Part shown: in pieces, positions 1-64,000 of the stretch
How the letters are laid out: the number at the start of each line of letters is the position of its first letter
Numbering within the stretch: position 1 is the first letter of the stretch
DNA from: a virus
Lineage: Duplodnaviria > Heunggongvirae > Uroviricota > Caudoviricetes
Length of the DNA stretch: 64,000 nucleotides
Reading direction: 5' to 3' (one strand)
Virus record (IMG/VR): IMGVR_UViG_2645727901_000008
Position numbers and translations under genes: made by a program
The notes under the pieces: generated by a model
What the model was told of the DNA's origin: nothing
What the model saw: only the letters and a program-made list of their open reading frames with translations
The model's database searches: none

Positions 1-1280
1 CTCCATGTGTTAGCCGTACTCAACAGGGGGATCTTTTCACCGCTGGTACCGAGTTCTCTTAAACCAAGGTATTGGATAACGGCCAGTGTGCTTGTTTTAG
101 CCAGAATATCGCGACCGACTGACGTTAAATCAGTCTGCGCTACCGTATCCTTATCAATGAAATAAGGCAGTTTGTTTGCACCAGTCGCAAGACCAGCAAG
201 CGCGGTTAAAGTTGCATCCAGAGGCTGTTTGCCTGCCAGCGCATTTGTCATTGTTGTCGCAAAGTTCGGGTCATTGCCCAGTGCTGCTGCAAGCTCATTC
301 AGGGTATCAAGAGCTTCAGGTGATGAGCCGATCAATGCAGAGATAGCAGCTCTTACATAAGCGGTCGTAGCAATCTGCGTGTTATTCGTACCCTGTGCAG
401 CGGTAGGCGCAGTAGGTATTCCCGTTAATGCAGGGCTTGCTAAAGGCGCTTTGAGAGCCAGGGCATTGTTGATAGTTGTGCTGAAATTCGGGTCGTTATT
501 GATCGCAGCCGCTATTTCTTTCAGCGTGTCCATCGTTCCCGGAGCACCATTGATAAGCGCATTTATAGCAGCATAGACAAAGGCCGCATTTGCGATCTGT
601 GTGTTGTTTGTACCGGGTTCAGGTGTTGGCGAAGTCGGCGTACCTGACAGATGCGGACTATCGAGCGGAGCTTTTGTATCAACCAAATCATGGAGAGTTT
701 TGACAGCCAGAGGTGTAGCCGCTTTTCTTTCTTCTGTACTGCTTATTTCATTAGAGAATTCGACACCAACAGCACGGTTAACTCGGTATTTAAGCACAAT
801 CATTTCTTTAGTCACAGCCGTTGCGCCGCTAGGCACGATAACTCGACATAATTCAATTTGATTCTGCCCAATAGTATTGTCCGTACGCACGTAAATTCTT
901 GCAGCGCTGACAGAAGATGCGCTATCTACCTGTGTCGTTTTTACACCATGTTCAAAATTGGCTTCCAGCACAATAATGTTGGTAGCCCCAGCCTTTACCG
1001 AGACAGTCACATCTTCTATTTGCTGAACGGATATCTGAACATTATTTACATCTACTGAAGCAGCCCCTTTACCTTCTGAGTTTTCAGAAGTTATACGGAC
1101 GCTCAACCCTGTGCCGGGAACTGGTTCAAATCCACAGTAAAAGCCAGGCAAAACAATATTTTTAAGTTTTCTGTTAAGAGCCGAACTACTATAGAGTTCG
1201 AAATATTGAACATCAGCAAGCAACGGCTGTGAGACACCAGAGGATAGTGTCATTATGTTGTTCGTTTTATCAGCCCCCAT
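1..1280 (-). CDS. Tail fiber protein, N-terminal (constant) part; partial ORF running off the window start
   Basis: Reverse-strand ATG at 1280-1278 (MGADKTNNIMTLSS...), no stop before position 1; translation contains P2 gpH / P1 S / Mu S-type motifs (APLxSPxLTGxPTAPTAxQGTNNTQIATTAYV, NELAAALGNDPNF, ATLTALAGL). Not in ORF track because no stop lies inside the window. Confidence 0.85.
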   Translation of the reverse strand, partial: MGADKTNNIMTLSSGVSQPLLADVQYFELYSSSALNRKLKNIVLPGFYCGFEPVPGTGLSVRITSENSEGKGAASVDVNNVQISVQQIEDVTVSVKAGATNIIVLEANFEHGVKTTQVDSASSVSAARIYVRTDNTIGQNQIELCRVIVPSGATAVTKEMIVLKYRVNRAVGVEFSNEISSTEERKAATPLAVKTLHDLVDTKAPLDSPHLSGTPTSPTPEPGTNNTQIANAAFVYAAINALINGAPGTMDTLKEIAAAINNDPNFSTTINNALALKAPLASPALTGIPTAPTAAQGTNNTQIATTAYVRAAISALIGSSPEALDTLNELAAALGNDPNFATTMTNALAGKQPLDATLTALAGLATGANKLPYFIDKDTVAQTDLTSVGRDILAKTSTLAVIQYLGLRELGTSGEKIPLLSTANTW

Positions 1281-1282
1281 AA

Positions 1283-1729
1283 TCAACCCTCAACTTGCTC
1301 GATTGTCATGAGAATACTGTAACGTTTACCTTTATAGAGGGTATCTTGCTGGGTGCAAAGCACACCAAAAGCCTGTTCCTCAGCATCAACAAGCACAAGC
1401 GTGTTAAAGTCGTAAGGCGTGTTATCCGGCATTCTTTCTTGAGGGAAGGCTGCATTGATAGTGATAATCCCATCCACACTGGACAATATCAGATCGGACA
1501 CTGCAAACTGTTGAGCATCACTCAATTTAAAATCGAGTGGAATGTCAGCTATATTCCAGCCTCCTGCACCATTAGCAGTTACCAGACTAGATTTGCACCA
1601 ATACGCCTTAGAGATAACAAAACGCGCACCTTTGCCGATCGCCGACTCAGCGCGGCGTGAATAATAGTAGGAAAGCAATTGCGCCTTATACAGGCGGTTA
1701 CCATCTCTTGCCTTTAAATTTTCAGCCAT
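1283..1729 (-). CDS. Hypothetical tail-fiber-associated protein
   Basis: 148-aa ORF immediately upstream of and co-oriented with the tail fiber gene; no recognisable motif. Confidence 0.5.
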   Translation of the reverse strand: MAENLKARDGNRLYKAQLLSYYYSRRAESAIGKGARFVISKAYWCKSSLVTANGAGGWNIADIPLDFKLSDAQQFAVSDLILSSVDGIITINAAFPQERMPDNTPYDFNTLVLVDAEEQAFGVLCTQQDTLYKGKRYSILMTIEQVEG

Positions 1730-1823
1730 ACGAACATAGCCCCTTCATAAGCAATGAACCAAAGGAGAGTATGCTCAGTTTGTGATTTCCGTTGTTCTTC
1801 CCCCAAATGCGGGGGAAGAATTA

Positions 1824-2669
1824 TTAAACAGGTTGAAGGTGGTAATCCAAAGGCCACGCATCGAGTGGGGTTACATCAAGATGTAATTGCTTTTCTGCCG
1901 TTCGGTTCGGTATGGCGTTAAGAGAAATATTGTCTACCTGGCAGGAGGTATCACTACGGGATAGCATATCAGCCATACTCTCAGTAACATAAACACCTTC
2001 AATTACCGAAACATCCGTAGACAAGCAATTTAGTATTTCTGCCACTTCAGGGAATACAGCACTAAGCCGAAACGAGACGCCATCAAAAACAATATGCAAT
2101 GGCAACAAAGGGGCTATTACTGTTTCGAAGTCAGATAACAATTTCTGCACAGCGGCTTCTTTATCCTGCTCTCCATATGAGCGATATAGCTTGTTCTGAT
2201 CAACAACGACCAGCCCCCTTGATGTCAGGAAGAACTCACCGAATTGAGCCTGTGCCGTAGGTATTTCTATTTCGGTCGCAAAATATGAACCATAGGGGTG
2301 TTTTTCTATATTTACAGGTGCATATAGCGGTTCCCAACTAACAGGAATACAACCGAATTCACGCCAGAATGTCTGCTCAATAGGCAAGATAGTGCCTTTA
2401 AAGTGCACTTCATCTAAACGTTGCGCCAGCAGCATTGGCCTACGGGCCTTATCTTTTTCAGTGATAACGAAAAAACGCCCGTATTCAGCAATGCGGGCAT
2501 CCATATCCTCACTGTCCATAGTGAAGAAGGATTTTCTGTTACTTATTCTTGTTAATATTGGTTCTACTGCCTCATTCCAGACATCTTGCAAAGCGTCTAT
2601 AAAGGCACTCCAGAGATGGGAATCCTGTTTTACTTTAGTTAATCGTTCCTTAAGCCAATTATCTTTCAT
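1824..2669 (-). CDS. Hypothetical virion (baseplate/tail) protein
   Basis: 281-aa ORF in the tail/baseplate operon; function from position only. Confidence 0.5.
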   Translation of the reverse strand: MKDNWLKERLTKVKQDSHLWSAFIDALQDVWNEAVEPILTRISNRKSFFTMDSEDMDARIAEYGRFFVITEKDKARRPMLLAQRLDEVHFKGTILPIEQTFWREFGCIPVSWEPLYAPVNIEKHPYGSYFATEIEIPTAQAQFGEFFLTSRGLVVVDQNKLYRSYGEQDKEAAVQKLLSDFETVIAPLLPLHIVFDGVSFRLSAVFPEVAEILNCLSTDVSVIEGVYVTESMADMLSRSDTSCQVDNISLNAIPNRTAEKQLHLDVTPLDAWPLDYHLQPV

Positions 2670-2679
2670 GCTAACCTCA

Positions 2680-4110
2680 TTACGGGTAAGAAATGCTGAA
2701 CGTTGAAGATTTCACGTCAAGATAAATGAAGTCATTAAAGTAAACAGCATCTTTCATATTTTGTATTGTTATGTCGTAAGACAGAAACATGTCCAGAGAC
2801 TCTATTACTCGCCAAATATCTTTAACTTTTACCTGTGCATAACATTGCTGGGAATCATCATCACTCTGTAGTAATAAACTGAATGATGACGAATCACGGC
2901 CAAAATTATCTTCCAACGCTGCTTTAATAGCATTTTGAGCATCGTCTATCAGAACATTTTTACGTGCAATACCTATAAAATTTATAGTAAATGGCTGTTC
3001 ATTTGTATCTACATACTCGAACCGCTTGTTCAACTCATTTGGAACATTCTCTAGAGCTTTCAGTATTTCTGATTTTAGCTGAGCCTGGCTTACACCCGGC
3101 TTATGTCCGCAAAAGAAAATTTTGTTGATGTTTCGAACGTCAAACCCAGTTATTTTCTCTTGTAACGCTTCGCCCCAAACGTTCAACCATGAAGTTCCAT
3201 GAACAACATTCTGAATGAATTGGCGATAATCACCGCCCCATATCACTTGTTCATCGTATGCAACATAATACTGAGCACGATTTCGAGTTTCTTCTGTAGT
3301 TTCCATACCACTACCACCGGTAATGATCGAATCTGTTTTAAACTCTAGTGACTCCACATATTGAGCGATATTTCCAGCCGGTTCTAACTTTTGTCCTTCA
3401 GCCAAAGTATAGTCGCCAAGGCTAGCCATAACATCGATTCGAACCTGACAGCCTGCTGGAGGCATCATACCCATAGAACCATCACCAAACTTGACTCCAA
3501 GTTGTTCTGTAGGTTTATATGCCAATGAATAGTGCTTACTCTTGTCTCTGGACATTCTAAATAATGGGTTATATGTCCATTTTTCTTCTACGCCATCTGT
3601 AATAATATAAACATCCAGGCTAGAGACTTCTTTTGTTAACTCTCTGGAAAGCAACAATGTCAGAAATAAAGTTTCCTTCTCAATATCAAATGTAACGCTA
3701 ACAGCTTCATGCTGTTTAGTTTCTACGCCAGAAACAGTTCCTCCAGCAGGAATTACAACACTGTTAATAATTGCCAAAGGTGTTTGGTCATTGGCAAGCA
3801 ATTCAGCCCCGGCTGGCAACGTAATATCCCGATCAGTTTTATTGGTTATAGACGTTGTTCCGTATGAAGCACTAACAAATCGCCCTACGTAGCTACGGTC
3901 TTCAGCAACCGCTAAAATACTTGAGCGGCGCGTAGCCGTTGAAATAAGTCCCTCAGTGAGGCCGCGGCTTGCAAATGTACGGGCAATATAAATAAGCTGT
4001 GATCCGAATATAGCGTGCATCTGCACAAACTGACTATTTACAAATCGTGACCACCATGTGTTTTCATTTAACTTGGCATTAAATTTGTCCAGTAATTCTG
4101 TAATCGTCAC
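2680..4110 (-). CDS. Putative baseplate protein (J-like?)
   Basis: 476-aa ORF between a gp25/W-like gene and the tail fiber genes; 4-nt overlap with the upstream ORF suggests coupling. Confidence 0.5.
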   Translation of the reverse strand: MTITELLDKFNAKLNENTWWSRFVNSQFVQMHAIFGSQLIYIARTFASRGLTEGLISTATRRSSILAVAEDRSYVGRFVSASYGTTSITNKTDRDITLPAGAELLANDQTPLAIINSVVIPAGGTVSGVETKQHEAVSVTFDIEKETLFLTLLLSRELTKEVSSLDVYIITDGVEEKWTYNPLFRMSRDKSKHYSLAYKPTEQLGVKFGDGSMGMMPPAGCQVRIDVMASLGDYTLAEGQKLEPAGNIAQYVESLEFKTDSIITGGSGMETTEETRNRAQYYVAYDEQVIWGGDYRQFIQNVVHGTSWLNVWGEALQEKITGFDVRNINKIFFCGHKPGVSQAQLKSEILKALENVPNELNKRFEYVDTNEQPFTINFIGIARKNVLIDDAQNAIKAALEDNFGRDSSSFSLLLQSDDDSQQCYAQVKVKDIWRVIESLDMFLSYDITIQNMKDAVYFNDFIYLDVKSSTFSISYP

Positions 4111-4481
4111 GCGCCCACCCCACTTGATTTCTGCATAACAATATCCATGCTCCCACCTTTCGCATAAAAACTAATTAATAAAGAATCTTCAGAAATTGAT
4201 GTGCAACGAATCCCCTGCACATCCAAACCTGGCAAGTCTTGTCGTAGTTTTTTCATCATTCTCCCTTCAATAGCCACTTCAACTATGTGCGAAGTTTCAG
4301 AGCCGAATGGTTCATGCTTAAATTCTTCCATTGGATTCCCCCAAGAGGGTAAACCATAAACACTCCCTTCAGGGGTTCGTAGCCACTCGTCAAGTCGGGC
4401 CATCCATGCTGCGGTACTTCCTTCTGCAATAATGACACCGCTCTCATTCGTTTGAAGTCTTGCGTCTATTTCATAAAGCAT
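4107..4481 (-). CDS. Putative baseplate wedge protein (GPW/gp25-like)
   Basis: 124-aa ORF of the size and position of gp25/W-family proteins, directly downstream of the giant virion protein; assignment tentative. Confidence 0.45.
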   Translation of the reverse strand: MLYEIDARLQTNESGVIIAEGSTAAWMARLDEWLRTPEGSVYGLPSWGNPMEEFKHEPFGSETSHIVEVAIEGRMMKKLRQDLPGLDVQGIRCTSISEDSLLISFYAKGGSMDIVMQKSSGVGA

Positions 4482-4486
4482 CTGTA

Positions 4487-7400
4487 TTAATCCTCAAGCA
4501 GAGCATCCAGCGACGGGTCATTAATAGTTGTGCTAGCACGTGGTCGCGGTTGCGGCTGCGATGTTTTGACAACCTTATCCGGATCGCCTTTTGTATTGTT
4601 CTTGTTCACATTCAGAAGATCGTTCAGGATAGAGCAGATGTTATCCAGCGCCTTCAACATAGCAGGATCGTTATTTATAGTGTCAGTAGTTAATGGTTGT
4701 CTTATTCCGCTTCGTGCGAGATCTGTTACAGTAGGAAGCTGTGGTGGCAAAGCAAGAAAAGGTTCTTGCACGGCTGACGCAGAGCCAAATATGGCATTAT
4801 TGGCTTCGTTTGATATACCTCTAATGCTATCTGCGGTTTGTTGAATACCATTATTCAGCCAACTACCGGCGCTCTTGGTAAGCGGGCTAATAGCCCTGGC
4901 AATTGTTGAGTTCTGCCCAGTAGCCTGATAAACCAAATCATTAACAATACCTGTGCCATCTACCCCACCAATAAGTTGTGAAACGTTATCGCCAATTGCA
5001 GGTAACACAGCAGAGCTAATACGTTTCAGACCTGTTAATGACGAGTCAAACAAAGAGCCAAGCACCCCCTTATCTTCACCATCAATTACCTTGTATCCAT
5101 TGTCATAAACTGGAATCCCCCTTGAGTTTACAGAGATTTTTTCACTCTCACTTGCCGAAGAAACACCGGAGAGAAGATCCACTGAAGGCATATCGCGTTC
5201 AGCTTTTGGTCTTTTTTGTAAAGCGTCTCTTATATCAGTTACCTGGCTTGCTTTTTGAAATCCAAAAGATTTACCGGTTAAGCTGGATATCTTTTCAGTA
5301 AGAGCCTGATCCATTCCTTTCGCTTTTTCGGAAAGCGAAGATATGGAACCAAACGAAGTCGCCGACGCAAAATCCTTAATCAGGCCAAGGTTTGTACCAG
5401 CAAGGCTGGTAGCCGCACCTCCAAATAAATTACCTACCCCGCTGTCATTTATAGCGATTAATCTCTCAAGCAGACTTGATGGCGAGCCAGTATTAACATC
5501 AACAATCTCTGGATTAATCGGTTGCGATTGATTGCCTGTTTTTTGTGGCTTTTTGACTGCCTGGGCATGTTGTGCAACCTCAATTGGCTGTTGTGTTGCT
5601 GTCGGAACGGCATTCAAAACTGGTTGAGCTGGAGATTTTCCATTAGCATATTTTACCTTGCGACCAACACTATATTGCGAATCGCGGGCAATTAGCTGAC
5701 CACCATTTTCTTTCTGAATTTTATTAATCCGCGCCAATGTTTCGTCAGAGAATTGTCCCTCCCATCGACCAGTGTTAGTGTTAAATGCTCCAAGTGCATT
5801 CTTAATGAACTCATTATTAACTGCCGGATTTCCGCCTTCTTTCGTCGCAATTGCACGAACTAATTGCGTCATAACCTCTGGGTTGCTGACATCTATTTTT
5901 TCATTAGGCGATACACCAAGATATTTACTGACGTTATCAATATATTGGTTAGTATTGTTCTCATTTGGCGGTGCCCATTTTGAAATGATGCTGGATACCG
6001 TCTGTAACTTCTGATATCCCGCTGCAGCACTGGTGCCGTTGTAATAGCTGGAAACCTGGTTTGCCAGTGCCCTGATCCCTTCTTCAGGTGTGTTAAATCG
6101 CGCAAAACGTTGTTCACCCTTTGCATTTGGCGATTCCAGCGTCGCCCCTTCCTGGTTGGCAAAAACAAGATTACCGAGATTATTATTTCGGTAATTGCGG
6201 TTTTTAGCGTTGCTGCCGCCAATATTCAGATCCGCTGCAATGGTGTTGTTGGCAGGTGCACTAAATTCAGTTGGAGAAGTATACCCGTGCTCACCAACTC
6301 CATCCTCGCCATTACGCCCACCTTGTAATTGTTCACCTAGAGAATGAATCGCATCGACAGTTTTTTTGGTGCCGTCTTCAACAGCTTTTTTTACTTGTTT
6401 CGTGTTTTCGTCAGTGGATAAAAATGTATCCTTAAGGCTACCAAAAACAGATTTGGTGATATCTACCGCGCCGTTAACACCACGAGCAATATCTCCGGTA
6501 TCAAAATTCTGAAGTTTTTCACCTGCTCTTTCAAATCCTAGCGCAGAAATTCCTTTCCCTATCAAGTTCGTTGCGCCCGACACCAAGCCACCCATATCGA
6601 GCACATTAGCTGTTGCGTAAGCCGTTTTTTGCTGTTCGGATACAGCATCATCGTCACTTAAACCAAAGGCTGCCTTTTGCGCCTCTGTATCTGTGTAACC
6701 ATCTATGGCGTCATATCCAGCCATTGCCAGCGAACCGATGATAGGGACCGCTCTTGCCGCTGTGGATGCTGCTGATTTAACACCTATTTTTGCTGCACTT
6801 TTGAGGGCTACAGATTCAGTTTTTTTCTTTGCAATGACTTCGCCGGTTTTAATGGTGGCATCTTCAGCCACAACACCAGCTGACTTCACGGCCTTAGCAG
6901 TATTTTTTGTTTCCTTTGCAATCCCCTTTGATGTATCGCTGATAGTGCTTACATCTTTGGGTTTGCTGATCTTATTTTTAACTACTTTTGCTGCTCCGAC
7001 ACCAGTGCCAGCCGCAGCGCTACCGGCAGCAACTTTTTCGCCAGCGGAGAGTGCTTTTTTCCCAAGATTGCGGCCTTTCCTTTTCGATTTGTTCCGTTTA
7101 TTTTTTCCCGTCTGATCACCAATATTGATTTTATTTCTTCTGCTTGCTCGATTTTTCCAGAGATCACTTAAGCCGAACTTATTTCCAGAAGACACTGATT
7201 TCCGAAGCTTAACTATCTCGTCAGAAACATTTTCCAGACCATCAATTATTTTGTTGTCATTGGTCTGAAGGATTTTGGTTTGCTCTTCTACTGCTTGTGC
7301 GGATTTTGTCTCAACAGCGTTATTGAATGCTTTTGCAGATGTTGCTTTTTGAGAATTCACCGCCGCCGGATAAGTAATTACTGGTGATATCGCTTTCGAG

Positions 7401-8269
7401 GTTGATGTTTCTTTTTTCCCCTTTTCTACCAATTCTTTAAGAGATTCTGCTTTACCTGTGATCTCTTTAGTTATGTCGTACATGCCACGAGCCGCCATCC
7501 ATAACGGCCCACCAGCACCGACACCAGCTGCATTTGTTAAAGACTCTTCACTGGAAGACTGATTGCCATCTACCCCCATAATGGAACCTAGCTTTCTGAG
7601 AAAGCCAGCTTGTAATTTTGCGTCGGCTTTACGTGCGTTCTGCAATTCTTTTTTTCTGGCTACATCCTCATTGCTTTTTTGGGATACAAAACGTCCATTA
7701 CTATCCCGCAGCGGGCCTTTTAGACTTTGGGGGGATTGTGGTTCAAGAGGGGCTGAATTAGCAGCTACCGGTATAAAACCGTCCGATTTTCGGATGGTCT
7801 GACGTGATTGCACGGAGCGAACACTTTCTTGTGTGTTCGTTGCAACGATAGAGCGGTCCACGGTTTGGTTTATCGGTGCCCTTTCCTTTTTAGCAGGGAG
7901 ACGTTTTTTATATGGGTTAGTTTGGACATCTCTAACGCTATCAGATGTACTTTGCTCGTAGTCTTTACGCCTGCGTGATAGTCTGTTGCTAACTCTGCCT
8001 TGCCTTTCGTCCTGTTGAGTTATGGTGCTTGCCCCAGAAAGAATGGCGTCTTTTACCTCAGCAAGAGCTTTAAGTTCGTTTGTGCTCGCCTCCTGAATAG
8101 CGTCAATTATTGCGATACGGTTTTTATTCTCTTTCAAAATAACCTCTCTTTTACCAGCGCGATCAACGTTTCCCGGCTTGAGCTTTGTATTTTTCTTCCA
8201 GGGCTTTTGACATATGGAGTGCTCGCCATTGCGGTAATTGTTCAACGTCGCTAACGGGCTGATATCCAT
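4487..8269 (-). CDS. Large virion protein, tape-measure-like / P1 Sit-like with a putative peptidoglycan-hydrolase segment
   Basis: 1260-aa ORF, Lys/Ala/Gly-rich low-complexity central region, segment 'FARFNTPEEGIRALANQVSSYY...KWAPPNENNTNQYIDNV' resembling cell-wall hydrolase domains of virion proteins; position between baseplate genes and replicon. Confidence 0.6.
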   Translation of the reverse strand: MDISPLATLNNYRNGEHSICQKPWKKNTKLKPGNVDRAGKREVILKENKNRIAIIDAIQEASTNELKALAEVKDAILSGASTITQQDERQGRVSNRLSRRRKDYEQSTSDSVRDVQTNPYKKRLPAKKERAPINQTVDRSIVATNTQESVRSVQSRQTIRKSDGFIPVAANSAPLEPQSPQSLKGPLRDSNGRFVSQKSNEDVARKKELQNARKADAKLQAGFLRKLGSIMGVDGNQSSSEESLTNAAGVGAGGPLWMAARGMYDITKEITGKAESLKELVEKGKKETSTSKAISPVITYPAAVNSQKATSAKAFNNAVETKSAQAVEEQTKILQTNDNKIIDGLENVSDEIVKLRKSVSSGNKFGLSDLWKNRASRRNKINIGDQTGKNKRNKSKRKGRNLGKKALSAGEKVAAGSAAAGTGVGAAKVVKNKISKPKDVSTISDTSKGIAKETKNTAKAVKSAGVVAEDATIKTGEVIAKKKTESVALKSAAKIGVKSAASTAARAVPIIGSLAMAGYDAIDGYTDTEAQKAAFGLSDDDAVSEQQKTAYATANVLDMGGLVSGATNLIGKGISALGFERAGEKLQNFDTGDIARGVNGAVDITKSVFGSLKDTFLSTDENTKQVKKAVEDGTKKTVDAIHSLGEQLQGGRNGEDGVGEHGYTSPTEFSAPANNTIAADLNIGGSNAKNRNYRNNNLGNLVFANQEGATLESPNAKGEQRFARFNTPEEGIRALANQVSSYYNGTSAAAGYQKLQTVSSIISKWAPPNENNTNQYIDNVSKYLGVSPNEKIDVSNPEVMTQLVRAIATKEGGNPAVNNEFIKNALGAFNTNTGRWEGQFSDETLARINKIQKENGGQLIARDSQYSVGRKVKYANGKSPAQPVLNAVPTATQQPIEVAQHAQAVKKPQKTGNQSQPINPEIVDVNTGSPSSLLERLIAINDSGVGNLFGGAATSLAGTNLGLIKDFASATSFGSISSLSEKAKGMDQALTEKISSLTGKSFGFQKASQVTDIRDALQKRPKAERDMPSVDLLSGVSSASESEKISVNSRGIPVYDNGYKVIDGEDKGVLGSLFDSSLTGLKRISSAVLPAIGDNVSQLIGGVDGTGIVNDLVYQATGQNSTIARAISPLTKSAGSWLNNGIQQTADSIRGISNEANNAIFGSASAVQEPFLALPPQLPTVTDLARSGIRQPLTTDTINNDPAMLKALDNICSILNDLLNVNKNNTKGDPDKVVKTSQPQPRPRASTTINDPSLDALLED

Positions 8270-8283
8270 ATAGAGTCAGGTTG

Positions 8284-9105
8284 TTAATAATGGTTAGCCA
8301 TCCATTCAGATCTAATTGATGGGATAAACTCTCTATTGAGAAAGGGGACGTACAGTGTGGTTGTCACATCTGCACCCTCCTTAGCGTTTTTGCAATGTTG
8401 CGGAGGCAGGATCAGTCGGCTTGTGCCTCTCTCAATAGACATTTTCAGGCCGTGGCGTAGGTCTTTTTGCATAAGCTGTATGCGAGCCACAAGCGGTGTA
8501 AACTCGGTTTCAAGCGCCATGCTTTCAATGATGTCGAAGCGTCGGTTAGCTGCTTGAGTGAAGTCTTCCGGATCGTCGTCCAGTGCTGTGCATAAAGCGA
8601 GTTCTGCAATGCGCATACGGGCCACGCCTGCACTGTATTCAGGGCTTTTCATATCAGGAAGTGACGCACGCATACGTTCAAGGAGTTCCGCGCCTTTCCC
8701 GGTTAATGGTTTAAGTATCCAGTCAGTTGGTACGCCGTTTACCGGTACGTTGGTTTTTACGTAAGGCGGTACAGTGAGTATCTCTACTGTTTGAGCCAGA
8801 TCGCTCAGGTTTATATCGGCGTGATGCGTATTACCGCAGTGACTGCACTCATAGGAGTAGGTCATTACTGCATCGGGGCGCGAATTAACAAATATCCACC
8901 AAAGAGCAGTTCTGCGATCCTGAACTGTCCAGTTAGCACTGTCGTTAATTTCACCATCCTGCATAGAGTTAAGGTACTCTGTAGTAGTTGCCTCATCTTC
9001 TGCCGGGTTCAGGTCAGAATATTTCAGCGCATCCTTCACGGTAGGGGCGTGGAACTGAATTTCTGTCTCAGGACGGGAAGGCAATGGGAATTTTGGAATG
9101 TTCAA
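8284..9105 (-). CDS. Hypothetical protein
   Basis: 273-aa ORF between the Sit-like gene and the replication origin. Confidence 0.5.
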   Translation of the reverse strand: MNIPKFPLPSRPETEIQFHAPTVKDALKYSDLNPAEDEATTTEYLNSMQDGEINDSANWTVQDRRTALWWIFVNSRPDAVMTYSYECSHCGNTHHADINLSDLAQTVEILTVPPYVKTNVPVNGVPTDWILKPLTGKGAELLERMRASLPDMKSPEYSAGVARMRIAELALCTALDDDPEDFTQAANRRFDIIESMALETEFTPLVARIQLMQKDLRHGLKMSIERGTSRLILPPQHCKNAKEGADVTTTLYVPFLNREFIPSIRSEWMANHY

Positions 9106-9210
9106 TTATTCCTCCGAAAAGCAGGTATCTGTTCATTTTCCAGAGGATAGGGAGTGTGTGATTTGCGATGGGGATTGAATGAAGATCTTTGCTAGTCGAG
9201 AAGCGATTAT

Positions 9211-9229
9211 TGAGGGTGATTTTTACACC
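9211..9229. repeat. Inverted-orientation iteron copy (tgagggtgatttttacacc)
   Basis: Reverse complement of the repA iteron consensus ggtgtaaRaTTtgccctcaa. Confidence 0.5.
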
Positions 9230-9246
9230 TTAAGTGACGCTACTCA

Positions 9247-9255
9247 CATATCCAC
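9247..9255. promoter_or_regulatory. DnaA-box-like sequence (ATATCCACA)
   Basis: 8/9 match to TTATCCACA in the AT-rich region upstream of the iterons. Confidence 0.35.
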
Positions 9256-9351
9256 AGAGTATTTTTATAAACCTTTTTCCATTTTTAATCCTTTTTAGAT
9301 CCTTTTTAGGCGTCGCTGGAGCCAGTAGTGGCGCGGGCTGTAGAGGAGGCT

Positions 9352-9469
9352 GGTGTAAGATTTGCCCTCAATTAAATACGATCGGTGTAAGATTCGCCCT
9401 CAAAAGGTGTAAGATTTGCCCTCAAAAGGTGTAGTAATTGCCCTCAAAGTGATGTAAAAATTGCCCTCA
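9352..9469 (+). repeat. Origin iteron array: five direct repeats (ggtgtaagatTtgccctcaa) at about 22-bp spacing
   Basis: Copies start near 9352, 9384, 9406, 9428, 9451, immediately upstream of repA. Confidence 0.8.
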
Positions 9470-9493
9470 CCATTCGAAGGAACACACAGGGTT

Positions 9494-10249
9494 ATGAACA
9501 GAGCGGAATTAACAGCAAAAGCCGTCAGCCTGATTGAGTCAGCGACACCTATTAGTCGTAGTTTGGCACAAGCCAATGAGATCACGGAGGCTGCTTATCA
9601 CCTGACTCGCGACCAAAAGCGACTGTTGTTTATTGTGGTGGGAAGACTTCGCTATGCTTCTAAGGATGGCGTTCTTGGTTCAGGTGCCTGTGAGTTGACG
9701 GTCAACGAATATGCAGAGATGTATAATTTGCCCTCTGCTGAAGCCAGCAAGGATATTCGTAAGGCCATTTCAGGGCTTAGCGAGAAGAAAGTTACGATAT
9801 ATAACCCTGATGAATCGACCGAATCAGAAGACAGTTATGAGTCTTATCCTTGGATGATTAAGGATGCCTATTCACCACGGCGCGGGACTTACATTATTCA
9901 TCTTAATCCATATCTCATGCCGTTTTTTACTCTGCTTGATAAGAGATTCACGAGGCTGAATTTTACCGAAGTATCTCGCCTTACAAATCCTTATTCTATG
10001 CGGCTTTATGAGTCCTTATGCCAGTACAGGAAGGATGATGGAAGCGGCTTTGCCATACTTGGCGTCGAATGGATGCGGGAGCGTTATGGGTTACCAAAAA
10101 GCTATCAGCGGTATGCCGAATTTAAGAGAAGTTTTTTAACGAAGGCTGTAGCAGAGATTGAAAAAAATACAAAAATGAAAATAGTCTTCTCAGAGGTGAC
10201 GGAAGGCGGAAAAGTTACCAGGATAAAATTTACCTATCAGCAGTCTTAA
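9494..10249 (+). CDS. repA: Iteron-binding plasmid replication initiator (Rep_3 family RepA)
   Basis: ATG at 9494 (track ORF starts at TTG 9461 inside the last iteron); C-terminal region (RLYESLCQY..., FKRSFLTKAVAEIEKNTKMKIVF..., KVTRIKFTY) resembles pi/RepE/pSC101-RepA proteins; flanked by iterons. Confidence 0.85.
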   Translation: MNRAELTAKAVSLIESATPISRSLAQANEITEAAYHLTRDQKRLLFIVVGRLRYASKDGVLGSGACELTVNEYAEMYNLPSAEASKDIRKAISGLSEKKVTIYNPDESTESEDSYESYPWMIKDAYSPRRGTYIIHLNPYLMPFFTLLDKRFTRLNFTEVSRLTNPYSMRLYESLCQYRKDDGSGFAILGVEWMRERYGLPKSYQRYAEFKRSFLTKAVAEIEKNTKMKIVFSEVTEGGKVTRIKFTYQQS

Positions 10250-10541
10250 GGGCAATTTTTACACCCTTCTCAAGGTGTAGAATTTGCCCTTAACGATCGG
10301 CAATTGAGGGCAATTTTTACATCTTAATTGCATGTATCTTGTTATTAGCAAGTTGTGTTTTTATATAACGTATTGATATGTAAGGATTATGTAAAAATCA
10401 CCCTCAACCAATATCGTGCGTATCGTGCATTCTTATTGCGCTTTTTTATTATCATTCACTGTGTTAACTGATTGATATTATTGAAATGTGTAAAGAATGC
10501 CTTCATTACAGATGAATTGATGATGTAAAAAATGCCCTCAA
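10249..10541. repeat. Downstream iteron cluster in mixed orientation (possible copy-control locus)
   Basis: Iteron-like copies at about 10249, 10274, 10305, 10391, 10522. Confidence 0.6.
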
Positions 10542-10630
10542 AATTGCGCTACCTTCCCTACCCGCTATCGTTGAGGGCGTGGGTGCTGACGGGAAATGAG
10601 CAACCCTCCAGCACACATAATTAAAGCGCT

Positions 10631-11338
10631 TCAGAATTTAATCACTCCACTCACAGCTCCCTTTAACGCACTTGTAGCCATGCCTGCGGCACCGTTGACC
10701 AAAGCAGAAACACCTGAGCCTGCGGATGTGTATTTCTGGAAAGTGATTGGGTATGACAAGAACTCTGACACCTGATCACGTGAGCGAGTGATTTCCCCAA
10801 GTTGTGTAGGAAATACGCGCATTTCTTCTTCCAGTTCTTTTCCGCCGTCCTGAGTCACCCGGTAGACACGGATTTTCATCAGATATTCAGGAGGAAGGTT
10901 TATTGTTCCATCAGGGTTTGTTACACGAGAACGACGCTCTTTGAACCAGTCCATGATCTTGCCATCTTCGGTATCCCTCACGGTCATAGTGACCGGTCCG
11001 GCGCTAACATAGGTTGGCTTGCTGAATTCTACGCTGCCGATCACCTTGCTTTCTGTCTCAATGTTTCCACTGCTGTAGGTGATATCCTTCACGAACATAT
11101 CGAAGCCGTTCAGGCCATCCACTTCAACGGTCCACTGCCACCCCTGGGCGTAACGGATACGCATAGCGGCAGCAACAATATTTTTCCCGTAGGCAATATC
11201 GCTACTGTAATTCCCGCTTACCCCGCCGCCTGATATGGCTTTATCAAGAATGTCGCTAATGAGGTTGCTGGTGAATGATTTCGTGTTAAATGACAATGCG
11301 GTGGTCAACGTTCTACCAACGCTGCTGAAAATACTCAC
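10631..11338 (-). CDS. Hypothetical virion structural protein
   Basis: 235-aa ORF in a co-directional structural block. Confidence 0.45.
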   Translation of the reverse strand: MSIFSSVGRTLTTALSFNTKSFTSNLISDILDKAISGGGVSGNYSSDIAYGKNIVAAAMRIRYAQGWQWTVEVDGLNGFDMFVKDITYSSGNIETESKVIGSVEFSKPTYVSAGPVTMTVRDTEDGKIMDWFKERRSRVTNPDGTINLPPEYLMKIRVYRVTQDGGKELEEEMRVFPTQLGEITRSRDQVSEFLSYPITFQKYTSAGSGVSALVNGAAGMATSALKGAVSGVIKF

Positions 11339-11353
11339 TCTGCGCCTCCAGCG

Positions 11354-11944
11354 TTAAAAAATGGTAGCCCCCGGAATAATGGCCCGGTTTGAGGACATTT
11401 TTTCCTCTATCTCCTGCACTCGGGCATATAGCGTGGCTTCATCGGGCAGATCGGAGTAGTCAAATTTCCCGTCGATGGACGCTCTACGCTGCCGGGCGAC
11501 ATTTCTGACATTGATAAGCGCCTCCAGATATTCCTCCAGCATTCCAATGATTGCAGGAGGCACTTGCCATTCATCCAGCTTTCTGTCGCGTAGATTAACC
11601 AGATAGAGCATCCGAAAAGGCCAGCGTTCTGAACCTGTTAGCTCTAATTCAATAAAGCCGGATAATTCATCCGAATAGACCAACAGGCCATTGTTGTCGG
11701 TAACATGAACCAGAGAGAGATAATCTTCTGGCAATGGAATTGCAGTACCACCAGCTTTTTCAAGTTTTAACGTTTTCACTACCCCTGCCCTGTCCTGATA
11801 CGTGGTCAGAGCTTTGATCAGGAAGGCTTTCAGCGTTTCTTCTTCACGCACAAGCAGTGGATTAAATCGTGCTTTAACGCTTTCTAATAATTCGGTTGGT
11901 GTCATCGTGCCTACAACTCCAAAACAAAGATGTTCCCGCCACAA
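11354..11944 (-). CDS. Hypothetical virion/assembly protein
   Basis: 196-aa ORF in the structural block. Confidence 0.45.
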   Translation of the reverse strand: MWREHLCFGVVGTMTPTELLESVKARFNPLLVREEETLKAFLIKALTTYQDRAGVVKTLKLEKAGGTAIPLPEDYLSLVHVTDNNGLLVYSDELSGFIELELTGSERWPFRMLYLVNLRDRKLDEWQVPPAIIGMLEEYLEALINVRNVARQRRASIDGKFDYSDLPDEATLYARVQEIEEKMSSNRAIIPGATIF

Positions 11945-11959
11945 GGGCGGGAGCGGGGA

Positions 11960-12451
11960 TTATTCTGCCCAGTTGTAAACAATACGCAGAGAAGGTTTAA
12001 CAACAGCCGTTACGTCTTCGGAAGAGAAGTCCACGGCGTCGGAATACACTTTGCAGTGAGAATATGTGCGGATCAGACCTTTATGGTTACCGCTATTCGA
12101 TTCAGCCGCCGCCTGTAAGGTAATTTCCAGATATTCTTTTCCGTATACCATCTGTTTTACAGCGGCGAGAACTGCGCCTTCGATAGTTTCCGCGCATGTG
12201 ACCTGAAATTCACCAGAGTTGCGTAATGGTCCGTGCTGGTTGAATTTCATGCCACCAGGGGCGTAATCCTCCACATCTTCACGTGTCATTTCTGGTAACT
12301 GAGCTGTACGAACTAGTACAGACAGATGTTCGTAACCCTTAATGGTCATCCAATATTCAGAACCAATAAGTTTTTCGCCTGCAGCCAGGTTTTTATTAAA
12401 CCGGGATTTTAGAAAGGCCATATCGGCTTTTGTATTTGCAAAACCGGACAT
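11960..12451 (-). CDS. Putative tail tube protein
   Basis: 163-aa ORF two genes downstream of the putative sheath gene; assignment from size and position only. Confidence 0.4.
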   Translation of the reverse strand: MSGFANTKADMAFLKSRFNKNLAAGEKLIGSEYWMTIKGYEHLSVLVRTAQLPEMTREDVEDYAPGGMKFNQHGPLRNSGEFQVTCAETIEGAVLAAVKQMVYGKEYLEITLQAAAESNSGNHKGLIRTYSHCKVYSDAVDFSSEDVTAVVKPSLRIVYNWAE

Positions 12452-12459
12452 AAATACTC

Positions 12460-13050
12460 CTACACAAAAACAGATGAGATATTGCTACGGTTGATCGATG
12501 TGTTACCGCTGCATTGCAGGGTTACCGTGTTATGAGTGAAATAGCCTTCCGGTGTGCGCGGGGCGTCCAGTTGGTAACTCACGCTTTTGATAACAACGTC
12601 GGTAAGGGCTATGTTCCTACCTATGTTTAACGTTACTGTCTCCGGGCGACGACCGAATGGCGCTACATTGTTCAGTTCCGGCGATTCCATCTTCAGCAAT
12701 GCTGTAATGGCTGCGTTCACTTCAAGTTGCGCATTCACTGTCGCCATGAAATCAATTACCAGATTAAATTCAGGCGGTTGCTGACCTTCCCAAACAAGCA
12801 TTGAGTTGAAGAGGGTTTTTGTTGTTACGCCGGTTGCGGTCTGAAGCGTATCTGCAAGAGAGCCAGCCGCAGCGCTAATACCGCCAAGCAAACCTCCTAC
12901 TGACTGGTTTTCAAATGGTGATTGCCACATTGATGACAGTTCTGCGGTAGATCCTTCACCGATATAACCGACGACCATATCCTCTGAAGAGAGGATATAA
13001 ACCTTCATTAACGGACTTATTCCGTCAGGCATTATCGCGCCGCAAATCAA
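12460..13050 (-). CDS. Hypothetical tail protein
   Basis: 196-aa ORF in the tail block. Confidence 0.45.
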   Translation of the reverse strand: MICGAIMPDGISPLMKVYILSSEDMVVGYIGEGSTAELSSMWQSPFENQSVGGLLGGISAAAGSLADTLQTATGVTTKTLFNSMLVWEGQQPPEFNLVIDFMATVNAQLEVNAAITALLKMESPELNNVAPFGRRPETVTLNIGRNIALTDVVIKSVSYQLDAPRTPEGYFTHNTVTLQCSGNTSINRSNISSVFV

Positions 13051-13099
13051 ACGCTATTTCTCCCAGGTAGAGGCCACCTTTGCAGGCGGCCTGTGTCAC

Positions 13100-13840
13100 T
13101 TACAAACCGCGTTTTTTGCGAATGCGCATTGATTTTTTGCGGTTAATATTCGCTACGGATGTATGTGCTTTGCGGCGTGCTTTTTTCAGCGCCTGTTTTT
13201 GCAATGACGTCATGCGGCGAGGACGCGGGCGTTTACGGATGATGGTAACCTTGCCATCACGAACCACTTTTTTACGTACCGCTTCCAGCATTGCGCTATC
13301 ACCACCAGCAACGGTGTAAATGGCAATAGCTGTTTCCATCATGTCGGTGTCGCTTTCGGAAAGAGCGTCATAAACACGTTCGGCAGCTGAGTCATCTTCA
13401 TCGTCGATCATTTCGGTTACATCGTCCTGATCAGCGCCAAGCGCAACAGCTGCATCAGCAAGAGCTGCGAGAGCATCGTTATAAGCATCGATTTGCTCAT
13501 CGGTGAAATCGGTGTCTTCATCGATATCAGCCAGGCCAGCCATAGTGATTGCTAATGCATCAAATGAGTCAGCCTCCGGATCACCATCTTCAACCCAACC
13601 AGCAAGCATGGAAGCTGCCAGGCTACGCATATCACCTTGTGCACGGGATTCAACCGCTTCCATCATCGCGGTTTCAATGTCGTCTTTGGGCTTTGGTTGA
13701 GTGTCCTTTCCTTTCTGTCCTGCGCTTTCCAGCATGGCGTTATCATTATTGTCCTGCGTGGATTTATCACCGCTTTCAAAGCAGCCAGAACCGAAAATCG
13801 CACGCATAAAAGGATCAGCAGTATAATTTTTCATATTCAA
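13100..13840 (-). CDS. Acidic protein with basic C-terminal tail (assembly or internal protein?)
   Basis: 246-aa ORF, Asp/Glu-rich centre, Arg/Lys-rich C-terminus. Confidence 0.45.
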   Translation of the reverse strand: MNMKNYTADPFMRAIFGSGCFESGDKSTQDNNDNAMLESAGQKGKDTQPKPKDDIETAMMEAVESRAQGDMRSLAASMLAGWVEDGDPEADSFDALAITMAGLADIDEDTDFTDEQIDAYNDALAALADAAVALGADQDDVTEMIDDEDDSAAERVYDALSESDTDMMETAIAIYTVAGGDSAMLEAVRKKVVRDGKVTIIRKRPRPRRMTSLQKQALKKARRKAHTSVANINRKKSMRIRKKRGL

Positions 13841-13879
13841 ACCTCTCTCCCCCGCATCATTTAGCGGGGGGGTTATAAA

Positions 13880-15538
13880 TCAGCGCATCAGAATTGGCTT
13901 ACCGACGATTCGGCGAGCTGTACCGGTCGGACAAACAGACCAGGACACTTCCCACAGATCGATGTCCTTTTGGACAACCTGAACAACATATGGATCTTCG
14001 CCCTGGGACTTGTCACGTGGAGTAACCAGCGCACCGGCTGCAACGTAACGGTCAAGCAATTCAGTCATTGCTTTCATTAGCGTTTCTTTAGTAATGCCAT
14101 CTGGTTCATGCTTAATTGTCTGAGCAACTTCATAGAAATTGCGGGCAATAGCATTCATCAGAGACGAAACGTGCTGGAATCGCAGGTAGTTGTTTTTACT
14201 GAAAGTAGTTAAAGAGTCGTCGATGTAGACAGAACCATCAGCAGCAACAGAAACTGGATTAATGCGCGCAAGAACGAACGCTTCACGATCAACTGCACCG
14301 ATATTTGGAATTCGGGCAATGTTCTGTCGATCAATAATCGCGCGTGATATACCTGCCGGTGCGTAATGCCAACCACCAACATCCGGTACCAGCGCCACTC
14401 CTTTTGCCTTCGCTACGAATGCGTCGCAGCTAATGCCATAGACGACATTCATTCCAGTGAAAGTATCTCGGCAGGAGAGTGGGAAGTAGTAACGGCTTGG
14501 TTGATGTGAGCCGCCAAAACTATGGCTTTTCGCTTCTGAAATAGCGTTTTCAGGTGTCTGGTTGCCCTTCAGGTCATAGAACATGTCTACGCGAACATCT
14601 TCAGCCAGCTTTTTGATTGCGGCTAAGGCGGATGCGTCATAACAGCCAAGTGACAGCAATGCGGTGTAATTAACCTCTGAAGCTTCGAGAACCTTTAATG
14701 CTTCCAGATAGTCTGCAGCGTTAATTTCGGACAGATTTCCATCAGTACCACCTTCAAAAGCTACATCCTCAAAAATGAGTTGAGCAGCGGATGCTTCTGC
14801 ATTATCTGCCAGTACGGCACCAATGCGAGAGGACTGGCTTTCAAGCAGTGTCGGAATCCATGCTGGTTGGCCCATGTCGTTGGTGCCTTCTGGATTGAAA
14901 GACACTTGGTGACTTTCCAGCACCTCAATGGACCCATCGGTTTGTTTTTCTTTCAGCGTCAGCGTAAAGAGTTCGCTTTCTTCATCATCGCGAGTTAGTG
15001 ATAACGTGCGATTTTGAGATGCATCACCATCTTTGATGAAGAATAATGCCTTCTCTCCACTTTTAATCTGGGGCGTCTCTTTGGGTGTGAAGGTCACTGA
15101 TTGAGTCGTTGCAGTTGAAGCAACACCAACGCTTAATGTGTCACCTGGATTTACTGTGGTTTCAGTAGGTTCAACGGAAAGTTCTTTGCTCGCCTTTGCC
15201 GCTTTTGCTTTGCCCACAACGGAAACAGAAATACCCGGCACCTTCATGTCTTTAGCGCAAACTCGAACGACATATCCAGAGCCGCCTTTTACTGCACGCT
15301 CCACGTGGCGATATGGTTCAAATGCCGCGCCCTGGCGAGGGTGAATCGGTGAACCTAATACGCTTTGATAAGTCGTATCGTCAACTTTCAGTACCTTACC
15401 CGGTGCGCCACGACGCGATATTACAAGCCCAGCAAAGACGGATGCGCCACCGCTGGTATTGGTGAGGGTAGCGTCAGCATTTACTGACATTACAGCAACG
15501 CCAGCTGCCTGCCCTACCGAAAAACTAATCTTATTCAT
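13880..15538 (-). CDS. Putative contractile tail sheath protein
   Basis: 552-aa ORF in the tail block; size and position only. Confidence 0.5.
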   Translation of the reverse strand: MNKISFSVGQAAGVAVMSVNADATLTNTSGGASVFAGLVISRRGAPGKVLKVDDTTYQSVLGSPIHPRQGAAFEPYRHVERAVKGGSGYVVRVCAKDMKVPGISVSVVGKAKAAKASKELSVEPTETTVNPGDTLSVGVASTATTQSVTFTPKETPQIKSGEKALFFIKDGDASQNRTLSLTRDDEESELFTLTLKEKQTDGSIEVLESHQVSFNPEGTNDMGQPAWIPTLLESQSSRIGAVLADNAEASAAQLIFEDVAFEGGTDGNLSEINAADYLEALKVLEASEVNYTALLSLGCYDASALAAIKKLAEDVRVDMFYDLKGNQTPENAISEAKSHSFGGSHQPSRYYFPLSCRDTFTGMNVVYGISCDAFVAKAKGVALVPDVGGWHYAPAGISRAIIDRQNIARIPNIGAVDREAFVLARINPVSVAADGSVYIDDSLTTFSKNNYLRFQHVSSLMNAIARNFYEVAQTIKHEPDGITKETLMKAMTELLDRYVAAGALVTPRDKSQGEDPYVVQVVQKDIDLWEVSWSVCPTGTARRIVGKPILMR

Positions 15539-15605
15539 GCTGGTTCTTATCCTCTAAAGCGAGAGAACGAGGCAAGGCTACCCACGGTTAATGGGCAGCC
15601 TCTGA

Positions 15606-15884
15606 TCAGGATTGGCTTACCGTGAAGTTATCGCCTACGGTTACTTCTTTCGTAGTTGGTTCAACACTGACGGTGCTTACGCTTTTATGTGCCTCCCTAA
15701 CAGTGACTGTGCACTGTGCGGTTTTATTGCCGTCATTTGTTTTGATTGTCAGCACTGCCTGCCCGGCCTTAAGAGCGGTACATGTAGTGCCATCAACCCG
15801 GACAATATCAGGGTGATCTGACTCAACAGTGAAAGATTTGTCTGTTGCGTCAGATGGCGTGATAGTTACTTGAATGTTTGCCAT
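15606..15884 (-). CDS. Ig-like domain protein (possible capsid decoration)
   Basis: 92-aa Thr/Val-rich beta-strand-type sequence immediately downstream of the putative capsid gene. Confidence 0.45.
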   Translation of the reverse strand: MANIQVTITPSDATDKSFTVESDHPDIVRVDGTTCTALKAGQAVLTIKTNDGNKTAQCTVTVREAHKSVSTVSVEPTTKEVTVGDNFTVSQS

Positions 15885-16030
15885 TTTTTCTCCTGAACGC
15901 CCCTTAATCAGGGGCGTGTTTTTGCCTTACTTCTGCTTTGTTTTTTTCTGTGCCTTTGAAGTGTTCGCGGCGATAGTTTCACCTTCATCTACGTCAAGTG
16001 ACGTTGGTGATACCGACACGTTCGCCACCA

Positions 16031-17728
16031 TCACTTTTTTTCGTTAACCTTGCCTGTCAGCATGTCGATAGCACCTTCTTTGGCACGAGTCAGACGCAGG
16101 CGGGTGAAGTAGTTTTCACCGTTGCGAGGATGTACTTCGTTGATGGCACTGCCCCAGAGAGTGGTACGGTTAACGAGAGACGGATTGGTTTCGTGAACGT
16201 AAGGGATTGCTGGGACTGCATCACCAGCAATCAGACCGGCTTTACCAATGCCTTCGCCACGCCCATAGAAGAAGATGTCATCCAGCCCGAAGTCATATCC
16301 CTGTGCCTGGAATTGCTCACAGACAGGTTGCGGCACTTCGTAAATACGAATCGTGCCAAACAGGGTGCCGATGTACTGTACATACGGCGACTGAACGTAA
16401 CCTGGTGCGATCTGGAAGTGCTGTGGAGGCAGAGAGCGCAGGAAGTTCGCGGCGTCACCACCAGCAAAGCCGCCACGAATACCCGTTGTCAGGGTACGAT
16501 TTGCCATTTCTTGAGACAGAGCGTTTACTACGTGACGCAGGAGGCCGACCCAGGACTCATAGTTTTGAGCTTCCGGCAGAGCCACATCAAATTCACGACC
16601 ATAAACGGTATGGAATACCAGGGTGCGCAGACGCATGATGTCGGTTTCATGGGAGATCCAGTTACGCATCGCGGAGAACTGAAGTGCCGCTAATTCAAGG
16701 CCGTGCTCACGGCTTAAATCGGATGCGGACATTACCGTGTGTTCGGAAGCAATTACGTACTGGGACGGACGAACTTCGTACTTACGCATAGCCTGGTTGA
16801 TCACCGGAATCAGGCTTGGATTGCGCTCGATGTTAATTTCGACCTGAACAGCAATTTCAGTCCCTTCTGCTGGCGCTTGAGTGAAGGTAATGTCGATGAC
16901 ACCAGTGTCATAGGCAACTTTGGCAGTCGCTGAGAAAGCATTACCTTTGCTGTCTTTAGCATTGAAATAAAGGTTGCCATCGCCGTCGTCAACTTTGGAC
17001 GGTTTGCGGTTGATCAGCAGTTTGTTATAACCAGCGCGAAGCGGGCAGGATTGTCCCTCAAAATTTTGGATGTCGAACTGGAAGGTTTTGGTGCTGCCAT
17101 CCCCTTTAGTGGAAAGGGTATACAGGCGCTTCATTTGAGAATAAACACCAGCTGACTGCATATTCAGTTCGTCACCTTGTTTGAAGGTGCCGAATTTTGT
17201 GCCTGCTACGTTGACCAGTTCATAAATATTTGACTCGTCACGATCACAAGGAACAAAAGTACAGGCATCACTGGTAGCAGCGCCCAGAGAGGCAGGCAGA
17301 ATTAGAGCAGCATATTGAGCAACTTTCATTACGCCGTCAGAGCTACGCATTGATTGCGCGACAGACTCAAACATTGCCTTACCCGTGCCTTCATGGGTAT
17401 CACTGGCACATTCAGTCATCAGGCGTTCAAGAGCCATGTGTGCGTTCGCCAGGATGTCACTTGCCGGGTAATGACCATGTTGACGTTTATACTCATGCAG
17501 AGACATAGCCCACCCACCAGTGATCTGACGAGCGACCTCTGGATTTACGCCTTCAAACATAGGCACTTTCTGGATTGCTTTATCCAGGTTTTCCATCATT
17601 ACTGCCTGGTCAGCAATCATGTTGCCTGCTGCATCGGTGGTCGGATCGACGGTCATAGCCATGACGCTTGCCGCCCGATTCATAATCTCGCGCTCGCGAT
17701 CACGAGCTGGCTGAATGTTTTTATTCAC
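16031..17728 (-). CDS. Putative major capsid protein
   Basis: 565-aa ORF; size and position only. Confidence 0.45.
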   Translation of the reverse strand: MNKNIQPARDREREIMNRAASVMAMTVDPTTDAAGNMIADQAVMMENLDKAIQKVPMFEGVNPEVARQITGGWAMSLHEYKRQHGHYPASDILANAHMALERLMTECASDTHEGTGKAMFESVAQSMRSSDGVMKVAQYAALILPASLGAATSDACTFVPCDRDESNIYELVNVAGTKFGTFKQGDELNMQSAGVYSQMKRLYTLSTKGDGSTKTFQFDIQNFEGQSCPLRAGYNKLLINRKPSKVDDGDGNLYFNAKDSKGNAFSATAKVAYDTGVIDITFTQAPAEGTEIAVQVEINIERNPSLIPVINQAMRKYEVRPSQYVIASEHTVMSASDLSREHGLELAALQFSAMRNWISHETDIMRLRTLVFHTVYGREFDVALPEAQNYESWVGLLRHVVNALSQEMANRTLTTGIRGGFAGGDAANFLRSLPPQHFQIAPGYVQSPYVQYIGTLFGTIRIYEVPQPVCEQFQAQGYDFGLDDIFFYGRGEGIGKAGLIAGDAVPAIPYVHETNPSLVNRTTLWGSAINEVHPRNGENYFTRLRLTRAKEGAIDMLTGKVNEKK

Positions 17729-17854
17729 GGTTAAGCCCTAAATTCGGGCGCGGCGTGAAGGTTCTTTTGACGGGCTAACAATACCTACTTTGTGATTTAG
17801 TCAATAGGTTTAGTAAAATAAAATCTATTAACACTCATGTTGTTATGTGGTTTA

Positions 17855-17875
17855 ATTTTAGTTTTCTAACACAAA
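17855..17875 (+). promoter_or_regulatory. Operator-like motif (attttagTTTTCTAACAcaaa)
   Basis: Member of a motif family recurring in intergenic regions; lies 12 bp upstream of the ATG at 17887. Confidence 0.45.
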
Positions 17876-17886
17876 TCATTAGAGTT

Positions 17887-18279
17887 ATGGCGTATCGAAT
17901 CTTTGTTTCGTATAAAAATGGCGCTAAGAGCCACTCTCTGAACACAACAAGTCGCTTTCTTGTTGAGGCGCAGTTGGCATCAATTCTTGCCGAAAGTGAG
18001 ATACTCTCGCTCGCTGAACGGATCGTTATCCAGTTTTCTGGTAGAGATATACTCAATGTCCCCGCCCTCACCCCGGCCTCCGAAGTTATGGAATCAATTA
18101 AATGGCCTGTATGCGGATGTCCTGCCAGGGTTGAAGAGCCGGTAACAGCAACGCTCTACATGCCGAAAGCAGTAAGAGATTGGCTTGCTATGGTTGGTAA
18201 TGGGAAAGTCAGTGCTGGACTTCGCAAGTTAATTGAAATGGCAGATATTCCTGAGTTAAAAAACGCATGGCGACAATGA
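17887..18279 (+). CDS. Hypothetical protein
   Basis: ATG at 17887 (track starts at an upstream alternative start); 131 aa. Confidence 0.5.
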   Translation: MAYRIFVSYKNGAKSHSLNTTSRFLVEAQLASILAESEILSLAERIVIQFSGRDILNVPALTPASEVMESIKWPVCGCPARVEEPVTATLYMPKAVRDWLAMVGNGKVSAGLRKLIEMADIPELKNAWRQ

Positions 18280-18295
18280 GTAAACAAGGGACAAA

Positions 18296-18754
18296 ATGAG
18301 CCACGTTAACCCATCAAAAACACAATATCGCTTAATGCTGGCGATCGCGTCAGCTATACCAACCAGCCTGAATCCCCCGGCAGGCTATCCCGCTGTTGTT
18401 GATGATTGTTTTCAGTATTACGGAGAAGACATCCTGAGCCAGTCCAAAGCGCTCAAGCAGTTATGTAAGGCAGGTATTCTTCACTGTATCGGAGATCCGG
18501 ACGATTTTGTTGTTATGCTGGCGGATCGTGACTCTTTTCTACTGTCCTGGAAAGCCGGTGCGCGCGAAGCACGTTTGGGGAATGGTATTGGTTACATAGA
18601 CTATAGTGATTGTCCGCTGGCATTTGCTGGTGGATATATGCATTGGCATGAGCGAAATAGAGGCCGTCAGCGTCAGTATCGCTTGAGTGACTTTAACGTC
18701 TGTCACGGTTTCGAAGAAGCTGACAGCCAGGACATCTGGCTTCAGGAGCCTTGA
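18296..18754 (+). CDS. Hypothetical protein
   Basis: 152-aa ORF with RBS. Confidence 0.5.
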   Translation: MSHVNPSKTQYRLMLAIASAIPTSLNPPAGYPAVVDDCFQYYGEDILSQSKALKQLCKAGILHCIGDPDDFVVMLADRDSFLLSWKAGAREARLGNGIGYIDYSDCPLAFAGGYMHWHERNRGRQRQYRLSDFNVCHGFEEADSQDIWLQEP

Positions 18755-19074
18755 TCCCCCTTCCCTTCCCAAATCTCCCTGTTTCTTTGGTTATTCAGTG
18801 CGTTTCGTTGGTTGCATTCGTCGATCGTGCTGAATAACTGTTCAGCGTATGTCGGATACTTGTTTAACAGCACTGGCGTGTCCTCTGGCACTAAACAAGG
18901 GGAGTAATCAATCAGATTTGCCTGCGGCTTGCTGGTGGCTTCTACGGTAATTTTCACTGGCACGCTGGTTGATGGCTTTTGCCCGTTCCCGCTGCATCCT
19001 GATAACGTCATCAGGCACACGCACATCGTTAATCCCAGCACGGCGTAACGCATTTTCAAGGCGAGTGATTTCAT
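18742..19074 (-). CDS. Putative o-spanin (Rz1-like outer-membrane lipoprotein)
   Basis: N-terminal signal peptide with lipobox-like LSGC; ORF overlaps the 3' end of the i-spanin candidate in another frame. Confidence 0.5.
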   Translation of the reverse strand: MKSLALKMRYAVLGLTMCVCLMTLSGCSGNGQKPSTSVPVKITVEATSKPQANLIDYSPCLVPEDTPVLLNKYPTYAEQLFSTIDECNQRNALNNQRNREIWEGKGDQGS

Positions 19075-19381
19075 TCTGGCTTTCCTCTCGTTGTTTGATT
19101 AGGTTGGCATTCAGTTCTGCTGTTTTGCGCTGGTACTCCTTTTCCAGTGCTTTAATTCTTTCGTTTTCGGTCAGCATGGCTGAGCGAGCGTTCTCACTTA
19201 ACTGTAATGCGGTAGAAAGCGTGTTGTTCGTGCTTTCCAGTTGTGATTTTGAGTCTTCAAGCGATCGGACATACCTGATGTGTTCGATAACTGCCGTCGT
19301 TGTTCGGTAAATTCCAGAAATGGCTAAAAGCGCAATTACAATCAAAATTATCTTTTTCAAAACCATCCTCTCCAGGTTCAT
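18908..19381 (-). CDS. Putative i-spanin (Rz-like)
   Basis: N-terminal TM helix (KKIILIVIALLAISGIY) followed by a long charged coiled-coil region. Confidence 0.55.
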   Translation of the reverse strand: MNLERMVLKKIILIVIALLAISGIYRTTTAVIEHIRYVRSLEDSKSQLESTNNTLSTALQLSENARSAMLTENERIKALEKEYQRKTAELNANLIKQREESQNEITRLENALRRAGINDVRVPDDVIRMQRERAKAINQRASENYRRSHQQAAGKSD

Positions 19382-19436
19382 TTTTGGTGTTAAACATGTA
19401 CCAATTTACATCCTTTTGTGTGCCTAAGTGGTGTTT

Positions 19437-20243
19437 CTATGGTTCCTTTTTGGTGTTCTTTTGGAGCGCATCGATAACGCCTTGTGGCATGATTAAACTG
19501 ATTGCCGGACTCATTACTGCATCATCCAGTAGAGAACCAGTTAACGTGATGGCGACAGCGTTCTCTAAACCTCTGGTTGCCTGAGTGGTTGACGTTTTAA
19601 TGCGACCTGTAAGGGCTACGACACCCTCACTTGCTGAGTTAATTTCGGAGAGTAAAACTTCGGCGGCTGTCACTGCTTCCCGTAAAGCATCAATTTCATC
19701 CTGAGTAATGACTGGAGCCTGAGCGCCCCCAGCACCACCCTGTCCACCATTGCTTTCACCACCACCAGCACTTCCGGTAGCTTCAATTTTTGCGTTAATG
19801 GCGTTCATGGCGGTTTTCAGAGCATCAAGTTTTAGCGCCGTCAATGCGTCCGTCAGAGATTGCGGAATGGAAACATTCCCCATTCCCTCAACAAGGGCGA
19901 AAGCAGGTATGGGGGTCAGCTCGTTACCTTTTGCGTAGCATTCCCAGCCAATCTTCATCTGTAACAGCTCTGATGGTTTGGTGTATGGGGAAAGAGAATC
20001 AGCCAGTAATGAAGACGCTTTGCTGGCCTCATTGAGCTGTTCAGAAAAGCCAAGCAATTGAGTAGTCCAGGCCGAAACAGAATCAGGATAGGTTTTATCG
20101 GCGTGAACTATTCCCTGTATGGCGCTGGCGAGCGATGAGGCTTTTACAGAAGCTGCCCGGCTTATGGTTATAGATTCTGGTGTAGAGATACCGGCATCTG
20201 ACAGAATTTTGAAGGCTTTAACTTCACCTATTGAATCAAGCAT
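19437..20243 (-). CDS. Hypothetical protein coupled to the PAAR-like gene
   Basis: Probable start MLDSIGEVKAF at 20243, overlapping the PAAR stop (TAATG); Gly-rich linker GGGESNGGQGGAGGAQ. Confidence 0.5.
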   Translation of the reverse strand: MLDSIGEVKAFKILSDAGISTPESITISRAASVKASSLASAIQGIVHADKTYPDSVSAWTTQLLGFSEQLNEASKASSLLADSLSPYTKPSELLQMKIGWECYAKGNELTPIPAFALVEGMGNVSIPQSLTDALTALKLDALKTAMNAINAKIEATGSAGGGESNGGQGGAGGAQAPVITQDEIDALREAVTAAEVLLSEINSASEGVVALTGRIKTSTTQATRGLENAVAITLTGSLLDDAVMSPAISLIMPQGVIDALQKNTKKEP

Positions 20244-20527
20244 TATGCAACCTGAAAAATATCCTCGCCGTTGGCGATAACAGAACCACAAGAAAGCGGA
20301 TCGCCTACACAGACAACTCCCTTTCCACCTATCGAAAACCATACTCGCGTCGATACAGCTGCCCCTGGATGTGCACTGTTACCGTCAGTGTGACTGGGAA
20401 ACATGGCACCATCTACAACAACTGGCTTACCGTTAACGGTGAACCAGGGAACGGTTTCAGCTACCAGTCGCGGCGGAAATCCTCCGTGACCAGAACAAAG
20501 GGTGTCGCTGGTGGCTATTGCGCTCAT
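20243..20527 (-). CDS. PAAR-like spike-tip protein
   Basis: 94 aa with three PAAR-like elements (CSGHGG, NGKPVVVDG...H, GGKGVVCVGDPLSCGS). Confidence 0.55.
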   Translation of the reverse strand: MSAIATSDTLCSGHGGFPPRLVAETVPWFTVNGKPVVVDGAMFPSHTDGNSAHPGAAVSTRVWFSIGGKGVVCVGDPLSCGSVIANGEDIFQVA

Positions 20528-20599
20528 TCTTCACCTCCTGGTTATCCTCCTATTGTCATCACTTTGTTATTTCGTCATTCAAACGGAGAGTTAAATTTC

Positions 20600-20790
20600 G
20601 GAATATTTTTGTATTCTCAATTCGTTCTCAAATAAATCTCACTGTCAGACCATCATTCGGTGGGTGATTAAGATATTCTCAAAATAAACTCAACAATCGC
20701 TCTTTTTATCTCGTTTGGTGTGGATTTTTGGGTGCTTCTCTTTTAAAATTACATTTTGGTTCTCAAATGTGTCTCAGAAGTGGAGCAAGA
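20600..20790. repeat. parC-like centromere: repeated TTCTCAA(A) elements upstream of parM
   Basis: At least five copies of (a/g)ttctcaa within about 190 bp preceding parM. Confidence 0.5.
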
Positions 20791-20792
20791 AG

Positions 20793-21749
20793 ATGCGCAT
20801 TTTTATCGATGATGGTTCAACCAATATCAAAATGCTGTGGGAGCACGACGGGGAAACTCGCACTCACATCAGCCCTAACAGCTTTAAGCGCGGATGGTCA
20901 GCAACATTTGGTGCTGGCAAGCCATTTAACTATGTCATTGACGACGAAAAGTATTCGTATGATTTGATCTCGCCAGATGTTCTGCCGACGAATAACGTGG
21001 AATGGCAATACAGCCCGCTTAACGTCCTGGCTGTTCACCATGCCCTGCTGACAAGTGGCATTGAGCCGCAGGAAGTAGAAATTGTGGTTACGCTGCCACT
21101 GGCGGAGTTTTACGACGACGACGCGCAATACAATCTCGATAACATCGAGCGCAAGAAAGCCAGCCTTATGCGCCCCGTCACGCTGAATAAAGGCAATGTA
21201 TTCACGATTAAGAAAGTTACGGTACGCCCGGAGTCTATTCCGGCAGGAATTGGTCTGTGCGACAATCTGAACCCTGCCCACTCTGTTCTTATCGTCGATT
21301 TGGGTGGAACTACCCTTGATGTTTCAATGGTCGCCGGGCAAATGACGGCAGTTTCCCGTGTTTTTGGCGATTCGAATCTTGGTGTATCACTGGTCACCAG
21401 GGAAGTAAGGCAAGCACTTGCCAGAGCCAATACCGAAACGTCAAATTACAATGTCGATCAGCTCATTATTAACCGCCACGATGAAGATTATCTGAACGAC
21501 AATATCAATGACCCATCAGCGGTTGGTGATGTGAAAAAGGCCATTGCCGCAAGCATTGACCGTCTGCGTACCCGCGTTCTTGATGTGATTGGCGACTTTA
21601 AAGGATATACGCATGTCATGGTGATCGGTGGTGGCGCACCGCTGGTGGCAGATGCAATTCGCGAGCAAGTTAATATTCGTGATGACCGTTTCTTCGTGGC
21701 GGATGACCCGCAACTTGCTCTTGTTCATGGCCTGAAAGCAATCGGTTAA
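20793..21749 (+). CDS. parM: Actin-like segregation ATPase ParM/StbA
   Basis: MRIFIDDGSTNIK..., HISPNSFKRGW, VDLGGTTLD, MVIGGGA motifs matching R1 ParM; ATG at 20793. Confidence 0.9.
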   Translation: MRIFIDDGSTNIKMLWEHDGETRTHISPNSFKRGWSATFGAGKPFNYVIDDEKYSYDLISPDVLPTNNVEWQYSPLNVLAVHHALLTSGIEPQEVEIVVTLPLAEFYDDDAQYNLDNIERKKASLMRPVTLNKGNVFTIKKVTVRPESIPAGIGLCDNLNPAHSVLIVDLGGTTLDVSMVAGQMTAVSRVFGDSNLGVSLVTREVRQALARANTETSNYNVDQLIINRHDEDYLNDNINDPSAVGDVKKAIAASIDRLRTRVLDVIGDFKGYTHVMVIGGGAPLVADAIREQVNIRDDRFFVADDPQLALVHGLKAIG

Positions 21750-21756
21750 CGAGGTA

Positions 21757-22101
21757 ATGTCCATGTCTCAGGAACGTAAGAAAGTGATGATTTATCTTCG
21801 CCCAGAGGCTTATGCCAATGAAAAGGCGGCGAGCGAGAAGATAAAAAAACATAGCGATATGGCAAGAACCGCATTGTTGGCAGGGCTTGCGCTGGGAGAA
21901 GTCGATAGCAGGCTTCCAGGATTACTGGCTTCCCTGCTGACCGAAGACAATAACCCGGAGCTGATCCGAAAAATGCTGGCATCCTTCCTGGAACTACCAG
22001 CTGCGGTTGAGGAGCGCCCTGCCTCCATTGAGCCAGTGAAGGAGCAAGTTGTTGCCAAAAGCGCGTCGGCGCGTAATCTTGCTGATTCTCTACCTGATTG
22101 A
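21757..22101 (+). CDS. parR: ParR/StbB-like centromere-binding adaptor
   Basis: 114-aa ORF immediately downstream of parM. Confidence 0.65.
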   Translation: MSMSQERKKVMIYLRPEAYANEKAASEKIKKHSDMARTALLAGLALGEVDSRLPGLLASLLTEDNNPELIRKMLASFLELPAAVEERPASIEPVKEQVVAKSASARNLADSLPD

Positions 22102-22119
22102 TGGTCAAAACTCTATTTT

Positions 22120-22147
22120 AAGGCTGCAAATTGCAGCCTTTTTTGTT
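22120..22147 (+). terminator. Rho-independent terminator (aaggctgcaaattgcagcctt + T-tract)
   Basis: GC-rich hairpin followed by TTTTGTT directly after parR. Confidence 0.7.
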
Positions 22148-22370
22148 CCTTTTTGGTGTTAAAATGGCATCAAAGCGACACCAAATGGGAGTCGTTAATG
22201 TACTGGTGCATACTTGGTGCTAATTTAGTGCTATTCAGGCGCAAAACGTGTACCAGTATCCATCGGATTTGATGTTATACTTCCGGCATTAAGAATGGTG
22301 CTATTGCTGTACCGTTGATGTGTAAATGTGGTGCTGTTTTAGTGTAAAAATAGAGCCAAAATAAAGCCGA
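22148..22370. repeat. Repeated TGGTGCT / TGTACCAGT elements upstream of parA (candidate centromere or operator)
   Basis: Multiple tggtgct(a/g)t and gtgtaccag copies; similar elements recur at 23320-23380 and 19385-19460. Confidence 0.4.
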
Positions 22371-22373
22371 GGT

Positions 22374-23021
22374 ATGGACATGATTATCCTGGTAGCAAGT
22401 CAAAAGGGAGGCTGTGGCAAGTCAACCACCAGCGTCAATATTTGTGCCGAGCTGGCCCGAAAAAACAAAGATGTCGTCTTGATTGATGCTGATAAGCAGG
22501 GAACGGCAGCTCGATGGGCGTCAGACCGTAATTCGTCCGAAGTGACACCAGTTATTCATTGCGTCCAGAAGTTTGGAAATATTCGAGAAACTCTGCTCGA
22601 TCTTAACAATCGATATGAATACGTGGTTGTTGATACCGCAGGTCGTGATAGTAAAGAGATGCGCACAGGTATAACGGCGGCGGATATTCTATTGGTTCCA
22701 TTCAGGCCGTCTCAGCCAGATTTGGACACGCTGGCACACTTTGTTGAGGTGTTTGAAGAGGCTTTGGATCTGATGCCTAATCCCAATATTAAGGCGTGCG
22801 CAGTCTTAACTATGGCCCCGTCAAATCCGGTTGTGAATGAAGCAAATGAGGCCAAAGAGTATCTGGCAGAATATCCGCAACTGAAATTGCTGAAAACCAT
22901 TATTCGCGATCGCAAGGTTTACCGCGACTGCATGGCTGAAGGAAAGGGTGTTGTTGAGATGGATAACGGTAAGGCGAAAGGTGAAATTCAGATGTTAGTT
23001 AAGGAGTTGCTAAGTGATTAA
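22374..23021 (+). CDS. parA: ParA-family partition ATPase (small, type Ib-like)
   Basis: Deviant Walker A KGGCGKST near the N-terminus; 215 aa. Confidence 0.85.
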   Translation: MDMIILVASQKGGCGKSTTSVNICAELARKNKDVVLIDADKQGTAARWASDRNSSEVTPVIHCVQKFGNIRETLLDLNNRYEYVVVDTAGRDSKEMRTGITAADILLVPFRPSQPDLDTLAHFVEVFEEALDLMPNPNIKACAVLTMAPSNPVVNEANEAKEYLAEYPQLKLLKTIIRDRKVYRDCMAEGKGVVEMDNGKAKGEIQMLVKELLSD

Positions 23022-23298
23022 ACGTCGAGAACCAGCTAAAGCGCCTAAGGCTACTGATCCGGAACTTGAGCGAAGAATTGAAGAGTTCGCCAGCAAAGCG
23101 GATTTAATCCCGGATGAAATTACAACGGGGAAGGTGCTTGATAAAGATGCGCCGCGCGACTTTAAATCCATACGCGTGAGCTTTAATGAATATGAGTACG
23201 GGGTGCTCGATGCGTTAAGCAAAAAGCTTAACCGCAGCAAATTGAACCTGATTCGACATGCCATCCTCATGCTTGCTGAGTCAGAGGATGCTAAATGA
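23014..23298 (+). CDS. Small DNA-binding partition partner (ParG/RHH-like)
   Basis: 94-aa ORF overlapping parA stop; basic N-terminus and RHH-like C-terminus. Confidence 0.55.
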   Translation: MIKRREPAKAPKATDPELERRIEEFASKADLIPDEITTGKVLDKDAPRDFKSIRVSFNEYEYGVLDALSKKLNRSKLNLIRHAILMLAESEDAK

Positions 23299-23418
23299 TA
23301 CCGATTTGATGCCTTATTGGCGTCTATCGTGTACCAGTGCAATAATGTGTCAAAGTGGTGCCATAATGGTGTTAATATACAGCCATATTGATATCAAATT
23401 GACACTGTATCGGCATCA

Positions 23419-23442
23419 AAAAGCCCCAGGCGGGGCTTTTTC
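23419..23442 (+). terminator. Rho-independent terminator (gccccaggcggggc + TTTTT)
   Basis: Hairpin flanked by A-tract and T-tract after the parA operon. Confidence 0.7.
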
Positions 23443-24350
23443 TATTTGAGCGTTGCAATGATATCGTTAGCGACTATTCGCGTGGATGCTTTGCATGACA
23501 CGGACCGTCTGGCTGGCATGTGGTACAGCTTAAAACCGTTTCTTTCGTACAATTCGCGAATTTTTGGCGCGCCACTGTTTGTTATTACTATCTTTGCACC
23601 GCGCTGGTGGGCCGCCACCAACAGTGATACAAGCCGTTTTTGTTCATCGAAAAGGAAGCTATTTCCTGAATAGCTGGTAAATCCCTCTGTATCTGGCAGC
23701 GGCTCATACGGCGGGTCACAAAAAATCACATCGTCTTTACCAGCCGCCTCGATGACACCAGCAAAGTCACCTGATACAAAGGAAGTGTTTTTGAGTACGT
23801 CATCAGCCAAAAATGCCTTCATCTCTGCATGTGGGAAGTAGGGCGCTTTGTATTTGCCATACCCCACGTTGAACTCGCCATTTTGGTTGTACCGCGTTAC
23901 GCCATTAAAACAGTGACGATTAAGGTACAAAAATGCGGCAGCATGATGTAGTTGGTCATACTTTCCTCTGTTAAATGCCTCACGCACTTCGAGGTAAGCG
24001 TCAGCGTTGTTGTAATTTTTGAAAAAACTATATGACAGCGTGACGAGCGAATGTCCTTCTCGCTGCAATGTCTGATAGAAGTTAATCAGGTCACCGTTAA
24101 TATCATTAAGCAGGTTGTGGCGAAATCCTGCATTCGTAAATACGGAACCGCCACCAACGAATGGTTCTATTAACCGCTTACCGTGTGGTAGATGCTCAAG
24201 CACTGTAGGCAATTCTGAGAATTTACCACCTACCCATTTGAATATCGGACGCTCATATTCATCCGGAGTCCGAATGGTGCGCATATAGCTAATTTCAGCC
24301 ATCGTATCCTGTTTTTCTATGGCTATGCTTGCTATAGATTTACTCATAGA
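23442..24350 (-). CDS. dam: Dam-like N6-adenine DNA methyltransferase
   Basis: FKWVGGK and DPPY motifs; likely start MSKSIASIA near 24350 (track ORF 23442..24443 overlaps the upstream MTase). Confidence 0.8.
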   Translation of the reverse strand, partial: SMSKSIASIAIEKQDTMAEISYMRTIRTPDEYERPIFKWVGGKFSELPTVLEHLPHGKRLIEPFVGGGSVFTNAGFRHNLLNDINGDLINFYQTLQREGHSLVTLSYSFFKNYNNADAYLEVREAFNRGKYDQLHHAAAFLYLNRHCFNGVTRYNQNGEFNVGYGKYKAPYFPHAEMKAFLADDVLKNTSFVSGDFAGVIEAAGKDDVIFCDPPYEPLPDTEGFTSYSGNSFLFDEQKRLVSLLVAAHQRGAKIVITNSGAPKIRELYERNGFKLYHMPARRSVSCKASTRIVANDIIATLK

Positions 24351-25018
24351 GCACCCCCTTATTCGCTTCGAAAACTGCCTTTGCGAATCCATGTGGAGTA
24401 GCACTTCGAAAATTAGCCCTGTCAGGCCCTGGTGGCGCGGCATGGATTCTGTTATCTGGCTTGCCTAATGATTCGTCCATTAGGGCATCAGGCATGACAA
24501 AGCCCTGGCCGCTCCAGAGGCATGTTTTTTTTGTGTAGTTATCTTCCTGACAATATGCAGTGAAGAAGTAAGGGTGAAAGATGTGATCTGGCTTACGCCA
24601 GAATGTCGATATTTTGCTGACCGGATTTTCAATCATGTACGGACAACCGATCATCTTTGCAATGTCATAACACTGCCAGACAACCTGCATTGCTTTGAAC
24701 TGGAAAACCGGATCTTTATTAGCCTTGTCCGAAAACCAGCGCGCGCCGGAAACAGCCAGGTCAGTACACGGTGGGAACCCGGCCAGAAACACGATGCGCT
24801 GCAAATTCTTACGGAGAAAAGCGTATACTTCATCGCTATCGATGATCGCACTAATACGCGTCAGAACGGCACCTGATTGCATCCGCTCGTCACTGGTCGA
24901 TAAGTGCTGTGGATCGACGATAGCGGCATCGACACCGTATTCCAGCCAGGGGGCAACCATTGCCCCCGTAAAATCACAAAGACTCACAACAAGCTGTCGG
25001 TTATTATCGTTCTGCTTC
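24340..25018 (-). CDS. dcm: C5-cytosine DNA methyltransferase (Dcm-like)
   Basis: Motif I ([16 protein letters not shown]), PC motif (FPPCTDLA), ENP motif (MIENP); probable GTG start near 25018. Confidence 0.7.
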
Positions 25019-25909
25019 ACCGCCAATGGCCTCCACCAGCGCGTTAAACAGTGCAGATAATTCGCCCGTAAAGAGCACGAAATCAGCATCAAATCGTTGT
25101 GCTACATCCTCCCGGTCGATATCGTCGTTCTGGTCATAGAGATCATCACAGAATGTCAGGGCTTTGATACTCATATCATCGTTGACTCTGAACGACGCAC
25201 GGTCCATCCAGTTAATTGCAACGGTCGTAGCTACTTTCCCCGCCTCAATGTGAGACATAATCTCGTCGGACTGTAGATCAACTTTGTTGCAGCGAACGGC
25301 ACCACCATTATCGAGCAGACCCTTTAATGTGGCGTCTTCACCTGCTGTAAATCCGGCAGGGAAGCCGCTTTTAAACCACTCGGTCATTGTAATTTCCAGC
25401 GGTTCGCGTGGTGTGAATGGAATGACAGGCAGGCTGCCGAGCGACTTTCGCAATAAAGCCAGCTGGTCCTCTGCCTTTTTGGCGCTGCTTGCCTCAACGA
25501 ATACCAGATGGTTGCTGCGGTCGATCAGGATTTTGGCGAGTGATTTTCTCGTGAACGCGCGAGGCAAAAGTGAATGCAGGACTTCATCTTTAAGACTGTC
25601 TCTTTCCGTTTTCTTCAGCTTGCGGGCTTGCTCTTCTTCGAGTTTCAGGACTTTTTTCTGCAACTCTTCCTTGAGCACCTGCGAGGGGAGAATTTTTTCT
25701 TCTCGCTTATGCTGTATTAGCAGAAAACCCTGGTATTCATGGGTGAGGTTGTCACCAAGAACAGGTGTCCAACCGACTTTAGCTGTGTCCTGAGAACCGC
25801 AAGGAGTAAACACGAATTTGCTAAGAGCATCGGATACTTCTGCGGCACTCCAGTTAACTTCACGTGAAAGACGATAGATGAAGATGTTTTTGAAAGCGAC
25901 TGATCTCAT
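25004..25909 (-). CDS. rdgC: Recombination-associated protein RdgC
   Basis: Conserved blocks shared with E. coli RdgC ([45 protein letters not shown]...GGEA). Confidence 0.9.
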
Positions 25910-25920
25910 GTTTCACCAAT

Positions 25921-25955
25921 TGTGTTAGAAAATTCTATTCAATTATCTAACACAA
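25921..25955. promoter_or_regulatory. Two operator-like motif copies (inverted tgtgttagaaaa and direct ttatctaacaca) upstream of rdgC
   Basis: Core TTTTCTAACA family; 12 bp upstream of the rdgC start. Confidence 0.45.
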
Positions 25956-25968
25956 TTGGATGTGTTTT

Positions 25969-26622
25969 CTATCCCTTCTTGAAATCAAAGTTGCTTGCGA
26001 TGGCCTGGAAGGTGCCTCCAGCCTTGAAATCAATATTTTCGTCGGCTGTCACAGTAATGTTTTTGCCATTAACGCTGATGTTATCGGCTGATTTGACGTT
26101 AACACTCCCTCCCGCATTCACTACTACATCAGCCGGACCAATGATGTATATCTGCCCTGATTCATTCATTCCAATCCTTGAGCCTGCTGCCGTATTCGCT
26201 ATTTCATATCCACCGCCAGCCGTTCGCACTTCGAGCACATTGTTGCGGTGAATCACGAAATCTTTTGTCGCCGAAAATTGCGGGCGGGGAGGCGCTCCGT
26301 CTACTTCTGGTGGCGTCCAGCCGCTACCATTGCCTGACGCCTCCGGCGCGACGTTTGGTACTCCTCCAGGCGCATCCTGAGCTGCGCCAACTATCATTGG
26401 GCGTCTGGTATCAATTCGACCATTAACATCCAGATAAGGAAACTCTACCCATACCAGGTCGCCTTTTACTGTAGGTACAAACGCGTTACCTATGGGTAAC
26501 AGGTATTCTGCCCAGGGTAGATCGTCATCAGGAACGCCATTCCAGTCTGGTAAAACACGGACCTGAGCACGCATAAGCCCTGCCGGGTGCACAGTTCCAA
26601 CAATTTGCGCTCTACGCTTCAT
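25969..26622 (-). CDS. Baseplate central spike (gpV-like)
   Basis: 217-aa ORF with C-terminal Gly/Asn/Val-rich short repeats typical of spike beta-helices. Confidence 0.6.
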   Translation of the reverse strand: MKRRAQIVGTVHPAGLMRAQVRVLPDWNGVPDDDLPWAEYLLPIGNAFVPTVKGDLVWVEFPYLDVNGRIDTRRPMIVGAAQDAPGGVPNVAPEASGNGSGWTPPEVDGAPPRPQFSATKDFVIHRNNVLEVRTAGGGYEIANTAAGSRIGMNESGQIYIIGPADVVVNAGGSVNVKSADNISVNGKNITVTADENIDFKAGGTFQAIASNFDFKKG

Positions 26623-27599
26623 TTGTTCGGCACTCCTAATATCATTCGTGTTGTGTAGCCTACGCGGTCTTCAAAGTGCGCAACATTTTTTACTATCAGC
26701 TTGCGGGGCATTGATTCATCAATGCGGTTTTCCTGGTCATAGCGGTATACGATAATCTCTATTACCATTCCCGGTTTTATATCCGGATTGCCTGCGACTT
26801 CTATATCCATTTTGGGGACGAGAGACAGCTGCATATTGCGAAGAGTTTCCATATCAGAATCGGATATATAACGCACTGGGAGTGAGCTATCGCCATATTC
26901 GACGTAGCCATCGGTCATGGAATACCCAACAAAACGATATTGATTCTTTGCTGTTGTCGCATGTTCCTGTTGGAGTAGGCGCATTTTGGACAAAGTGTAT
27001 TCTGCTTTAGGGTTATTCCCCTCGTAGGTAAATGATGGCGTTTGCTTCATCAGATCAGCCAGGGTGTAAAAGTTAAATTCCCCACGGCATACCCAACATA
27101 ATGCACCTTTGTCTCGCGCTATCTGCGAGAGCATTTTTGACGGTTTGTCACCGGCATTCAGATGATATGTAACTGCGCGTTTTAGCACGCTGCTGGTAAT
27201 TTTAAGCTTGCCGGAATATGCCTTGAATATAGCGTCTGGTGTTTTGTTGGTATGTAAATTTGTGCGCGGGGAGGGGATCTTAAACCTGCGCACGTCTTCA
27301 CTGACAGCAATAACGGTAACAACATCACCAGCCAGCATTGCAGACGTAACAAAGAAGTCTGTTTTAAAAGTGCCTGCATTACCGTTTGGATCGCCCATTT
27401 CAGCCACCAGCGATGCACCGTATTTGGCTTTCCAGTCATCAATTACGGTGCCGGTAGCGTCATGAATTTCCAGTTTTAGCAAAGGGGCTTTGAGGCTGGT
27501 TTTTTCTACATATACTGCGGTAAAAATCCAGTCTCGTGGCACTTTGTTATCGTTAATGAGCACTGACTGTAGAAAATATTGTTGTAACTCCTGGGCCAC
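26619..27599 (-). CDS. Putative baseplate/tail protein
   Basis: 326-aa ORF coupled (4-nt overlap) to the spike gene. Confidence 0.45.
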   Translation of the reverse strand: MAQELQQYFLQSVLINDNKVPRDWIFTAVYVEKTSLKAPLLKLEIHDATGTVIDDWKAKYGASLVAEMGDPNGNAGTFKTDFFVTSAMLAGDVVTVIAVSEDVRRFKIPSPRTNLHTNKTPDAIFKAYSGKLKITSSVLKRAVTYHLNAGDKPSKMLSQIARDKGALCWVCRGEFNFYTLADLMKQTPSFTYEGNNPKAEYTLSKMRLLQQEHATTAKNQYRFVGYSMTDGYVEYGDSSLPVRYISDSDMETLRNMQLSLVPKMDIEVAGNPDIKPGMVIEIIVYRYDQENRIDESMPRKLIVKNVAHFEDRVGYTTRMILGVPNK

Positions 27600-27602
27600 T
27601 TA

Positions 27603-28370
27603 TCACCCCATAGATATCGAGGTTTCGGTAATAATACGTTTTGCGTCCAACTCCCATGCTGTGATCACGTCTGCAATCACACTTATCGGCGCTTGTGTGG
27701 CATAAATACGCTCTTCTCCAATTGGTGCCGAAACATCCGTAAATCCGACTTCTTTGGCATCCTGTATCGAGCAAATCAGCGGGACCGGGACACGAACAAG
27801 GTGAGTGGTTGCTTCAAATTGTGTACCTGTCATCAGGCGAAGCCGTGCGCCCAGCGAATTACACATCAGACTCATGGTCGCTTTATCAGTTGACATTAAC
27901 GTAACGTCATACGTCAGAATGGCCTGGGTGTATTCCAGTTCTGCTAAAGGCATTCCGGTATCCGGTTCGCAAAAACTGGCTACTTTTTTGCGGTCAATCT
28001 GCTGATCATCGTTGATATAATTGATATCCATAGTGCGTGAGATATTGACCAGGGGGAGAGCATCCCGGTTAATGTTCTGGTTTTCAGGTTTTCTCCCTTG
28101 CCCGGCATTTGCGCGACGAACTGCTTTAAGAAACTCGATCGCATTGTCGAAACGGGCCACATAGACACGCTCTGCTGGTGGACGATTCAGGAATGACGCA
28201 AAGCGTTTTTCTTCCGGCGCGGGGGCCACCAGTAAGATATCAGAAAAGATATTGCTGATTAGCGTAGCAAACGCGTTATCCACGTTTTCAAAGCCCGTGG
28301 TCTGGAATTTCCCTGTGCGTGAGGTTTGCCATTCACCTGTTCGCGCCAGGAGGGTTTTATTTGAAGTCAT
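27603..28370 (-). CDS. Hypothetical baseplate/tail protein
   Basis: 255-aa ORF in the same operon. Confidence 0.45.
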   Translation of the reverse strand: MTSNKTLLARTGEWQTSRTGKFQTTGFENVDNAFATLISNIFSDILLVAPAPEEKRFASFLNRPPAERVYVARFDNAIEFLKAVRRANAGQGRKPENQNINRDALPLVNISRTMDINYINDDQQIDRKKVASFCEPDTGMPLAELEYTQAILTYDVTLMSTDKATMSLMCNSLGARLRLMTGTQFEATTHLVRVPVPLICSIQDAKEVGFTDVSAPIGEERIYATQAPISVIADVITAWELDAKRIITETSISMG

Positions 28371-29200
28371 TCGATCACTCCGTTTTGAGTCGTATCAAAA
28401 TTCCTGGCAGGTATGCAGTAGTAAAGCGAACCAACATGCTGTGTGCCGTAGCTAAAAATACGGTGCACGTACCACCAGCGGCGGGCTACGCCGTTTACCA
28501 TCTCTTCATTCCATTCAAGAATTGATCCGACGGGGACGTTATTTGCTGCAATACGCAGAATCAGAACATCATCGGTTAAGCCATCCTGCTCACCGTCTGC
28601 GTCAATCGCATGGAAAGAGTCACGCCCGTCCGGGTTATCCAGCACATAAACGATTTCAGGTTCCTGGTAAGTCAGTTCGCGCTGGTTGTTATCCAGTTCA
28701 GTGAATGACTCTTCTCCTGTTTCGTCGCTGACTACCCCATATGTGCCAACATCTGGTCGATATAAGAGAGCCTGAAACGCGTCTGGGCTGGATTCAATAA
28801 TCAGCATCCAGTCTGCGCGGATTTGGTCGTTAAAGGCTTTATGCCCGTTATAGCGTGCTTTTAGCTGTGGAGTTGGTTCTCTGCCAGCCAGGGAAGGTGG
28901 AAGTATGGCTATATCTGATTCGGCAGCATCCGGAGTAAGGCCAGCGTTGCTATCAGCAAAATTATCATGGCTATCAGCTTTGGCGGCGGGTTGCTCTTCC
29001 AGAATGCTGAATGAATCCGAACCGGTATTGCCATGTTCCGGCGCGCCTCCTGCATTCGCTTCAATCGGCGCTGGCGTTTCTCTCTGCGTGCTGTCATGTT
29101 CTGACTCATTACTTGCCAGGTTTGCATCGTCAGCAAACCATTCGTCAAAACGGCCCATAAGCATCCTCAAAGGTCGATTTATCAGGTATCGAGGGTGCAT
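28367..29200 (-). CDS. Hypothetical acidic tail-assembly protein
   Basis: 277-aa ORF, acidic N-terminal half; first gene of the operon. Confidence 0.45.
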   Translation of the reverse strand: MHPRYLINRPLRMLMGRFDEWFADDANLASNESEHDSTQRETPAPIEANAGGAPEHGNTGSDSFSILEEQPAAKADSHDNFADSNAGLTPDAAESDIAILPPSLAGREPTPQLKARYNGHKAFNDQIRADWMLIIESSPDAFQALLYRPDVGTYGVVSDETGEESFTELDNNQRELTYQEPEIVYVLDNPDGRDSFHAIDADGEQDGLTDDVLILRIAANNVPVGSILEWNEEMVNGVARRWWYVHRIFSYGTQHVGSLYYCIPARNFDTTQNGVIE

Positions 29201-29228
29201 TGTCTGGAGATTGTGATTTCAATTCATA

Positions 29229-29273
29229 TCCCAACATGGGACTAAAGTGCTTTACATTGTCCCATATTGGGAC
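29229..29273. promoter_or_regulatory. higBA promoter with two palindromic operators (tccca-N3-tggga; gtccca-tat-tgggac)
   Basis: -35 TTTACA (29251) and -10 TACTAT (29274) with a palindrome in the 17-bp spacer. Confidence 0.5.
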
Positions 29274-29303
29274 TACTATACTTTCAGAGAGAAGGAATCT
29301 GTG

Positions 29304-29606
29304 ATGAAAATAATTTCGGTAAAAACACTAAGGGATTTCTGGGCGAAGAATCCCGATGCAGAACAGCCATTAAAGGCATGGGTTGATGAAGCAACAAAGG
29401 CTGACTGGAAAAATCCGGCTGAGATCAAAGAACAGTACCGGACAGCCAGCATCCTTAAAAACAGGCGCGTGGTGTTCAATATTAAGGGAAATGATTACAG
29501 GTTAATTGTCGCAATTGCTTATCAGCGAGGATGGATGTTCGTTAAGTTTATTGGAACACATAAGGAATACGATGCCATTGAAGCGGATACAATAGAACTG
29601 GAGTAA
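29304..29606 (+). CDS. higB: HigB-family toxin (RelE/ParE superfamily)
   Basis: MKIISVKTLRDFWAK...; about 100 aa, upstream of an XRE-HTH antitoxin (toxin-first order); ATG at 29304. Confidence 0.8.
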   Translation: MKIISVKTLRDFWAKNPDAEQPLKAWVDEATKADWKNPAEIKEQYRTASILKNRRVVFNIKGNDYRLIVAIAYQRGWMFVKFIGTHKEYDAIEADTIELE

Positions 29607-29609
29607 ATC

Positions 29610-29969
29610 ATGAACATTAAACCTATCCGTACAGAACAAGATTATGAGGCCGCACTGCGTGCGGTCGAACCGATGTTCGATAACGAACCGGAAATGAACA
29701 CACCGGAAGGCGATTTCTTTGAAGTAATGTGCCTGCTCATTGAAGAGTACGAGAAAAAGCATTACCCAATTGAGCCACCATCACCTATTGAAGCCATTAA
29801 ATTCCGTATGGAACAGCAAGGGCTGACCGTGAAGGATCTGGAACCGGCGATTGGTAAGTCAAATCGAGTTTACGAAGTGCTTAATGGGACACGAAATTTG
29901 ACGTTACCTATGATTCGTCGTTTACATGCCCAGTTTGGTATTCCACTGGAAAGTCTGGTTGGTGTTTAA
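29610..29969 (+). CDS. higA: HigA-family antitoxin (XRE helix-turn-helix)
   Basis: 119 aa; 4-bp gap after higB; C-terminal HTH-like region. Confidence 0.8.
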   Translation: MNIKPIRTEQDYEAALRAVEPMFDNEPEMNTPEGDFFEVMCLLIEEYEKKHYPIEPPSPIEAIKFRMEQQGLTVKDLEPAIGKSNRVYEVLNGTRNLTLPMIRRLHAQFGIPLESLVGV

Positions 29970-30031
29970 GTTTGGCGGTCTGGAGGACCGCTTTTTATCT
30001 AAAATAAAAATTAGAAGGTTTGATAGCTTGT

Positions 30032-30769
30032 ATGGGCAAAAATTCATCAACAGAAAACACATCTACAATTGACTCAATCAAGGGCACAATGGATGAAGCC
30101 ATAAAAGATAAATTATTTAATAAATTATTTGCATATGTGGTGGTTTCATTTTTTGTCGTTAATTGGCAAGAAATACTAATTTTGTTTAAATCTAAATATG
30201 ATATATACACAACACTGTCTATAGTATGGGTAGGGGATAAATATCAAATCCCTTATTTTGGAACCTTCATTGTATCTCCGTTTTTAGCTCACTTTGTGAT
30301 GCCGTTTATATATGGCACTATTGCGTCCATAGTGATGCCTTATATTACTATGCGTATATCAAAACTCACTGGTAGAAATTATGCGCAAATAAGATACATT
30401 GACCATGAATTTGACTCAGAAGAGAAAGCAAGAGTAAAGGCGTTGCTGAGAAACCTAAAGAAAAAAGAGGAAGAGCTTTTAAAATTAGAGGAACAAATAG
30501 AAGGTCAACAAAAAATACTGAATACAATCGAAGAAAAGAAGAGAGAGATTGAGAGTGCCAGAGTGGCTCTGTATCACGGTATAAAAGTAATTGTTGATAT
30601 ATATAAAGCAAAAGATAAAAGGATTTCCACCAAAGAAGATTTTGCCGATTTATTAAAAGCAATTGAAGAAAGTGATTTTTATAAAGACACTGGGTTGTGG
30701 GGTATTAATAAATTAATAGATGACGTGGAGACAATATATGAGTCTCAATCGACATCAAAGGACAAGTAA
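30032..30769 (+). CDS. Membrane protein with C-terminal coiled-coil (candidate abortive-infection/exclusion protein)
   Basis: AT-rich gene; hydrophobic helices followed by a Lys/Glu-rich coiled-coil; ATG at 30032. Confidence 0.55.
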   Translation: MGKNSSTENTSTIDSIKGTMDEAIKDKLFNKLFAYVVVSFFVVNWQEILILFKSKYDIYTTLSIVWVGDKYQIPYFGTFIVSPFLAHFVMPFIYGTIASIVMPYITMRISKLTGRNYAQIRYIDHEFDSEEKARVKALLRNLKKKEEELLKLEEQIEGQQKILNTIEEKKREIESARVALYHGIKVIVDIYKAKDKRISTKEDFADLLKAIEESDFYKDTGLWGINKLIDDVETIYESQSTSKDK

Positions 30770-30802
30770 TATAAAAGGCGGGATAACCGCCTTTGTTGTA
30801 AA

Positions 30803-31999
30803 TTAAGAACCTTTCTTCACATACTCCATGAACATTTTTTCAGCTTGTGCAGGTGGTGTTCCTGCCATGACCAGCGCATCAATGAACGCCTGCTTCTTCA
30901 GTGCGAACTGATCGGCCAGGCGTTGCTGAAGCTCCTTGTTTTTCTGTTTCTCACGTTGCAACGCCGCTTCTTTTGCTGCCGCCCGTTTTTTCTGTGCGTC
31001 TGACAACTTTCTGGCCTTGGTCAGTTGGTCACGTAGCTTGTCAATCTTGCCGTTGTCCTTTGCCAGTTTTGTGCTTAAAGCGGCCTGGCGCTTCTGATAG
31101 AGCCTCCATTCGCGCTTGGCAGCGTCAACGTTTGTTTTACTGTTGCGATTGCGATTAAACTCCCTCTCGTCTTCTTTTGAGAAGTGTTTGGTTGTACGGC
31201 GGCGATCGTCACCAAATGCAATTTGCGTTGCGGCCTTTTGTAACGCACGAGCAATACTCATTTGCCAACTAGCGGACTGTAACCGCGTCATTGAGTGGAT
31301 CACGTGTTTACAGGCGACGCCTTGTAGCTTAGGGTTACGAACTTTTGGATAGGCGTATTCTTTTGGCGGGGCCAGGGCAAAGTTACCCGCAGTAGCGATG
31401 TAACGATACCAGTATTGATGACGACCACAGTCACAATCGAAAGACACCCGCCCGGCGCACAGTGATTTAGTGATTTTCAGAGCTGATTTATCGTCTTCTG
31501 CGATGTCATCGACCATCTGATCCCATTCTTCAAAGCGTATCCGGACGATATGGTGCTGGTGGACGGATATATCCGATGCTTCTACGCGGATATGAATCAC
31601 GTTGTGGCGAAGAGATACGGGTGTAGCTCTTTTGATACCAGATCCGTCATCCACGGCGTTATTTGCACGCTTAATATCGATTGCCTGGCTGGATGCCACC
31701 AGCTGGGCGTATGTGATGCCAGCCGTCTTGCTGTCATATTTTTCGCGTGTTTTACTCCGTAGCTTTTCGAAACCTTTCAGGTCGTCTCGCGTGAAGAACG
31801 TGCCGCCTTTTTTCTTCCCTAACTTGAGAATATCTTCGGCGGATTTGTTCCTCAGTCTACCTGGCGTCAGCGTCCGGTGAGCTTGTCGGCGCTTACGGGT
31901 TTGTTCTTTCCTGATAAGGTCGAATAAACGCGTGAAGTCCTTAGAGGACAGGCCGTCAGTGATATAGCGCCCGTCCTGGTTTTTCAGGAAATCAGGCAT
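30803..31999 (-). CDS. SWIM-type zinc-finger protein with basic coiled-coil C-terminus
   Basis: CxC-N29-CxH pattern (FDCDCGRHQ...ACKHVIH); highly basic C-terminal region. Confidence 0.5.
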   Translation of the reverse strand: MPDFLKNQDGRYITDGLSSKDFTRLFDLIRKEQTRKRRQAHRTLTPGRLRNKSAEDILKLGKKKGGTFFTRDDLKGFEKLRSKTREKYDSKTAGITYAQLVASSQAIDIKRANNAVDDGSGIKRATPVSLRHNVIHIRVEASDISVHQHHIVRIRFEEWDQMVDDIAEDDKSALKITKSLCAGRVSFDCDCGRHQYWYRYIATAGNFALAPPKEYAYPKVRNPKLQGVACKHVIHSMTRLQSASWQMSIARALQKAATQIAFGDDRRRTTKHFSKEDEREFNRNRNSKTNVDAAKREWRLYQKRQAALSTKLAKDNGKIDKLRDQLTKARKLSDAQKKRAAAKEAALQREKQKNKELQQRLADQFALKKQAFIDALVMAGTPPAQAEKMFMEYVKKGS

Positions 32000-32321
32000 T
32001 TTCTATCTCCGGTTCCGCGCTCGCGTAATCACGGATCTTGTTCCTCAGCCATGCCACATCAGGAAGAGTTAACGTGGTCCCGGCGGGCATTTCTTCCATT
32101 TCTGACTCATGGCCCACCAGCACCCGGAATACCCAGCGCAAATCTGCATTGCCATACGCCCTGTAGGCTGCAAGGTCTGAACGATATACTTCATCAATCT
32201 TTATCGTGTACTGGAAATTATCAGAGTGATACTCCGATACCCGCTTAATCATTTCCTGGTGAAACAGCGCACGAAAAATATCGTCTTCAATGTACCTATC
32301 GTCGAGTCTGCTATAGCCCAT
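31992..32321 (-). CDS. Hypothetical protein (coupled to the SWIM gene)
   Basis: 109-aa ORF overlapping the downstream gene start by 8 nt. Confidence 0.5.
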   Translation of the reverse strand: MGYSRLDDRYIEDDIFRALFHQEMIKRVSEYHSDNFQYTIKIDEVYRSDLAAYRAYGNADLRWVFRVLVGHESEMEEMPAGTTLTLPDVAWLRNKIRDYASAEPEIENA

Positions 32322-32514
32322 AACAAAGCCTCTCAGTCATAACATGGGGGAAACTGTATGCAGGGTGTGAAATGCGAGAAACAGACAGGCCACCAGTTCA
32401 GGGGGATGTGGTTCATAAATCCCCTCACTGGTGACAAGTGACTTTCATTAATCTTTATGCGGGGGCCAGCTTCATTTGCTGGCATTAGATTAAAAATTAA
32501 ACGGAGTGAATGAC

Positions 32515-32649
32515 ATGGATGTTATTCTAGAATTGTTAAAGCTTATTGATCTGTTTATGAACGCCTCATTGACCACTCAAATACTGGCGTCAATATTTTT
32601 GTTACTCTTCTACCTGGTATTGAGGGAGTTAACAAAGCTACTAATGTGA
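32515..32649 (+). CDS. Possible small hydrophobic peptide (44 aa)
   Basis: ATG at 32515 preceded by GGAG; single predicted TM helix; below ORF-track size cutoff. Confidence 0.3.
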   Translation: MDVILELLKLIDLFMNASLTTQILASIFLLLFYLVLRELTKLLM

Positions 32650-33345
32650 TCAAAGTATCACGGTATCTTCATCAACTTCTTTCCCAGCCAGTGACTTTGG
32701 CTGGGAGGTGCCTGCTTTAACTTTTTCATGCCCAATAATGGAAAGGAACGAAGCGAGTATGCCTGTTTTTTGCTCTTTCTCGACTGTACCGGTCATCTGC
32801 TCTACATAATCTGCACTGGCAACGTTGTGGTATACGGTCGCGTAGCAACACAGGATCATCAGAATATGCTCCGGCCTGATATCCTGCCAGTTCACCCTGT
32901 AGACTTCTTCTCCGTTACCGTTGTATTCGGTATCAACGATAGAGTCGGGGATTTCGAAAGCACCTTTGTTATTTTGCGGCAGGGATAATAGTTTCTGGAG
33001 TTTTAACTCTCTGTATCTTTCCATCCCGACGATGATTGCTGCTCTTCCATCGGCATGACGGGTCTTGAGAGTCACCTGACTTGCTCCGGTGCCAGCGGAG
33101 ATCGTTGGCGTAATTTCGTCTACCAGTACCTTAAATTTGCTTTTCCGCAGGGCTGCTATAGCTGGAGGAATTTTTTGCTTTTGCTCCAATGCTGACGCGG
33201 GAAGGGGTTTTACTTCGTTAATAATGAGAGCACCGTCTTTCAGTATTGCAGTGAGCATTTGAGGCTTGCTGGTGGTCAGGCTGAATATTGCGATCTTTTC
33301 CATTGTCCTTCCTCCACGGATGACGGATACAAAAAAAGGCCGCAC
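32650..33345 (-). CDS. Hypothetical protein
   Basis: 231-aa ORF; likely true start MEKIAIF near 33303. Confidence 0.5.
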   Translation of the reverse strand: MRPFFVSVIRGGRTMEKIAIFSLTTSKPQMLTAILKDGALIINEVKPLPASALEQKQKIPPAIAALRKSKFKVLVDEITPTISAGTGASQVTLKTRHADGRAAIIVGMERYRELKLQKLLSLPQNNKGAFEIPDSIVDTEYNGNGEEVYRVNWQDIRPEHILMILCCYATVYHNVASADYVEQMTGTVEKEQKTGILASFLSIIGHEKVKAGTSQPKSLAGKEVDEDTVIL

Positions 33346-33354
33346 ATGGCGGCC
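33331..33354 (-). terminator. Terminator-like hairpin (ggccgcacatggcggcc flanked by A7)
   Basis: On the minus strand the hairpin is followed by U7; function uncertain given position. Confidence 0.4.
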
Positions 33355-33586
33355 TGCTTTGGCGTTATGACTCCCTACCGCGCTTCGGCTGAAAGTTAAT
33401 CGTCAAAAGAACCTTCAACGGGAGCCGTTAGCGCGATGGATTATGTGCAGTTTGTGATTTCCAAAATAGTGTCAACCACTTTTTGTGGATTTTATTTTTT
33501 GACCGAAATTTGGCCTAAATCATGTTGATGTAGTTAATTGTTTTTATAACATAAAACTTCATTTTGTTTACATGAAGGATGGTGTA

Positions 33587-34195
33587 GTGAAGTTAAGGGT
33601 TTTAGGGGCCGCGCTCGCGGCTATGTTGGGATGCGTATCTGCTAATACTGCCAATGCAACTGCGTTACCTGCACAATTCAGGGCAGGGCAGCAGGTTATG
33701 AATAATGCTGGTGGGGATCATTCACAAGCGGCCATTATGGACTTTTGCAAGAGGGAGGGCATTCCATTACGGCCTGTTGGAACTCAGTTTATTGGTAAAA
33801 CTGACTTTTGCGTTTTTGCATATACAGCATATCTGACGGACAAAGCTATAACAAAAACAGGTTATTCAACCAAAGATACTCTTTCCAGATTAAGTCAGGG
33901 ATGGCAGCAATTCGAAGTGTATCGCCAGCAAGGATTAGGTGAGTTATTGCAACCACTTTTTATGCTTGCGTTGGTGCCCGAGGGGCAGCAATTTTTGGTT
34001 AAAAAGGGAATGCTTCGCCAAAGTGATATTGCCGGGTTCGATAGCATGATGGCTTATGAGCGCAAACTAACCGAGCAGCGAAATAAAAAACCATCTGCTT
34101 CATGTGTGCAAAGTAAAACAGCAGAATACAGTGCAGTAGCCGGGCCTTTAGCCAAACAAATGGCAGAGCAATGGTGTAAAAAATACGGGCAATAA
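33587..34195 (+). CDS. Secreted/periplasmic protein (signal peptide)
   Basis: GTG start at 33587 gives MKLRVLGAALAAMLGCVSANTANA; no known domain. Confidence 0.55.
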   Translation: MKLRVLGAALAAMLGCVSANTANATALPAQFRAGQQVMNNAGGDHSQAAIMDFCKREGIPLRPVGTQFIGKTDFCVFAYTAYLTDKAITKTGYSTKDTLSRLSQGWQQFEVYRQQGLGELLQPLFMLALVPEGQQFLVKKGMLRQSDIAGFDSMMAYERKLTEQRNKKPSASCVQSKTAEYSAVAGPLAKQMAEQWCKKYGQ

Positions 34196-34215
34196 GTTAC
34201 GCAGCGGAGGCAGAA

Positions 34216-34608
34216 TTGAAAAGATTGACTATTGCTTTACTGGCGTCTTTCCCTTTGATCGCGAGCGCCGGAAATTTACAAGTTAAGTGCGGTCGGTTTG
34301 ATATAAAAATCTATCCAGATGCCATATTTCTGAATGGGAATAAGGTTGATAACGTACACCGAAAAACTAAATCTGACGTAATGAGCTATGTGTTCCAGGA
34401 GTATGCGGAGATGGGGGGAACTTACACGCTGTACTCGCTGGATGTTCCTTCTCGCGGTGATATGACATTATCCCATCAATGGCAGAACGCCGATGGCGAA
34501 GCTCTGCGCGAAGTTAAAACAGAAAAATGCGGCACTTTCCATTCTTTTAAAGGGAAAGTGCCAAATGTTAAATCTGTGCTTGAAAAACAGCGCGCAGGTG
34601 ATTTTTAA
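34216..34608 (+). CDS. Secreted protein (signal peptide)
   Basis: MKRLTIALLASFPLIASA signal peptide; 130 aa. Confidence 0.55.
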   Translation: MKRLTIALLASFPLIASAGNLQVKCGRFDIKIYPDAIFLNGNKVDNVHRKTKSDVMSYVFQEYAEMGGTYTLYSLDVPSRGDMTLSHQWQNADGEALREVKTEKCGTFHSFKGKVPNVKSVLEKQRAGDF

Positions 34609-34696
34609 ACTGCGTTAGCACTTTGAACATGGCGACAACACATCTTGGTGGCTGCGTTGTCGCTGTATGTTTTTATAATATAAAGCATTAAAGTTT

Positions 34697-35326
34697 TCAT
34701 TTTTGTCGGATCTTTTCCAGCATATTTAATTCATTATCACTTTCTGCTGCTGAGACGGTTGGCCTCACATTTCCGAAATATTTCCTGTGAGACTCATGAC
34801 TTATGTATTCACCGACAGTTTCATTCTTGAATATACGAATTTGACATATGCGAGATCCAACAATAAGTTCTACAGGGCTATTCCCATGATTAAATAACTC
34901 TAAAGATATACAGCCTCTGTACCCTGGTTGTATCATGGTATTTAATGAAAGACCAAGCCTTGTATAGCTGCTTCTGGACAATACATCAGCGTAGCAATCT
35001 GGTGGCAAACAAACATATTCTAATGTTGTTGCCAGTACCACTTGATTCGGGTAAACAATGAATCTATCCCCAAGATCTCTCCTTGTTTCCTGGAAAAATG
35101 TTCTGATTGGTTGATGAGTATCATTGTTTTTTGATGGAATTAACTCTATTGACGGCTTCCTTGTCATAATAGACACTAAAAAATCGTAACCAAGTCTAAG
35201 GTCTATGGTGAAGTTCCCAATTTGGTTTTTATTTAGAAGAGGTTCAATGAACAACGACTCAGGTTCTTCTGATTCATAATATTGCAGCAATTCAGCTTTG
35301 CTTAGGAGATTCATTGTGCACTCCAT
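34697..35326 (-). CDS. dCTP deaminase (Dcd)/dUTPase-superfamily protein
   Basis: Blocks parallel to E. coli Dcd (IDLRLGYDF; VLATTLEYVCLPPD; SRSSYTRLGLSL; GYRGCISLELFNHGNSPVELIVGSRICQI); AT-rich. Confidence 0.7.
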   Translation of the reverse strand: MECTMNLLSKAELLQYYESEEPESLFIEPLLNKNQIGNFTIDLRLGYDFLVSIMTRKPSIELIPSKNNDTHQPIRTFFQETRRDLGDRFIVYPNQVVLATTLEYVCLPPDCYADVLSRSSYTRLGLSLNTMIQPGYRGCISLELFNHGNSPVELIVGSRICQIRIFKNETVGEYISHESHRKYFGNVRPTVSAAESDNELNMLEKIRQK

Positions 35327-36384
35327 TTTTCAAGAATCATTACGTTTCGAATCGATTTTTCAACCAAATCATTTATAGTTTTTTCTATGGCTTCTTGTGA
35401 CAACCCAGACCATATACCCGTAGGTTTTTCCCATTCAGAGCATAAGTACTGCCAGCTGCTGTTAATAAAAGCATGCATTTCATTGTGGTCGCGAATAACA
35501 AAAGGACGCACATTATCAAAAGCTGATTTCACATCAAGCAAAGGTGTCGGCAATGTCAAACAAGGAGAAATAATCTGCCCACCATTATGTAAGGCTGATA
35601 TCACAGCATTGAACATGCCAACAACTGGATTTTCCACTTTGTTCAAAAAGTCGCTTACAATTTTAACTCTATCTTCTGTGGATGGGTGAGTATAGCTTGC
35701 AGGATGAGAGCCAGCTAATTTGTATAAGAAATCTACCCCACTTTTTCCAATAAATTGGGCACTAAATAGATCTGCAAAATATTCTCTGCAATGATTTATC
35801 CAAATAACATCAGGTAGATTACTCCATTCTGGTCCAGGAAGTGTGCCTTTGTCCTTGGAACGATAGTTAAGACAGGCAAGCTCAGAAATACCTTTGCTAA
35901 TATCAACGAAATGTCCCAATTCGTGATATAAAGGTATAGAGCATAATGGTCGTCTTCTGTACATTTCAGGTAATGAAATCTGAATTAATTCGACATCGAA
36001 TTTGACATTTAAAACTTCGTCAAATAAAGAATACAAATTCTTGTTTACAGACTTAAAATAAAACCCATGCATATCTGGAGATAGGGCTGTGGTTATAAGT
36101 GTTTTTTCACTTATCCATTTTTTACAGGCATCATTTAAGCAATAGACAATCTCGTAGGGAATTTTCTTTGTAGTACTGCCAGTGAAAAAATTAACTGCAT
36201 CGGTGATAAAAAAAGTACAATCCGCAATTATTTTATCAGCAACATTCACATGGTTTTCATAGAGCTTATCCACCGCTTCTTGTAGAACAGCAAGATATTC
36301 ATGCATGTCTTTAGAAAAATAGGGAGATTCTGATATCTCCCTTAGCTTATTTCGAACTAATGTAAGTTGTGTAAATGCAAGCAT
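35311..36384 (-). CDS. HExxH zinc-metallopeptidase-like protein
   Basis: HELGH motif (YHELGHFVD) with downstream Glu (REYFAD); 357 aa; overlaps the downstream Dcd-like gene by 16 nt. Confidence 0.55.
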   Translation of the reverse strand: MLAFTQLTLVRNKLREISESPYFSKDMHEYLAVLQEAVDKLYENHVNVADKIIADCTFFITDAVNFFTGSTTKKIPYEIVYCLNDACKKWISEKTLITTALSPDMHGFYFKSVNKNLYSLFDEVLNVKFDVELIQISLPEMYRRRPLCSIPLYHELGHFVDISKGISELACLNYRSKDKGTLPGPEWSNLPDVIWINHCREYFADLFSAQFIGKSGVDFLYKLAGSHPASYTHPSTEDRVKIVSDFLNKVENPVVGMFNAVISALHNGGQIISPCLTLPTPLLDVKSAFDNVRPFVIRDHNEMHAFINSSWQYLCSEWEKPTGIWSGLSQEAIEKTINDLVEKSIRNVMILEKWSAQ

Positions 36385-36689
36385 TAAATGTACTCTAATA
36401 CATTCCGGGCCATTACGGGTTCTAACATATCTTCGCTAGTTACTTTGGTTAGCACCTGGGCGAGCGCCTTAGTGTGGCGTATCTCTACCGCGAGCGAGAT
36501 GGACTCTCTGTGAGAAGGAATCTGTAATTGATCACCTTTATCTACACTTAAGTTTGAGGCTTCTCTGATCACCTCATAAACCCGTAACTTTAACTGCTGT
36601 GACACTTCTTGTTGAGATGCTATAAGCTGAAGTACAGTCTTGATCAACTTCAAAGAATCAGAAGCTTGCTGAGGAACCGCATAGAGCAT
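36384..36689 (-). CDS. Small hypothetical protein, first gene of the three-gene operon
   Basis: 101-aa ORF ending exactly where the HExxH gene starts. Confidence 0.5.
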   Translation of the reverse strand: MLYAVPQQASDSLKLIKTVLQLIASQQEVSQQLKLRVYEVIREASNLSVDKGDQLQIPSHRESISLAVEIRHTKALAQVLTKVTSEDMLEPVMARNVLEYI

Positions 36690-36826
36690 AACCCCTCCTT
36701 TCCCTTATCTATAACCGCTTTCTTTTTTCTGTGTATGTTAAAAGTAGAAGCGGTTTTTACCTTTTGTAATATATATAGTGTCTAAAACTAACTTTGGCAC
36801 TATATATGGCATGATATCTATGTTTT

Positions 36827-36868
36827 AAAGACACAAAAGCTCTGTTAAAACAGAGCTTTTGTGTCTTT
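36827..36868. repeat. Near-perfect 18-bp inverted repeat (aaagacacaaaagctctg...cagagcttttgtgtcttt)
   Basis: Read directly from sequence; lies about 140 bp upstream of the three-gene operon start. Confidence 0.6.
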
Positions 36869-37014
36869 AACTTGATCATTTTCTCGCTGAAGTGTATGTC
36901 AGGCTTAGCTCATAATCAAGTTGCTTCCAAGCTAAAAATGAGCTAGCTCCCTGAAACACTAAGAGCGGGGTGTTTCATTTATTAGCGTTGGGCCTGACGG
37001 TGTGTAGGTGAATT

Positions 37015-37302
37015 TTAGCTCATTACTCGATAACGACGGGGAATGGAATTCTCCATCAGGCCACGAATTACTCCCGCCTCACGTAGTTCCTCTGTCTCCC
37101 AGTATCTGTTTGTCACCAGATCGAGGCTGGCTATGACCTTGTGCCGGTCATTCGGCATAGCTAATTTTTCTGCTATAACCATCAGTGAAAACTCTTCATC
37201 CAGTAGAATTTGATAGCAGTTTTTTGATAGTTCCACTTCCCTTATGAGACTGAAACGTCGCTGGATTGTGGCAGTAGAGTAAGTGAAATCTATTTTCTTC
37301 AT
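37015..37302 (-). CDS. Hypothetical protein
   Basis: 95-aa ORF downstream of the antirepressor-like gene. Confidence 0.45.
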   Translation of the reverse strand: MKKIDFTYSTATIQRRFSLIREVELSKNCYQILLDEEFSLMVIAEKLAMPNDRHKVIASLDLVTNRYWETEELREAGVIRGLMENSIPRRYRVMS

Positions 37303-37361
37303 CGTGCGGAGAATCCGATTATTTAGCAGTTAAAGCCCCGGACAGGCCGGGGCAACAGTAA

Positions 37362-38288
37362 TTAACTAACAATCCAGTCCATAGCAACCATATCCTCTGG
37401 CGCTAAATCAATAGCATGGATTTTCCCATCCCGGATAGTGCGCCAGTGCTTCCTTGATCCGCCTTCGGGCCATACCCATACACCTTCAGACCATGAGGCG
37501 CGACGGCATACCGTTGCATATCCACTTCTGATCTTCTCTCTGGCGGTATGCAGTGACAGATTATCTTTTGGGATTTCCGGTAAAGGATGATGGATTGCCT
37601 GAAACAGCCCCATCTTGGGATGATACCAGCGTTTGTTGCGTGGTTCTGCCTCCGACATAACCTGCTTGAAGGCTTTCTGGAAGGGGGCCAGGGCCACAAT
37701 GGAGCGTCGCGCAAGCAAACCATCTGGAGTTAAAAACTCATGCGTATCGGTGGGAATCCGGAAAGCGTTAACCAGGTTGCGACATTTGGCTTCGGTCAGG
37801 CCACATTTCGCCGCCAGCTGGCGGTAGCCAATGTAGCCTTCCGGAATATTGCCTTTCTTTATTTGCTCGAGTGTTTCAGCGACCATCGATACTTGTGCTG
37901 ATACCTCGGCTACCTGGGCATTTACGGCGTTGATCCGGCGTTCATGCTCAAGATGCATTTGCGCCATTTCAGCCAGGATTTCGGCTTTTGATTTTAACTG
38001 TACCCGGGCATTCTCCAGTTCGCGCCAGCGGTCCACCAGCCGGGCGGTGAATTCGGGAGAGAGCTGCGCGACGACGACAATACTATCGCGCTTGCCTTGC
38101 TCGCCTTCGAAGACGTAATAGCTCGCCGGGCGGCCTGCGGTGGGCTTTTCCTCAATTTGAGGAAAAGATATTACGCCCCGTTCCGCCAGGTGTTCAATGG
38201 TGCGTTTAACGTTATCAGGGCGCTTACCTACCAGTTCCGCGATCTCAATGCTGGTCATTGTCGCTTTTTGAGAGATGGACAGATTCAT
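37362..38288 (-). CDS. Antirepressor-like protein (Rha/Ant family N-terminal domain)
   Basis: N-terminus TSIEIAELVGKRPDNVKRTIEHL...GRPASYYVFEGEQ resembles phage Rha/antirepressor domains; 308 aa. Confidence 0.6.
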   Translation of the reverse strand: MNLSISQKATMTSIEIAELVGKRPDNVKRTIEHLAERGVISFPQIEEKPTAGRPASYYVFEGEQGKRDSIVVVAQLSPEFTARLVDRWRELENARVQLKSKAEILAEMAQMHLEHERRINAVNAQVAEVSAQVSMVAETLEQIKKGNIPEGYIGYRQLAAKCGLTEAKCRNLVNAFRIPTDTHEFLTPDGLLARRSIVALAPFQKAFKQVMSEAEPRNKRWYHPKMGLFQAIHHPLPEIPKDNLSLHTAREKIRSGYATVCRRASWSEGVWVWPEGGSRKHWRTIRDGKIHAIDLAPEDMVAMDWIVS

Positions 38289-38503
38289 CAGTGCGCCTCC
38301 ACGCAGTTCATCGGCAGATTCCAGTAATTGAGGATCTCCATCGCATCAAGAGTGAAGCGAGCAGCAAAAATGCAGGGTTCTTCGGGAAGGTATGAGCGCG
38401 CCTCTGCTTCGGTAGCAGCCATGACGCAGATATACAGGTGTTTTTGGCAGGAATAGAAACGCCAGATAAATTCAGAATGAGTTGGGGTAGGGATAGTAGC
38501 CAT
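38288..38503 (-). CDS. Small protein upstream of the antirepressor (Icd-like position)
   Basis: 71-aa ORF overlapping the ant-like start; P1 immI analogy only. Confidence 0.35.
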   Translation of the reverse strand: MATIPTPTHSEFIWRFYSCQKHLYICVMAATEAEARSYLPEEPCIFAARFTLDAMEILNYWNLPMNCVEAH

Positions 38504-38509
38504 ATTGGC

Positions 38510-38688
38510 AGCCTCCTTTGACTAAGTTAAGGAGCTACCGCGTGAGGTTCCAATCTCAATGGCGGTAGCACTGACTGGGTTGGAACTACCGGCGTCAAAG
38601 GGAACCGGCCTGCCTTTCGGCAGCCCAGCCAGCACTACCATTGATCTCTGAGCTAAACGCTACGTATGGCTGTGCGATGGCATGACAC
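38510..38688 (-). ncRNA. Candidate structured leader / antisense-RNA region (c4-like position)
   Basis: Non-coding stretch with several stems (gctaccgc...gcggtagc; ggaaccggcctgcctttcggcagcc) between a terminator and the icd/ant-like genes; speculative. Confidence 0.25.
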
Positions 38689-38710
38689 AAAAAAAGACGC
38701 TTTCGGCGTC
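38689..38710 (-). terminator. Rho-independent terminator on the minus strand (gacgccgaaagcgtc + U7)
   Basis: Hairpin followed by T7 on the minus strand, downstream of ref. Confidence 0.65.
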
Positions 38711-38815
38711 TGTGTCGCCTTTGACATTATCCGGGGTTCCAATCCCGGCACCCGTTTTTCTAAGGTGCCGTAGAAATATACCCCACGATAATGCCAGGGC
38801 GCAACAGTCAGTATT

Positions 38816-38983
38816 TTATGCTTTGGCGGATTTCTTCCGGGCTTGCTTGCAGGCGTAGGCCATTGCTTTAGCTTTCACTTCATCCAGCTTCCCGGTGATC
38901 GCTTCTTTTCCGAGAGTGACAAACCAGTCATAGCAACCGCCAGTGATGTTCTGGATTTGAAAGTTGAGGTAGCGAACGGTCAT
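38816..38983 (-). CDS. Possible small protein (55 aa)
   Basis: Minus-strand ORF MTVRYLNFQIQNITGGCYDWFVTLGKE...; preferred over the opposing track ORF 38843..39061. Confidence 0.3.
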   Translation of the reverse strand: MTVRYLNFQIQNITGGCYDWFVTLGKEAITGKLDEVKAKAMAYACKQARKKSAKA

Positions 38984-39314
38984 TTTGACACCCCCAGCGC
39001 GAGTAAAGAATGCAGATTATCGCGTGAGTGGCGGACAACGAGTGATGGGAAAAGACAGTAGCTGTTCATAGTGTAGTGACTCCTTGCTTTCGGAGCCGCC
39101 ATCGACTGTTCCACGGTCTGGTGGCGGCGCAATAAAGGCTGGAACACCGTGAGTCAACGGGGGCTTTTCAGCCACCTATATTGCACCGCCATAGGTATAG
39201 CGGCGGCAATAATACGAAAAACTAAACAGTTTGTCTCAAAAAGTTGACCGGTGTGCCAATCGGTAGTGAATGTACATCGGAGAAATTTACAATTCAACTT
39301 AAAATGTTAGAAAA

Positions 39315-39893
39315 CTAATTTATCAATTCAATCGCCATCTGATACAACGTCATTTCATCGGCATTGTGCCGCATGAAATCTGCTTTTCCGCCTATTTTTC
39401 CGTCAGCATGAACAGGGACCAGCCAGGGATATTGTTCTCGGACCTCGGCTGGCGCTGCGTACTGGTGGTGCCATTTACACAAAGGGAGGACATATTTATG
39501 CGCGTTCTCTGCCGTTCTCCCGAAGATATGGTGCAGGGATACTACTGGGCTATGTTGTCCGTGAATATGGCAGGCAATGCAGGGGAGAGTACCGATAGCG
39601 GTCTGTATCCGGCGTTCATCAGCTGTGAGTGATCTGCCCTTCAGGCCGCGTGACGTGCGTGTTTTTTTGGGCGGAGCGGATACAGCTTTATCTTTTCTCC
39701 GCTGTTCATATTGCTTTGCTTTTTCAATTTTCTTTTGCCGATATTCAGGCGATGCGGCTTTTTCTCTCGCTCGCTGCTGCTGGCGTTGAGCTTGTTGAAG
39801 GCGCTTTGCCCTTTGTTCCTCTCGCCAGGCCGGGTCAGCCAATTTTTGCATGGCTTTTTGTCTCTGTTTCTCCCAATAGCTCTGTTTCTGCAT
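39315..39893 (-). CDS. ref: Ref-like HNH endonuclease (recombination enhancement function)
   Basis: Basic disordered N-terminus plus SRGLKGRSLTADERRIQTAIGTLPCIACHIHG...SLHHIFGRTA...LPLCKWHHQYAAPAEVREQYPWLVPVHADG, matching P1 Ref as recalled. Confidence 0.9.
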   Translation of the reverse strand: MQKQSYWEKQRQKAMQKLADPAWREEQRAKRLQQAQRQQQRAREKAASPEYRQKKIEKAKQYEQRRKDKAVSAPPKKTRTSRGLKGRSLTADERRIQTAIGTLPCIACHIHGQHSPVVSLHHIFGRTAENAHKYVLPLCKWHHQYAAPAEVREQYPWLVPVHADGKIGGKADFMRHNADEMTLYQMAIELIN

Positions 39894-39937
39894 GATGGCA
39901 GTCTCTTACTTTTCAATGATTTTTCTATGATTGATCA

Positions 39938-39975
39938 AAACTGTTAGATATTCAAAATTGATTTTCTAACACAAA
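39938..39975. promoter_or_regulatory. Operator-like motifs between divergent ref and early-operon promoters (ctgttagatattc; attgaTTTTCTAACAcaaaac)
   Basis: TTTTCTAACA family; about 45-80 bp upstream of the ref start. Confidence 0.5.
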
Positions 39976-40010
39976 ACATTAATATCATTCCTGATAACTG
40001 TTTGGAGGAC

Positions 40011-40166
40011 ATGATGCTTATAGCTTTAAGTGCGATCCACCAGCCATCTGTGAATGAAATTGGCCTGTTCTATGTGTTGTTTTTCGGGGCGTTGGCGCTA
40101 CTTGAGCTTGGTATTGAGCTTTTCGCAGTGCTTATGTTTTGCGTCACGATTTTGGGGAAATTTTGA
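40011..40166 (+). CDS. Small hydrophobic peptide (54 aa)
   Basis: GGAGGA RBS then ATG at 40011; stop overlaps the next ATG (TGATG); one or two TM helices. Confidence 0.4.
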   Translation: MMLIALSAIHQPSVNEIGLFYVLFFGALALLELGIELFAVLMFCVTILGKF

Positions 40167-40789
40167 TGGTGAAACGAGTTTTGAAAATTTACATCGCGGG
40201 GCCGATGACTGGTTATCCAGATTACAACCGTGCTGCGTTTAATGCGAAAGCGAGCGAGCTGATGGCTGAAGGGCATATCGTTCTGAATCCAGCTGTGTTA
40301 CCTGGTGGCCTTTGTCAGAGTGAATACATGGATATTTGCCTGGCAATGGTGCGTTCTGCTGATGCGATCTACTTGCTCAATCGATGGGAGGAATCGATTG
40401 GTGCTCGTGCAGAGCACGCGCTGGCTGAAAAGCTGGGGCTGACTGTAATTTATGAATCACCAACCAACATTGAATGCCAGGTTGCTCCGCATATTTACCG
40501 GGAACTGGTCAATGCGTTACGTGATGTTGCTATTGAATGTCACGGCACGGATCAGCTTCGCGCTCGCTTAAGCCAAACCCTTTCCAGTTACCTGTCTTTG
40601 GCTGAAGGATACAACCTCCGACAGCGAAGAATGGTCAAATTAATCACTCTTTTATCGCAATCCCTTGCAAATGCTGAACCAACCAATCCGCTACCTGGTG
40701 ACGCAATGAATTATCTGAAGTCATGCGGTGTTGTTTCTGAAGATGCAGTTCGTTTTGTGGAGTTTATGTCTCGGAGGATGTCGGCGTGA
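40166..40789 (+). CDS. DUF4406-like (nucleoside 2-deoxyribosyltransferase-like fold) protein
   Basis: N-terminus KIYIAGPMTGYPDYNRAAFNAKASELMAEGHIVLNPA typical of DUF4406; C-terminal module shared with the ORF at 48882. Confidence 0.55.
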   Translation: MVKRVLKIYIAGPMTGYPDYNRAAFNAKASELMAEGHIVLNPAVLPGGLCQSEYMDICLAMVRSADAIYLLNRWEESIGARAEHALAEKLGLTVIYESPTNIECQVAPHIYRELVNALRDVAIECHGTDQLRARLSQTLSSYLSLAEGYNLRQRRMVKLITLLSQSLANAEPTNPLPGDAMNYLKSCGVVSEDAVRFVEFMSRRMSA

Positions 40790-41103
40790 GCTGGCGGGGA
40801 TGGGGAAGGGCAGAAATCATGATACTCCGCCAGTGCGCCGGAACTATGACGGTAGAGAGTATTGGGAAGCTGATCGGTCGTACCGGTGATGCCGTCAGGA
40901 CTAAAGCGCGGGAGCTGGGGATCAGCATGATTCTGAAAGGAGACTTTCATCCGTCAGCCAAATACCGGCAGAGCGATATAGAACTGGCACGGCAGCTTCA
41001 TCAGTGTGGTGTTCCCCGCCGTGAGATCGCGGAAAAACTCGAAATGCCCCTGGGCATGATTAATCAGTACGTTTATTTCGAAAGGAGAGTACATGAAGTC
41101 TGA
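40786..41103 (+). CDS. Hypothetical early protein
   Basis: 105-aa ORF, 4-nt overlap with upstream gene. Confidence 0.5.
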   Translation: MSWRGWGRAEIMILRQCAGTMTVESIGKLIGRTGDAVRTKARELGISMILKGDFHPSAKYRQSDIELARQLHQCGVPRREIAEKLEMPLGMINQYVYFERRVHEV

Positions 41104-41518
41104 AGGTTTAACGCCAGAGCAACTGGCGGAGCGTAACGCTCAGTATGTGACGGAAATTTCCCGTCTTGAGAAAGAGCGCGCGGCGCTGGCGGCGGAGAAT
41201 GCAGGGCTAAAGGCGATATGTGATGACTGTCGCAGGTTCATCATGAATGGTGTGCAGATGGGTTATATCAAGGTGCCAACAGCGGAAACAGATCCAGACC
41301 TTGAGACAATACGTATTGCTATATCACCACAAAAGCCCATTCCAGCCACCGATGCTTTTCTGGCTGAAGTCCGGGCACAGGGATTGGAGATGTTTGCTCA
41401 GAAATGTAACTCAAAATCAGAACAGTCGATTGCATCTGATATACGCGATAACTGGAAACTACTCGGTGAACATGCCACTGACTTTGCCGCAGAGCTTCGC
41501 AAGGGAGGGAAACAGTGA
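41093..41518 (+). CDS. Hypothetical early protein
   Basis: 141-aa ORF; segment ERAALAAENAGLK resembles the Ead/Ea22-like paralogs downstream. Confidence 0.5.
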   Translation: MKSEGLTPEQLAERNAQYVTEISRLEKERAALAAENAGLKAICDDCRRFIMNGVQMGYIKVPTAETDPDLETIRIAISPQKPIPATDAFLAEVRAQGLEMFAQKCNSKSEQSIASDIRDNWKLLGEHATDFAAELRKGGKQ

Positions 41519-41763
41519 GTAATTCAGCACGACTACAGCTTGGTTTTTCACCGCTATCAAAAACCATCGTGTTGGCAAAAATGCGTGACTTAGGGGATGG
41601 AACAAAACGTCGTGTTGGCAATGATCGCGGTCGTGATGTAACCAACGAGGCCGCTCAACTCGTCTGGCATCTGGTCATGGCAGAAGGCGGTGAAATTAAT
41701 TGGGAGCTGGATGATGGTTCGCGCATGGTATTGAAGGCAGAAAAGCAGGAGCCACCACAGTGA
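41515..41763 (+). CDS. Hypothetical early protein
   Basis: 82-aa ORF, coupled. Confidence 0.45.
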   Translation: MSNSARLQLGFSPLSKTIVLAKMRDLGDGTKRRVGNDRGRDVTNEAAQLVWHLVMAEGGEINWELDDGSRMVLKAEKQEPPQ

Positions 41764-42053
41764 ATATCGACACCACGATAACGATCGATACGGCCCTCAA
41801 CACAGGTTTGGCCCTGCTCGGTTGGTTTTACATCATGTTCAGTGCGGGGAAGTGGGCGGCCTCTGTTTTTCTAAAGCAGTGGGGAAAGCGCCGCAAACAG
41901 GAGATACGCCAGAAAGCGTTAGAGGCGTTCTATGACGCCTTTGAACTTAGCCGCATTGAGCCTGGCACAACAGCCAGGGTAGCAACAAAAGATGACCTGA
42001 TGATCGTGATGTTCCGACAGGAGAAAGCAAATGGCAGCAAAGCGAATGACTAA
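41760..42053 (+). CDS. Hypothetical membrane protein
   Basis: 97-aa ORF with N-terminal hydrophobic helix. Confidence 0.45.
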   Translation: MNIDTTITIDTALNTGLALLGWFYIMFSAGKWAASVFLKQWGKRRKQEIRQKALEAFYDAFELSRIEPGTTARVATKDDLMIVMFRQEKANGSKAND

Positions 42054-42255
42054 TCGCGAACTTGTTGATGCCGCGATTGAACTTGCTGGCGATTTTTATT
42101 CCATGATGGGGTACACGCATCGCCCAGGCTTCAAATATTGGGAGTCTCCGCACCCGCAAGAGCAACGGGTATTTCAAATGGCCTGTCGCGCTTTTGAAGT
42201 TATTCGCGGTTCTGATGTGATGGACGCGATTGCTGATTTGGAGGATGAAGAGTGA
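42031..42255 (+). CDS. Hypothetical early protein
   Basis: 74-aa ORF. Confidence 0.45.
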   Translation: MAAKRMTNRELVDAAIELAGDFYSMMGYTHRPGFKYWESPHPQEQRVFQMACRAFEVIRGSDVMDAIADLEDEE

Positions 42256-42563
42256 ACACAATTAAAGAAATGCCGGTAGAACGTGATGAATATGGCTGCT
42301 GGACACATCCGGAGTATGAGAAGTTTTGCGCAGGTCGTGAATATATTTCCACTGAGGAATTTGACGCCTGGATGAAGGAAAATAATCTTCAGTGGACTAT
42401 TCGCAGTATGGATGAAGATGATTTTGATCTGGACGCAGCTGGTCCCGATATTGCCGCCTGGGAACCGGAGCGACCAGAAGGTGAAGGCTGGTTTGTTGGC
42501 TCTATTCATGACACTGAAGATGGTCCAGTTTGTATCTGGCTGCGGGAGAAGGTTGCCGCATGA
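42252..42563 (+). CDS. Hypothetical early protein
   Basis: 103-aa ORF, coupled to the phosphatase gene. Confidence 0.45.
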
Positions 42564-43252
42564 TCCAAGCTATGCATGAAGTGAATTTATATAGCCGTAT
42601 TGATGGTTCTGGCTACAGAAACATATGGGTAGTTGGTGATCTGCATGGTTGCTACACCAGACTGATGTCCGAACTCCATCGTGTGGATTTTGACCCGGCG
42701 CAGGATTTACTGATATCGGTTGGCGACCTTATCGATCGCGGTACTGAAAATGTCGAATGTCTGGAACTATTACAGATGCCCTGGTTCAGGGCAGTAATGG
42801 GGAACCATGAGCGGTTGATGCTTGATGCGTTAAGTCCTGATGGCAACGTGAATAACTGGCTAATGAATGGCGGACAATGGTTCTTCATGCTGGACACTGA
42901 TCAGGAAATATTAGCCAAGGCGCTGGTGGAGCTGGTAAAGCGTCTGCCATATATCATTGAGTTGAACACCGGACATGAAACTATCGTTATAGCCCATGCC
43001 GACTATCCAGGTGGAGAGTACCAGTTCGGTAAGGATGTATCGCTTTTTGATGTTGTCTGGTCGCGCAGTCGCGTCGGTGATTCGATAGATGGCATTGGTG
43101 GAGAAATCACAGGCGCAGATCGCTTTATCTTTGGGCACACACCGGTACGAAGACCAAAAGCATACTGGAATCAGCACTACATAGACACGGGCGCGGTTTT
43201 TTGTGGAAATCTGACGCTAATGCAGGTGAAGGGAGGGCAGCTTAAAGTCTGA
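42560..43252 (+). CDS. Ser/Thr protein phosphatase (lambda-PPase / PrpA-like metallophosphoesterase)
   Basis: GDLHG, GDLIDRG, GNHE motifs; ATG at 42560. Confidence 0.85.
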
Positions 43253-43276
43253 TCAAATCATTTACGCACTCAAAAT

Positions 43277-43310
43277 GCGTTAGAACATTGATTTTAGTTT
43301 TCTAACATAT
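43277..43310 (+). promoter_or_regulatory. Operator-like motifs (gcgttagaacattg; attttagTTTTCTAACAtat)
   Basis: TTTTCTAACA family, about 40 bp upstream of the ATG at 43350. Confidence 0.45.
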
Positions 43311-43349
43311 TATTTTACCACTCGGAACAAAACAGAGTCGGTATGCATT

Positions 43350-44345
43350 ATGAGTGCAATAATCACCCCATATGTCGTAAATGAAACTGGTGTGGCTGTC
43401 TTTCCGGTAGACAAGCCCACCAGCAACTACATCGGCGCAGGTCGCCGTTTCATTATCTCACCACTTCCGCGAGAACAGGCTGAAAACACTCCAGATGGCG
43501 TAGTGGATCTGAATTATTCGCTGGTTGCCAACCAGTCGCTGAAACCATTTTTTCAAAGCGAGCGCGTATTTAACGCGTTAGGCGGTGAAGATTCGCTTGT
43601 TCATTGGGTAAGTTCCAATATCCACGATTGCCAGGCGCACGATAAGCGCGATTGCAGCCACCAGCTAACCACTCATTTCTATAACGGCTCTGCCGTTCGC
43701 CTGTGCTGGAAGCATGATGCGGAATACATGATGAAGGGGTACAGCAAGCTGGACGACCAGTTATCCCTGAATCGCGCCAACTGGGTTATGAACTGGGCTG
43801 CGAGCGAGTTAAAACTACCGCCAGAACGCGATCTGAGCATGGTTGAACTCACTTTTTGGGCCATTCGCCGGAATCTGAAAGATGAGCTGCCAGATGAAGC
43901 CGGGCGCATTGCATTTTGTCAGCCAAAAACTGAAATCCCTACCGGTACGCTGAAAGAATCAGATATCACCTGGGAGCACAGTACCCGCGAGCTGGTGGAC
44001 ATAACCGCAGAGCAGATCGTCAACCTGTCTGTAGATGAGGATTCCGGCCTGCTTTATATGCGCCGACCAAAAGCGGTCCTCGGTAAAAGCCCAGCTTATC
44101 TCCGGTTTGTGGTTTCTCGTCCGTGCATCGGATGCGGTGGCAAAGTTAACCACCCGTTCATGTACCGCGCCCGCTCGTTAAACGAACACGACCGCTGGGC
44201 TGTTCCTCTTTGTGATGACTGCGCCAGAAGCGCAGAACACGATGTCCGGGCATGGGAAAAAGCACATGGCATACGCCTTTATGTAGCCGCTAACCAGCTT
44301 TTCGACTTCGCCATCGAGCGCGGAGTGATCACGTTCAATAACTGA
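43350..44345 (+). CDS. Hypothetical protein with C-terminal Cys-rich (zinc-binding-like) region
   Basis: 331 aa; CIGCGG...PLCDDCA pattern near the C-terminus. Confidence 0.5.
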   Translation: MSAIITPYVVNETGVAVFPVDKPTSNYIGAGRRFIISPLPREQAENTPDGVVDLNYSLVANQSLKPFFQSERVFNALGGEDSLVHWVSSNIHDCQAHDKRDCSHQLTTHFYNGSAVRLCWKHDAEYMMKGYSKLDDQLSLNRANWVMNWAASELKLPPERDLSMVELTFWAIRRNLKDELPDEAGRIAFCQPKTEIPTGTLKESDITWEHSTRELVDITAEQIVNLSVDEDSGLLYMRRPKAVLGKSPAYLRFVVSRPCIGCGGKVNHPFMYRARSLNEHDRWAVPLCDDCARSAEHDVRAWEKAHGIRLYVAANQLFDFAIERGVITFNN

Positions 44346-44358
44346 TGGGAACAACGCA

Positions 44359-44658
44359 ATGAGTCAAGGTAACGGTGGTGGAGCTGCAAAGTGCAGAATC
44401 TCCACTTGTTTGATTAATGGCAGAAAAATAGAACCGTGCGCGGCGCTGGCACAATCTCTGGAGCAGGATGCTGAATACACGACGCGAAAAGGCCTGCTGA
44501 AATACAAAGTCTATAACCATGAATTAATTCATTCACAGGACCTGATCATGCTGCGGTCTGGTGAATTTTCTAAATCGCCTATTCGAGTTTCATTTTGCCC
44601 ATTCTGTGGTGAAAGTCTGAAAACGTGGGAAGCGGAGGCAACCAGTGAGCAAAATTAA
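44359..44658 (+). CDS. Small zinc-ribbon-like protein (paralog of 46151..46414)
   Basis: Shared C-terminus SFCPFCGESLKTWEAEATSE. Confidence 0.5.
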   Translation: MSQGNGGGAAKCRISTCLINGRKIEPCAALAQSLEQDAEYTTRKGLLKYKVYNHELIHSQDLIMLRSGEFSKSPIRVSFCPFCGESLKTWEAEATSEQN

Positions 44659-45103
44659 CTATCAAGAACTGCGCGAGGCGGCGGAACAGGCAACGCAAGA
44701 TGAATGGGTAGCATATATTTTGCCGGGTCATAACGGCATTTATCCTGCGCGCACGTCTGAAGGTAGGCATTGCGGATACTTTATTGACTGGCCTGGCATT
44801 GATGGACAAAGGAATGCTGGTGCTAATGCCCGTTATATCGCGGCTATCCCACCAAAAGTTGCACTGTCACTCCTAGGCGAAATTAAGCGCCTGGAGGACA
44901 AAAATATTGATGCCATGTGCCAAATTGCAGAGCTGGAGAGCAATCGCGCGGCGCTGGCGGCGGAGCATGGTATTCAGATTGCAATAAATGAACTGCTTGC
45001 TCTGGCCCCGCGTCTGGATAAACGAGCGATGGATGCACTCTCTGTGGCTGTGGAGCACCTGTGTAAACTGATTAAGAAGGAGGCAGTCAGTGAGCAAAAT
45101 TAA
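44645..45103 (+). CDS. Ead/Ea22-like protein (paralog 1)
   Basis: N-terminus MSKINYQELREAAEQATQDEW characteristic of prophage Ead/Ea22-like family. Confidence 0.6.
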   Translation: MSKINYQELREAAEQATQDEWVAYILPGHNGIYPARTSEGRHCGYFIDWPGIDGQRNAGANARYIAAIPPKVALSLLGEIKRLEDKNIDAMCQIAELESNRAALAAEHGIQIAINELLALAPRLDKRAMDALSVAVEHLCKLIKKEAVSEQN

Positions 45104-45770
45104 TTACCAGGCACTGCGTGAGGCGGCAGAAAAAGCACTACATGGTGAATGGGGTTACGAGGCAGGGGCAATCTGGAATACCTGTGATAGCGGCTATGTT
45201 CAGCACATGGCAGCGGTCGAGACTGGCGATGATGTTAGCGATGAAGAGCATATGAGCAATATGCGTTTTATCACGCTCGCCACGCCAACTGTTGTTCTTG
45301 GATTGCTTGATGAGCTTTCTGAAGCTAAAGCTGCCGAAGAGAATGAGTCCAGTTGTGCTAACAGCGTTATCGACATCGCTATCAACTGGCAGATGCGAGC
45401 CAAAGATGCAGAAGCCAAGCTGGAAGCCGCAGAGAAGCGCATTGCGGAACTGGAAACAAAAGCGAACCAGCAAACCAGAATAAGCGATAAGAATCTGACC
45501 AGGCTGATTGCCGATGCTGACAAAATGCTGGGTATGCGTTCGCCGGTTATAGACAGCGAGTGGTGGACGCTTTTACGGCAGTTCCTGATTGAACTTCAGG
45601 ATCGCCGCAGAAACAGCATTTCTGAATCTGGAATCCGTGCTGAAACCCTGAATGATTTAATCCGACATATTGACAGAAACCTGGATATTGACGCGATGAA
45701 ATCGCCGTTTGAACTGTCATCTGAAATTGTGGATTACGTTAATAGGCAACTGCACAAGGAGAATTCGTAA
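45090..45770 (+). CDS. Ead/Ea22-like protein (paralog 2)
   Basis: N-terminus MSKINYQALREAAEKALHGEW; C-terminal segment duplicated at 45990-46153. Confidence 0.6.
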   Translation: MSKINYQALREAAEKALHGEWGYEAGAIWNTCDSGYVQHMAAVETGDDVSDEEHMSNMRFITLATPTVVLGLLDELSEAKAAEENESSCANSVIDIAINWQMRAKDAEAKLEAAEKRIAELETKANQQTRISDKNLTRLIADADKMLGMRSPVIDSEWWTLLRQFLIELQDRRRNSISESGIRAETLNDLIRHIDRNLDIDAMKSPFELSSEIVDYVNRQLHKENS

Positions 45771-46150
45771 TGCAGGTGGCATTTGTTGGCCTGTTACCGC
45801 ATCCGATCCGCCTTTGGGCGGATATGTCACTCATAAAAACGCATTTTTTTACTACTGATGGCGGCATTCCGGCACCAAAGCGCCGTCATACCGGTATTGC
45901 AGCGGCACGACGAGCAGCAAAGAGACGCAGGAGAGCAAAGCGATGAAAAACCGTAAAGCAAATAAAGTGGCAAAACAGGAGGCGGCGCAGTGAACCAGCA
46001 AACCAGAATAAGCGATAAGAGCCTGACCAGACTGATTGCCGATGCGGACAAGGTGCTGGAGCGGAACACACCCGTTGCCGATGAGGAATGGTGGCAGGAT
46101 TTCCGGGCTGCAATGCTGGAACTTCAGGAACGTCGTCGGGAGGAGTTGAA

Positions 46151-46414
46151 GTGAGTGAATTAAAGTGTCGAATTAATGGCAATCAGATAGAACCGTGTGC
46201 GGTACTGGCAAAAGCACTCGAATATGGAAATCCAGCCTTTAAGAGTAAAGGCATATTTATCCCGGAACGCGTGAATATAAATACCGGCGAGCCAGGCTTA
46301 GACATTGCTCAAATTCACTCCGGCCAATATGTCGGTCGTGGTGTTGCCATGTGTTTTTGCCCGTTCTGTGGTGAAAGTCTGAAAACATGGAAAAAGGAGG
46401 CAACCAGTGAGTGA
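46151..46414 (+). CDS. Small zinc-ribbon-like protein (paralog of 44359..44658)
   Basis: GTG start at 46151 (MSELKCRINGNQIEPCAVLA...); ends CFCPFCGESLKTWKKEATSE. Confidence 0.5.
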   Translation: MSELKCRINGNQIEPCAVLAKALEYGNPAFKSKGIFIPERVNINTGEPGLDIAQIHSGQYVGRGVAMCFCPFCGESLKTWKKEATSE

Positions 46415-46961
46415 AGTTAACTATCAGGCACTGCGTGAGGTGGCAGAGGCCGCGAAGGGGGATACGACGTGGCAGAACCTACAGGCTTTTCATGCTGCGG
46501 CAACGCTGGAGGTTGTGCAGGCGTTGCTGGATGAAAACGAAAGACTGTGTCGCGATCTGATAGCTCGTAATGGTGAGATTGAAGGGCTTCGGGAGTGGGC
46601 AGAAGAACTGGAGGCACGGGAAGTGGCTTTGCCAGTAGCGTCATGCATTGTTGAAGATGGATGCATGTGTGTTGATGGGTTCAGTGAGTATGTAGGTCAC
46701 TCGCTACCTGATGGAATGCATGAGCTTTATGCTGCCCCACCAGCGTCGGTAGTGCCGGAAGGACTAGTTAAAGCAGTGCGTTTCTATGAACAGGTAAAGT
46801 GTGAGAATCCGCCAGTCGAAACCGGAGCATGGAAAGACGCTATTGACTGGGTGCTCAAAGAGGCTTGCCAGGCTGTAAACATTGGCATCAAAGGAGAGAG
46901 ATATGGCAACTTTAACAAAAAAAGAACAAGCATGGTTGAACGAATTACAGGACGTTCTTGA
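46407..46961 (+). CDS. Ead/Ea22-like protein (paralog 3)
   Basis: N-terminus MSEVNYQALREVAEAAKGD. Confidence 0.55.
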   Translation: MSEVNYQALREVAEAAKGDTTWQNLQAFHAAATLEVVQALLDENERLCRDLIARNGEIEGLREWAEELEAREVALPVASCIVEDGCMCVDGFSEYVGHSLPDGMHELYAAPPASVVPEGLVKAVRFYEQVKCENPPVETGAWKDAIDWVLKEACQAVNIGIKGERYGNFNKKRTSMVERITGRS

Positions 46962-47166
46962 TCGCTGTCCGTCACCGAAAAAAATAGGCTTTTACACCAT
47001 TGGCGATAAAAACATTTACCTGTATGACCTACGCCGCATGGATGTAATCATGGAGGCTCTTGATAATCGTTCGTCGATGGATTGGTGTGCTGCTGTCCAT
47101 GATATGAATGCCGGATTTGATGAAACGATTTTGTTCCCCTCATCAGTTGAAAGCACTGCGGGTTAA
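46903..47166 (+). CDS. Hypothetical protein
   Basis: Likely start MATLTKKEQAW within track ORF 46882..47166. Confidence 0.4.
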   Translation: MATLTKKEQAWLNELQDVLDRCPSPKKIGFYTIGDKNIYLYDLRRMDVIMEALDNRSSMDWCAAVHDMNAGFDETILFPSSVESTAG

Positions 47167-47176
47167 GGAGTAACAC

Positions 47177-47560
47177 ATGACCACTATTACCAAAGAACGT
47201 ATTGAATTGTTCATTAAAAATCCGCTTGAAAACGGACTTACCCGTGGCGAACAAATGGAACTGGCACGAATTGCACTGGCCTCGCTTGAGGCAGAGCCAG
47301 TTGGTGCATTCCACATTGCTGAACAGCAAGTTGACGGCACAAGTGACTACATCAAGGATGGGGAGTGGCCTATTGATAATGGGACAATTGAAGTCTACGC
47401 CGCCCCGCCAGTACCGGTAGTACCTGCTGCATTACCTGAGAACGACGATGAGGACGGGCAGGACATTGATTATCTTGAGCCATCTGAAGTTTACGCGCTT
47501 GGGCGAACAGCTGGCTGGAACGCCTGCCGTGCTGCCATGCTTAAGGGAGATAAATCATGA
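47177..47560 (+). CDS. Hypothetical protein
   Basis: 127-aa ORF. Confidence 0.5.
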   Translation: MTTITKERIELFIKNPLENGLTRGEQMELARIALASLEAEPVGAFHIAEQQVDGTSDYIKDGEWPIDNGTIEVYAAPPVPVVPAALPENDDEDGQDIDYLEPSEVYALGRTAGWNACRAAMLKGDKS

Positions 47561-47928
47561 TTAATCGTACCAAGCTGGAGCACATCCTCGAATATGCCAG
47601 ACAGCAGAAGCGCTTTGGTCAGCATTGCAAAATTCCGCCAGGAGATATGGTTGAAATCGTGGAGATTGCCATGCGTAAGGCTGGCAACTATCCGGTAACT
47701 CCGGATAGTTGGATAAGCTGTAGTGATCGAATGCCTGAAAAGGGCCAGAACGTGCTTATTTCGGTGAATTTCGATAGCTCTCTGGTTGAACCGCTAATAT
47801 GCTCCGCACGCTATACCGGAAGCACCTTTCGGCGCGGAGATGCAACGATTAAGCCGGGTAATGGTATTGAGCAAGCAACTCACTGGATTCCGCTACCGGA
47901 ACCGCCGCAGGAGGTTAACCGTGGCTAA
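47557..47928 (+). CDS. DUF551-like protein
   Basis: C-terminal HWIPLPEPP motif typical of prophage DUF551 proteins. Confidence 0.5.
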   Translation: MINRTKLEHILEYARQQKRFGQHCKIPPGDMVEIVEIAMRKAGNYPVTPDSWISCSDRMPEKGQNVLISVNFDSSLVEPLICSARYTGSTFRRGDATIKPGNGIEQATHWIPLPEPPQEVNRG

Positions 47929-48202
47929 CCTGCAACTTGCCGTCAAAGGTGAATACTTCGATGCCATGATTCGCGGGGAGAAAACAGAAGAATATCGCCT
48001 GTGTAATGACTACTGGAATAAGCGAATTATGTTCCGGGAATATGACCGCCTGATTATCACAAAGGGATATCCGAAGCGCGACGATTCCAGTCGCAGAATA
48101 GACGTCCCGTATAACGGATATGAAATCAAGACAATCACACATCCGCACTTCGGTGATAAACCGGTAAAGGTGTTCGCGATAAAAGTGAAGATTAATAGCT
48201 AA
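47921..48202 (+). CDS. ASCH-domain-like protein
   Basis: MANLQLAVKGEYFDAMIRGEKTEEYR... pattern of ASCH domains; start assumed at GTG 47921. Confidence 0.5.
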   Translation: MANLQLAVKGEYFDAMIRGEKTEEYRLCNDYWNKRIMFREYDRLIITKGYPKRDDSSRRIDVPYNGYEIKTITHPHFGDKPVKVFAIKVKINS

Positions 48203-48225
48203 ATTTCAATTAACACGGAGTAATT

Positions 48226-48519
48226 ATGTGGCGCGGTAATAATCATGGCGGAAGCCAGATGATACTTACCGAATATACGTTCGACCCCAAAACCTATAAA
48301 TCACGTTCAGTATATTTGCTTCGGCACAATAGCCGCGTAAGGAATACCGTGCTGGAGCAAAATCTGACCGTTGAAATGGATAATTTTGGGAACTTCAAGC
48401 CAACAATTGCGCTTGATGATTTTCCGCGTGGTTTAAGCGAAAGAGAAGCAATGCTGAAATTAGCAGAATGGCTACAAAGATTAAGCATTGCTATTGAAGA
48501 TAACTGGTCTGAACCTTAA
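48226..48519 (+). CDS. Hypothetical protein
   Basis: 97-aa ORF. Confidence 0.45.
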   Translation: MWRGNNHGGSQMILTEYTFDPKTYKSRSVYLLRHNSRVRNTVLEQNLTVEMDNFGNFKPTIALDDFPRGLSEREAMLKLAEWLQRLSIAIEDNWSEP

Positions 48520-48525
48520 ATTTAT

Positions 48526-48900
48526 ATGATGACACTAAAACATTTTCTTGACCGCCCATTATGGGCGGCAGCCGCAGGCTATGATTTTAATTATATGGAT
48601 TGCATGTCTTATACTGCCAATGCATACGACCATTCGTTCAGCCTGCTGTTTAATTCTTTAAGAATATTGCCGGAAACAGAAGTTGGAGAGCTTCATTTAT
48701 GGCTATTGGGTTTTATCGCGGCTGTCGTTGGTATTGCTGTATGGCCTTTTATTTTCTGGCTGGTGGCTGTTGTAGTGTGGTTTAAGTGCAAGACATACCG
48801 GAAAAAGTATTTCTTAGGTGATGGAATGACTGATATTGCCAAAATGAACATTGAAAAATGGACTAAGGAATGTGAAAAGAAATGGCGCAAAAAGAAATGA
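48526..48900 (+). CDS. Hypothetical membrane protein
   Basis: Two predicted TM helices (LWLLGFIAAVVGIAVWPFIFWLVAVVVWF). Confidence 0.5.
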   Translation: MMTLKHFLDRPLWAAAAGYDFNYMDCMSYTANAYDHSFSLLFNSLRILPETEVGELHLWLLGFIAAVVGIAVWPFIFWLVAVVVWFKCKTYRKKYFLGDGMTDIAKMNIEKWTKECEKKWRKKK

Positions 48901-49505
48901 CCAGAATCACTGAAGAGCGTATATCAGAGATTATTTCCCGTATCGAAATGTATGGTCACGGAGCTGGATATACGGCAGATGAAGTATTGGAAATAGCCCA
49001 GCAGATGCTGGCCTTGAGACAAAAAGAGCAACATGAAAGTAATACGTGTAGATTGAATTTTGAGCAGTGGCTGGAACAGCAACGCGGGAAAATCGATGTG
49101 GACTGTGGTTGTGTGTCCACTGAAACATTCATGCACTGGCTGCGGGTAGCTTACGAGGCTGGCAACTATCCGGATATTCCGGATAGTTCGGCGCAAGCAC
49201 CAGGGAAGGGGGGGTTCCCCGGAGAGCGGATCCGAATTAAGCCGCATGTTTACCGTGAACTGGTTAACCGCCTCCACGATACAGCGATCAAGTGTGCTGG
49301 CACCCAGCAATTACGGGAAAGAATTAGCCGCGTTTTGGGCGAAGTTATTACACCAGATCGTCATAAACAAGCCGAGAAAAGCGGCCTGGAAAGGAGTCAT
49401 CTTGAGGCGGCATTAAACATTAAACCGGGGCATACGCTAGGTGTCATTGATGCCATGTTGGTTCATGAAATGGCTAAGGCGTTATTGCCACTGGAGGCTG
49501 ATTAA
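48882..49505 (+). CDS. Hypothetical mosaic protein
   Basis: Shares PHVYRELVNRLHDTAIKCAGTQQLRERIS with the 40166 ORF and AGNYPDIPDS with the DUF551-like ORF. Confidence 0.5.
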   Translation: MAQKEMTRITEERISEIISRIEMYGHGAGYTADEVLEIAQQMLALRQKEQHESNTCRLNFEQWLEQQRGKIDVDCGCVSTETFMHWLRVAYEAGNYPDIPDSSAQAPGKGGFPGERIRIKPHVYRELVNRLHDTAIKCAGTQQLRERISRVLGEVITPDRHKQAEKSGLERSHLEAALNIKPGHTLGVIDAMLVHEMAKALLPLEAD

Positions 49506-49542
49506 ATTCCGGATAAAGCTGATATCTGATCACCATGCTAAA

Positions 49543-49571
49543 ATCCCCTCAATTCACAGAGGGGATTTTTG
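49543..49571 (+). terminator. Rho-independent terminator (atcccctc...gaggggat + TTTTT)
   Basis: Hairpin plus T-tract immediately after the long plus-strand early operon. Confidence 0.7.
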
Positions 49572-49574
49572 TAT

Positions 49575-49841
49575 ATGTTGCGTAGATTTTTAGGTAAAAG
49601 CGTTATTGTCGGTGCGATGTTGGCTATGTCTGGGTGTGCTATGGTGCAATACAATGACGGAGAAAAGGTTAGCATCCAGTCAGATGGTTGGTATGGCCTG
49701 GATAGCCTGCAAAAAACAGCGGATAAAGCCTGCCAGCAATACGGAAAGTCTAAAGCCGTATATCAGCATAGCGCGAACGCTAACCCTCATCTTGCGCCCG
49801 GTTCGGGTGTTCAGAATACCATCTGGAAATGTGAGCCTTAA
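49575..49841 (+). CDS. Small lipoprotein
   Basis: [21 protein letters not shown] signal peptide with lipobox. Confidence 0.55.
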
Positions 49842-49843
49842 AC

Positions 49844-50092
49844 ATGAGCGACTGGAATATTGCAGCCAAAAGTCAGGAAGAACGGGATAAGGTTAACGTA
49901 GATCTGGCTGCCAGCGGTGTGGCGTACAAAGAGCGATTGAACATACCAGTCATAGCGGAACAGGTGGCCAGGGAACAACCTGAGCACTTGCGTGCATATT
50001 TCATGGAAAGACTACGTTATTACCGCGAGCAGAGCGTGAAACTACCAAAAGGAAGTGATCCGGTATATCAAAAGGCAGATCCACAAAAATAA
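49844..50092 (+). CDS. Hypothetical protein
   Basis: 82-aa ORF coupled to the lipoprotein gene. Confidence 0.45.
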
Positions 50093-50167
50093 GCCTTTTC
50101 AATAAGCTATATCACCACCAGCTAAAAAATACATTCTGACTTGCATGAAATGCGCCCTTTAGCGATA

Positions 50168-50187
50168 TACTGTATATAAACACAGTA
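50168..50187. promoter_or_regulatory. LexA (SOS) box TACTGTATATAAACACAGTA
   Basis: CTGT-N8-ACAG with AT-rich centre, 17 bp upstream of humD. Confidence 0.8.
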
Positions 50188-50203
50188 TTTAGGAGGGCGT
50201 ATA

Positions 50204-50596
50204 ATGGGATTCCCATCACCAGCAGCCGATTTTGCTGAAAGCAGAATTTCGCTTGACGCACAATTCATCAAACGACCAACCGCAACATATTTCATGCGGG
50301 CCGCCTGCTCACATCTCCGTGAGGGGATTTTGCAAGGTGCAATGCTGGTGGTTGATTCATCTCTTCCACCACTGGATGGTTCTCTACTCATATGTGCCGT
50401 AGAGGGAGAATTTCGCGTAAAGCGATACCGCAAGCATCCTCGCCCACACCTTGAGGATCTGGAAAGCGGAAGACGTGAGTCACTGCCAGATGATGATGAC
50501 AGCAGCTATTCCGGGAGTCAGGCCATATTCGGGGTAATCACATACATCATTAACGATGCCAGGAGTGGGGAATTTGATGATTGCCCGGTGATTTAA
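50204..50596 (+). CDS. humD: UmuD'-like protein HumD
   Basis: MGFPSPAADFAESRISLD... UmuD'-type sequence; preceded by a LexA box. Confidence 0.85.
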   Translation: MGFPSPAADFAESRISLDAQFIKRPTATYFMRAACSHLREGILQGAMLVVDSSLPPLDGSLLICAVEGEFRVKRYRKHPRPHLEDLESGRRESLPDDDDSSYSGSQAIFGVITYIINDARSGEFDDCPVI

Positions 50597-50668
50597 GCTG
50601 CAAAGAGCTGGTGCTTTATGCTTGTGAAGTTTATACTTGTGTACACATAACGAGTACACGAGGTGTTT

Positions 50669-50890
50669 ATGCAATCCATTAACTTCCGTACCGCGCGTGG
50701 CAACCTTTCTGAAGTGCTCAACAATGTTGAAGCCGGGGAAGAGGTTGAAATCACCCGCAGAGGCCGTGAGCCAGCAGTAATTGTCAGCAAGGCTACTTTC
50801 GAAGCCTACAAAAAAGCGGCGCTGGATGCTGAATTTGCATCCCTGTTTGACACCCTGGACTCCACCAACAAGGAACTGGTTAACCGATAA
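50669..50890 (+). CDS. phd: Phd antitoxin
   Basis: [73 protein letters not shown] matches P1 Phd as recalled; ATG at 50669. Confidence 0.95.
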
Positions 50891-51270
50891 TGAGGCATAT
50901 ATCACCGGAAGAACTTATTGCGCTTCATGATGCGAATATAAGCCGCTACGGCGGCCTGCCGGGAATGTCAGATCCGGGTAGGGCAGAGGCCATTATCGGG
51001 AGAGTTCAGGCCAGAGTTGCCTACGACGAGATCACCGACCTTTTCGAAGTCTCCGCCACCTACCTGGTGGCTACGGCGAGAGGGCATATATTCAATGATG
51101 CCAATAAGCGTACCGCGCTAAACAGTGCGCTGCTATTTCTACGCCGTAACGGTATACAGGTATATGATTCTCCCGTGCTGGTGGAACTTGCGGTGGGGGC
51201 CGCAACTGGTGAAATCCCCGTATCTTCAGTAGCGGAAAAACTACGTGAATTATTTGGTTCCAATATTTGA
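50890..51270 (+). CDS. doc: Doc toxin (Fic-fold)
   Basis: [45 protein letters not shown]...[23 protein letters not shown] close to P1 Doc as recalled, divergent at the C-terminus. Confidence 0.95.
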
Positions 51271-51273
51271 AAA

Positions 51274-51299
51274 GAAGCCCGCTCAACCAGGCGGGCTTC
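51274..51299. terminator. Bidirectional terminator-like hairpin (gaagcccgc...gcgggcttc)
   Basis: Hairpin between convergent doc and the minus-strand operon. Confidence 0.6.
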
Positions 51300-51353
51300 C
51301 TACTATCACTCAATGATTTTTTCTGCTGTCAGCCAGCTAATTCGGTGATGTTT

Positions 51354-52160
51354 TTAGGCGTCAGCATCAGCATCCTCCGCTACCTCTGCTTCCACATCAG
51401 CCACGGCTTCATCGGACGGTTCTTCTTTGGCCTGATCTGCAATCGCCGCACGGCATTTCGCCCTGGCTGTAGCGATTGCTTCAGCTCGCACATCATCAGG
51501 AATCGTTGACGTGATATACATATCCACTTCTTCGGCGCGGAACACTGTTTGGTCCAGATATTCGCGTAGCATCCAGGTAAATTCGAAATCACACGCGATA
51601 ATCTCTGCGCTACCTTCTGCACCATTTGAGAAATGAATAAATGCCTGTTTAGCCAAACCGATAACACGACATGCGGTTGCCAAAACAGCGACAACTAGGT
51701 TTACATTTTCACACGCTACGGGCTGATTAACGCCGGAGATTACTCCATTTAACTGTCGGTTATATGGAAGGTAGTTTGAGATGCGTTCTACGCGCCATGT
51801 GCCAGTCAGGCTGCCATTTTTAAATATAATTGGTGTAACGGATAGCCCAAGCTCGCGTATAAGTCGTTGCGCTATAGCAGGATCATTAAACAGGTCTAAT
51901 GCTATACATTCGAAAGACTGCGCAAGGGCAAACAGTTCTTCCAGAGAGTAGTCTTTGCCCCTGGCGGTGATGTAACGACGAACGCCGCTGTCTGCATCAC
52001 TCCATATAGCTACGCCATGCTCTTCATTCAGCACTTCATTAAAGCCGAGATACGTCATGATAGTGCGTTCAATCGTGTCAAACGGCAGTGACATGTCGGC
52101 GTTAACAGCCACCAGCAGGCCATTACGCAAGCGGTATTGAATTGTTTTGGTGCTTTCCAT
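51354..52160 (-). CDS. Hypothetical protein with acidic C-terminus
   Basis: 268-aa ORF, last gene of a minus-strand operon. Confidence 0.5.
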   Translation of the reverse strand: MESTKTIQYRLRNGLLVAVNADMSLPFDTIERTIMTYLGFNEVLNEEHGVAIWSDADSGVRRYITARGKDYSLEELFALAQSFECIALDLFNDPAIAQRLIRELGLSVTPIIFKNGSLTGTWRVERISNYLPYNRQLNGVISGVNQPVACENVNLVVAVLATACRVIGLAKQAFIHFSNGAEGSAEIIACDFEFTWMLREYLDQTVFRAEEVDMYITSTIPDDVRAEAIATARAKCRAAIADQAKEEPSDEAVADVEAEVAEDADADA

Positions 52161-52166
52161 GTCAAA

Positions 52167-52844
52167 TCACTCCACTACAAACCAGTCACATGCCAGTAAG
52201 TCGCCTACAGAAGGAACCCACGGAACAACTACACCTTGTGCATTTTTTAAGGCGAAATAAGCACCATACGGAACGAGGTCGCCGGGGAAATATCCCTTAA
52301 TGGGTTCCATTCGTGCCGGGTACTGTCCTTCAGGAACCAGCCAGCAGAATTGGTTTTCGCCGTTCCACCCGCGTCGAGCAACTTTCTTGCCATCCTTCAG
52401 CCACATCAGCGCGTCAGAAAAGTCGGCTGCTTCAAGGTCGATTTCTTCTTGCTGGGTGGTGATGCCACCAGCAGAAATAGTTACGCTCCCGGTAAGATTA
52501 ATCATCACGCCGTTGTCATCCGTAATGATGACCGTGGTTCCATTTTTGGCGGCGTCGTTAACCAGGCCATAGCGTTCCTCAAATGGTTTCTCCGGGGCAT
52601 AGAACAAATAACCGTTTTCATAAACGATCAGATACCCGCCAGTTTTTGGTCGGTGTTTTTGTAAAAACATTGCGTCAACACAAACTGTTGCCCCTTTTGG
52701 CTCAACGAGTTCGATGCAGCCCCAAAGTGGGGCATCAGTTACTCCGAAAATAACAACATTTTTGATTTTCGATGCACTAACGTTTTTGTGAGCTTTGTAT
52801 TTGGGAAGGAACTTAAAAAGCTCTTTCGTTGCCATGTTATTCAT
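52167..52844 (-). CDS. Protein with C-terminal DUF2829-like domain (Tad2-like anti-Thoeris family fold?)
   Basis: C-terminal DFSDALMWLKDGKKVARRGWNGENQF...VVPWVPSVGDLLACDWFVVE resembles DUF2829 as recalled. Confidence 0.5.
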   Translation of the reverse strand: MNNMATKELFKFLPKYKAHKNVSASKIKNVVIFGVTDAPLWGCIELVEPKGATVCVDAMFLQKHRPKTGGYLIVYENGYLFYAPEKPFEERYGLVNDAAKNGTTVIITDDNGVMINLTGSVTISAGGITTQQEEIDLEAADFSDALMWLKDGKKVARRGWNGENQFCWLVPEGQYPARMEPIKGYFPGDLVPYGAYFALKNAQGVVVPWVPSVGDLLACDWFVVE

Positions 52845-52858
52845 AGTCTTTTCTCTGC

Positions 52859-53353
52859 TTATAACTTTTCGTACTGAAGCGGTGAACGCTTAATTTCAAA
52901 GTGGCCTTCCGATGTGCTACCAAAGCCACCAGCACCACGTTCCGTTTCGTTGAGTTCCTCAACCTCGACTAGTGAGACTTGTTCAACACGCTCAAAAATG
53001 CCTTGCATGACAGCCATTCCTGGCTTGAGACAAACGCCTTCCCCGCCGGGATCAGTAATCAGTTTTGCCATGATTTCACCGCGATAATCGGAGTCGATAA
53101 TTCCTACGCAGTTAGCCAGGCGAGTATGTTTTTTGCAGCCCAATCCGGATCGCGGATAGAGTTTCAGACACCAGCCGGGCGGGATCTCCATAGCCAGTCC
53201 GGTATACACCCACCAGCTTGAGGAAATTGCACCATTGCTATCGACGCATGTTTTTATTTCAACAGCCTCAAAATCCATCGCCGCCGATCCGGAGGTGGCA
53301 TAAGCTGGAAGTTTTGCTGCCGGATGTAGGCGTTTCACTTTTACGTAAATCAT
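52859..53353 (-). CDS. dut: dUTP diphosphatase (Dut)
   Basis: GIIDSDYRGE motif and overall similarity to trimeric dUTPases. Confidence 0.85.
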   Translation of the reverse strand: MIYVKVKRLHPAAKLPAYATSGSAAMDFEAVEIKTCVDSNGAISSSWWVYTGLAMEIPPGWCLKLYPRSGLGCKKHTRLANCVGIIDSDYRGEIMAKLITDPGGEGVCLKPGMAVMQGIFERVEQVSLVEVEELNETERGAGGFGSTSEGHFEIKRSPLQYEKL

Positions 53354-53826
53354 TGTTTTTTAGCTCTCTGCGTGAAGGTGTAAACCCGACGTTTGATATG
53401 TGGAACGGTAGGAACAGGAAGACAGGAACTTTCAATAACCCCTTGCTCCTCCAGCGATCGCACCGCCCGCAAGAACTGCGACGTGTCGCCGCCAAACTGG
53501 CGGGCATAGGTGCTGCCGTTAAGAAGTATTTGAGCTATTACCCGAGCTTTTGTCTGGCTGTCACGATATGCGAATAGCCGCACGGCCTCTTCTGGCGCAA
53601 TCGCTAACTGATAGCCTTTACCGGCACGGTGTCGAATGAATCCATGCGCCAGTAGGTTTTTGAGTTCGTTACGAGTGCGAACAGATCCGTAATCCAGGAA
53701 GTGCGGATTAATAACGACTGGCTTAAACCATTCCGTAGGTGCTTTAGCTAATAGAGCTAACAGCTTTCCGGACAATTCTGGATAGGAAGACGGGTAACAA
53801 TTCAGAGATGGGTAATAAGTTTTCAC
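53350..53826 (-). CDS. Hypothetical protein
   Basis: 158-aa ORF coupled to dut. Confidence 0.5.
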   Translation of the reverse strand: MKTYYPSLNCYPSSYPELSGKLLALLAKAPTEWFKPVVINPHFLDYGSVRTRNELKNLLAHGFIRHRAGKGYQLAIAPEEAVRLFAYRDSQTKARVIAQILLNGSTYARQFGGDTSQFLRAVRSLEEQGVIESSCLPVPTVPHIKRRVYTFTQRAKKQ

Positions 53827-54167
53827 CGACGCCCCCTTGCAGGATATCGACCTGCATCAGTATCCGGTGCGATAAAGCCGGTAGTGGGGCGAGTGAAAGC
53901 GAGATTAATCTTCTCGACCATAGTGCGATAATTTTCCTGATAGTGGGCCAGGAGTTTTTCGGCGGCAATGATGGTTACTTTCCGGACGTAGCTTTCTGCT
54001 TCCTCCAGATTTCGCCAGTTTTTTTCGAGGGTAAACACAGGGACGGCCTCAAGCCCGGTCATGATGCCGAATACAACGACAGCATGACTGTTCTTAACAC
54101 CAGCAGCGAAGGTTACGGTGTAACCATCCACCTTAAAGCGTCTTGATTCCGTGATTTGACTCTGCAA
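53823..54167 (-). CDS. Hypothetical protein, first gene of the minus-strand operon
   Basis: 114-aa ORF; operator-like motif about 57 bp upstream. Confidence 0.5.
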   Translation of the reverse strand: MQSQITESRRFKVDGYTVTFAAGVKNSHAVVVFGIMTGLEAVPVFTLEKNWRNLEEAESYVRKVTIIAAEKLLAHYQENYRTMVEKINLAFTRPTTGFIAPDTDAGRYPARGRR

Positions 54168-54223
54168 AGCACCCTCCGAAATAGGCGAGGGTACTTTACA
54201 GCAAAGATAACAATCTAAAAAGA

Positions 54224-54240
54224 TGTGTTAGAAATTTAAT
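54224..54240. promoter_or_regulatory. Operator-like motif (gtgttagaaatttaat)
   Basis: TTTCTAACA family between cre stop and the start at 54167. Confidence 0.45.
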
Positions 54241-55269
54241 TTATGAATCCATCAGGCGGCTATTAGCCCCCACAGACACGCCGCCACGGCGCAGATACCG
54301 CATAAGTGTTTCCGGTTTCTTCCAGGTTCCTTCCTGCATGATCTCCACCATAGACACCTGCTTTTCAGCCATATCGATAGCGGCCCCGACACGAGCACTA
54401 TGCCCGGTCCACGTCCGGTATCTCCCTTTGTTTGGCGTGGCATCTCTTTTATTCAGCAACACCCAGGCGTCGCTGAATATTTTCTCCATTGCAGGTGCAG
54501 TAAGGGGAGTTGTCGTAATCCTGGCCTTATTGCTACGGTGTATCGGCGGGAACAGCACCGCGTCAGGATGTTCACGAAGCCCGGAAACATCCAGCCAGTC
54601 ATTCAGCACTGCGGTAGTGCGACGGGAAAGCACCTTATCAAGCCCGGCGGCGGTCGTTATTGTCTTCGTGTGTGAAATATGTAGCGTGACAGTGTCACCT
54701 GTTTGGTCCAGATCTCCTACACGAATACGCGAGATTTCAGACATTCGCATCAGCGTATTGTATGCAACGAAGAGGAAAGCCCGGTTACGCAGGTCCACCA
54801 GCCGTTCTGACCTGGACAACAGGACGTCGAGCAGTTTCAGATCGTCCCACCGCAGCGGTATAGCCTGGCCTGTTCGTTCGCCTTTTTCCGTTGCCGCTTC
54901 GCGCCGGATGCGCCGCATAGCCAGAGAAACACTTTTATCATCCGAAAGTGGCGGAAGGCCACAATGCGAAAGCAGCATGTTAAGCATGGCGTAGTGCTTA
55001 TCAATGGTGGTCGAAGCCAGATCAGCATCATGCAGCTGAAGAAAATACTCGCGGGCCATCTCTGGTGAGATCGGGAACCAAGCGAGCTGGCGAGCGTGGC
55101 ACCATCGCGCCCAGGAGTGAAACACTAACCGGAGATCGCGCAAAGTATTCGGCGCGTAAGCCCCCTGGTCATTCATGAACCGCATAAAGTTTTCTGCGGC
55201 CTCCTGGTACTCTTTGCCAATGTTGCGCAGAAAACCACCGGAGCTGCCAGAGATAATTAATTCACTCAT
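54241..55269 (-). CDS. cre: Cre-family tyrosine recombinase (divergent Cre homolog)
   Basis: Collinear with P1 Cre with many substitutions (WARWC, LAMRRIRRE, NRAFLFVAYNTLMRMSEISRIRVGDL, WTGHSARVGAAIDMA); active-site R/H/R/W/Y-containing blocks present. Confidence 0.9.
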   Translation of the reverse strand: MSELIISGSSGGFLRNIGKEYQEAAENFMRFMNDQGAYAPNTLRDLRLVFHSWARWCHARQLAWFPISPEMAREYFLQLHDADLASTTIDKHYAMLNMLLSHCGLPPLSDDKSVSLAMRRIRREAATEKGERTGQAIPLRWDDLKLLDVLLSRSERLVDLRNRAFLFVAYNTLMRMSEISRIRVGDLDQTGDTVTLHISHTKTITTAAGLDKVLSRRTTAVLNDWLDVSGLREHPDAVLFPPIHRSNKARITTTPLTAPAMEKIFSDAWVLLNKRDATPNKGRYRTWTGHSARVGAAIDMAEKQVSMVEIMQEGTWKKPETLMRYLRRGGVSVGANSRLMDS

Positions 55270-55418
55270 GAAACTATTTAACCTCTATATACAGATGACG
55301 CTACGCAAAAATATAAAAATGACAGGGTAGCTATAAGTTAATTTTCAAAATTCAAGCCTTTGATTCGAGGCACGTATTTTTAGTGATGTCAACACTGATC
55401 ATCTACCCATGATTATAG

Positions 55419-55454
55419 TCTAACTTTAAATAATGCCAATTATCTAAAGTTAGA
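55419..55454. other. lox-like recombination site: 13/14-bp inverted arms around an 8-bp spacer (CTAACTTTAAATA-ATGCCAAT-TATCTAAAGTTAG)
   Basis: Same architecture as loxP with shared arm positions (TAACTT...ATA) and spacer starting ATG; about 150 bp upstream of cre. Confidence 0.7.
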
Positions 55455-55624
55455 AACTTAGGAATTTTTTTCCTTTCCCCGTAGATGGGCAATGCATTGC
55501 TGGCGTGGGCTTTAAGTTATGCCTGGCAGTTTTTAAGCAGAATTTTCTAAATTGGATGACAAAAAAATGCATCTTGATCCTTTACTCACCCTGTTATTCG
55601 GCATAGATTTGTCATAGTAATTTT

Positions 55625-55641
55625 ATGTTAGAAAACTAAAT
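55625..55641. promoter_or_regulatory. Operator-like motif (atgttagaaaactaaat)
   Basis: TTTTCTAACA family, 13 bp upstream of the ATG at 55654. Confidence 0.45.
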
Positions 55642-55653
55642 CGAGTAGGAATA

Positions 55654-56691
55654 ATGAGTAAGAAGTCGATCGAGAAAGAGTACAAACGGTTCCTGCAAAC
55701 CGCTGAACGGTGGAAAGAGCTGGTGGTCGCAAACTCTGTTTTCCATGATACCAGTTATGCCGGCGAGGAATTCCGCCACGTTGCACTAACACATGATCAG
55801 AATGTACTAGAAGAAGCTGAAAAGTGCCTCACAGAATGGAAAGCCTTTGTTGACTTGTGCCGTAACGCTGACGGCAAAGCGTCCAACATTGTTGAGTCTG
55901 TATATTCTCCGATCCCATTCATTATTGAGGACACAAATCAAAGCACGCATATTGTTGTGCAAAGCGCGACCACCACCCGCTCATTTACGCGCGAAAATCT
56001 GCTCAAAAAATATGATGCAATTATAAAGAAAAGCCTGAAAAACAAGATATTTTCGCAGATTGTTGGTGCACTTGAAGAAGAGCGCCGTTTTTTCGCATCA
56101 GAACCTGAAGGGGAAGTTTACCGGGCGCGCAAAGATGGATACACAGATGTAGTGCTTACAACAAACATTGAAGGCAGCAATGCTCTGTCACGATTCAGGG
56201 TAGGCGCACACGGAGCCTTAGTGTTCGCAAAACTTCCGAACACCACAGTGCCCGTTGTTAATAATGTCGGCGAACGTCGCAGCATTACTATTTATTCTGG
56301 GGTTGAGTCGATACCTTGCGGCCTGCTTGGTGACTTTAGCCTCTATCGCGTTCGCGATCTGGAGAAACACCAACCAAGCTATGTTGCGAAGTCATATATC
56401 TTGCGAAACATCGACATCCGCAATGAGAGCTTAAAGAACAAATCAGCCAAAATGCTTGAGGAAGCCGATCCGGCTATTCGCCATATCATTGAGCGTAAAA
56501 TACAGACAGCACGCGAAGCGATGGCGAGACTGAATAAAATGGATCTGGAGTTGTTAGACGTAATGATGACATCCGGAGATGACCTGACAGGCATAAAACT
56601 GACAGACGCGCGGAAAAGATACGGTAAAACCATAGAAGAACGTTACGGGTTCACTTTCTCCCAAACACAGCACGCCGCTAAACTCTGGTAA
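55654..56691 (+). CDS. Hypothetical protein adjacent to lox (candidate regulator)
   Basis: 345-aa ORF with RBS; no recognisable motif. Confidence 0.55.
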   Translation: MSKKSIEKEYKRFLQTAERWKELVVANSVFHDTSYAGEEFRHVALTHDQNVLEEAEKCLTEWKAFVDLCRNADGKASNIVESVYSPIPFIIEDTNQSTHIVVQSATTTRSFTRENLLKKYDAIIKKSLKNKIFSQIVGALEEERRFFASEPEGEVYRARKDGYTDVVLTTNIEGSNALSRFRVGAHGALVFAKLPNTTVPVVNNVGERRSITIYSGVESIPCGLLGDFSLYRVRDLEKHQPSYVAKSYILRNIDIRNESLKNKSAKMLEEADPAIRHIIERKIQTAREAMARLNKMDLELLDVMMTSGDDLTGIKLTDARKRYGKTIEERYGFTFSQTQHAAKLW

Positions 56692-56696
56692 TCACA

Positions 56697-56725
56697 AGCC
56701 CCGCATTGCCGGGGCTTTATATATC
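56697..56725 (+). terminator. Terminator hairpin (agccccgcattgccggggct + TTATATAT)
   Basis: Between convergent 55654..56691 and pacB. Confidence 0.6.
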
Positions 56726-58225
56726 CAGATCTGGCATTTCCACATCTGCAAGAACCTGATCGCGGAAGGTAGCCATTTCAGCGCCGATATCTTCATTAGC
56801 AGGAACATAGTCCACCAGCATTGTAAAGCAGTAGGTATCCCATCGGTCAGGTGATTTGATGTTCAGCTTTTGCCGCATGTGCTCCTTGCGCATCATCGCC
56901 ATCTTCCCTTCTTCATTAAGTAAAAAGGGGATTTTTGACGCTTGCTCTGCCGTTTTAGGGTCACTGTCTATTCGCATACGACCTGACTTTATGGCATCAC
57001 GAGCCATAATATTTGCGTAGGCACGTTGGTTAACAAAACGCTCCTTGTCTTTGTTCGAAAACATGGGTTTCCCCCACCGAATACGTACCGGATTAGCCCC
57101 ACGGCGCACCAGCTGCGCACAGGTATCTGAACCAAAACCGTCTGCGTCAACCGCGATTGTAATATTCGGGTATTTATCCGGCGTGCATTCGTTGTATATA
57201 AAGTCAGCAAAAGCCAGCGGGTCCATAGTCCCTGGCATTTCCATTATCTTAAAGTTAACAACGCGCCGCTTATTCCTGTGACCTGACACCTTGCAGATGT
57301 TAAGGACCGACTTGTCTCGCCCGTTCCCAACGTCAGCTGTCGCTACCCACCCCCAATTTTTCTCCAACAACACCTTGCGCCGCGCAGCGCGATCGCATTC
57401 ATCACGACCAAGCAAATAGCCGTTAATCTCCCGAGGGAACTGACCAAGCACCTTAACCATATACTCAATAGAATCGCGCCCGCCATATTCCAGGAGTTTC
57501 TGCCTGATGAATTGTGGTGTGACGAACGGTGATTCTTCTGAGTTAAGAACAATTGCTGTCCAGATCCCTTTCGGGTTGTCTGGGGTTTTAGCTTGAGAAT
57601 GGTGCGAATCGTAGAAATAACCACTTGGCCTTGTTGGCTGGGATAGCATCAACATTCGGTTATCTTCTTCAGTAAGAGCACCGGTCATTACGCCGATCGC
57701 CTTATCAGATATACCAGATGCTTCATCCAGAATTAGAAGCAAATGTGCCGCGTGTTCCCCCGCCAGCGCTTCTTCGTTGCCGAGTCGATAACCTTTGCAG
57801 AGAACTTCCCAAATCCCCTTACGGGAGCGCTCATAAAACATGGTGTCAGAGAGGACAAAATAGGTCTGCAACCACCCATGACGCTTAACTGCATTCGCCC
57901 AATACTGTTTAACGTATTTGAATACGCCTGTTTTTACCTGGCCTATCTTGTTAGCAACAATGATGACACGGGCATCGGGGAACAGGATCATAAAAATCAA
58001 CAGCAACATCGCGGTAAGGGACGACTTCCCCGTTCCGTGTCCGGACGTGACGGTAGTCCTACTCCCCGTTTCCTGCACTGACTGAATGATCTGCTGCTGC
58101 TGGTGGGAGGGGAACATCCCAAAAATATCGACAACAGCCTGGGTAAAGTTGTAGCGGTATTTGATTACCATATCGCGCCAGCGTGGATCGCTGGTGACGC
58201 ATTTAATCTTGCGCCCGCCAGCCAT
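56717..58225 (-). CDS. pacB: Terminase large subunit (PacB-like)
   Basis: 502 aa, Walker A-like GHGTGKS, downstream of and overlapping the PacA-like gene. Confidence 0.75.
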   Translation of the reverse strand: MAGGRKIKCVTSDPRWRDMVIKYRYNFTQAVVDIFGMFPSHQQQQIIQSVQETGSRTTVTSGHGTGKSSLTAMLLLIFMILFPDARVIIVANKIGQVKTGVFKYVKQYWANAVKRHGWLQTYFVLSDTMFYERSRKGIWEVLCKGYRLGNEEALAGEHAAHLLLILDEASGISDKAIGVMTGALTEEDNRMLMLSQPTRPSGYFYDSHHSQAKTPDNPKGIWTAIVLNSEESPFVTPQFIRQKLLEYGGRDSIEYMVKVLGQFPREINGYLLGRDECDRAARRKVLLEKNWGWVATADVGNGRDKSVLNICKVSGHRNKRRVVNFKIMEMPGTMDPLAFADFIYNECTPDKYPNITIAVDADGFGSDTCAQLVRRGANPVRIRWGKPMFSNKDKERFVNQRAYANIMARDAIKSGRMRIDSDPKTAEQASKIPFLLNEEGKMAMMRKEHMRQKLNIKSPDRWDTYCFTMLVDYVPANEDIGAEMATFRDQVLADVEMPDLDI

Positions 58226-59589
58226 TAATCATCCTCCGGCGGTTCTATCGCGATATCATCATCTCCGGCGTCATACCCTGCATCAGATACATCATAATCA
58301 CCGTAAATTTCAGCCGTTGCCGAAGGGTCAATATCCAGCTCTTCGTCGTTGGCCTCGAATTCTCCAGCTTTACGCTCGCCATTGCGGTCGTAATCTCCGC
58401 ACCCCAATTCTTCAACAATGGTTGCCACATCCGCCCGGCGCTCTGCCAGCCATTGCGGATGGTTAGCCTGAAGCGTTGCAAACTCCCTTGCCTCTTTGTC
58501 CAGCTGTTCATCATCAACATCATTGACGTCAGAAACAGGTGGTTCGAGAAGAGTGATAGCTTTCGCCGCGCGCGCCGCGAGGATAGCCGGGACGCTGACC
58601 CCCTGGCGCTCGATGTATTCAGCAACACCGATATCATCCAGTTCCTCGCGCTCACGCATACGTATAGCGGCGGCGATAACTCTGGCTGCGCGTGCGTCAG
58701 CGCCAATGCGATATTCAATCTCTTTGCCACGCTGTTCGGCCTGTAGGCGTGCTAATTCGAGTTTTTCTCTGGCCTCAGCCTCTTTGAATGCTTGCTGGCG
58801 AGCGCTCTGACGAAGCTTTTCATCCCCCTGTCGCAGCTTTTGTTCGGACTGATATATAGCTGCCAACCTACTGATAAAATCATTCATGTAGTAGGCCGCG
58901 TCACTGATTAGACCGAGAAGACGCTGCCCAGGGTGCATTCCTTCTGGCTCTTTATCGCCCAAGGCGTCTATTTCCGCCTGTAGGCGTTCGGCCTCCTGAT
59001 CAACAATGCTTTGATACTGAAGTGCGCGCTCTTGCGCCATTTGAATTGCTAACCGCAGGTGTTCTTCTGCGCCGTTCTTCATCATATCGCGAGCCACATT
59101 CGTAGTGGGCAATGTGGCACGCTGCACAGCACCGTCAGGGATCATTGCAGAAGATCCCTCAATTTTTGGGGCGCTTTTATCTTCTTCGGGGATCATTTTC
59201 GCCATTTTTTCGCGCAATGATCTCCTGACAGATTCTTTTATCTCATTGTTATTATTTGCATTATTTTCATGATCCGAAGTTTTCTTTCTCGGCATACTTC
59301 GGAAAGAACCTGCGCCCTGCGAATTGTCAATTTCTGTAAATTTTGTTTTTTCTGCACCCTCTTCCAGCTTTTTTGTTGCTCTTCCCGCCCGTTTTTTTTC
59401 AGGTGATTTGGTGCTTTTTTTTGTTGTCTTTACCTGCGACCGCACCTCATTTTTTTTCATATTGAGATGCTTTCTGGCTGTATTGAAGCTAAGGCCATGC
59501 TCCTCACAGTATTCCTTTACAGTGATCCCTTTTTCTTCACGCAACGCTATAAAGCGGGCGCGGTGCTCCTCCCAATTAACCAGACTCAT
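58225..59589 (-). CDS. pacA: Terminase small/pac-recognition subunit (PacA-like)
   Basis: 454 aa, N-terminal HTH-like region, charged coiled-coil middle, acidic C-terminus; contains a GATC cluster. Confidence 0.7.
   Translation of the reverse strand: MSLVNWEEHRARFIALREEKGITVKEYCEEHGLSFNTARKHLNMKKNEVRSQVKTTKKSTKSPEKKRAGRATKKLEEGAEKTKFTEIDNSQGAGSFRSMPRKKTSDHENNANNNNEIKESVRRSLREKMAKMIPEEDKSAPKIEGSSAMIPDGAVQRATLPTTNVARDMMKNGAEEHLRLAIQMAQERALQYQSIVDQEAERLQAEIDALGDKEPEGMHPGQRLLGLISDAAYYMNDFISRLAAIYQSEQKLRQGDEKLRQSARQQAFKEAEAREKLELARLQAEQRGKEIEYRIGADARAARVIAAAIRMREREELDDIGVAEYIERQGVSVPAILAARAAKAITLLEPPVSDVNDVDDEQLDKEAREFATLQANHPQWLAERRADVATIVEELGCGDYDRNGERKAGEFEANDEELDIDPSATAEIYGDYDVSDAGYDAGDDDIAIEPPEDD
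59139..59275. other. Candidate pac site: cluster of five GATC-containing hexamers inside pacA
   Basis: GATC at 59140, 59153, 59191, 59219, 59271 within about 135 bp; P1 pac is a Dam-methylated hexamer cluster inside pacA. Confidence 0.35.
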
Positions 59590-59978
59590 AAAGCAACACC
59601 ACGCTTTTTAACGGCGGCATTCCACAGCTTATTCGCCATGTCCACCAGCTCTCGTTGCTCTTTTCGCGCCTGTTCGACTGATTTCCTGCTACAGTTTTTA
59701 ACCAGTAAGCTACCGTATTCAGGCGTGCGCCCGCGCACCTTGAACTGATATCCGTTCAGACCATGTAGCCAATATTTTCGTGGATACACACGATCATCCA
59801 GCTCACAGATTGCCCTGCTTGAACGAACAAAATGACGAATGATGTTAGTTACACTTACTCGTGAAACATGGAGATGAGGGTATTTTTCTTTGGCGAGAGT
59901 GGTAATTTCAGTGACTGTCAGATAGCAGTCAGCCCTGATCATGATATCCGCAATTTCTGCGCTGCTGATTTGTTCCAT
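59586..59978 (-). CDS. Small protein upstream of pacA (Lpa-like position)
   Basis: 130-aa ORF overlapping pacA start; operator-like motif upstream; product from position only. Confidence 0.35.
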   Translation of the reverse strand: MEQISSAEIADIMIRADCYLTVTEITTLAKEKYPHLHVSRVSVTNIIRHFVRSSRAICELDDRVYPRKYWLHGLNGYQFKVRGRTPEYGSLLVKNCSRKSVEQARKEQRELVDMANKLWNAAVKKRGVAL

Positions 59979-60054
59979 TAATCCCCCGGGCAGGAAATGA
60001 CCGAGGGGATGATAATGAGAATGTTAAAACTGTATAGACTGGTAAAAAGATGAT

Positions 60055-60071
60055 TATATTAGAAAATTAAT
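60055..60071. promoter_or_regulatory. Operator-like motif, weaker copy (tattagaaaattaat)
   Basis: Partial TTTTCTAA family member between 59978 and 60087. Confidence 0.3.
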
Positions 60072-60086
60072 ATTAAATACCTAACG

Positions 60087-60479
60087 CTACCAGCGAGACA
60101 AACGAACAACATGTTTCACTTTTGCGATCCACTTTCCGCGATAACTATTGATTACGGCCTGTGCCAGCTTCAAATTGGCTTCAAAATCAGCCTTACTACC
60201 ATCAGACTCCACCAGCATTCCTCCATCTATTTCTGGTAAACATAGATAATCCTGCTCAACCTGCAGCGGCATTGATGGCTCTCTGAATGGCGTTACTTGC
60301 TCTGCTTTCCAGCGAAATCTAACCCTCATCCCCCTGGTGGTCATTACTAGATAGCCTGTTATAGTGCTTTTATGGCCCACATCAGTACGCGTGGCATTGC
60401 ATGACACGATCTTACAGTTAGCGATAGACCACTCCATATTGGTGGCCTGTTGAGTGCTTAATTTGGTAGTCCCGTACAT
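60087..60479 (-). CDS. Hypothetical protein
   Basis: 130-aa ORF. Confidence 0.5.
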   Translation of the reverse strand: MYGTTKLSTQQATNMEWSIANCKIVSCNATRTDVGHKSTITGYLVMTTRGMRVRFRWKAEQVTPFREPSMPLQVEQDYLCLPEIDGGMLVESDGSKADFEANLKLAQAVINSYRGKWIAKVKHVVRLSRW

Positions 60480-61054
60480 CAGAAAGCCTCCCAGTCAGTC
60501 GCGATAATATCCACACCAGTTGCAAACCAGTCTGTCTGCGCCTGTAAATCACCATTCATCATTACCAGGCGAGGCATCACCATCACATCGCACCCTTCCA
60601 CAATATCGAATGCCTCTTCCGGCAAGAATTCGAAGAGCTTTTCTTTGCTGCCAATGCTGCCACGGAACATCGATATATAGCTCCCTTTAGGCCATGATGT
60701 CCGCCGGGCATCAAGCCCTTTCATCATCCAGTAAAAAGCCGAGGAAAAAGGGATATTCTTTTTGCCAATGATTACATTATTCGCTTCTGTGTACTTCAGG
60801 AACTTAACTAACCTTACCATTGACTCGGATAACGCAACGTATGGCTCATGATTGATTGCTGACACGCTTACACCGTGCAATCCAACGCTTACCACTGTCA
60901 TATCGCCGCTTTGTGCGGTTTCGATATTGACGCCTTTGCGAACTAATGAGGCGTAAAGTTCCTCTCGCTTTTGGGTCCAGCGTTCACGCTTCCCTATGAA
61001 GTCACTCAAAATGAGATCTTCTTCTGCATATGCGTTATCGTTCGCCATTAACAT
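60479..61054 (-). CDS. Protein with C-terminal DUF2829-like domain (second copy)
   Basis: FSSAFYWMMKGLDARRTSWPKGSYISM...VDIIATDWEAF parallels the DUF2829-like region of 52167..52844. Confidence 0.45.
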   Translation of the reverse strand: MLMANDNAYAEEDLILSDFIGKRERWTQKREELYASLVRKGVNIETAQSGDMTVVSVGLHGVSVSAINHEPYVALSESMVRLVKFLKYTEANNVIIGKKNIPFSSAFYWMMKGLDARRTSWPKGSYISMFRGSIGSKEKLFEFLPEEAFDIVEGCDVMVMPRLVMMNGDLQAQTDWFATGVDIIATDWEAF

Positions 61055-61508
61055 AACGTCTCCTTTTTTACACGCGCGACTATCCCCCGGAAGTACCGGT
61101 AGTGATGTCGTAACTTCGTATTAATTAAGGGGTACAGCCTGAGCGGCTATATGATGAATTGAAAGGAGTTGTGGCGGTGGTGCCTCCACCTGCCAGGTTA
61201 GCCACTCCCGGCGACGTCACTTATCAGAACGTAGTGAATGAAAATGGCTTCGTCACGAGCGCATAGCCGCAATTACCACAACGGAAACGGCGCTCACGCT
61301 AATTAAACGCCTTTTCCTGTTGTGCGCCGTACTCTTCCGGCTGTCACACCGAATCGCCAGGATGGTGAGTCCTCGGTCCGACGATATGAACGGGGCTTGC
61401 ACATTCCGGCTACCTGGTTTGTTGCCTGAGCTAGGGGAAAAGGTAACCCCTTTAACGTCACCAGACCGCTAACGACGCATGTGCCATACGCCGTGTTACA
61501 ACCAAATA

Positions 61509-61584
61509 TGGTGGCCCCTACCGGACTTGAACCGGTGACCGTGCGATTATGAGTCGCCAGCTCTAACCACTGAGCTAAAGGGCC
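61509..61584 (-). tRNA. tRNA with CAU anticodon (tRNA-Ile2-like; Met not excluded)
   Basis: Minus-strand GGCCCTTTAGCTCAGTGGTTAGAGC...CTCATAA...GGTTCAAGTCC...GGGGCCACCA; close to E. coli ileX as recalled; CCA encoded. Confidence 0.85.
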
Positions 61585-61594
61585 AATTAGTGTT

Positions 61595-61705
61595 TTATTT
61601 TCGACGCCTGAGATTCTTCGCGACTTGTTCTACGCCGTATACGATCACAAGTAGAAACAGCAAAAACCATCCAGGGTTCTTATCGATATACGTCCAAAAA
61701 TCCAT
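61595..61705 (-). CDS. Possible 36-aa membrane peptide
   Basis: MDFWTYIDKNPGWFLLFLLVIVYGVEQVAKNLRRRK; start overlaps upstream stop (TGATG). Confidence 0.3.
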   Translation of the reverse strand: MDFWTYIDKNPGWFLLFLLVIVYGVEQVAKNLRRRK

Positions 61706-61869
61706 CATGAGTTCCTGAACGCACCTTCAATAATCGGCAATAGCAATACCACAGCTACTGAAACTAATGCCCCATCAGCCAACACCGACATCACTTTGCT
61801 GGTGAAATCCACCAGTACGGACAAAACGAGAAAGCCAATGGCGCCCGCAATACGCGCCTTGCCAATCAT
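61705..61869 (-). CDS. Possible 54-aa membrane peptide
   Basis: MIGKARIAGAIGFLVLSVLVDF...; ATG overlaps the TerB-like stop (TAATG). Confidence 0.35.
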   Translation of the reverse strand: MIGKARIAGAIGFLVLSVLVDFTSKVMSVLADGALVSVAVVLLLPIIEGAFRNS

Positions 61870-62303
61870 TACAGATAATCTTCCACACGAAGGCCAAGAC
61901 GGCGACCAACCTCTTCCAGAACCTTATGCTCCGCAGGTTCGATTTCACCATCTGCTTCAGCGATCGTGAGCATGTTCACGAAGACTTCTTCCGCTTCTTT
62001 GGGATCGTTTTTGATATCTTCAATTTCGCGGAGGATATTCATGCGACCAACACGGAAACCAGCTTCCAGTTGCTCAGTAAAACGGGTGATTGTTGCGGTA
62101 ATTTCGTTGCCAAAATGACTTAAGCGAGGATTAGAGCGGACAAGCTGATCAAGTTTCGCTGTTTCTTCCTTTTCGATTTCACCATCTGCGGCAGACACCA
62201 GCAAACAGCCACCGATGATGGCCTCCATCAGATCGCGATTCTCAACCCTTTTCAGCTCTACTTTTGCTGAAGCGACTTTCTTACCGAAAAATTTACCGAA
62301 CAT
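61869..62303 (-). CDS. TerB-like (tellurite-resistance family) protein
   Basis: Repeated ADGEIE-type motifs (SAADGEIEKEE; AEADGEIEPAE); likely start MFGKFFGKK at 62303. Confidence 0.6.
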   Translation of the reverse strand: MFGKFFGKKVASAKVELKRVENRDLMEAIIGGCLLVSAADGEIEKEETAKLDQLVRSNPRLSHFGNEITATITRFTEQLEAGFRVGRMNILREIEDIKNDPKEAEEVFVNMLTIAEADGEIEPAEHKVLEEVGRRLGLRVEDYL

Positions 62304-62570
62304 TGGTTTTCCCTCAATAAACATGACGTATTTATTAGGTTGCGGTGCCTGGTGCCTCCAGGTGACGTTAACCAGTTAACAATTAACGCCGGGATTTTTG
62401 TCTTCACAATTAAGGAGGATTGTTTTAACTGTTCCGCGTGCGCTTAGCCGCATTCACCGCAATGGTAAGAGCACTTGGCTGGCTGGGCGGCGATGACGCC
62501 TGTACGCATTTGGTGAACCGGTTCTGCTTCCGGCATTCGCTTAATTAGCCAAATACTCTTAACGTTGCAC

Positions 62571-62657
62571 TGGCGGAGAGTAATGGAATCGAACCATCAT
62601 CGCTTGCGCAATGGGACGGTTTTCAAGACCGCTTGAGCACCATGCTCCCTACTCTCC
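62571..62657 (-). tRNA. Class-II tRNA-like gene, anticodon UGA (tRNA-Ser-like), atypical D-arm
   Basis: 7-bp acceptor stem (GGAGAGT/ACTCTCC) + G + CCA, anticodon arm GGTCTTGAAAACCG as in E. coli tRNA-Ser(UGA), T-loop TTCGATT, long variable region. Confidence 0.5.
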
Positions 62658-62793
62658 CGTTATTGTGGCGACCGGTGCTGATCTCCGGCTTGCGGTTATT
62701 TCAGACTCTCACGGGCGTTTAATTGCCCCGCCGAACAGCTCTTTTCCGCAATAGCTGCAATGTCTTTCGCGCATCAGCCTGCGCATTCACCAC

Positions 62794-62881
62794 AATGTTG
62801 AGAACACTGGTTGTCACGCTGCAACGCAACATTTATTCGTAGATTGGGATATGACCCCGTTACGCCAGTGTTCTCAACGTT
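62794..62881. repeat. Inverted repeat (aatgttgagaacactgg ... ccagtgttctcaacgtt), 16/17 match, about 55-bp spacer
   Basis: Read directly from sequence. Confidence 0.5.
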
Positions 62882-63030
62882 GTAGTGCCGGTTACGGTTC
62901 CGGCCAGGCCTCTTCCTCAACGGGTTGTTCTCCATACGGACTACCGTTTATTGGTCGTTCCTGCGGTTTATGTTGTGAAGCCAGATGCTTATCTTCTGGT
63001 TGCTTCAAAGAGCTGCACTTCATCACAACG

Positions 63031-63100
63031 GTAAGGGTACTTCGTAGGGATTCGAACCCTCTGCCAAGCACGGCGATCTCCGACGTCGCAAAATACCCTT
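63031..63100 (-). ncRNA. Truncated tRNA-like element flanked by a 10-bp inverted repeat
   Basis: Canonical T-arm (GGGTTCGAATCCC) and acceptor-like stem, D-arm-like hairpin, no anticodon arm of normal length; ggtaagggta/tacccttacc terminal inverted repeat. Confidence 0.3.
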
Positions 63101-63111
63101 ACCTGTTGCGT

Positions 63112-63187
63112 TGGTGCCGATTAACGGGATCGAACCGCTGACCATTCGCTTACAAAGCGACTGCTCTACCAACTGAGCTAAACCGGC
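63112..63187 (-). tRNA. tRNA-Thr (anticodon UGU)
   Basis: Minus-strand GCCGGTT-TA-GCTCAGTTGGTAGAGC-...TTTGTAA...GGTTCGATCC...AATCGGC-A-CCA cloverleaf. Confidence 0.85.
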
Positions 63188-63191
63188 AATT

Positions 63192-63278
63192 TGGTGGGGA
63201 GTGATGGAGTCGAACCACCCGAGTCGCAATGACAGTAGATTTACAGTCTACCCCGCTACCCCTACGGACTAACTCCCC
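63192..63278 (-). tRNA. tRNA-Tyr-like (anticodon GUA, class II)
   Basis: Acceptor GGGGAGT/ACTCCCC + A + CCA; anticodon arm TAGACTGTAAATCTACTGTCAT nearly identical to E. coli tRNA-Tyr; D-arm irregular. Confidence 0.6.
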
Positions 63279-63283
63279 TAAAG

Positions 63284-63360
63284 TGGCGATGGTGGGTGGA
63301 TTCGAACCACCGACCGACAGCTTAGAAGGCTGCTGCTCTATCCTACTGAGCTACACCATC
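63284..63360 (-). tRNA. tRNA-Arg (anticodon UCU)
   Basis: GATGGTG-TA-GCTC-AGTAGGATA-GAGC-A-GCAGC-CTTCTAA-GCTGT-CGGTC-GGTGG-TTCGAAT-CCACC-CACCATC-G-CCA. Confidence 0.85.
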
Positions 63361-63863
63361 ACTTGCCGGGTACGTCTCCGGCGAGGGCTTCCACCTCCGT
63401 ATGCTTTTCGGCGCACCGCGCCCTGGCTGCAATTCAGTAACAGGGGATGCATAACCCTGGCTTCCAGCGTGATTAGCGCCTTCAGCATGACGGGATATAC
63501 CCGTAACCAACAAACTTTCCCATATACCATCAAACAATGGCTGTTACGCGGGAGGGACGTAACAGGTAAGGGCGCTGACCAGAAAGACCTGACCCTTCTC
63601 ATTCATCTGGTTAATCACACCAGCGCCCTTGCCTGTTATGTCTCCCCGTTCCCTAATACACAGACGGGGACACTCTGCGGTCGATTTTTTGACGGGGGAC
63701 GACTCATACCCCGTGGCGTCTGGCTTCTTAGGCCGCTACCATCATCAGATCATCGTTTGCATTTACTTTAATGGTCGGTTTCTAAACCGCCGCAAAGCCG
63801 CTAACCATGACGAAAACCCTAAAAAAGCCCACCCGAAGATGGGCAAATACGCTACATCTCACA

Positions 63864-63942
63864 CAAGAAAGAAGCCGACTGCCTGAGCTGGATTCACTTT
63901 CAAATGCCCGCAGAAAGGGAACACAAGTCGGCTTCTTTCTTG
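63864..63942. repeat. Perfect 17-bp inverted repeat (caagaaagaagccgact ... agtcggcttctttcttg) enclosing 45 bp
   Basis: Read directly from sequence; non-coding region near window end. Confidence 0.5.
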
Positions 63943-64000
63943 ATGCGGCACTCTCTCCGCCCGTCACCGTTCTGTCTCGGTTGTCGCGTTTGCCACGCCA

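Follow-up and report, generated by a model that had tools for sequence, protein, structure and literature searches.

A probable immI-type immunity module with C4 and IsrK-type RNAs in a D6-like, P1-family plasmid prophage

RNA-controlled antirepressor-type genes in described phages

In phage P1, RNase P processing frees the c4 RNA from the operon transcript, and the translational block that it imposes leads to Rho-dependent termination, against which the downstream gene also needs to be protected by translation. The immI regions of P1 and P7 share the element order of the locus described here, with site b2 on the ribosome-binding site, a C4 RNA of the same Rfam family and a specificity that is likewise set by two short recognition sequences. 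They differ from it in several respects: their upstream element is classed as c4-a1b1 in Rfam, whereas that of the present locus is isrK with a strong terminator; P1 Ant1/2 are not homologous to the 308-aa cargo protein found here; a P1-type C1 operator at the promoter (Op51/Oc4 in P1) was not found in the window; and the module of the window is not followed by kilA-repL.

Three further systems share parts of this logic. In Gifsy-1 of Salmonella, the IsrK - 'orf45'/STnc1160 - AnrP region comprises the same RNA pair (isrK, 79.3 bits; C4, 69 bits) placed before an antirepressor-type gene, with the a1/a'/a2 and b1/b'/b2 complementarities present, and short IsrK activates translation of that downstream gene, anrP, more than 100-fold (PMC4825925). 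The same study makes no mention of P1, c4 or icd, and likens STnc1160 only to the P4 CI RNA. Gifsy-1 lacks icd, and the C4-coincident 'orf45' abuts anrP, whereas in the window icd lies between C4 and the cargo gene; AnrP is also unrelated to the 308-aa protein. The P4 CI RNA (seqA/seqC) is also processed and pairs with sites both up- and downstream of itself, and as a result transcription of the replication operon stops prematurely (PMC4825925), although P4, unlike the window, carries neither icd nor ant cargo. Finally, the immI region of P22 (ant, sar, Mnt, Arc) shares the name and the principle that an antisense RNA limits antirepressor synthesis. There, sar is an opposite-strand transcript spanning the ribosome-binding site of ant, and the promoter is repressed by the proteins Mnt and Arc (PMC12197685); the RNA of the window, in contrast, shares its coding strand with its target and would act through two short loops.

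The closest relatives are phage D6 and D6-like plasmids (e.g. pYU39_89), which possess the same locus and genome type at 96% DNA identity. Homologues of c4, icd and the antirepressor gene, together with a second c4/icd-like region, have already been reported from a D6-like plasmid (PMC6799933); an immI module is ordinary for this phage family. The window, i.e. the whole 64,000-nucleotide stretch of IMG/VR record IMGVR_UViG_2645727901_000008 that was analysed, corresponds to a D6-like, P1-family plasmid prophage with 96-98% identity to phage D6 and Escherichia coli plasmids, and shares the D6 gene order of ref, C4-like RNA, orf85, isrK/C4, icd, ant and a pmgF-like gene. We conclude that its minus-strand module is very likely an immI-type immunity module, in which C4 RNA would block translation of icd and of the antirepressor-type gene.

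Layout and components of the minus-strand module

On the minus strand, the module consists of a promoter, an IsrK-type leader carrying sites a1/b1 and a terminator, the C4 RNA, sites a2/b2, icd and a coupled 308-aa gene. An earlier note on this DNA had listed a terminator, a structured non-coding region of about 180 bp, a 71-aa ORF and a 308-aa ORF, and had likened the arrangement to the P1 c4-icd-ant region. Each of these features was recovered, the structured region spanning 185 nt (38688 to 38504) and containing a full-length Rfam C4 match, and the likeness to P1 holds element by element, as promoter, a1/b1, C4, a2/b2, icd and coupled gene all match the annotated immI region. The range proposed for the module (37015-38712) requires revision at both ends. 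The terminator behind which the module had been placed is present, but ends the module's own IsrK-type leader rather than an upstream gene; because it is part of the module, the 5' end moves about 95 nt further, to near 38804. At the opposite end, 37302..37015 corresponds to a separate ORF.

A candidate sigma-70 promoter, probably that of the module, is located at 38804..38775 (minus strand) and comprises a -35 hexamer TTGCGC (38804..38799), an 18-nt spacer and a -10 hexamer TATATT (38780..38775), from which transcription would start near 38768. It was not called by a simple consensus scan; it aligns column for column with the annotated P1 promoter P1c4/P51b (TTGACC ... TATAGT), and also with the isrK promoter region of Gifsy-1 (TTGACA-17-TATATT). 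The window also encodes a C1-like protein (55654..56691; 20% identity to P1 C1). Since no sequence in the window matches the P1 C1 operator consensus, ATTGCTCTAATAAATTT, at up to three mismatches, we do not assert repressor control of this promoter. When repeated 15-mers were searched for de novo around this promoter and that of the upstream cassette described below, one weak candidate emerged, TTGAATTGTAAATTTCT, at 39297..39281, with three sites including itself compared to 0.43 expected, a number equalled in 2 of 100 shuffles.

The leader RNA (38768..38688, minus strand) matches the Rfam isrK family (RF01394) over positions 1-77 of 77, with a score of 62.7 bits at 38768..38690 (E 1.2e-11; gathering score 50 bits), and ends in an intrinsic terminator identified by terminator scan as a stem at 38711..38695 followed by seven T. 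Within it lie a1 (TTGGAAC, 38742..38736), positioned in a hairpin loop, and b1 (GTCAAAGG, 38725..38718), which are perfect complements of the C4 sequences a' and b', respectively (equalled by 1.5e-4 of shuffled sequences), and identical in sequence to a2 and b2. The corresponding Rfam family of P1 and P7, c4-a1b1 (RF03163), scores 22.4 bits at 38781..38728, below its gathering score of 46.7 bits and compared to 51-56 bits for P1 and P7. Despite this, a1 and b1 are present here, inside an IsrK-type scaffold.

A covariance search, which the earlier note had proposed as a check, identified a full-length C4 antisense RNA gene in the leader at 38645..38558 on the minus strand (RF01695; 77.1 bits; gathering score 45 bits; E 6e-14; positions 1-87 of 87). 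Its minimum-free-energy structure (-46.5 kcal/mol; z = -5.0 relative to shuffles) adopts the shape of the Rfam family, a long closing stem around two hairpins, and compensatory changes were observed at 14 of 22 consensus pairs among 13 homologues. The recognition sequence b' (CCTTTGAC, 38601..38594) occupies the loop of hairpin 2, and a' (GTTCCAA, 38586..38580) a single-stranded junction. The closing stem is followed by GCCA, resembling a tRNA acceptor end. By analogy with the 77-nt c4 RNA of P1, the mature RNA probably extends from about 38639 to 38561 (~79 nt), and its release by processing and repression in trans are predicted on the same grounds.

The first translated gene of the operon is a 71-aa icd homologue (38503..38288, minus strand; PHROG 1426). 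Its alignment to P1 Icd, also proposed in the earlier note, yields 63% identity (BLASTP E 5e-28), and the protein passes the NCBIfam model NF033153 'phage_ICD_like' with 49.5 bits (cut-off 25). Its stop codon overlaps the ATG of the 308-aa ORF (38288..37362, minus strand) as TGATG, implying translational coupling between the two genes. The 308-aa protein occupies the 'ant' position, matches PHROG 63 'anti-repressor Ant' over its whole length (E 1.9e-62) and is 85% identical to D6 Ant. The expected similarity of the two ORFs to Icd and Ant thus holds for Icd, but not for P1 Ant1/Ant2, to which the 308-aa protein shows nothing significant (BLASTP E 0.26). Kinship with P1 Ant1, Gifsy-1 AnrP, Roi of 673R5 and the cargo of Stx2 F039 was also considered and rejected, as similarity was none or marginal, with none detectable for AnrP and 673R5 Roi. 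In the closest plasmid relative ant is a frameshifted pseudogene, indicating that the cargo gene can be lost.

Immediately 3' of ant, the sequence reads as a G+C-rich hairpin, GCCCCGG-CCTGT-CCGGGGC (37353..37335, minus strand), followed only by TTTA. This hairpin, not called by the terminator scan, may represent a weak terminator. Downstream of it, and outside the immI module, is the separate gene at 37302..37015 (minus strand) encoding 95 aa, a homologue of which is recorded in D6 as 'similar to P1 gene pmgF' (PHROG 7349, function unknown). In the window this pmgF-like ORF is followed by an insert of three genes, one of them dCTP deaminase-like, which is absent from that place in D6. PADLOC returned no hits for this insert, the 95-aa ORF or the 55-aa ORF discussed below. 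Weak tblastn hits near 48 kb (E about 3.5), which might have marked a third icd/C4 copy, were dismissed as noise, there being no Rfam match at that place.

Recognition sites and mode of action

Both recognition sequences of C4 have targets in the icd leader. Site a2 (TTGGAAC, 38553..38547, minus strand), 43 nt before the ATG, is a perfect 7-nt complement of a', and b2 (GTCAAAGG, 38522..38515, minus strand), ending 11 nt before the ATG, is a perfect 8-nt complement of b' that overlaps the icd Shine-Dalgarno sequence AAGGAGG (38518..38512, minus strand). Among shuffled icd leaders, a fraction of 5e-5 contain both matches. The two sites are counterparts of the annotated P1 a2/b2 sites, and 14 other phages share their geometry; at 14 of 15 loci compared, b2 lies on the Shine-Dalgarno sequence and is separated from the ATG by 9-12 nt.

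In a comparison of 15 phages, loop a' of C4 covaries with a1/a2 and loop b' with b1/b2. In a specificity matrix of 12 distinct loci, cognate a'-a2 and b'-b2 matches range from 7+7 to 7+10 nt, with the exception of 673R5, where G-U pairing at the sites reduces the perfect matches to 4+4, while non-cognate pairs reach at most 6+6 nt unless one site is shared. Relative to D6, both specificity sites of the window have been switched: 12 of 17 differences in the 303-nt leader fall inside the six sites, and all 12 are compensatory. Among 72 IMG/VR viral contigs, counted as those possessing the C4 backbone of the window, we identified two a alleles and two b alleles in all four combinations, with a1, a2, b1 and b2 all matching the resident C4 at 70 of the 72 loci. 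The alleles are distinguished by TCC or CTC for a, and by CTTTGAC or CTTTTGC for b. The recognition sequences are TTGGAAC (a) and GTCAAAGG (b) in the window, TTGACAG and GTTAGTG in P1, and TTAGCAG and GATTGTG in P7. Judged from these sequences, the 7-nt and 8-nt elements of the window define an immunity specificity of this plasmid prophage that is distinct from those of P1, P7 and D6.

By analogy with P1, transcription from the promoter at about 38804..38775 would generate a minus-strand transcript comprising the IsrK-like leader, C4, the icd leader, icd and the antirepressor-type gene. Read-through transcripts would be processed, as by RNase P in P1, to yield a C4 RNA of ~79 nt, in which a' (GUUCCAA) and b' (CCUUUGAC) would pair with a2 (UUGGAAC) and b2 (GUCAAAGG). 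Ribosomes would then fail to load, as b2 covers the icd Shine-Dalgarno sequence, and icd would not be translated. The downstream gene, which starts on the icd stop codon, would depend on icd translation, and through this polarity Ant would not be made, such that a C1-type repressor would keep the prophage quiet. The identical a1 and b1 sites, when freed as a short terminated RNA, would compete for C4, and the ratio of termination to read-through would therefore set the balance between decoy and repressor. Our results leave the known mechanism unchanged.

Other modes of action need to be weighed against this translational block. Given that the leader is a member of the Rfam IsrK family, the module could instead operate as the positive switch described for Gifsy-1, in which the read-through transcript is inert, its a1/b1 sites being paired in cis with a'/b', and the short leader RNA opens icd and ant in trans. 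The minimum-free-energy fold of the 274-nt leader, in which the a1/b1 region is paired with the b'/a' region, resembles 'structure A' of PMC4825925, the 'orf45' of Gifsy-1 coincides with a C4 homologue, and the increase in anrP translation caused by short IsrK is large. We nonetheless regard this as somewhat improbable as a full account: such a switch is a sub-mechanism of the same system, which explains a1/b1 but not C4, and icd is located between C4 and the cargo here as it is in P1, where C4 is genetically the repressor. A simple reading of Gifsy-1 IsrK is that of an a1/b1 decoy directed at a C4 homologue. It is also conceivable, if unlikely, that C4 mainly triggers premature transcription termination through a1/b1 and a2/b2, as in P4, with the ribosome block being secondary. 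Both Rfam families, C4 (74.9 bits) and isrK (60.8 bits), recur in the P4 immunity region, a1/b1 of the window directly precede the intrinsic terminator, and their covariation with C4 is as strict as that of a2/b2, which argues that pairing at the upstream sites is under selection; the P4-type possibility has also been raised for the processed RNA STnc1160 (PMC4825925). Against this, the overlap of b2 with the Shine-Dalgarno sequence at a near-fixed distance from the ATG points to translational control, the P1 annotation assigns a2/b2 to repression of icd/ant translation, and the two modes are compatible with each other, as illustrated by the Rho-dependent termination that follows from the translational block in P1. 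A P22-type cis-antisense (sar) arrangement seems unlikely, as no opposite-strand promoter was supported: the one plus-strand promoter-like site, inside icd (38444..38472), is of a kind that occurs at chance frequency (2 found, 2.5 expected).

Two further alternatives concern what the module encodes. The cassette could be as described above, with its 308-aa cargo being a Rha/Roi-type DNA-binding regulator for lytic growth and no antirepressor. The sole Pfam signals in this protein are N-terminal and of the winged-helix/Rha type (Phage_pRha, 29.6 bits, 0.3 below the cut-off of 29.9), it is named 'Rha family transcriptional regulator' by PGAP, Roi of phage 933W shares ~50% identity with its N-terminal ~140 aa, and it has neither similarity to P1 Ant1 nor a KilAC/ANT domain match in Pfam; no relative of solved structure was found by sequence. 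With the Rha cut-off missed, and similarity to P1 Ant1/2, AnrP and 673R5 Roi undetectable, the putative antirepressor activity rests on the PHROG match, GenBank annotation and position. We consider a purely regulatory role doubtful, however, as the PHROG 63 match is full-length, Roi of 933W itself carries an anti-repressor annotation, and in other contigs P1-type Ant1 and RCS47-type ant genes sit behind the same cassette, suggesting that the cargo position is held by antirepressor-class genes. Far less probable is that the 185-nt leader encodes a small protein and no RNA. An ATG-initiated ORF of 39 aa (38641..38522) is indeed present as a counterpart of 'orf45', is an annotated CDS in a 97.8%-identical plasmid and is labelled 'ash family protein' by PGAP in related plasmids, and in Gifsy-1 a tagged product of orf45 has been observed (PMC4825925). 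Across 15 loci, however, the ORF from the conserved ATG varies from 14 to more than 55 aa and is not conserved in sequence, substitutions in the leader are compensatory pairs that keep RNA helices, and the leader matches the C4 covariance model (E 6e-14).

Distribution of the cassette and a second, upstream C4-like cassette

Taken together with the described systems, these comparisons reveal a portable cassette (IsrK-type leader and C4, with or without icd) that is found in P1, P7, P4, D6-like plasmids, Stx phages, APSE and Gifsy-1, and whose recognition alleles reassort freely. In the 72 viral contigs with the C4 backbone of the window it precedes four kinds of cargo gene; two cargo pairs were compared directly, Ant of the window with P1 Ant1 and with 673R5 Roi, and neither shows similarity. 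For annotation, the leader should be recorded as C4 and IsrK-type RNA genes in place of an 'ash family protein' or an extended antirepressor ORF, and the 5' boundary of the module placed further upstream.

Upstream of the immI cassette, on the same minus strand, is a divergent C4-like RNA (39196..39117), scoring 40.2 bits with the Rfam C4 model (E 8.6e-5), short of the 45-bit gathering score. Its fold is C4-like (z = -4.6), and it fits the closing-stem covariation of the family. A promoter-like site at 39237..39209 (minus strand) consists of GAGACA (39237..39232), a 17-nt spacer and TATTAT (39214..39209), the hexamers being conserved and the spacer divergent. The RNA includes a b' sequence TGACTC (39156..39151, minus strand) and an a' sequence TGTTCCA (39146..39140, minus strand), with respective targets b2' (GAGTCA, 39082..39077, minus strand), located on a Shine-Dalgarno sequence AAGGAG, and a2' (TGGAACA, 39113..39107, minus strand); this complementarity to its own leader is equalled in 1.8e-3 of shuffled leaders. 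An ORF of 29 aa follows (39069..38980, minus strand), kept as a peptide in variants at 85-93% identity and coupled via ATGA to a 55-aa ORF (38983..38816, minus strand; PHROG 7786, function unknown). In relatives from E. fergusonii and S. dysenteriae, the upstream C4-like RNA is followed by a 61-aa Icd-like ORF and then by the 55-aa ORF. The fold, promoter, leader complementarity and Icd-like ORF of these relatives support the assignment of 39196..39117 as a divergent member of the C4 family.

In 26 of 26 loci found, the b' loop of the upstream RNA is identical, and its a' core is kept too. One speculative reading, to which we attach little likelihood, is that two C4-type switches act in series, comprising an upstream cassette of fixed specificity, which would govern the short leader peptide and the 55-aa protein, and a downstream cassette with interchangeable alleles and a diffusible IsrK-type decoy, the two layers possibly being coupled. 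No terminator was found between the upstream and immI cassettes, and the former may therefore transcribe into the latter; with the allele combination of the window, the upstream RNA can also pair over 6+6 nt with the icd leader. Were this reading true, immunity would be two-tiered, the 55-aa protein would represent a small effector of a new kind, and decoy RNAs with a1/b1 that a superinfecting relative brings in could lift repression of a resident prophage, with an outcome specific to the alleles involved. The 55-aa ORF does not align with P1 Coi; among isolated phages its homologues are confined to D6, and all of its IMG/VR relatives are at least 85% identical.

Layout of the module and its gene products

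A compact module was identified on the minus strand of the window (38804 to 37362), confirming with corrected boundaries the earlier note's observation of an arrangement at 37015-38712 resembling the P1 c4-icd-ant immunity region. The covariance search that the note had proposed, run against Rfam curated thresholds and repeated on the whole window, identified a full-model match to the C4 antisense RNA in the non-coding leader (38645..38558, minus; 77.1 bits, gathering score 45, E 6e-14), as well as an isrK match further upstream (38768..38690, minus; 62.7 bits, gathering score 50). The C4 sequence adopts the family shape, with a long closing stem round two hairpins and a single-stranded junction (-46.5 kcal/mol, z = -5.0), and an alignment of 13 homologues revealed compensatory changes in 14 of 22 consensus pairs.

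The intrinsic terminator recognized by the note is genuine, consisting of a 6-bp G+C-rich stem and seven T in a terminator scan (38711..38695, minus). It constitutes the 3' terminus of the IsrK-type element and is thus part of the module, so that the promoter must lie upstream of it. The putative module promoter is TTGCGC-18-TATATT (38804..38775, minus), which aligns with P1c4 (P51b), a promoter annotated in P1, and with the Gifsy-1 isrK promoter region, and is absent from the calls of a simple consensus scan. The terminator is followed on the minus strand by a 185-nt non-coding stretch, the 71-aa icd ORF (38503..38288), a 308-aa ORF (38288..37362) whose ATG overlaps the icd stop codon as TGATG, and a G+C-rich hairpin whose T tail is poor (37353..37335). 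The elements proposed in the note stand and its limits do not, given the promoter position and a 95-aa ORF (37302..37015, minus; similar to P1 pmgF in the D6 record), which is a separate gene despite lying inside those limits.

Coding candidates weighed for the leader were a 39-aa ORF, called 'ash family protein' by PGAP in one relative, and Gifsy-1 'orf45'; a protein-coding leader is very unlikely, with ORF length ranging from 14 to more than 55 aa across loci and the sequence unconserved. Database CDS calls overlie the RNA genes in the window (38641..38522), a plasmid relative (L002, 4660..4779) and records L008 (1948..2607) and L017 (174..1063), among them PGAP's 'ash family protein' and, in phiP27 and an Stx1 phage, ORFs named 'transcriptional regulator' and 'Ant' that extend too far. 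Since the ORF is not conserved across loci, these calls are probably spurious or over-extended.

Alignment of the 71-aa ORF to P1 Icd, also suggested in the note, gave 63% identity (E 5e-28), and the ORF passes the NCBIfam Icd-like model (49.5 bits, cut-off 25). For the 308-aa protein, a full-length match to PHROG 63 'anti-repressor Ant' was obtained (E 1.9e-62); its N-terminus contains a Rha-type winged-helix region 0.3 bits below the Pfam cut-off, and residues 1-140 share approximately 50% identity with the Roi proteins of Stx phages. Sequence searches found no solved-structure relative. Because no similarity was detected in any comparison with P1 Ant1, Gifsy-1 AnrP or phage 673R5 Roi (the gene 3' of the same cassette in that phage), we infer its antirepressor role from annotation and position.

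Covariation of the C4 recognition sites

The P1 record annotates C4 targets a1 and b1 upstream of c4 and a2 and b2 downstream, the latter 'for repression of icd ant translation'. All six P1-type elements were found on the minus strand of the window: a1 (TTGGAAC, 38742..38736) in a hairpin loop of the leader RNA, which also carries b1 (GTCAAAGG, 38725..38718); the C4 pairing sequences b' (CCTTTGAC, 38601..38594) in the hairpin 2 loop and a' (GTTCCAA, 38586..38580) in the single-stranded junction; a2 (TTGGAAC, 38553..38547), 43 nt 5' of the ATG; and b2 (GTCAAAGG, 38522..38515), overlapping the Shine-Dalgarno AAGGAGG. When leaders were shuffled, the two downstream matches arose jointly at a frequency of 5e-5 and the two upstream matches at 1.5e-4.

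Across 15 loci (the window, D6, RCS47, 673R5, phiP27, five Stx phages, APSE-8, Gifsy-1, P1, P7 and 813R1), site positions are constant while their sequences change jointly. Cognate matches range from 7+7 to 7+10 nt, save in 673R5 (4+4), where G-U pairing is used at the sites; non-cognate matches do not exceed 6+6 unless one site is held in common. Of the 17 differences that separate the window from D6 over 303 nt, 12 fall in the six sites (window 38520..38742), all 12 being compensatory. The strict covariation of a1 and b1 shows that the pairing predicted at the upstream site is also under selection.

Site a and site b each have two alleles among 72 IMG/VR contigs with the window's C4 backbone, and every one of the four possible combinations is represented (n = 27, 19, 19 and 7), the window carrying TCC / CTTTGAC. 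In 70 of the 72 contigs, the resident C4 is matched by all four of its targets. Four kinds of cargo follow the cassette in these contigs: P1 Ant1, RCS47 ant, 673R5 Roi and the type present in the window. Direct comparison of window Ant with P1 Ant1 and with 673R5 Roi showed no similarity in either pair.

Relation to known immunity systems and proposed mechanism

Over 2.4 kb, the region shares 96% identity with Escherichia phage D6, a P1-like plasmid prophage whose record already annotates both ORFs (Icd-like protein and 'anti-repressor Ant'), and 93-98% with E. coli plasmids of about 90 kb; plasmids account for 570 of the 581 matching places. All RNA-level and icd-level sequence features of a P1-type immI are present, and two others are lacking: cargo homologous to Ant1/2, and a P1-type C1 operator, which was not found in the window. 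The note's P1-type interpretation is supported, with a cargo gene that is not orthologous to Ant1/2. A P22-type immI is unlikely, as the scan gave no support for an antisense promoter on the opposite strand. The most fitting description of the locus is a D6-lineage immI that has specificity alleles of its own and an upstream element of the IsrK type. The immI system is already known and this locus type already described; the present results are useful mainly for annotation and for leads, namely allele reassortment, a portable cassette, the identification of Gifsy-1 'orf45' as C4, and a second cassette in tandem.

In Gifsy-1, isrK scores 79.3 bits and a C4 homologue (69 bits) lies exactly at the published position of 'orf45' and the processed RNA STnc1160, with the a and b complementarities present. 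This C4/IsrK region lies at 34316..34076 (minus) of the Gifsy-1 sequence, and its IsrK bears the a1/b1 sites. Neither P1 nor c4 nor icd is mentioned in the IsrK paper (PMC4825925), and IsrK and c4 stand as unrelated entries in a 2025 review. Likewise, the phage P4 immunity region (921..1193, minus), annotated in its record as a 137-aa 'cI gene product' CDS, matches both C4 (74.9 bits) and isrK (60.8 bits).

Family memberships, complementarities with their covariation and overlapping stop and start codons are demonstrated here; the mechanism proposed is modelled on P1, as described in its GenBank annotation and, reportedly, in work of Citron, Heinrich, Riedel and Schuster. By this analogy, the operon transcript would be processed to release C4, whose a' and b' would pair with a2 and b2 and cover the ribosome-binding site of icd. 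With icd untranslated, the downstream gene coupled to it would not be translated either and, through polarity, would be incompletely transcribed, so that the repressor would stay active. For the terminated leader RNA, a role as decoy or anti-antisense is favoured on account of the two relatives tested for C4 and isrK, Gifsy-1 and P4, with termination control as the alternative. In Gifsy-1, the short IsrK RNA activates downstream antirepressor translation more than 100-fold in trans (PMC4825925), and in P4 the CI RNA pairs with sites flanking itself on both sides, leading to transcription termination (as summarised in PMC4825925).

A second cassette and neighbouring genes

A second C4-like RNA was identified between ref (39893..39315) and the module (39196..39117, minus), scoring below the Rfam C4 gathering score (40.2 bits, E 8.6e-5) and possessing a C4 fold (z = -4.6). 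It is preceded by a promoter-like site, GAGACA-17-TATTAT (39237..39209, minus), with conserved hexamers and a divergent spacer, and followed by complementary junction (TGGAACA, 39113..39107, minus) and loop (GAGTCA, 39082..39077, minus) targets, the latter on the Shine-Dalgarno of a 29-aa ORF; both matches were reached in 1.8e-3 of shuffles. Across the 26 loci found, the b' loop does not vary and the a' core is kept too; the 29-aa peptide is conserved among variants 85-93% identical. Coupled to this ORF by ATGA is a 55-aa ORF (38983..38816, minus), whose product belongs to PHROG 7786, of unknown function, and bears no resemblance to P1 Coi. D6-like plasmids of E. fergusonii and S. dysenteriae possess the same RNA, with an Icd-like ORF of 61 aa, the 55-aa ORF and a terminator following it, and lack the isrK-C4-icd-ant module; the cassette with its Icd-like ORF is the only immI-like module in the D6-like plasmids L010 and L012. 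It corresponds to the 'second region' noted in PMC6799933.

The second C4-like RNA (39156..39140) can also pair over 6+6 nt with the window's own icd leader (38553..38515), a match reached by 3.3e-3 of shuffles. The a2/b2 sites of the D6 icd leader differ from those of the window. The match may reflect cross-talk between the two cassettes that is specific to the allele.

A C1-type repressor gene (55654..56691, plus) encodes a 345-aa protein of PHROG 1678 distantly related to P1 C1 (20% identity, E 8e-6), which is likely the primary repressor of the prophage. The 17-nt motif TTGAATTGTAAATTTCT occurs at 39297..39281, some 45 nt before the promoter of the second cassette, and recurs with 3 mismatches at 59319..59335 and 34286..34270 (3 sites against 0.43 expected); it could, tentatively, be a candidate operator of the D6-type C1 repressor.

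A three-gene block (36689..34697, minus), comprising ORFs of 101 and 357 aa and a gene for a dCTP deaminase-like protein of 209 aa (Pfam DCD, E 1e-30), lies 3' of the pmgF-like ORF in the window and plasmid L002, whereas D6 has other genes there; the block matches no PADLOC defence model. Four tRNA genes are clustered at 61512..63360 (minus).

Follow-up and report, generated by a model that had tools for sequence, protein, structure and literature searches.

The closest described counterparts of the locus considered here are found in phages D6 and P1, where the segments orf88-orf105 (D6) and ppp-pmgQ...pmgT-pmgU-pmgV (P1) occupy the same position, from ref/immI to hot-humD-phd-doc, and follow the same strand logic. 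In P1 the homologous genes, ppp through pmgV, are dispensable (PMC10695390). A second parallel is offered by the ea-nin proteins of lambdoid/P22 phages (Ead/Ea22, EaA/Eaa1-Eaa2, and DUF551). With regard to the exchange of such genes, one model of phage mosaicism is built on conserved boundary sequences (Susskind & Botstein 1978; Clark et al. 2001; summarized in PMC3233612); it invokes short conserved sequences with unrelated flanks, combinatorial modules, and breakpoints clustered at these sequences. More recently, Smug et al. 2023 concluded that domain-level shuffling is ongoing and predicted that accessory proteins without known function harbour much mosaicism still undetected, the focus of their survey being annotated functional classes, e.g., tail fibres and endolysins (PMC10684548).

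We analyzed a stretch of 64,000 nucleotides of Caudoviricetes DNA (the window), which by its sequence is that of a D6-like (P1-type) phage-plasmid. A region of ~9.5 kb within it encodes ~24 tightly packed genes divergent from ref and all on the + strand, as are all features given below; every ORF named in a preliminary description of this DNA is in place. The operon aligns as the counterpart of the hypervariable D6 orf88–105 / P1 ppp–pmgV region, and its genes presumably play accessory, non-essential roles. The two have in common the small peptide, DUF4406, DUF4752, the phosphatase, DUF968, and the PmgU-like C-terminus, in blocks of 88-97% DNA identity. However, the blocks shared with D6 (92-97% identity) make up only 47% of the region and those shared with P1-type phages ~10-24%, and the window differs in an extra zinc-ribbon/Ead cassette, another N-terminus on the PmgU-like protein, and another N-module on DUF551. 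Among the 1216 plasmids matching the region none reaches a coverage of >=80%, the best match being in 6 pieces (77% coverage, 99% identity), and pieces of it also match hundreds of lambdoid and Stx phages. Like the ea-nin segments, the operon has Ead_Ea22 proteins (three) and a DUF551 protein (one), and a module described below (module A) matches P22-like Eaa2/EaA and Klebsiella 'Eaa' ORFs; unlike in those phages, the genes are on a plasmid prophage, and module A, an MTxITxERI helix, and a further segment (module C), which form one EaA-like protein in lambdoid/P22 phages, are found in separate ORFs.

A candidate repressor operator with a promoter can be read ahead of the operon (39957..39985), in which ATTGATTTTCTAACA (39957-39971) overlaps the -35 box of a predicted TTGATT-16-TAATAT promoter. 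Operator-like 15-mers with <=2 mismatches occur 5 times in the window versus 0.22 expected, and the geometry at 39957 is the same as that of P1 OpmgT/P2pmgT, C1 operators being present at P1 pmgR and pmgT. Hence, ATTGATTTTCTAACA presumably functions as an operator, and the start of the operon is probably a sigma-70 promoter under repressor control, although a search of the window found no match to the P1 C1 operator consensus. Because it is probably under a C1-type operator, the label “early” given to the operon in the preliminary description is plausible, an inference that draws on the operator-like motif over the -35 box and, by analogy, on the C1 operators at homologous P1 genes. A terminator-like hairpin with an 11-pair stem followed by TTTT marks the other end (49540..49569).

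The first gene (40011..40166; phrog_8890, E 2.5e-35) encodes a small hydrophobic peptide of 51 aa from the ATG at 40011, or 54 aa from a TTG at 40002. Its stop overlaps the start of the DUF4406 gene in a TGATG (40164-40168), bearing out the coupling proposed earlier. The coupling is kept in D6-like relatives: D6 carries an identical peptide, and D6-like plasmids a copy of ~70% identity in the same position; it is specific to the D6 lineage and no general DUF4406 trait. The DUF4406 protein (40166..40789) comprises a core (aa 1-100; Pfam E 1.3e-33, also matching phrog_355), module A, and a helical tail. As had been suggested, the core is predicted to adopt a nucleoside deoxyribosyltransferase-like fold, with an AF2 pLDDT of 83-98 and 2a0k, 6qai, 8pqp, DNPH1, and MilB as top Foldseek hits in the PDB. 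Its ~100 residues align with 2a0k, 6qai, 8pqp, 4fyi, and 4jem of the NDT / DNPH1 / MilB N-glycosidase fold at a probability of 1.0, although the core is shorter than these proteins (130-160 aa), is only 17-26% identical to them, and is set apart by its C-terminal helical extension. The extensions found C-terminal to DUF4406 cores are of many kinds, one of which is YTAPPALVVP plus AWNACRAAVL. Further downstream are a Ser/Thr phosphatase homologous to P1 Ppp (42530..43252; Metallophos, E 5e-16; 88.6% DNA identity to ppp) and a DUF968 protein (43350..44345; Pfam E 5.7e-45), whose homologues D6 orf98 and P1 pdcB are annotated as HNH endonucleases.

The clearest case of sharing is module A, an unnamed two-helix module of ~40 aa with the signature PH(I/V)YRELVN...QLR. 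Copy 1 (PHIYRELVNALRDVAIECHGTDQLRARLSQTL, aa 105-144 of the DUF4406 protein, 40478..40597) and copy 2 (PHVYRELVNRLHDTAIKCAGTQQLRERISRVL, aa 118-157 of the last gene, 49233..49352) were both recovered by BLASTP, shuffles, and cluster search, and copy 1 additionally by PHROG. The sharing claimed in the preliminary description is real: the two align at 52.5% identity across 40 aa (BLASTP E 1e-11), and their Smith-Waterman score is 119, compared with 30.4±4.9 for 2000 shuffles (Gumbel p 6e-11; after correction for 325 pairs, 2e-8). At the DNA level they retain only ~43% identity over 165 nt; the relationship is therefore old, and the junctions of the exchange can no longer be read. Around copy 1, helices are predicted at aa 101-125 and 131-148 of the DUF4406 protein, at a confidence that is low to moderate only (one model, pLDDT 57-74; the other, <56). 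A search of 1.84 billion representatives returned at least 931 protein clusters with the module at E<=1e-3, of which 152 reached E<=1e-10, the host proteins being 50-463 aa long. The module is C-terminal in 62% of copies and stand-alone in 6, and free-standing ORFs occur in Klebsiella T7-like and Acinetobacter phages. Its Pfam partners number at least 9, including DUF551, Ead_Ea22, DUF3850, ASCH, dATP/dGTP pyrophosphohydrolase, Rv2179c-like, DUF1382, DUF5490, and DUF4406. In last-gene orthologues of sister plasmids module A is cleanly present or absent, copy 2 being missing as a clean indel in L246-L250. We infer that it might be a helical hairpin serving self-association or the docking of partners, one that enzymatic heads of different kinds can carry.

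Module C was noted earlier as a YAAPP..VVP motif shared by two proteins, namely the third Ead/Ea22-like protein (46407..46961; PF13935, E 9e-13, phrog_660), where it spans aa 70-125 (...LYAAPPASVVPE), and an EaA-like N-terminal protein (47177..47560; phrog_60, phrog_660, phrog_21749). In plain pairwise BLASTP the pair does not align significantly (E 14 for the relevant HSP), and by the pairwise comparison that the preliminary description set as its own test the claim fails; by profile, however, the segments are homologous. A profile of homologues of the latter matches aa 70-125 of the former (E 3.4e-9) with the LYAAPPxxVVP motif aligned, both match phrog_660 (E 2e-27 and 6e-18), and their gapped Smith-Waterman score is 76 against 29.4±4.8 (0/2000 shuffles, p ~2e-6). 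The EaA-like protein, which matches P0190 (E 2e-5), is ordered as an MTTITKERI helix, module C (YAAPPVPVVP), and GWNACRAAML, an architecture that in most relatives runs on into module A (consensus of 146 module-A proteins).

The third shared element, AGNYP..PDS, connects a protein with an N-module, this segment, and DUF551 (47557..47928; PF04448, E 2.5e-20, aa 51-118) to the four-part mosaic protein encoded by the last gene (48882..49505; phrog_21459, phrog_60, phrog_924, and orthologue alignment), which consists of an N-helix, a KIDVDCGC segment, the linker, and module A plus a PmgU-like tail, with breakpoints at ~49000, 49157, and 49386. At the protein level the match is borderline (BLASTP E 0.025, Smith-Waterman p 0.0015) and without significance once the latter is corrected. 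At the DNA level, repeat and DNA comparison align copy 1 (AGNYPVTPDSW, 47678..47710, holding AACTATCCGG-TAACT-CCGGATAGTT) with copy 2 (AGNYPDIPDSS, 49156..49188) at 30/33 identical bases (91%) between unrelated flanks, and the 25-nt core AACTATCCGG-N5-CCGGATAGTT is present twice in the window, where 0 occurrences are expected by chance. Thus, the sharing described earlier stands, but what is shared is no domain or module; it is a linker between domains that doubles as a recombination joint. In IMG/VR, where our samples were anchored on exact matches and are biased towards recently shared sequence, the palindromic core is present in 70 long ORFs, joining 8 related N-module types to 12 C-module types in 17 combinations; a single DUF551 variant follows 4 different N-modules, and one N-module precedes module A in some cases and an unrelated C-module in others. 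DNA similarity is lost 2-9 nt upstream and 25-34 nt downstream of the core, and loci anchored on the DUF551 start only show 46 distinct upstream contexts in 118. Similarity to 5/8 related plasmids begins within copy 1 (47682-47685), and around the start of copy 2 that to D6 begins at 49157 and that to P1 at 49151. In P1 the island is not in the pmgT reading frame and follows a stop codon, so that the joined unit is DNA, not peptide.

Further islands surround the Ead/Ea22 genes. Two Cys-rich small proteins (44359..44658, with the C-terminal FCPFCGESLKTW, and 46088..46414, supported by BLASTP, shuffles, and PHROG) are paralogues of 44% identity over 82 aa (E 7e-21), both matching phrog_4030; as read from the sequence and repeat D10, the second probably starts at GTG 46151. 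The other two Ead/Ea22-like proteins are encoded at 44645..45103 (PF13935, E 1.7e-18) and 45090..45770 (PF13935, E 7e-15); we also observed that the Ead/Ea22 N-termini are shared among the three operon proteins, a relationship which, like those of the Cys-rich paralogues, of the 45990 ORF, and of the 93-nt repeat described next, is unlisted in the preliminary description. A 54-aa ORF (45990..46154) matching the C-terminal segment (aa 126-178) of the 45090 protein (62% identity, E 1e-19; a 71-nt repeat at 90% identity) is likely a recombination remnant. The gene-boundary island (44593..44708; repeats D1 and D2, 69-86% identity), covering the zinc-ribbon ORF end, a Shine-Dalgarno sequence, and the N-terminus MSKINYQxLREAAE, recurs at 45079-45153 and 46355-46470, with 93 nt at 86% identity, and breakpoints fall in boundary islands at ~44650 (5/8 relatives) and ~45134 (4/8 relatives). 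A coiled-coil-coding island (LEKERAALAAEN, 41154..41201; repeat D5, 77% identity) has its second copy at 44922-44969 and a recurrent breakpoint nearby at ~41208 (4/8 relatives).

One might suppose that the sharing reflects recent tandem duplication within one genome, with no exchange among phages. The zinc-ribbon plus Ead cassette is indeed present twice (44359-45103 and 46088-46961), its copies including the 93-nt boundary at 86% identity and the 71-nt segment at 90%, and D6 has a single such cassette. Duplication may account for this repeat only: the flanks are unrelated for module A, the linker, and module C, module A is only ~43% identical in DNA, other phages carry the same modules in hundreds of further architectures, and sister plasmids vary by cassette replacement, not copy number. 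As a general account, we consider it improbable. Marginally less probable still is the idea that the linker island is kept for a functional palindrome, be it an RNA/DNA hairpin or a site bound or cut by a protein, through which recombination would be programmed or translation regulated. Both copies hold a perfect 10-11 bp inverted repeat with predicted hairpins of -22 kcal/mol (z = -4.7 and -3.8), their differences are confined to the loop, the TCCGG-N5-CCGGA core is nearly universal in the linker, and the same operon encodes the DUF968 protein with its homologues annotated as HNH endonucleases. However, in an unbiased sample GNSPVTPDGW is the most frequent linker, with just 8/10 palindromic positions, and the two polymorphic arm positions (TAT/AGT 3, TAT/GGT 17, TCT/AGT 9, TCT/GGT 58) show no compensatory covariation because they combine independently (odds ratio ~1.1); moreover, two Pro codons account for the CCGG repeats. 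The perfect 10-bp palindrome is probably incidental, and peptide constraint and codon bias could partly underlie the island's conservation. That unrelated small proteins match by chance or composition, to which the weak plain BLASTP for two of the three pairs might point, is refuted by the shuffle scores of modules A and C, the linker core count, and the common PHROG family and profile match of module C.

We consider it likely that this is an accessory operon whose modules are shuffled between genes and phages, to a considerable extent via short DNA islands. Domain shuffling, as first proposed from the sequence, is upheld by the combinatorial architectures, the presence or absence of the module A cassette, and the mixing of N- and C-modules at the linker. 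Relative to 8 relatives, 16 of 44 distinct breakpoints, some of these island sites being short paralogous cross-matches, fall in the intra-operon repeat islands, which make up 8.6% of the sequence (P 3e-7); with alignment blocks >=200 nt only, 8 of 26 do so (P 0.001), and 7 more are at gene boundaries. Between 11 and 20 breakpoints lie outside both, and island-targeted recombination is therefore not the sole route. We propose that the operon proteins are built from a limited set of short modules, autonomously folding or linking: the Ead/Ea22 N-terminus plus coiled coil, the MTxITxERI helix, the '...LYAAPPxPVVP' segment, the GN(S/Y)PxxPD(G/S) linker, DUF551, the DUF4406 core, and module A. Recombination would re-assort these among both genes and phages, a substantial fraction of the events being homologous recombination at near-identical short islands with unrelated flanks (linker-coding, Ead N-terminus/gene-boundary, and coiled-coil) and the remainder occurring at gene boundaries or elsewhere. 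This resembles the boundary-sequence model, except that the best joint here is intragenic, at an inter-domain linker, and hence gives rise to novel fusion proteins, not to novel gene orders; many of the remaining breakpoints suit the alternative model of illegitimate recombination. It likewise resembles the protein-fragment mosaicism of Smug et al. 2023 in its domain-level shuffling, here in modules without a Pfam family or functional annotation in contrast to the classes surveyed. The operon represents clear but ordinary phage mosaicism, with domain shuffling of a known kind.

By sequence comparison, the window can be assigned to a D6-like, P1-type phage-plasmid because of the genes around its accessory operon and its identity to D6. 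The operon is flanked by ref, icd/ant with the C4 antisense RNA, hot, humD and phd-doc, with a Cre-like recombinase and lpa/pacA-like genes farther away; synteny with D6 and high DNA identity extend over ref, immI (c4/icd/ant), humD, phd-doc, cre, lpa and pacA. The neighbors HumD (UmuD-like), Phd/Doc, a dUTPase-like ORF, the Cre-like recombinase and the lpa-like and PacA-like ORFs (50204-51270, 52859-53353, 54241-55269 and 58225-59978), whose names rest on translation, on the annotation of the syntenic D6 genes in the case of HumD and Phd/Doc, or on a 76% DNA match to P1 humD, are consistent with a P1/D6 backbone. An Rfam scan recovered, on the minus strand upstream, a C4 antisense RNA (38558-38645, 77 bits), isrK (38690-38768, 63 bits) and a second, sub-threshold C4-like element (39117-39196, 40 bits), which are best read as the P1-type immI region adjoining icd/ant; it found no RNA family inside the operon. 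The block studied here is the counterpart of D6 orf88-orf105 and of P1 ppp...pmgT-pmgU-pmgV, and CRISPRi as well as earlier genetic work found its P1 homologues, from ppp to pmgV, to be non-essential (PMC10695390). D6 matches only 47% of the length of this 9.6-kb region, in three blocks at 92-97% identity; P1, P7, RCS47 and SJ46 match 10-25% of it, and small pieces match hundreds of lambdoid, Stx and P22-like phages. A comparison with 72,556 plasmids gave 1216 that match the region; coverage stays below 80% in all of them, the highest being 77% (99% identity, six pieces), and the region is thus hypervariable.

The operon comprises about 24 plus-strand ORFs (40002/40011 to 49505), and in most of them stop and start codons overlap or nearly abut and the Shine-Dalgarno sequence is good; ref (39315-39893, minus strand) diverges from it, and a terminator-like hairpin (49540-49569) lies at its downstream end. 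Its Pfam families are DUF4406, DUF7446, DUF4752, a Metallophos phosphatase homologous to P1 Ppp, DUF968, three Ead_Ea22 and DUF551, while the other ORFs have no NCBIfam match and are covered only by PHROGs of unknown function. Ead_Ea22 (PF13935) is found in ORFs 44645, 45090 and 46407 (named by start position) at 68, 56 and 49 bits, against a gathering score of 27 bits, and DUF551 (PF04448) at 73.5 bits, above its gathering score, in aa 51-118 of ORF 47557. The Ead N-terminus is present three times, two Cys-rich small proteins are 44% identical over 82 aa, and the 54-aa ORF 45990-46154 corresponds to the C-terminal part of the 45090 protein (62% identity). A cassette of a Cys-rich ORF plus Ead/Ea22 occurs twice within 44359-46961 and singly in D6, and the interval looks like a segmental duplication; between the copies lie the 54-aa fragment and a doubtful 58-aa ORF (45770-45946). 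In the case of ORF 46088-46414, the ATG at 46088 gives a 67-nt overlap with ORF 45990, and the GTG at 46151, which overlaps the upstream stop in a GTGA, is preceded by GGAGGAG and yields a product beginning MSELKCRING, appears to be the likelier start. ORF 41093-41518, which has no Pfam match, retains its first ~13-40 and last ~10 residues among relatives, with the middle replaced (breakpoints at 41131/41208 and 41486-41493), and has a coiled-coil island, LEKERAALAAEN, in common with the Ead protein 44645.

A P1-type C1 operator in front of the operon was rejected, as the P1 consensus ATTGCTCTAATAAATTT has no match with up to three mismatches anywhere in the window. Ahead of the first ORF, at a distance of 40 nt, a TTGATT-16-TAATAT promoter has its -35 box overlapped by a 15-mer, ATTGATTTTCTAACA; allowing up to two mismatches, this 15-mer occurs five times in the window versus 0.22 expected, in the form ATT(G/A)NTTTT(C/A)TAACA, at 33537-33551 (+), 39305-39319 (-), 39957-39971 (+), 54226-54240 (-) and 60057-60071 (-). 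These sites precede the accessory operon, the c4-like RNA, an ORF adjoining the cre-like gene and the lpa-like ORF, and are a candidate D6-type C1 operator set. In P1, C1 operators occupy comparable locations, and the P1 homologues pmgR and pmgT have them over their sigma-70 promoters. By this analogy, it is reasonable to infer that the operon would be under repressor control and hence expressed early.

The preliminary description had reported three segments shared between proteins of this operon and had suggested domain shuffling. Of these, the segment with the signature PHxYRELVN...QLR (hereinafter module A) is indeed common to the DUF4406 protein (40166-40789, aa 105-144) and ORF 48882 (48882-49505, aa 118-157), which agree at 52.5% over 40 aa (BLASTP E 1e-11; Smith-Waterman score 119 versus 30±5 in shuffles, p ~6e-11). 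At the DNA level the copies are only ~43% identical over the 165-nt stretch compared, and the relationship is therefore old. The pairing of ORFs 46407 (46407-46961) and 47177 (47177-47560) through a YAAPP..VVP segment fails in BLASTP (E 14), but the two can be considered homologous because of the gapped Smith-Waterman score (76 versus 29±5 in shuffles), the match of both to phrog_660 and the match of a profile from ORF 47177 homologues to aa 70-125 of ORF 46407 (E 3.4e-9). The AGNYP..PDS segment of ORFs 47557 and 48882 is weakly shared as protein (E 0.025) and clearly shared as DNA: 30 of 33 nt are identical between 47678-47710 and 49156-49188, with flanks at random-level identity, and its 25-nt core occurs twice in the window versus 0 expected. 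Rather than the module it had been taken for, it is the inter-domain linker that usually precedes DUF551. The proposed shuffling among the accessory genes is borne out by islands with unrelated flanks, by combinations of N- and C-terminal modules and by enrichment of breakpoints.

A scan of IMG/VR with the palindromic core of the linker found at least 120 loci, 70 of them in long ORFs, in which eight related N-module types and twelve C-types form 17 combinations. One DUF551 variant stands behind four unrelated N-modules, and one N-module is joined either to module A or to an unrelated Cys-rich segment; DNA similarity between combinations stops 2-9 nt upstream and 25-34 nt downstream of the core. 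When only the start of DUF551 served as the anchor, a further scan recovered 118 loci with 46 distinct upstream contexts. It is at this island that the window and its relatives become similar: within the last gene, similarity to D6 begins at 49157 and that to P1 at 49151, and the closest plasmid, elsewhere 99% identical, regains homology at 47682. The P1 island lies in the pmgU frame, five codons past a stop and out of frame with pmgT; hence, it was DNA, not peptide, that was joined there, and pmgT/pmgU gives the impression of a recombinant junction that fell out of frame, not of two genes designed to overlap. This P1 segment (NC_005856, our locus L122, 4922-5297) carries both the linker island and module A in the pmgU frame, overlapping pmgT, whose N-terminus looks ASCH-like by eye. 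In one IMG/VR ORF (N-type 13/C-type 14) the linker core is followed by "...KVYISSSWKNRDRVREVAMSLRKHGH", which by eye may be a nucleoside deoxyribosyltransferase-like start. The same palindrome with an AATTT loop (AACTATCCGGAATTTCCGGATAGTT) also occurs in apparently non-coding contexts in unrelated viral contigs (for example, IMG/VR loci L006, L027, L039 and L042).

The perfect palindrome of the linker looks like a chance pairing of two polymorphisms on a CCGG...CCGG core, which is dictated by two proline codons. It may alternatively serve as a protein-binding site. As a selected hairpin it folds well, the window copies forming a perfect 10-11 bp stem (~-22 kcal/mol, z ~-4), but this is unsupported by an unbiased sample, where the commonest linker, GNSPVTPDGW, is only 8/10 palindromic and the two variable arm codons are independent (counts 3, 17, 9 and 58; odds ratio ~1.1), with no covariation between the arms.

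Phage mosaics have been attributed either to targeted recombination at conserved boundaries or to random illegitimate recombination filtered by selection, both of which are summarized in PMC3233612. When the window is aligned to D6 and to seven D6-like plasmids, 44 distinct alignment ends fall inside the operon. Of these, 16, some being short paralogous cross-matches, lie within 10 nt of the intra-operon repeat islands (binomial P 3e-7), and gene boundaries account for another eight. The islands, among them the linker, the Ead N-terminus/gene-boundary repeat (93 nt, 86% identity) and the coiled-coil repeat (48 nt), make up 8.6% of the sequence. If alignment blocks are restricted to those of at least 200 nt, 26 sites remain, of which 8 are in islands (P 0.001), 7 coincide with gene boundaries and 11 belong to neither class. 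Several breakpoints recur among the eight relatives: 47683 in the linker (five relatives), ~44650 and ~45134 at the two ends of the Ead N-terminus island (five and four), ~41208 in the coiled-coil island (four) and 49386 directly after module A (five). The operon thus presents short, highly conserved DNA islands with unrelated flanks on both sides, combinatorial flanking modules (17 combinations and 46 upstream contexts) and enrichment of breakpoints at islands between close relatives. The island breakpoints fit the conserved-boundary model, and the remaining ones fit illegitimate recombination.

Module A extends far beyond this operon. A profile built from its two sequences matched, among 1.84 billion representative proteins, 931 clusters at E<=1e-3 and 152 at E<=1e-10, in host proteins of 50-463 aa; 62% of the copies are C-terminal, some are internal, and six constitute stand-alone proteins of 50-67 aa. 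It is found in the pmgU frame of P1, in P22-like Eaa2/EaA, in a 46-aa "Eaa" ORF in the primase-helicase interval of T7-like Klebsiella phages and in a 54-aa ORF of an Acinetobacter phage. Most of 146 representatives have no Pfam domain, and the partners found in the others are DUF551 (7), Ead_Ea22 (3), DUF3850 (3), ASCH (2), DUF5490 (2) and, once each, dATP/dGTP pyrophosphohydrolase, Rv2179c-like exoribonuclease and DUF1382. NCBIfam and relaxed Pfam scans with module A itself returned nothing, and its profile gave only chance matches to PDB sequences (E >= 0.36). Its nearly invariant positions are P, H, R, E, L, V, N, L, D, A, Q, L, R and L. In the AlphaFold model of the DUF4406 protein it forms two helices (residues 101-125 and 131-148, pLDDT 57-74); the model of the 48882 protein, too poor for a fold search (mean pLDDT 45.7), has the same two helices. 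Module A might be a self-association or docking hairpin; a two-helix protein of 50 aa is unlikely to be stable as a monomer.

The clearest evidence that module A behaves as an autonomous cassette is its presence or absence in the gene that closes the operon. Five sister plasmids carry a form of this gene that has the same N-helix, KIDVDCGC segment, linker and tail as in the window and lacks exactly the ~55 residues of module A between linker and tail, which are present in the window, one other plasmid and D6. Orthologues of this gene (48882-49505; comparison loci L246-L250) also differ in a further optional cassette, ~100 aa long (…ALAACKDDKKMKLIDLLVKELPKCGGWPDG…), which is placed after the N-helix and before the KIDVDCGC segment; with two optional cassettes, the protein has at least two independent insertion points.

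The head domain to which the other copy of module A is fused is a DUF4406 (PF14359) at aa 7-96 (115.7 bits against a cut-off of 22), with a nearly invariant glutamate, E83, in the family alignment. Its expected nucleoside deoxyribosyltransferase-like fold was recovered by modeling: the predicted core (pLDDT 83-98) has a flavodoxin-like alpha/beta fold of the kind found in that superfamily and superposes on nucleoside 2-deoxyribosyltransferases, which are the top Foldseek matches (E 1e-4, TM 0.5 normalized to target), and on DNPH1 and the MilB/BcmB N-glycosidases. Elsewhere, DUF4406 proteins are stand-alone cores of 113-120 aa or bear many different C-terminal extensions, one of which combines the YTAPPALVVP and AWNACRAAVL modules, as in ORF 47177; according to the D6 record, the resemblance of its DUF4406 protein to N15 gp57 is confined to the N-terminal half of the latter. 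A literature search on DUF4406 returned incidental mentions only. The coupling of this protein to a small hydrophobic peptide is real and lineage-specific: the 51-aa peptide, which matches phrog_8890, is identical in D6, and its copies in D6-like plasmids farther removed are ~70% identical and keep the 1-nt overlap. A general pairing can be dismissed, as tblastn against the phage collection finds the peptide in D6 only and, at a distant DUF4406 locus, the peptide is absent and the upstream ORF is unrelated.

A more ambitious reading, to which we attach very little probability, is that module A (PHxYRELVNxLRDxAxxYxGTQQLRExxS) is a portable adaptor and the linker island a dedicated plug-in site in a programmed exchange of domain cassettes for accessory or counter-defense proteins. 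In such a scheme, phages would place the two-helix unit on many small enzymatic or nucleic-acid-binding heads (NDT-like, dNTP pyrophosphohydrolase, ASCH/DUF3850, exoribonuclease and DUF551), bringing them to one common partner or oligomerizing them, and the GN(S/Y)PxxPD(G/S) island might be the target of a nuclease of the phage, for example the operon's own DUF968 (annotated HNH) protein.

That lambdoid ea/nin genes and P1/D6 accessory regions are mosaic is well established, and shuffling of phage proteins at the fragment level has been documented (PMC10684548); the shuffling seen here is a correct observation of a known kind of phenomenon and leaves the general picture of phage evolution unchanged. 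What is new lies in the detail: the definition of a widespread, unnamed ~40-aa module, a DUF551-type linker island that appears from sequence to be a recurrent intragenic recombination joint, and a candidate operator motif for D6-type elements. Module A, with at least 931 protein clusters and no Pfam, NCBIfam or PDB counterpart, could become a family and is open to testing as an oligomerization or docking unit. The operon offers a compact, quantifiable case for the debate between targeted and illegitimate recombination: short conserved islands, which make up about 9% of the sequence, account for roughly a third of the breakpoints between close relatives, and, since one of these islands lies inside genes at a domain linker, new fusion proteins result.

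Follow-up and report, generated by a model that had tools for sequence, protein, structure and literature searches.

The region from 44359 to 46961 lies in a window of 64,000 nucleotides (the whole stretch of viral DNA analyzed), inside a long, tightly packed run of plus-strand genes extending from about 40.1 to 49.5 kb. Positions 1-24000 of the window were 98% identical to phage D6 across 95% of their length, and by this resemblance the source element is a D6-like phage-plasmid of the P1 supercluster. The array is flanked by ppp and an HNH (DUF968) gene on one side and by DUF551, ASCH, and hot on the other, an arrangement like that of D6. Starts and stops overlap throughout the gene run, consensus scans found promoter-like sites to be rarer than chance (4 observed vs 16.7 expected), and the same kind of scan placed a strong terminator at 49540-49569; from these features we read the interval from about 40.1 to 49.5 kb as a single operon, the evidence on transcription being that of consensus scans. 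No site in the window matched the P1 C1 operator consensus at three or fewer mismatches, and C1-type control is therefore without support. Searches of 40-52 kb against Rfam (E≤1) gave no RNA family, NCBIfam gave nothing above threshold, and PADLOC gave no match to any model for 10 proteins at E≤0.1. The features of the locus are as follows, the two joints being listed without strand.

44359-44658, plus strand: ZnR-A (ZnA), 99-aa four-Cys protein, phrog_4030 'EHDAEYT' subtype (PHROG E=7e-41).
44634-44708, plus strand: junction repeat copy 1, with Shine-Dalgarno GGAGG, spacer, GTG, and the first ~16 conserved Ead1 codons.
44645-45103, plus strand: Ead1, 152 aa, short form without a distinct C-terminal domain (PF13935, 68 bits).
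45079-45153, plus strand: junction repeat copy 2, Ead1 3' end and Ead2 start (D1).
45090-45770, plus strand: Ead2, 226-aa Ead/Ea22-like protein (Pfam 56 bits).
45461-45531, plus strand: 71-nt repeat copy 1, inside Ead2, 5' part of the 54-aa-type module.
45770-45946, plus strand: o58, 58-aa Arg-rich protein, phrog_13831 (PHROG E=1.6e-24).
45943-45993, plus strand: gene stub of 16 codons, MKNRKA/NKVAKQEAAQ-stop, from the joint alignment.
45963-45973: recombination joint between the Ead1-Ead2-o58 block (ends 45962) and the o54-ZnB-Ead3 block (starts 45974).
45990-46154, plus strand: o54, standalone 54-aa gene with GTG start, phrog_14672 (PHROG E=6e-34, 56-position profile).
46151-46414, plus strand: ZnR-B (ZnB), 87-aa four-Cys protein, phrog_4030 'EYGNP..KSKG' subtype (PHROG E=3e-29).
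46396-46470, plus strand: junction repeat copy 3, ZnR-B 3' end and Ead3 start (D1 and D2).
46407-46961, plus strand: Ead3, 184 aa, with its own C-terminal module (phrog_26213/660, YAAPP motif; Pfam 49 bits).
46891-46896: right-hand joint, where the Mu-like-prophage-type block meets the o87 block within the following gene's Shine-Dalgarno sequence, AAAGGAG.
46903-47166, plus strand: o87, 87-aa protein, phrog_1714, a flanking member of the same module pool.

Both small four-Cys proteins gave a full-length match to phrog_4030, covering positions 2-85 of the 85-position profile, and the family alignment placed them in two different subfamilies with 44% identity to each other. Counterparts of ZnR-A are D6 orf99 and P7 upf87.4 (D6 annotation), and 89-aa E. 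coli proteins are 99% identical to ZnR-B. The GTG start of ZnR-B overlaps the o54 stop; if an upstream ATG were used the gene would extend over 46088-46414, and from the family alignment and the E2348/69 annotation we consider GTG 46151, which yields 87 aa, the most likely start. Cysteines C6, C16, C70, and C73 were invariant in 28 phrog_4030 sequences, with the first pair spaced as C-x9-C, not C-x2-C, and from these four residues we infer that the ZnR are small zinc-binding proteins. With ZnR-A, phmmer against the PDB gave insignificant hits, among them a weak one to archaeal RpoM (E=0.024), and the AF2 model of ZnR-B (pLDDT 75) had no Foldseek match at E≤0.001 in the PDB or BFVD, so that a zinc-ribbon fold found no confirmation there. 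A likeness to the zinc-finger/homeodomain protein Ea8.5 of lambda was considered and rejected, as neither the sequence search nor the Foldseek search of the PDB returned an Ea8.5 chain. As noticed in the preliminary description, made from the letters of the sequence, the two proteins share the C-terminus FCPFCGESLKTW..EATSE. Its last five to seven residues (EATSE[QN]) are the translation of the conserved Ead ribosome-binding/start junction, and other upstream genes use another frame of this junction DNA, ending in ...LRKGGNQ-stop.

The three ORFs reported to begin with V/M-S-(K/E)-(I/V)-N-Y-Q-(E/A)-L-R-E-(A/V)-A-E were found at 44645, 45090, and 46407, and all exceed the Pfam Ead_Ea22 (PF13935) gathering threshold of 27 bits, scoring 68.0 (44645-45103), 56.2 (45090-45770), and 49.4 (46407-46961). 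Their similarity is limited to the first ~16-20 residues, and they are unalignable after about residue 20. The DNA of Ead1 is 97.9% identical to that of a P22-like prophage (L085), and the near-identical gene of a related plasmid (L001; DNA block 99.7%) carries a PGAP flag as C-terminally incomplete. Ead2 consists of the N motif, a variable N region, a long helix with the pivot AAEKRIAELE, a 54-aa-type module (residues 125-177), and a C-terminal 49-aa module, and its residues 114-178 match phrog_14672 and phrog_7520. Comparison of homologous sequences demonstrated that domains are shuffled within Ead genes: homologues of Ead2 join its N half to at least five different C halves, and one Ead N half, at 92-97% identity, was seen combined with C halves of the DUF551, P-loop-like, and other types. 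The AF2 model of Ead2, of low confidence (15-sequence alignment, pLDDT 48), was all-helical, with a helix at 6-15, a long helix at 90-147, and C-terminal helices; at this pLDDT we used the helical secondary structure alone and carried out no fold search. With Ead2 and Ead3, phmmer against all PDB chains (E≤10) found no Ea22 chain and gave insignificant hits. The last 22 codons of Ead3 are read-through produced by the right-hand joint, which deleted the native stop codon; the counterpart in the Mu-like prophage of EPEC E2348/69 ends natively in ...KGGA-stop and is 97.2% identical in DNA up to 46896.

The start of o58 overlaps the Ead2 stop (TAATG), and an o58-type gene commonly follows Ead genes, with the same adjacency in L001, L002, L039, and L085. 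The apparent gap at 45770-45990 was also considered as a known RNA; this was rejected, as there was no Rfam match and the interval contains the real 58-aa gene and the gene stub. The stub is what remains of the 5' part of a 62-63-aa gene, of which L083 and L085 have intact copies; on this alignment, the stub is the true gene fragment of the locus. The 54-aa ORF had been described as a duplicated fragment; instead, it is an intact member of a standalone family (phrog_14672, profile length 56) found elsewhere. It is a separate annotated CDS in E2348/69, standalone copies 94-98% identical occur in L044, L048, and L052, and both the Mu-like prophage of E2348/69 and other viral contigs have an o54-type gene directly 5' of a ZnR gene; with this conservation, a pseudogene fragment was rejected. 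At the protein level o54 is homologous to Ead2 residues 125-177 along its whole length, and its first 23 codons form copy 2 of the 71-nt repeat. Beyond the array, o87 is 96% identical to a gene in prophage L085.

Paralogs and direct repeats were present in 44.3-47.0 kb almost where the preliminary description had put them, and the lengths and identities of the repeats far exceed chance expectation. D1 (75 nt) occurs in three copies at the Ead starts (44634, 45079, and 46396) with 69-80% identity; D2 (93 nt, 86%) occurs at 44593 and 46355 and spans the ZnR 3' end and Ead 5' end; D3 (71 nt, 90%) occurs at 45461-45531 and 45989-46059. The existence of this last repeat, put at about 70 bp, was confirmed, with its first copy at 45461-45531 rather than 45468-45540. 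Its copy at 45989-46059 codes for the N-terminus of the 54-aa ORF (23 residues), not the C-terminus as proposed; the two copies agree at 55 of the first 60 nt and at about 57% thereafter.

Each Ead gene is preceded by the same 5' junction, GGAGGCAACCA GTG AGC AAA ATT AAC TAT CAG GCA CTG CGT GAG GCG GCA GA, which holds the ribosome-binding site and the overlapping start and stop; copy 1 overlaps the ZnR-A 3' end by 14 nt. On the gene layout, such overlaps demonstrated coupling of Ead translation to the upstream gene. Among 40 distinct Ead junctions the majority nucleotide had a frequency of 0.84 in the upstream 15 nt, and third codon positions reached 0.76 in codons 1-16 vs 0.51 in codons 17-30; the upstream genes translate this DNA in two different frames. 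This conservation could result solely from constraints on the protein or on translation initiation. We propose that the Ead junction, the 5' end of the 54-aa module, and AAAGGAG-type junctions may act as short homeologous recombination substrates, at which putative phage Rad52-like recombinases could swap whole genes or protein domains. Recombinases of the Red/Erf type recombine DNA diverged by about 22% and generate phage mosaics (PMC2327257, PMC3945230).

Relative to the closest relative, a segment of ~2.5 kb has been replaced by blocks 96-98% identical to blocks of P22-like and Mu-like prophages. The outer parts, 42500-45131 and 47682-49500, were 99.7% and 99.8% identical, respectively, to pPSS-08-1_2, a D6-like E. 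coli plasmid; 44634-45962 and 46891-47198 were 97.9% and 96.4% identical to the P22-like prophage L085 (erf-ssb-abc2 neighborhood); and 45974-46896 was 97.2% identical to the Mu-like prophage of E2348/69. Breakpoints fell at gene or domain boundaries, especially at the conserved Ead start (GGAGGCAACCA-GTG-AGC-AAA-ATT-AAC...): the L085 homology starts exactly at 44634, that is, at junction repeat copy 1, and the 99.7% identity to pPSS-08-1_2 stops at 45131, just past the conserved motif of copy 2. Across 87 loci, which are related and thus non-independent, HSP ends clustered where ZnR meets Ead, where Ead3 meets o87, and where o58 ends; further clusters lay behind the Ead N motif, at the coiled-coil pivot, and where the DUF551 domain begins. 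The joint at 45963-45973 showed no visible flanking homology and therefore looks illegitimate, and none of 5,426 complete E. coli genomes carries it contiguously. No record in the E. coli genomes, PLSDB, or the phage collection covered at least 80% of 44300-47000, or of 45750-46250 around that joint. The collections searched thus contain no match to the exact gene combination; loci of this kind are well known.

These comparisons bear on how the array arose. For each copy, another element contains a counterpart with 97-99.7% identity, and nucleotide identity between copies is confined to junction or motif segments of 50-93 nt. As every cassette has its 97-98% identical match in some different type of phage, the array is, by its block structure, assembled by import of ready-made blocks from other phage types and not duplicated in place. 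The recent duplication originally suggested did not hold up: alignment showed the paralogs to be old and not each other's closest relatives, with the ZnR pair 44% identical and the Ead alike over their N-terminal residues. The suggestion of a recombining, diversifying accessory locus fared well, since copy number varies among related elements; the window has two ZnR and three Ead besides the standalone 54-aa gene, the D6 locus has a single gene of each of the two kinds, and plasmids pPSS-08-1_2 and GZ2408P-P2 have one ZnR and three Ead each. In the ZnR-containing viral loci retrieved, module order after ZnR varied widely and none had a second ZnR within the flanks. The identities demonstrated that the ZnR, Ead/Ea22, 54-aa, 58-aa Arg-rich, and 87-aa modules circulate among P1/D6-, P22-, lambda-, and Mu-like temperate phages of Enterobacterales. 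We conclude that 44359-46961 is probably an accessory, non-essential patchwork of circulating modules within a D6-like phage-plasmid operon.

By homology, the array proteins are non-essential early accessory proteins; lambda ea22 and the P1 genes tested from pap to hot (without upfM) are non-essential (PMC10695390). They would act early on host or immunity targets, tuning lysogeny versus lytic growth or countering host defense, and we propose that their functions would be neither structural nor replicative. Ea22 of lambda forms a tetramer whose chains comprise an N segment, a coiled coil, and a variable CTD, and it is pro-lysogenic (PMC10834534, PMC7093339), a phenotype known for lambda and Stx phages only (PMC7093339). 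Homology and predicted helices suggest that the Ead proteins would be oligomeric helical/coiled-coil scaffolds akin to lambda Ea22, in which a conserved helix at the N-terminus and a stalk would be combined with a C-terminal module open to exchange.

The alternative that retains most weight, although we think it rather unlikely, is that the array is a dedicated counter-defense island, in which Ead scaffolds and small proteins serve as immunity inhibitors diversified by an arms race. The P2 OLD nuclease is a direct target of inhibition by HK446 gp27 (Oad2), for which fusions to Ead/Ea22 proteins are reported (bioRxiv 10.64898/2026.07.10.737580); phrog_368 joins an Ead N region to an Oad2-like C half, positions 41093-41518 of the same operon encode an Oad2 homologue (BLASTP E=5e-10), an Oad2-like gene is located directly 5' of the identical Ead1-Ead2 block in the P22-like prophage, and C-terminal modules are replaced very fast. 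However, such turnover is also expected of neutral or weakly selected morons, the only tested phenotype of the family, that of lambda and Stx-phage Ea22, is pro-lysogenic (PMC7093339), and no protein of 44359-46961 is detectably related to Oad2, PADLOC, or anti-defense-annotated families; tblastn of HK446 gp27 found nothing significant within these limits, its sole match lying outside them at 41156-41515 (E=3e-7). A more elaborate reading, which we offer as a speculation with little chance of holding in all its parts together, is that Ead/Ea22 proteins would be general display scaffolds, whose conserved N-terminal helix and coiled-coil stalk would oligomerize interchangeable C-terminal inhibitor modules, of which Oad2 would be one; that these C-terminal domains would serve fast-evolving counter-immunity or host manipulation; that the three kinds of conserved DNA junction named above (Ead 5' junction, 5' end of the 54-aa module, AAAGGAG) would be selected as recombination linkers for trading genes and domains among P1-, P22-, lambda-, and Mu-type phages; and that standalone modules of the 54-aa type might, by analogy with the orphan CT modules of polymorphic toxins, be a re-fusion reserve.

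It is improbable that ZnR and Ead form an obligate two-component unit, whether regulator/effector or toxin-antitoxin-like, of which the array would hold two systems and an orphan. Both ZnR genes of the window are followed by Ead with overlapping start and stop, so that their translation is coupled, and ZnR and Ead are likewise neighbors in D6, in P7-like plasmids, and in the E2348/69 prophage. In opposition to this pairing, which the preliminary description had treated as a cassette, Ead is next in only about 25 of 79 ZnR loci; the other neighbors, a 103-aa phrog_1372-like gene (34 loci), a 214-aa VNNRFYMMCL gene (16 loci), and ASCH or others, are all equally coupled; Ead occurs without ZnR in lambda, P22-like L085, and D6 orf92; and PADLOC gave no match. 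That a ZnR+Ead cassette was recently duplicated in tandem at this locus and then diverged, leaving the 54-aa ORF behind as a duplicated fragment, would explain why the ZnR-then-Ead order occurs twice and why direct repeats of 71-93 nt are 86-90% identical; we consider it very unlikely, as outside the short junctions the copies are highly diverged, ZnA and ZnB belong to different long-standing subfamilies, the cassettes match other phage types as described above, and the 54-aa ORF is intact, widely conserved, and standalone. A repeat-induced mis-join or expansion during assembly, which the lack of the composite and of its 45963-45973 joint from the 5,426 complete E. coli genomes, PLSDB, and the phage collection might suggest, appears extremely unlikely from the sequence itself, since the repeats (≤93 nt, 69-90% identical) are too short and diverged to mislead assemblers, the joints lie outside them, reading frames and translational coupling are kept across the joints, and every block has an independent counterpart at 96.4-99.8% identity, the sub-blocks recurring at 97-99.7% in independent complete records.

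The accessory patchwork is an ordinary but clear one and no new kind of system. It corrects the intuitive reading that tandem paralogs mean local duplication, and the D6-type operon at 40-49.5 kb is a candidate place for new host-manipulation or anti-defense proteins because an Oad2 homologue lies in it. With lambda Ea22 and P22 Ead of the exo-xis or 'ea' region it shares the M/V-S-x-I-N/D-Y-Q-A-L-R-E motif, predicted long helices, and variable C-termini, and with the lambdoid 'ea' region generally it shares early, non-essential accessory genes in a highly mosaic stretch; in contrast, its C-terminal modules differ from the NMR-solved lambda CTD (no PDB sequence match), and three tandem Ead stand in a P1/D6-type phage-plasmid where lambdoid phages have one between exo and xis. 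Like D6 orf99-orf100 and P7 upf87.4-upf87.6, the array lies downstream of ppp and the DUF968/HNH gene and begins with a ZnR gene followed by an overlapping gene, and it shows 98% identity to D6 through the 3' end of DUF968/HNH and the first ~50 nt of ZnR-A, the megablast match ending at 44665. D6, however, has one ZnR and one Ead, and in P7 and SJ46 the gene after ZnR is a 214-aa gene that is not an Ead; the window differs from them in its second ZnR, which is of the other subtype, in having three Ead, and in the standalone 54-aa gene. The Mu-like prophage of E2348/69 (NC_011601 2723705-2724619) carries the 54-aa, ZnR, and Ead genes in the same order with the same overlaps, 97.2% identical over 923 nt; there the block follows a DUF4752 gene and precedes an o58-like gene, whereas in the window it follows the 16-codon stub and its Ead lacks the native stop. 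Oad2 (HK446 gp27) and the P22 EaE anti-OLD inhibitor have no detectable homologue within 44359-46961, yet they belong to the same shuffled module pool, the Oad2 module being fused to Ead N regions (phrog_368), adjoining Ead genes, and having a homologue 3 kb upstream in the window operon. At least one joint without flanking homology sets the locus apart from modular phage evolution by homeologous recombination (Martinsohn 2008; De Paepe 2014); otherwise it resembles that process in its high-identity blocks ending at gene junctions, its short, diverged, conserved borders, and its exchange between different temperate phage types, and it resolves to the nucleotide the shuffling of cassettes and domains across phage-plasmid, P22-like, lambda-like, and transposable Mu-like lifestyles.

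Genes resembling zinc-ribbon (ZnR) and Ead/Ea22-like paralogs had been reported at this locus as a tandem array carrying direct repeats, and ORF listing together with repeat finding recovered both the paralogs and the repeats as described; these sequence features of the array are real.

Genes of the array and its flanks
42530-43252, upstream flank: ppp-type metallophosphoesterase
43350-44345, upstream flank: DUF968/HNH protein
44359-44658, plus strand: ZnR-A, 99 aa, four-Cys protein of phrog_4030
44645-45103, plus strand: Ead1, 152 aa, PF13935
45090-45770, plus strand: Ead2, 226 aa, PF13935
45770-45946, plus strand: o58, 58 aa, Arg-rich, phrog_13831
45943-45993, plus strand: 16-codon stub, a gene remnant, MKNRKANKVAKQEAAQ*
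45990-46154, plus strand: o54, 54 aa, phrog_14672
46151-46414, plus strand: ZnR-B, 87 aa, phrog_4030, GTG start most likely
46407-46961, plus strand: Ead3, 184 aa, PF13935
46903-47166, plus strand: o87, 87 aa, phrog_1714
Downstream flank: DUF551 gene, then an ASCH-like gene (so annotated in a near-identical plasmid)
Downstream flank: hot (theta) gene, by synteny with the closest plasmid

Each start in the chain overlaps or abuts the preceding stop (TAATG, ATGA, GTGA). All three Ead proteins exceeded the Pfam Ead_Ea22 gathering score, and the small ORFs all hit PHROG families of unknown function. Ead1 may be either a short functional form or a truncated remnant.

By similarity, the window belongs to the P1 supercluster of phage-plasmids and is phage D6-like. 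Escherichia phage D6 matched window 1-24000 at 98% identity with 95% of the length covered, and the top matches to the studied region were E. coli plasmids of ~88-110 kb. The array lies within a dense string of plus-strand genes that begins at ~40.1 kb and stops at a hairpin resembling a strong terminator (49540-49569, plus strand), and promoter-like sites were strongly depleted in a scan of 39000-51500, with 4 found versus 16.7 expected. The P1 C1 operator consensus had no match in the whole window at up to 3 mismatches, and therefore regulation of this operon may be unlike that of P1 or may use a different operator. The P1 genes tested between pap and hot are non-essential by CRISPRi and deletion, upfM not being testable, and lambda ea22 is likewise non-essential (PMC10695390). 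Just upstream of the accessory operon is a divergent 192-aa ORF (39315-39893, minus strand), whose N-terminal half is very Lys/Arg/Gln-rich and whose C-terminal half is Cys/His-rich (CIACHIHG...LHHIFG...CKWHH) and HNH-like. At the start of the window, 1-731 shares 86-90% identity with P1 tail-fibre gene S around its constant/variable segment boundary, and the match takes in the cix inversion crossover site; the window edge probably marks the beginning of an invertible tail-fibre segment.

A recent local duplication, as the preliminary description had proposed, is rejected, since ZnR-A and ZnR-B share 44% identity, convincing alignment of the three Ead proteins is limited to their first 16-20 residues, and every part of the array is matched by near-identical sequence in another element. 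In an alignment of 28 phrog_4030 sequences the two ZnR proteins represented the two main subtypes, one each. The outside counterparts were as follows.

Closest counterparts of the array and its flanks (DNA identity)
42500-45131, ppp to the start of Ead2: 99.7%, plasmid pPSS-08-1_2 (NZ_AP027678)
44634-45962, Ead1, Ead2 and o58: 97.9%, P22-like prophage, beside erf-ssb-abc2
45974-46896, o54, ZnR-B and Ead3: 97.2%, Mu-like prophage of EPEC E2348/69
46891-47198, o87: 96.4%, the P22-like prophage that also matches 44634-45962
47682-49500, DUF551 domain onward: 99.8%, plasmid pPSS-08-1_2

We concluded from these counterparts that, relative to the closest plasmid, ~2.5 kb has been replaced with imported blocks. 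At the same locus D6 has one ZnR and one Ead gene, and plasmids pPSS-08-1_2 and GZ2408P-P2 each combine a single ZnR with three Ead genes, of which PGAP flags two as partial. The retrieved ZnR-containing viral contigs displayed many module orders after ZnR, and none had a second ZnR within its flanks. Among complete E. coli genomes, PLSDB and the phage collection, no record covered at least 80% of 44300-47000 and none had a contiguous o58-to-o54 joint. The proposal that this is a diversifying accessory locus was thus borne out, with copy number and module order varying among relatives. The Ead1 counterpart in GZ2408P-P2 (3346-3669 of that locus, in a block of 99.7% DNA identity) is called a C-terminally incomplete pseudogene by PGAP, and the same 152-aa ORF is kept at 98% DNA identity in the P22-like prophage.

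The block edges fell at gene and domain boundaries. On the left, near-identity to pPSS-08-1_2 ends at 45131, just past the conserved Ead2 N-terminal motif, and homology to the P22-like prophage begins at 44634, exactly at the Ead1 Shine-Dalgarno sequence. The middle joint (45963-45973) interrupts, after six codons, a gene of 62-63 aa (MKNRKAK...NRWKNHLRIKGE) that is complete in comparison locus L083 and in the P22-like prophage, and leaves the 16-codon stub; beyond it the sequence is that of a DUF4752 gene 3' end in E2348/69 and one viral contig. This joint looks illegitimate, because no flanking homology was visible at 45963-45973. The right joint (46891-46896) falls inside the ribosome-binding site, AAAGGAG, of the gene that follows. 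There the native Ead3 stop, which in the E2348/69 homologue follows ...KGGA, was lost, and therefore 22 extra codons are read across the o87 start; this tail (46897-46961, plus strand) overlaps the o87 start by 59 nt. Similarity to pPSS-08-1_2 returns at 47682, where the DUF551 domain begins within a gene that has a differing N-terminal part. That gene (47557-47928, plus strand) is a domain chimera, its DUF551 region sharing 99.8% DNA identity with pPSS-08-1_2 and its N-terminal part (~41 aa, versus ~147 aa in the plasmid) being unrelated. Across 87 loci, which are non-independent and were used descriptively only, HSP ends piled up at the same gene and domain boundaries.

Three direct repeats were found: one of 75 nt with a copy at each of the three Ead starts, one of 93 nt in two copies (86%) spanning a ZnR 3' end and an Ead 5' end, and one of 71 nt in two copies (45461-45531 and 45989-46059; 90%). 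The last had been described as a duplicated fragment encoding the C-terminus of the 54-aa ORF. It encodes the N-terminus instead, and o54 is an intact gene whose protein-level homology to Ead2 residues 125-177 spans the whole ORF; DNA identity between the two was 55/60 over the first 60 nt and ~57% thereafter. The same 54-aa module is fused in Ead2 and phrog_7520 and free-standing in phrog_14672, o54 and E2348/69.

The repeats at the Ead starts reflect a conserved junction, for which 40 distinct Ead gene starts gave the consensus (A/G)GGAGGCAACCA-GTG-AGC-AA(A/G)-ATT-(A/G)A(C/T)-TA(T/C)-CAG-GCA-CTG-CGT-GAG-GCG-GCA-GA. Mean majority-base frequency in these starts was 0.84 over the 15 nt upstream, and at third codon positions it was 0.76 for codons 1-16 versus 0.51 for codons 17-30. 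Different upstream genes read the junction DNA in different frames, ZnR and Ead1 ending ...EA(T/V)SEQN* versus ...LRKGGNQ* for Oad2-like proteins, and for this reason part of the C-terminus said to be shared by the ZnR proteins is a junction by-product; the FCPFCGESLKTW portion stands as a genuine ZnR motif. We propose that the junction could serve in translational coupling, its strong Shine-Dalgarno sequence offsetting the GTG start, and could also act as a short substrate for homeologous recombination. Red- and Erf-type phage recombinases recombine DNA of ~22% divergence and give mosaics at such borders (PMC2327257, PMC3945230).

Shuffling also extends within genes and between neighbours. 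Homologues of Ead2 combine the same N-terminal half (92-97% identity) with at least five unrelated C-terminal halves, among them a DUF551 domain and a P-loop-like module, the halves meeting after the pivot AAEKRIAELE. In 79 ZnR loci the ZnR stop was overlapped by the next gene in every case; ~25 of the loci had an Ead-like gene in this position, 34 a phrog_1372-like gene of 103 aa and 16 a gene of 214 aa, with another gene in the remainder. Judged by these neighbours, ZnR is not tied to Ead, and our reading is that one pool of modules is re-used at different operon positions. Members of two families that directly follow ZnR in other phages are present in the operon of the array, at 42031-42255 (phrog_4132-like) and 42252-42563 (phrog_1372-like), both on the plus strand. 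Overall, the array arose by modular import and by homeologous or illegitimate recombination between temperate phages of different types, and recent duplication is not the mechanism.

Searches of the array proteins yielded no family of known function: Pfam and PHROGs gave only unknown-function families, NCBIfam only a sub-threshold, chance-level match, and PADLOC and PDB sequence searches were negative or insignificant. Members of the ZnR family are restricted to Enterobacterales, and four cysteines are invariant among them, which makes zinc binding plausible; an AF2 model (pLDDT 75) had no significant structural neighbour. Ead2 is predicted, at low AF2 confidence, to be all-helical with a ~58-residue helix. 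In lambda, the early protein Ea22 is non-essential and pro-lysogenic; it forms a tetramer, and its chain has an N segment followed by a coiled coil and then a variable CTD (PMC10834534, PMC7093339). The array may encode early accessory proteins that act on host or immunity targets and bias lysogeny or evade defence, although we hold any specific version of this only tentatively.

HK446 gp27 (Oad2), a relative of P22 EaE, has been shown to bind the P2 OLD defence nuclease and to inhibit it, and fusions of Oad2 modules to Ead/Ea22 proteins have been noted (bioRxiv 10.64898/2026.07.10.737580); phrog_368, whose N half is Ead-type and whose C half is Oad2-type, fits such fusions. No Oad2-like protein was found inside 44359-46961. 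Two further results agree with a link to counter-defence: the window has a 141-aa homologue at 41093-41518 (plus strand; BLASTP E=5e-10, 30% identity to gp27), which matches phrog_492, phrog_614 and the C half of phrog_368 and has the ...ATDAFLAEVRAQ... and C-terminal LRKGG(K/N)Q motifs in common with gp27, and in the P22-like prophage an Oad2-like gene lies immediately upstream of the same Ead1-Ead2 block. Phage HK446 itself also has an Ead-type start that is not annotated (VSKIDYQALREIAKHQRL...; 22341-22507, minus strand of the record). It lies directly downstream of oad2, behind the GGAGGCAACCA junction seen at the other Ead starts, and is apparently what is left of an Ead 5' end between gp27 and xis. 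That Ead proteins are exchangeable display scaffolds for counter-immunity domains, with the junctions as selected recombination linkers, we consider unlikely. The locus is best described as familiar modules newly combined, in a mosaic region of a kind that is also well known.
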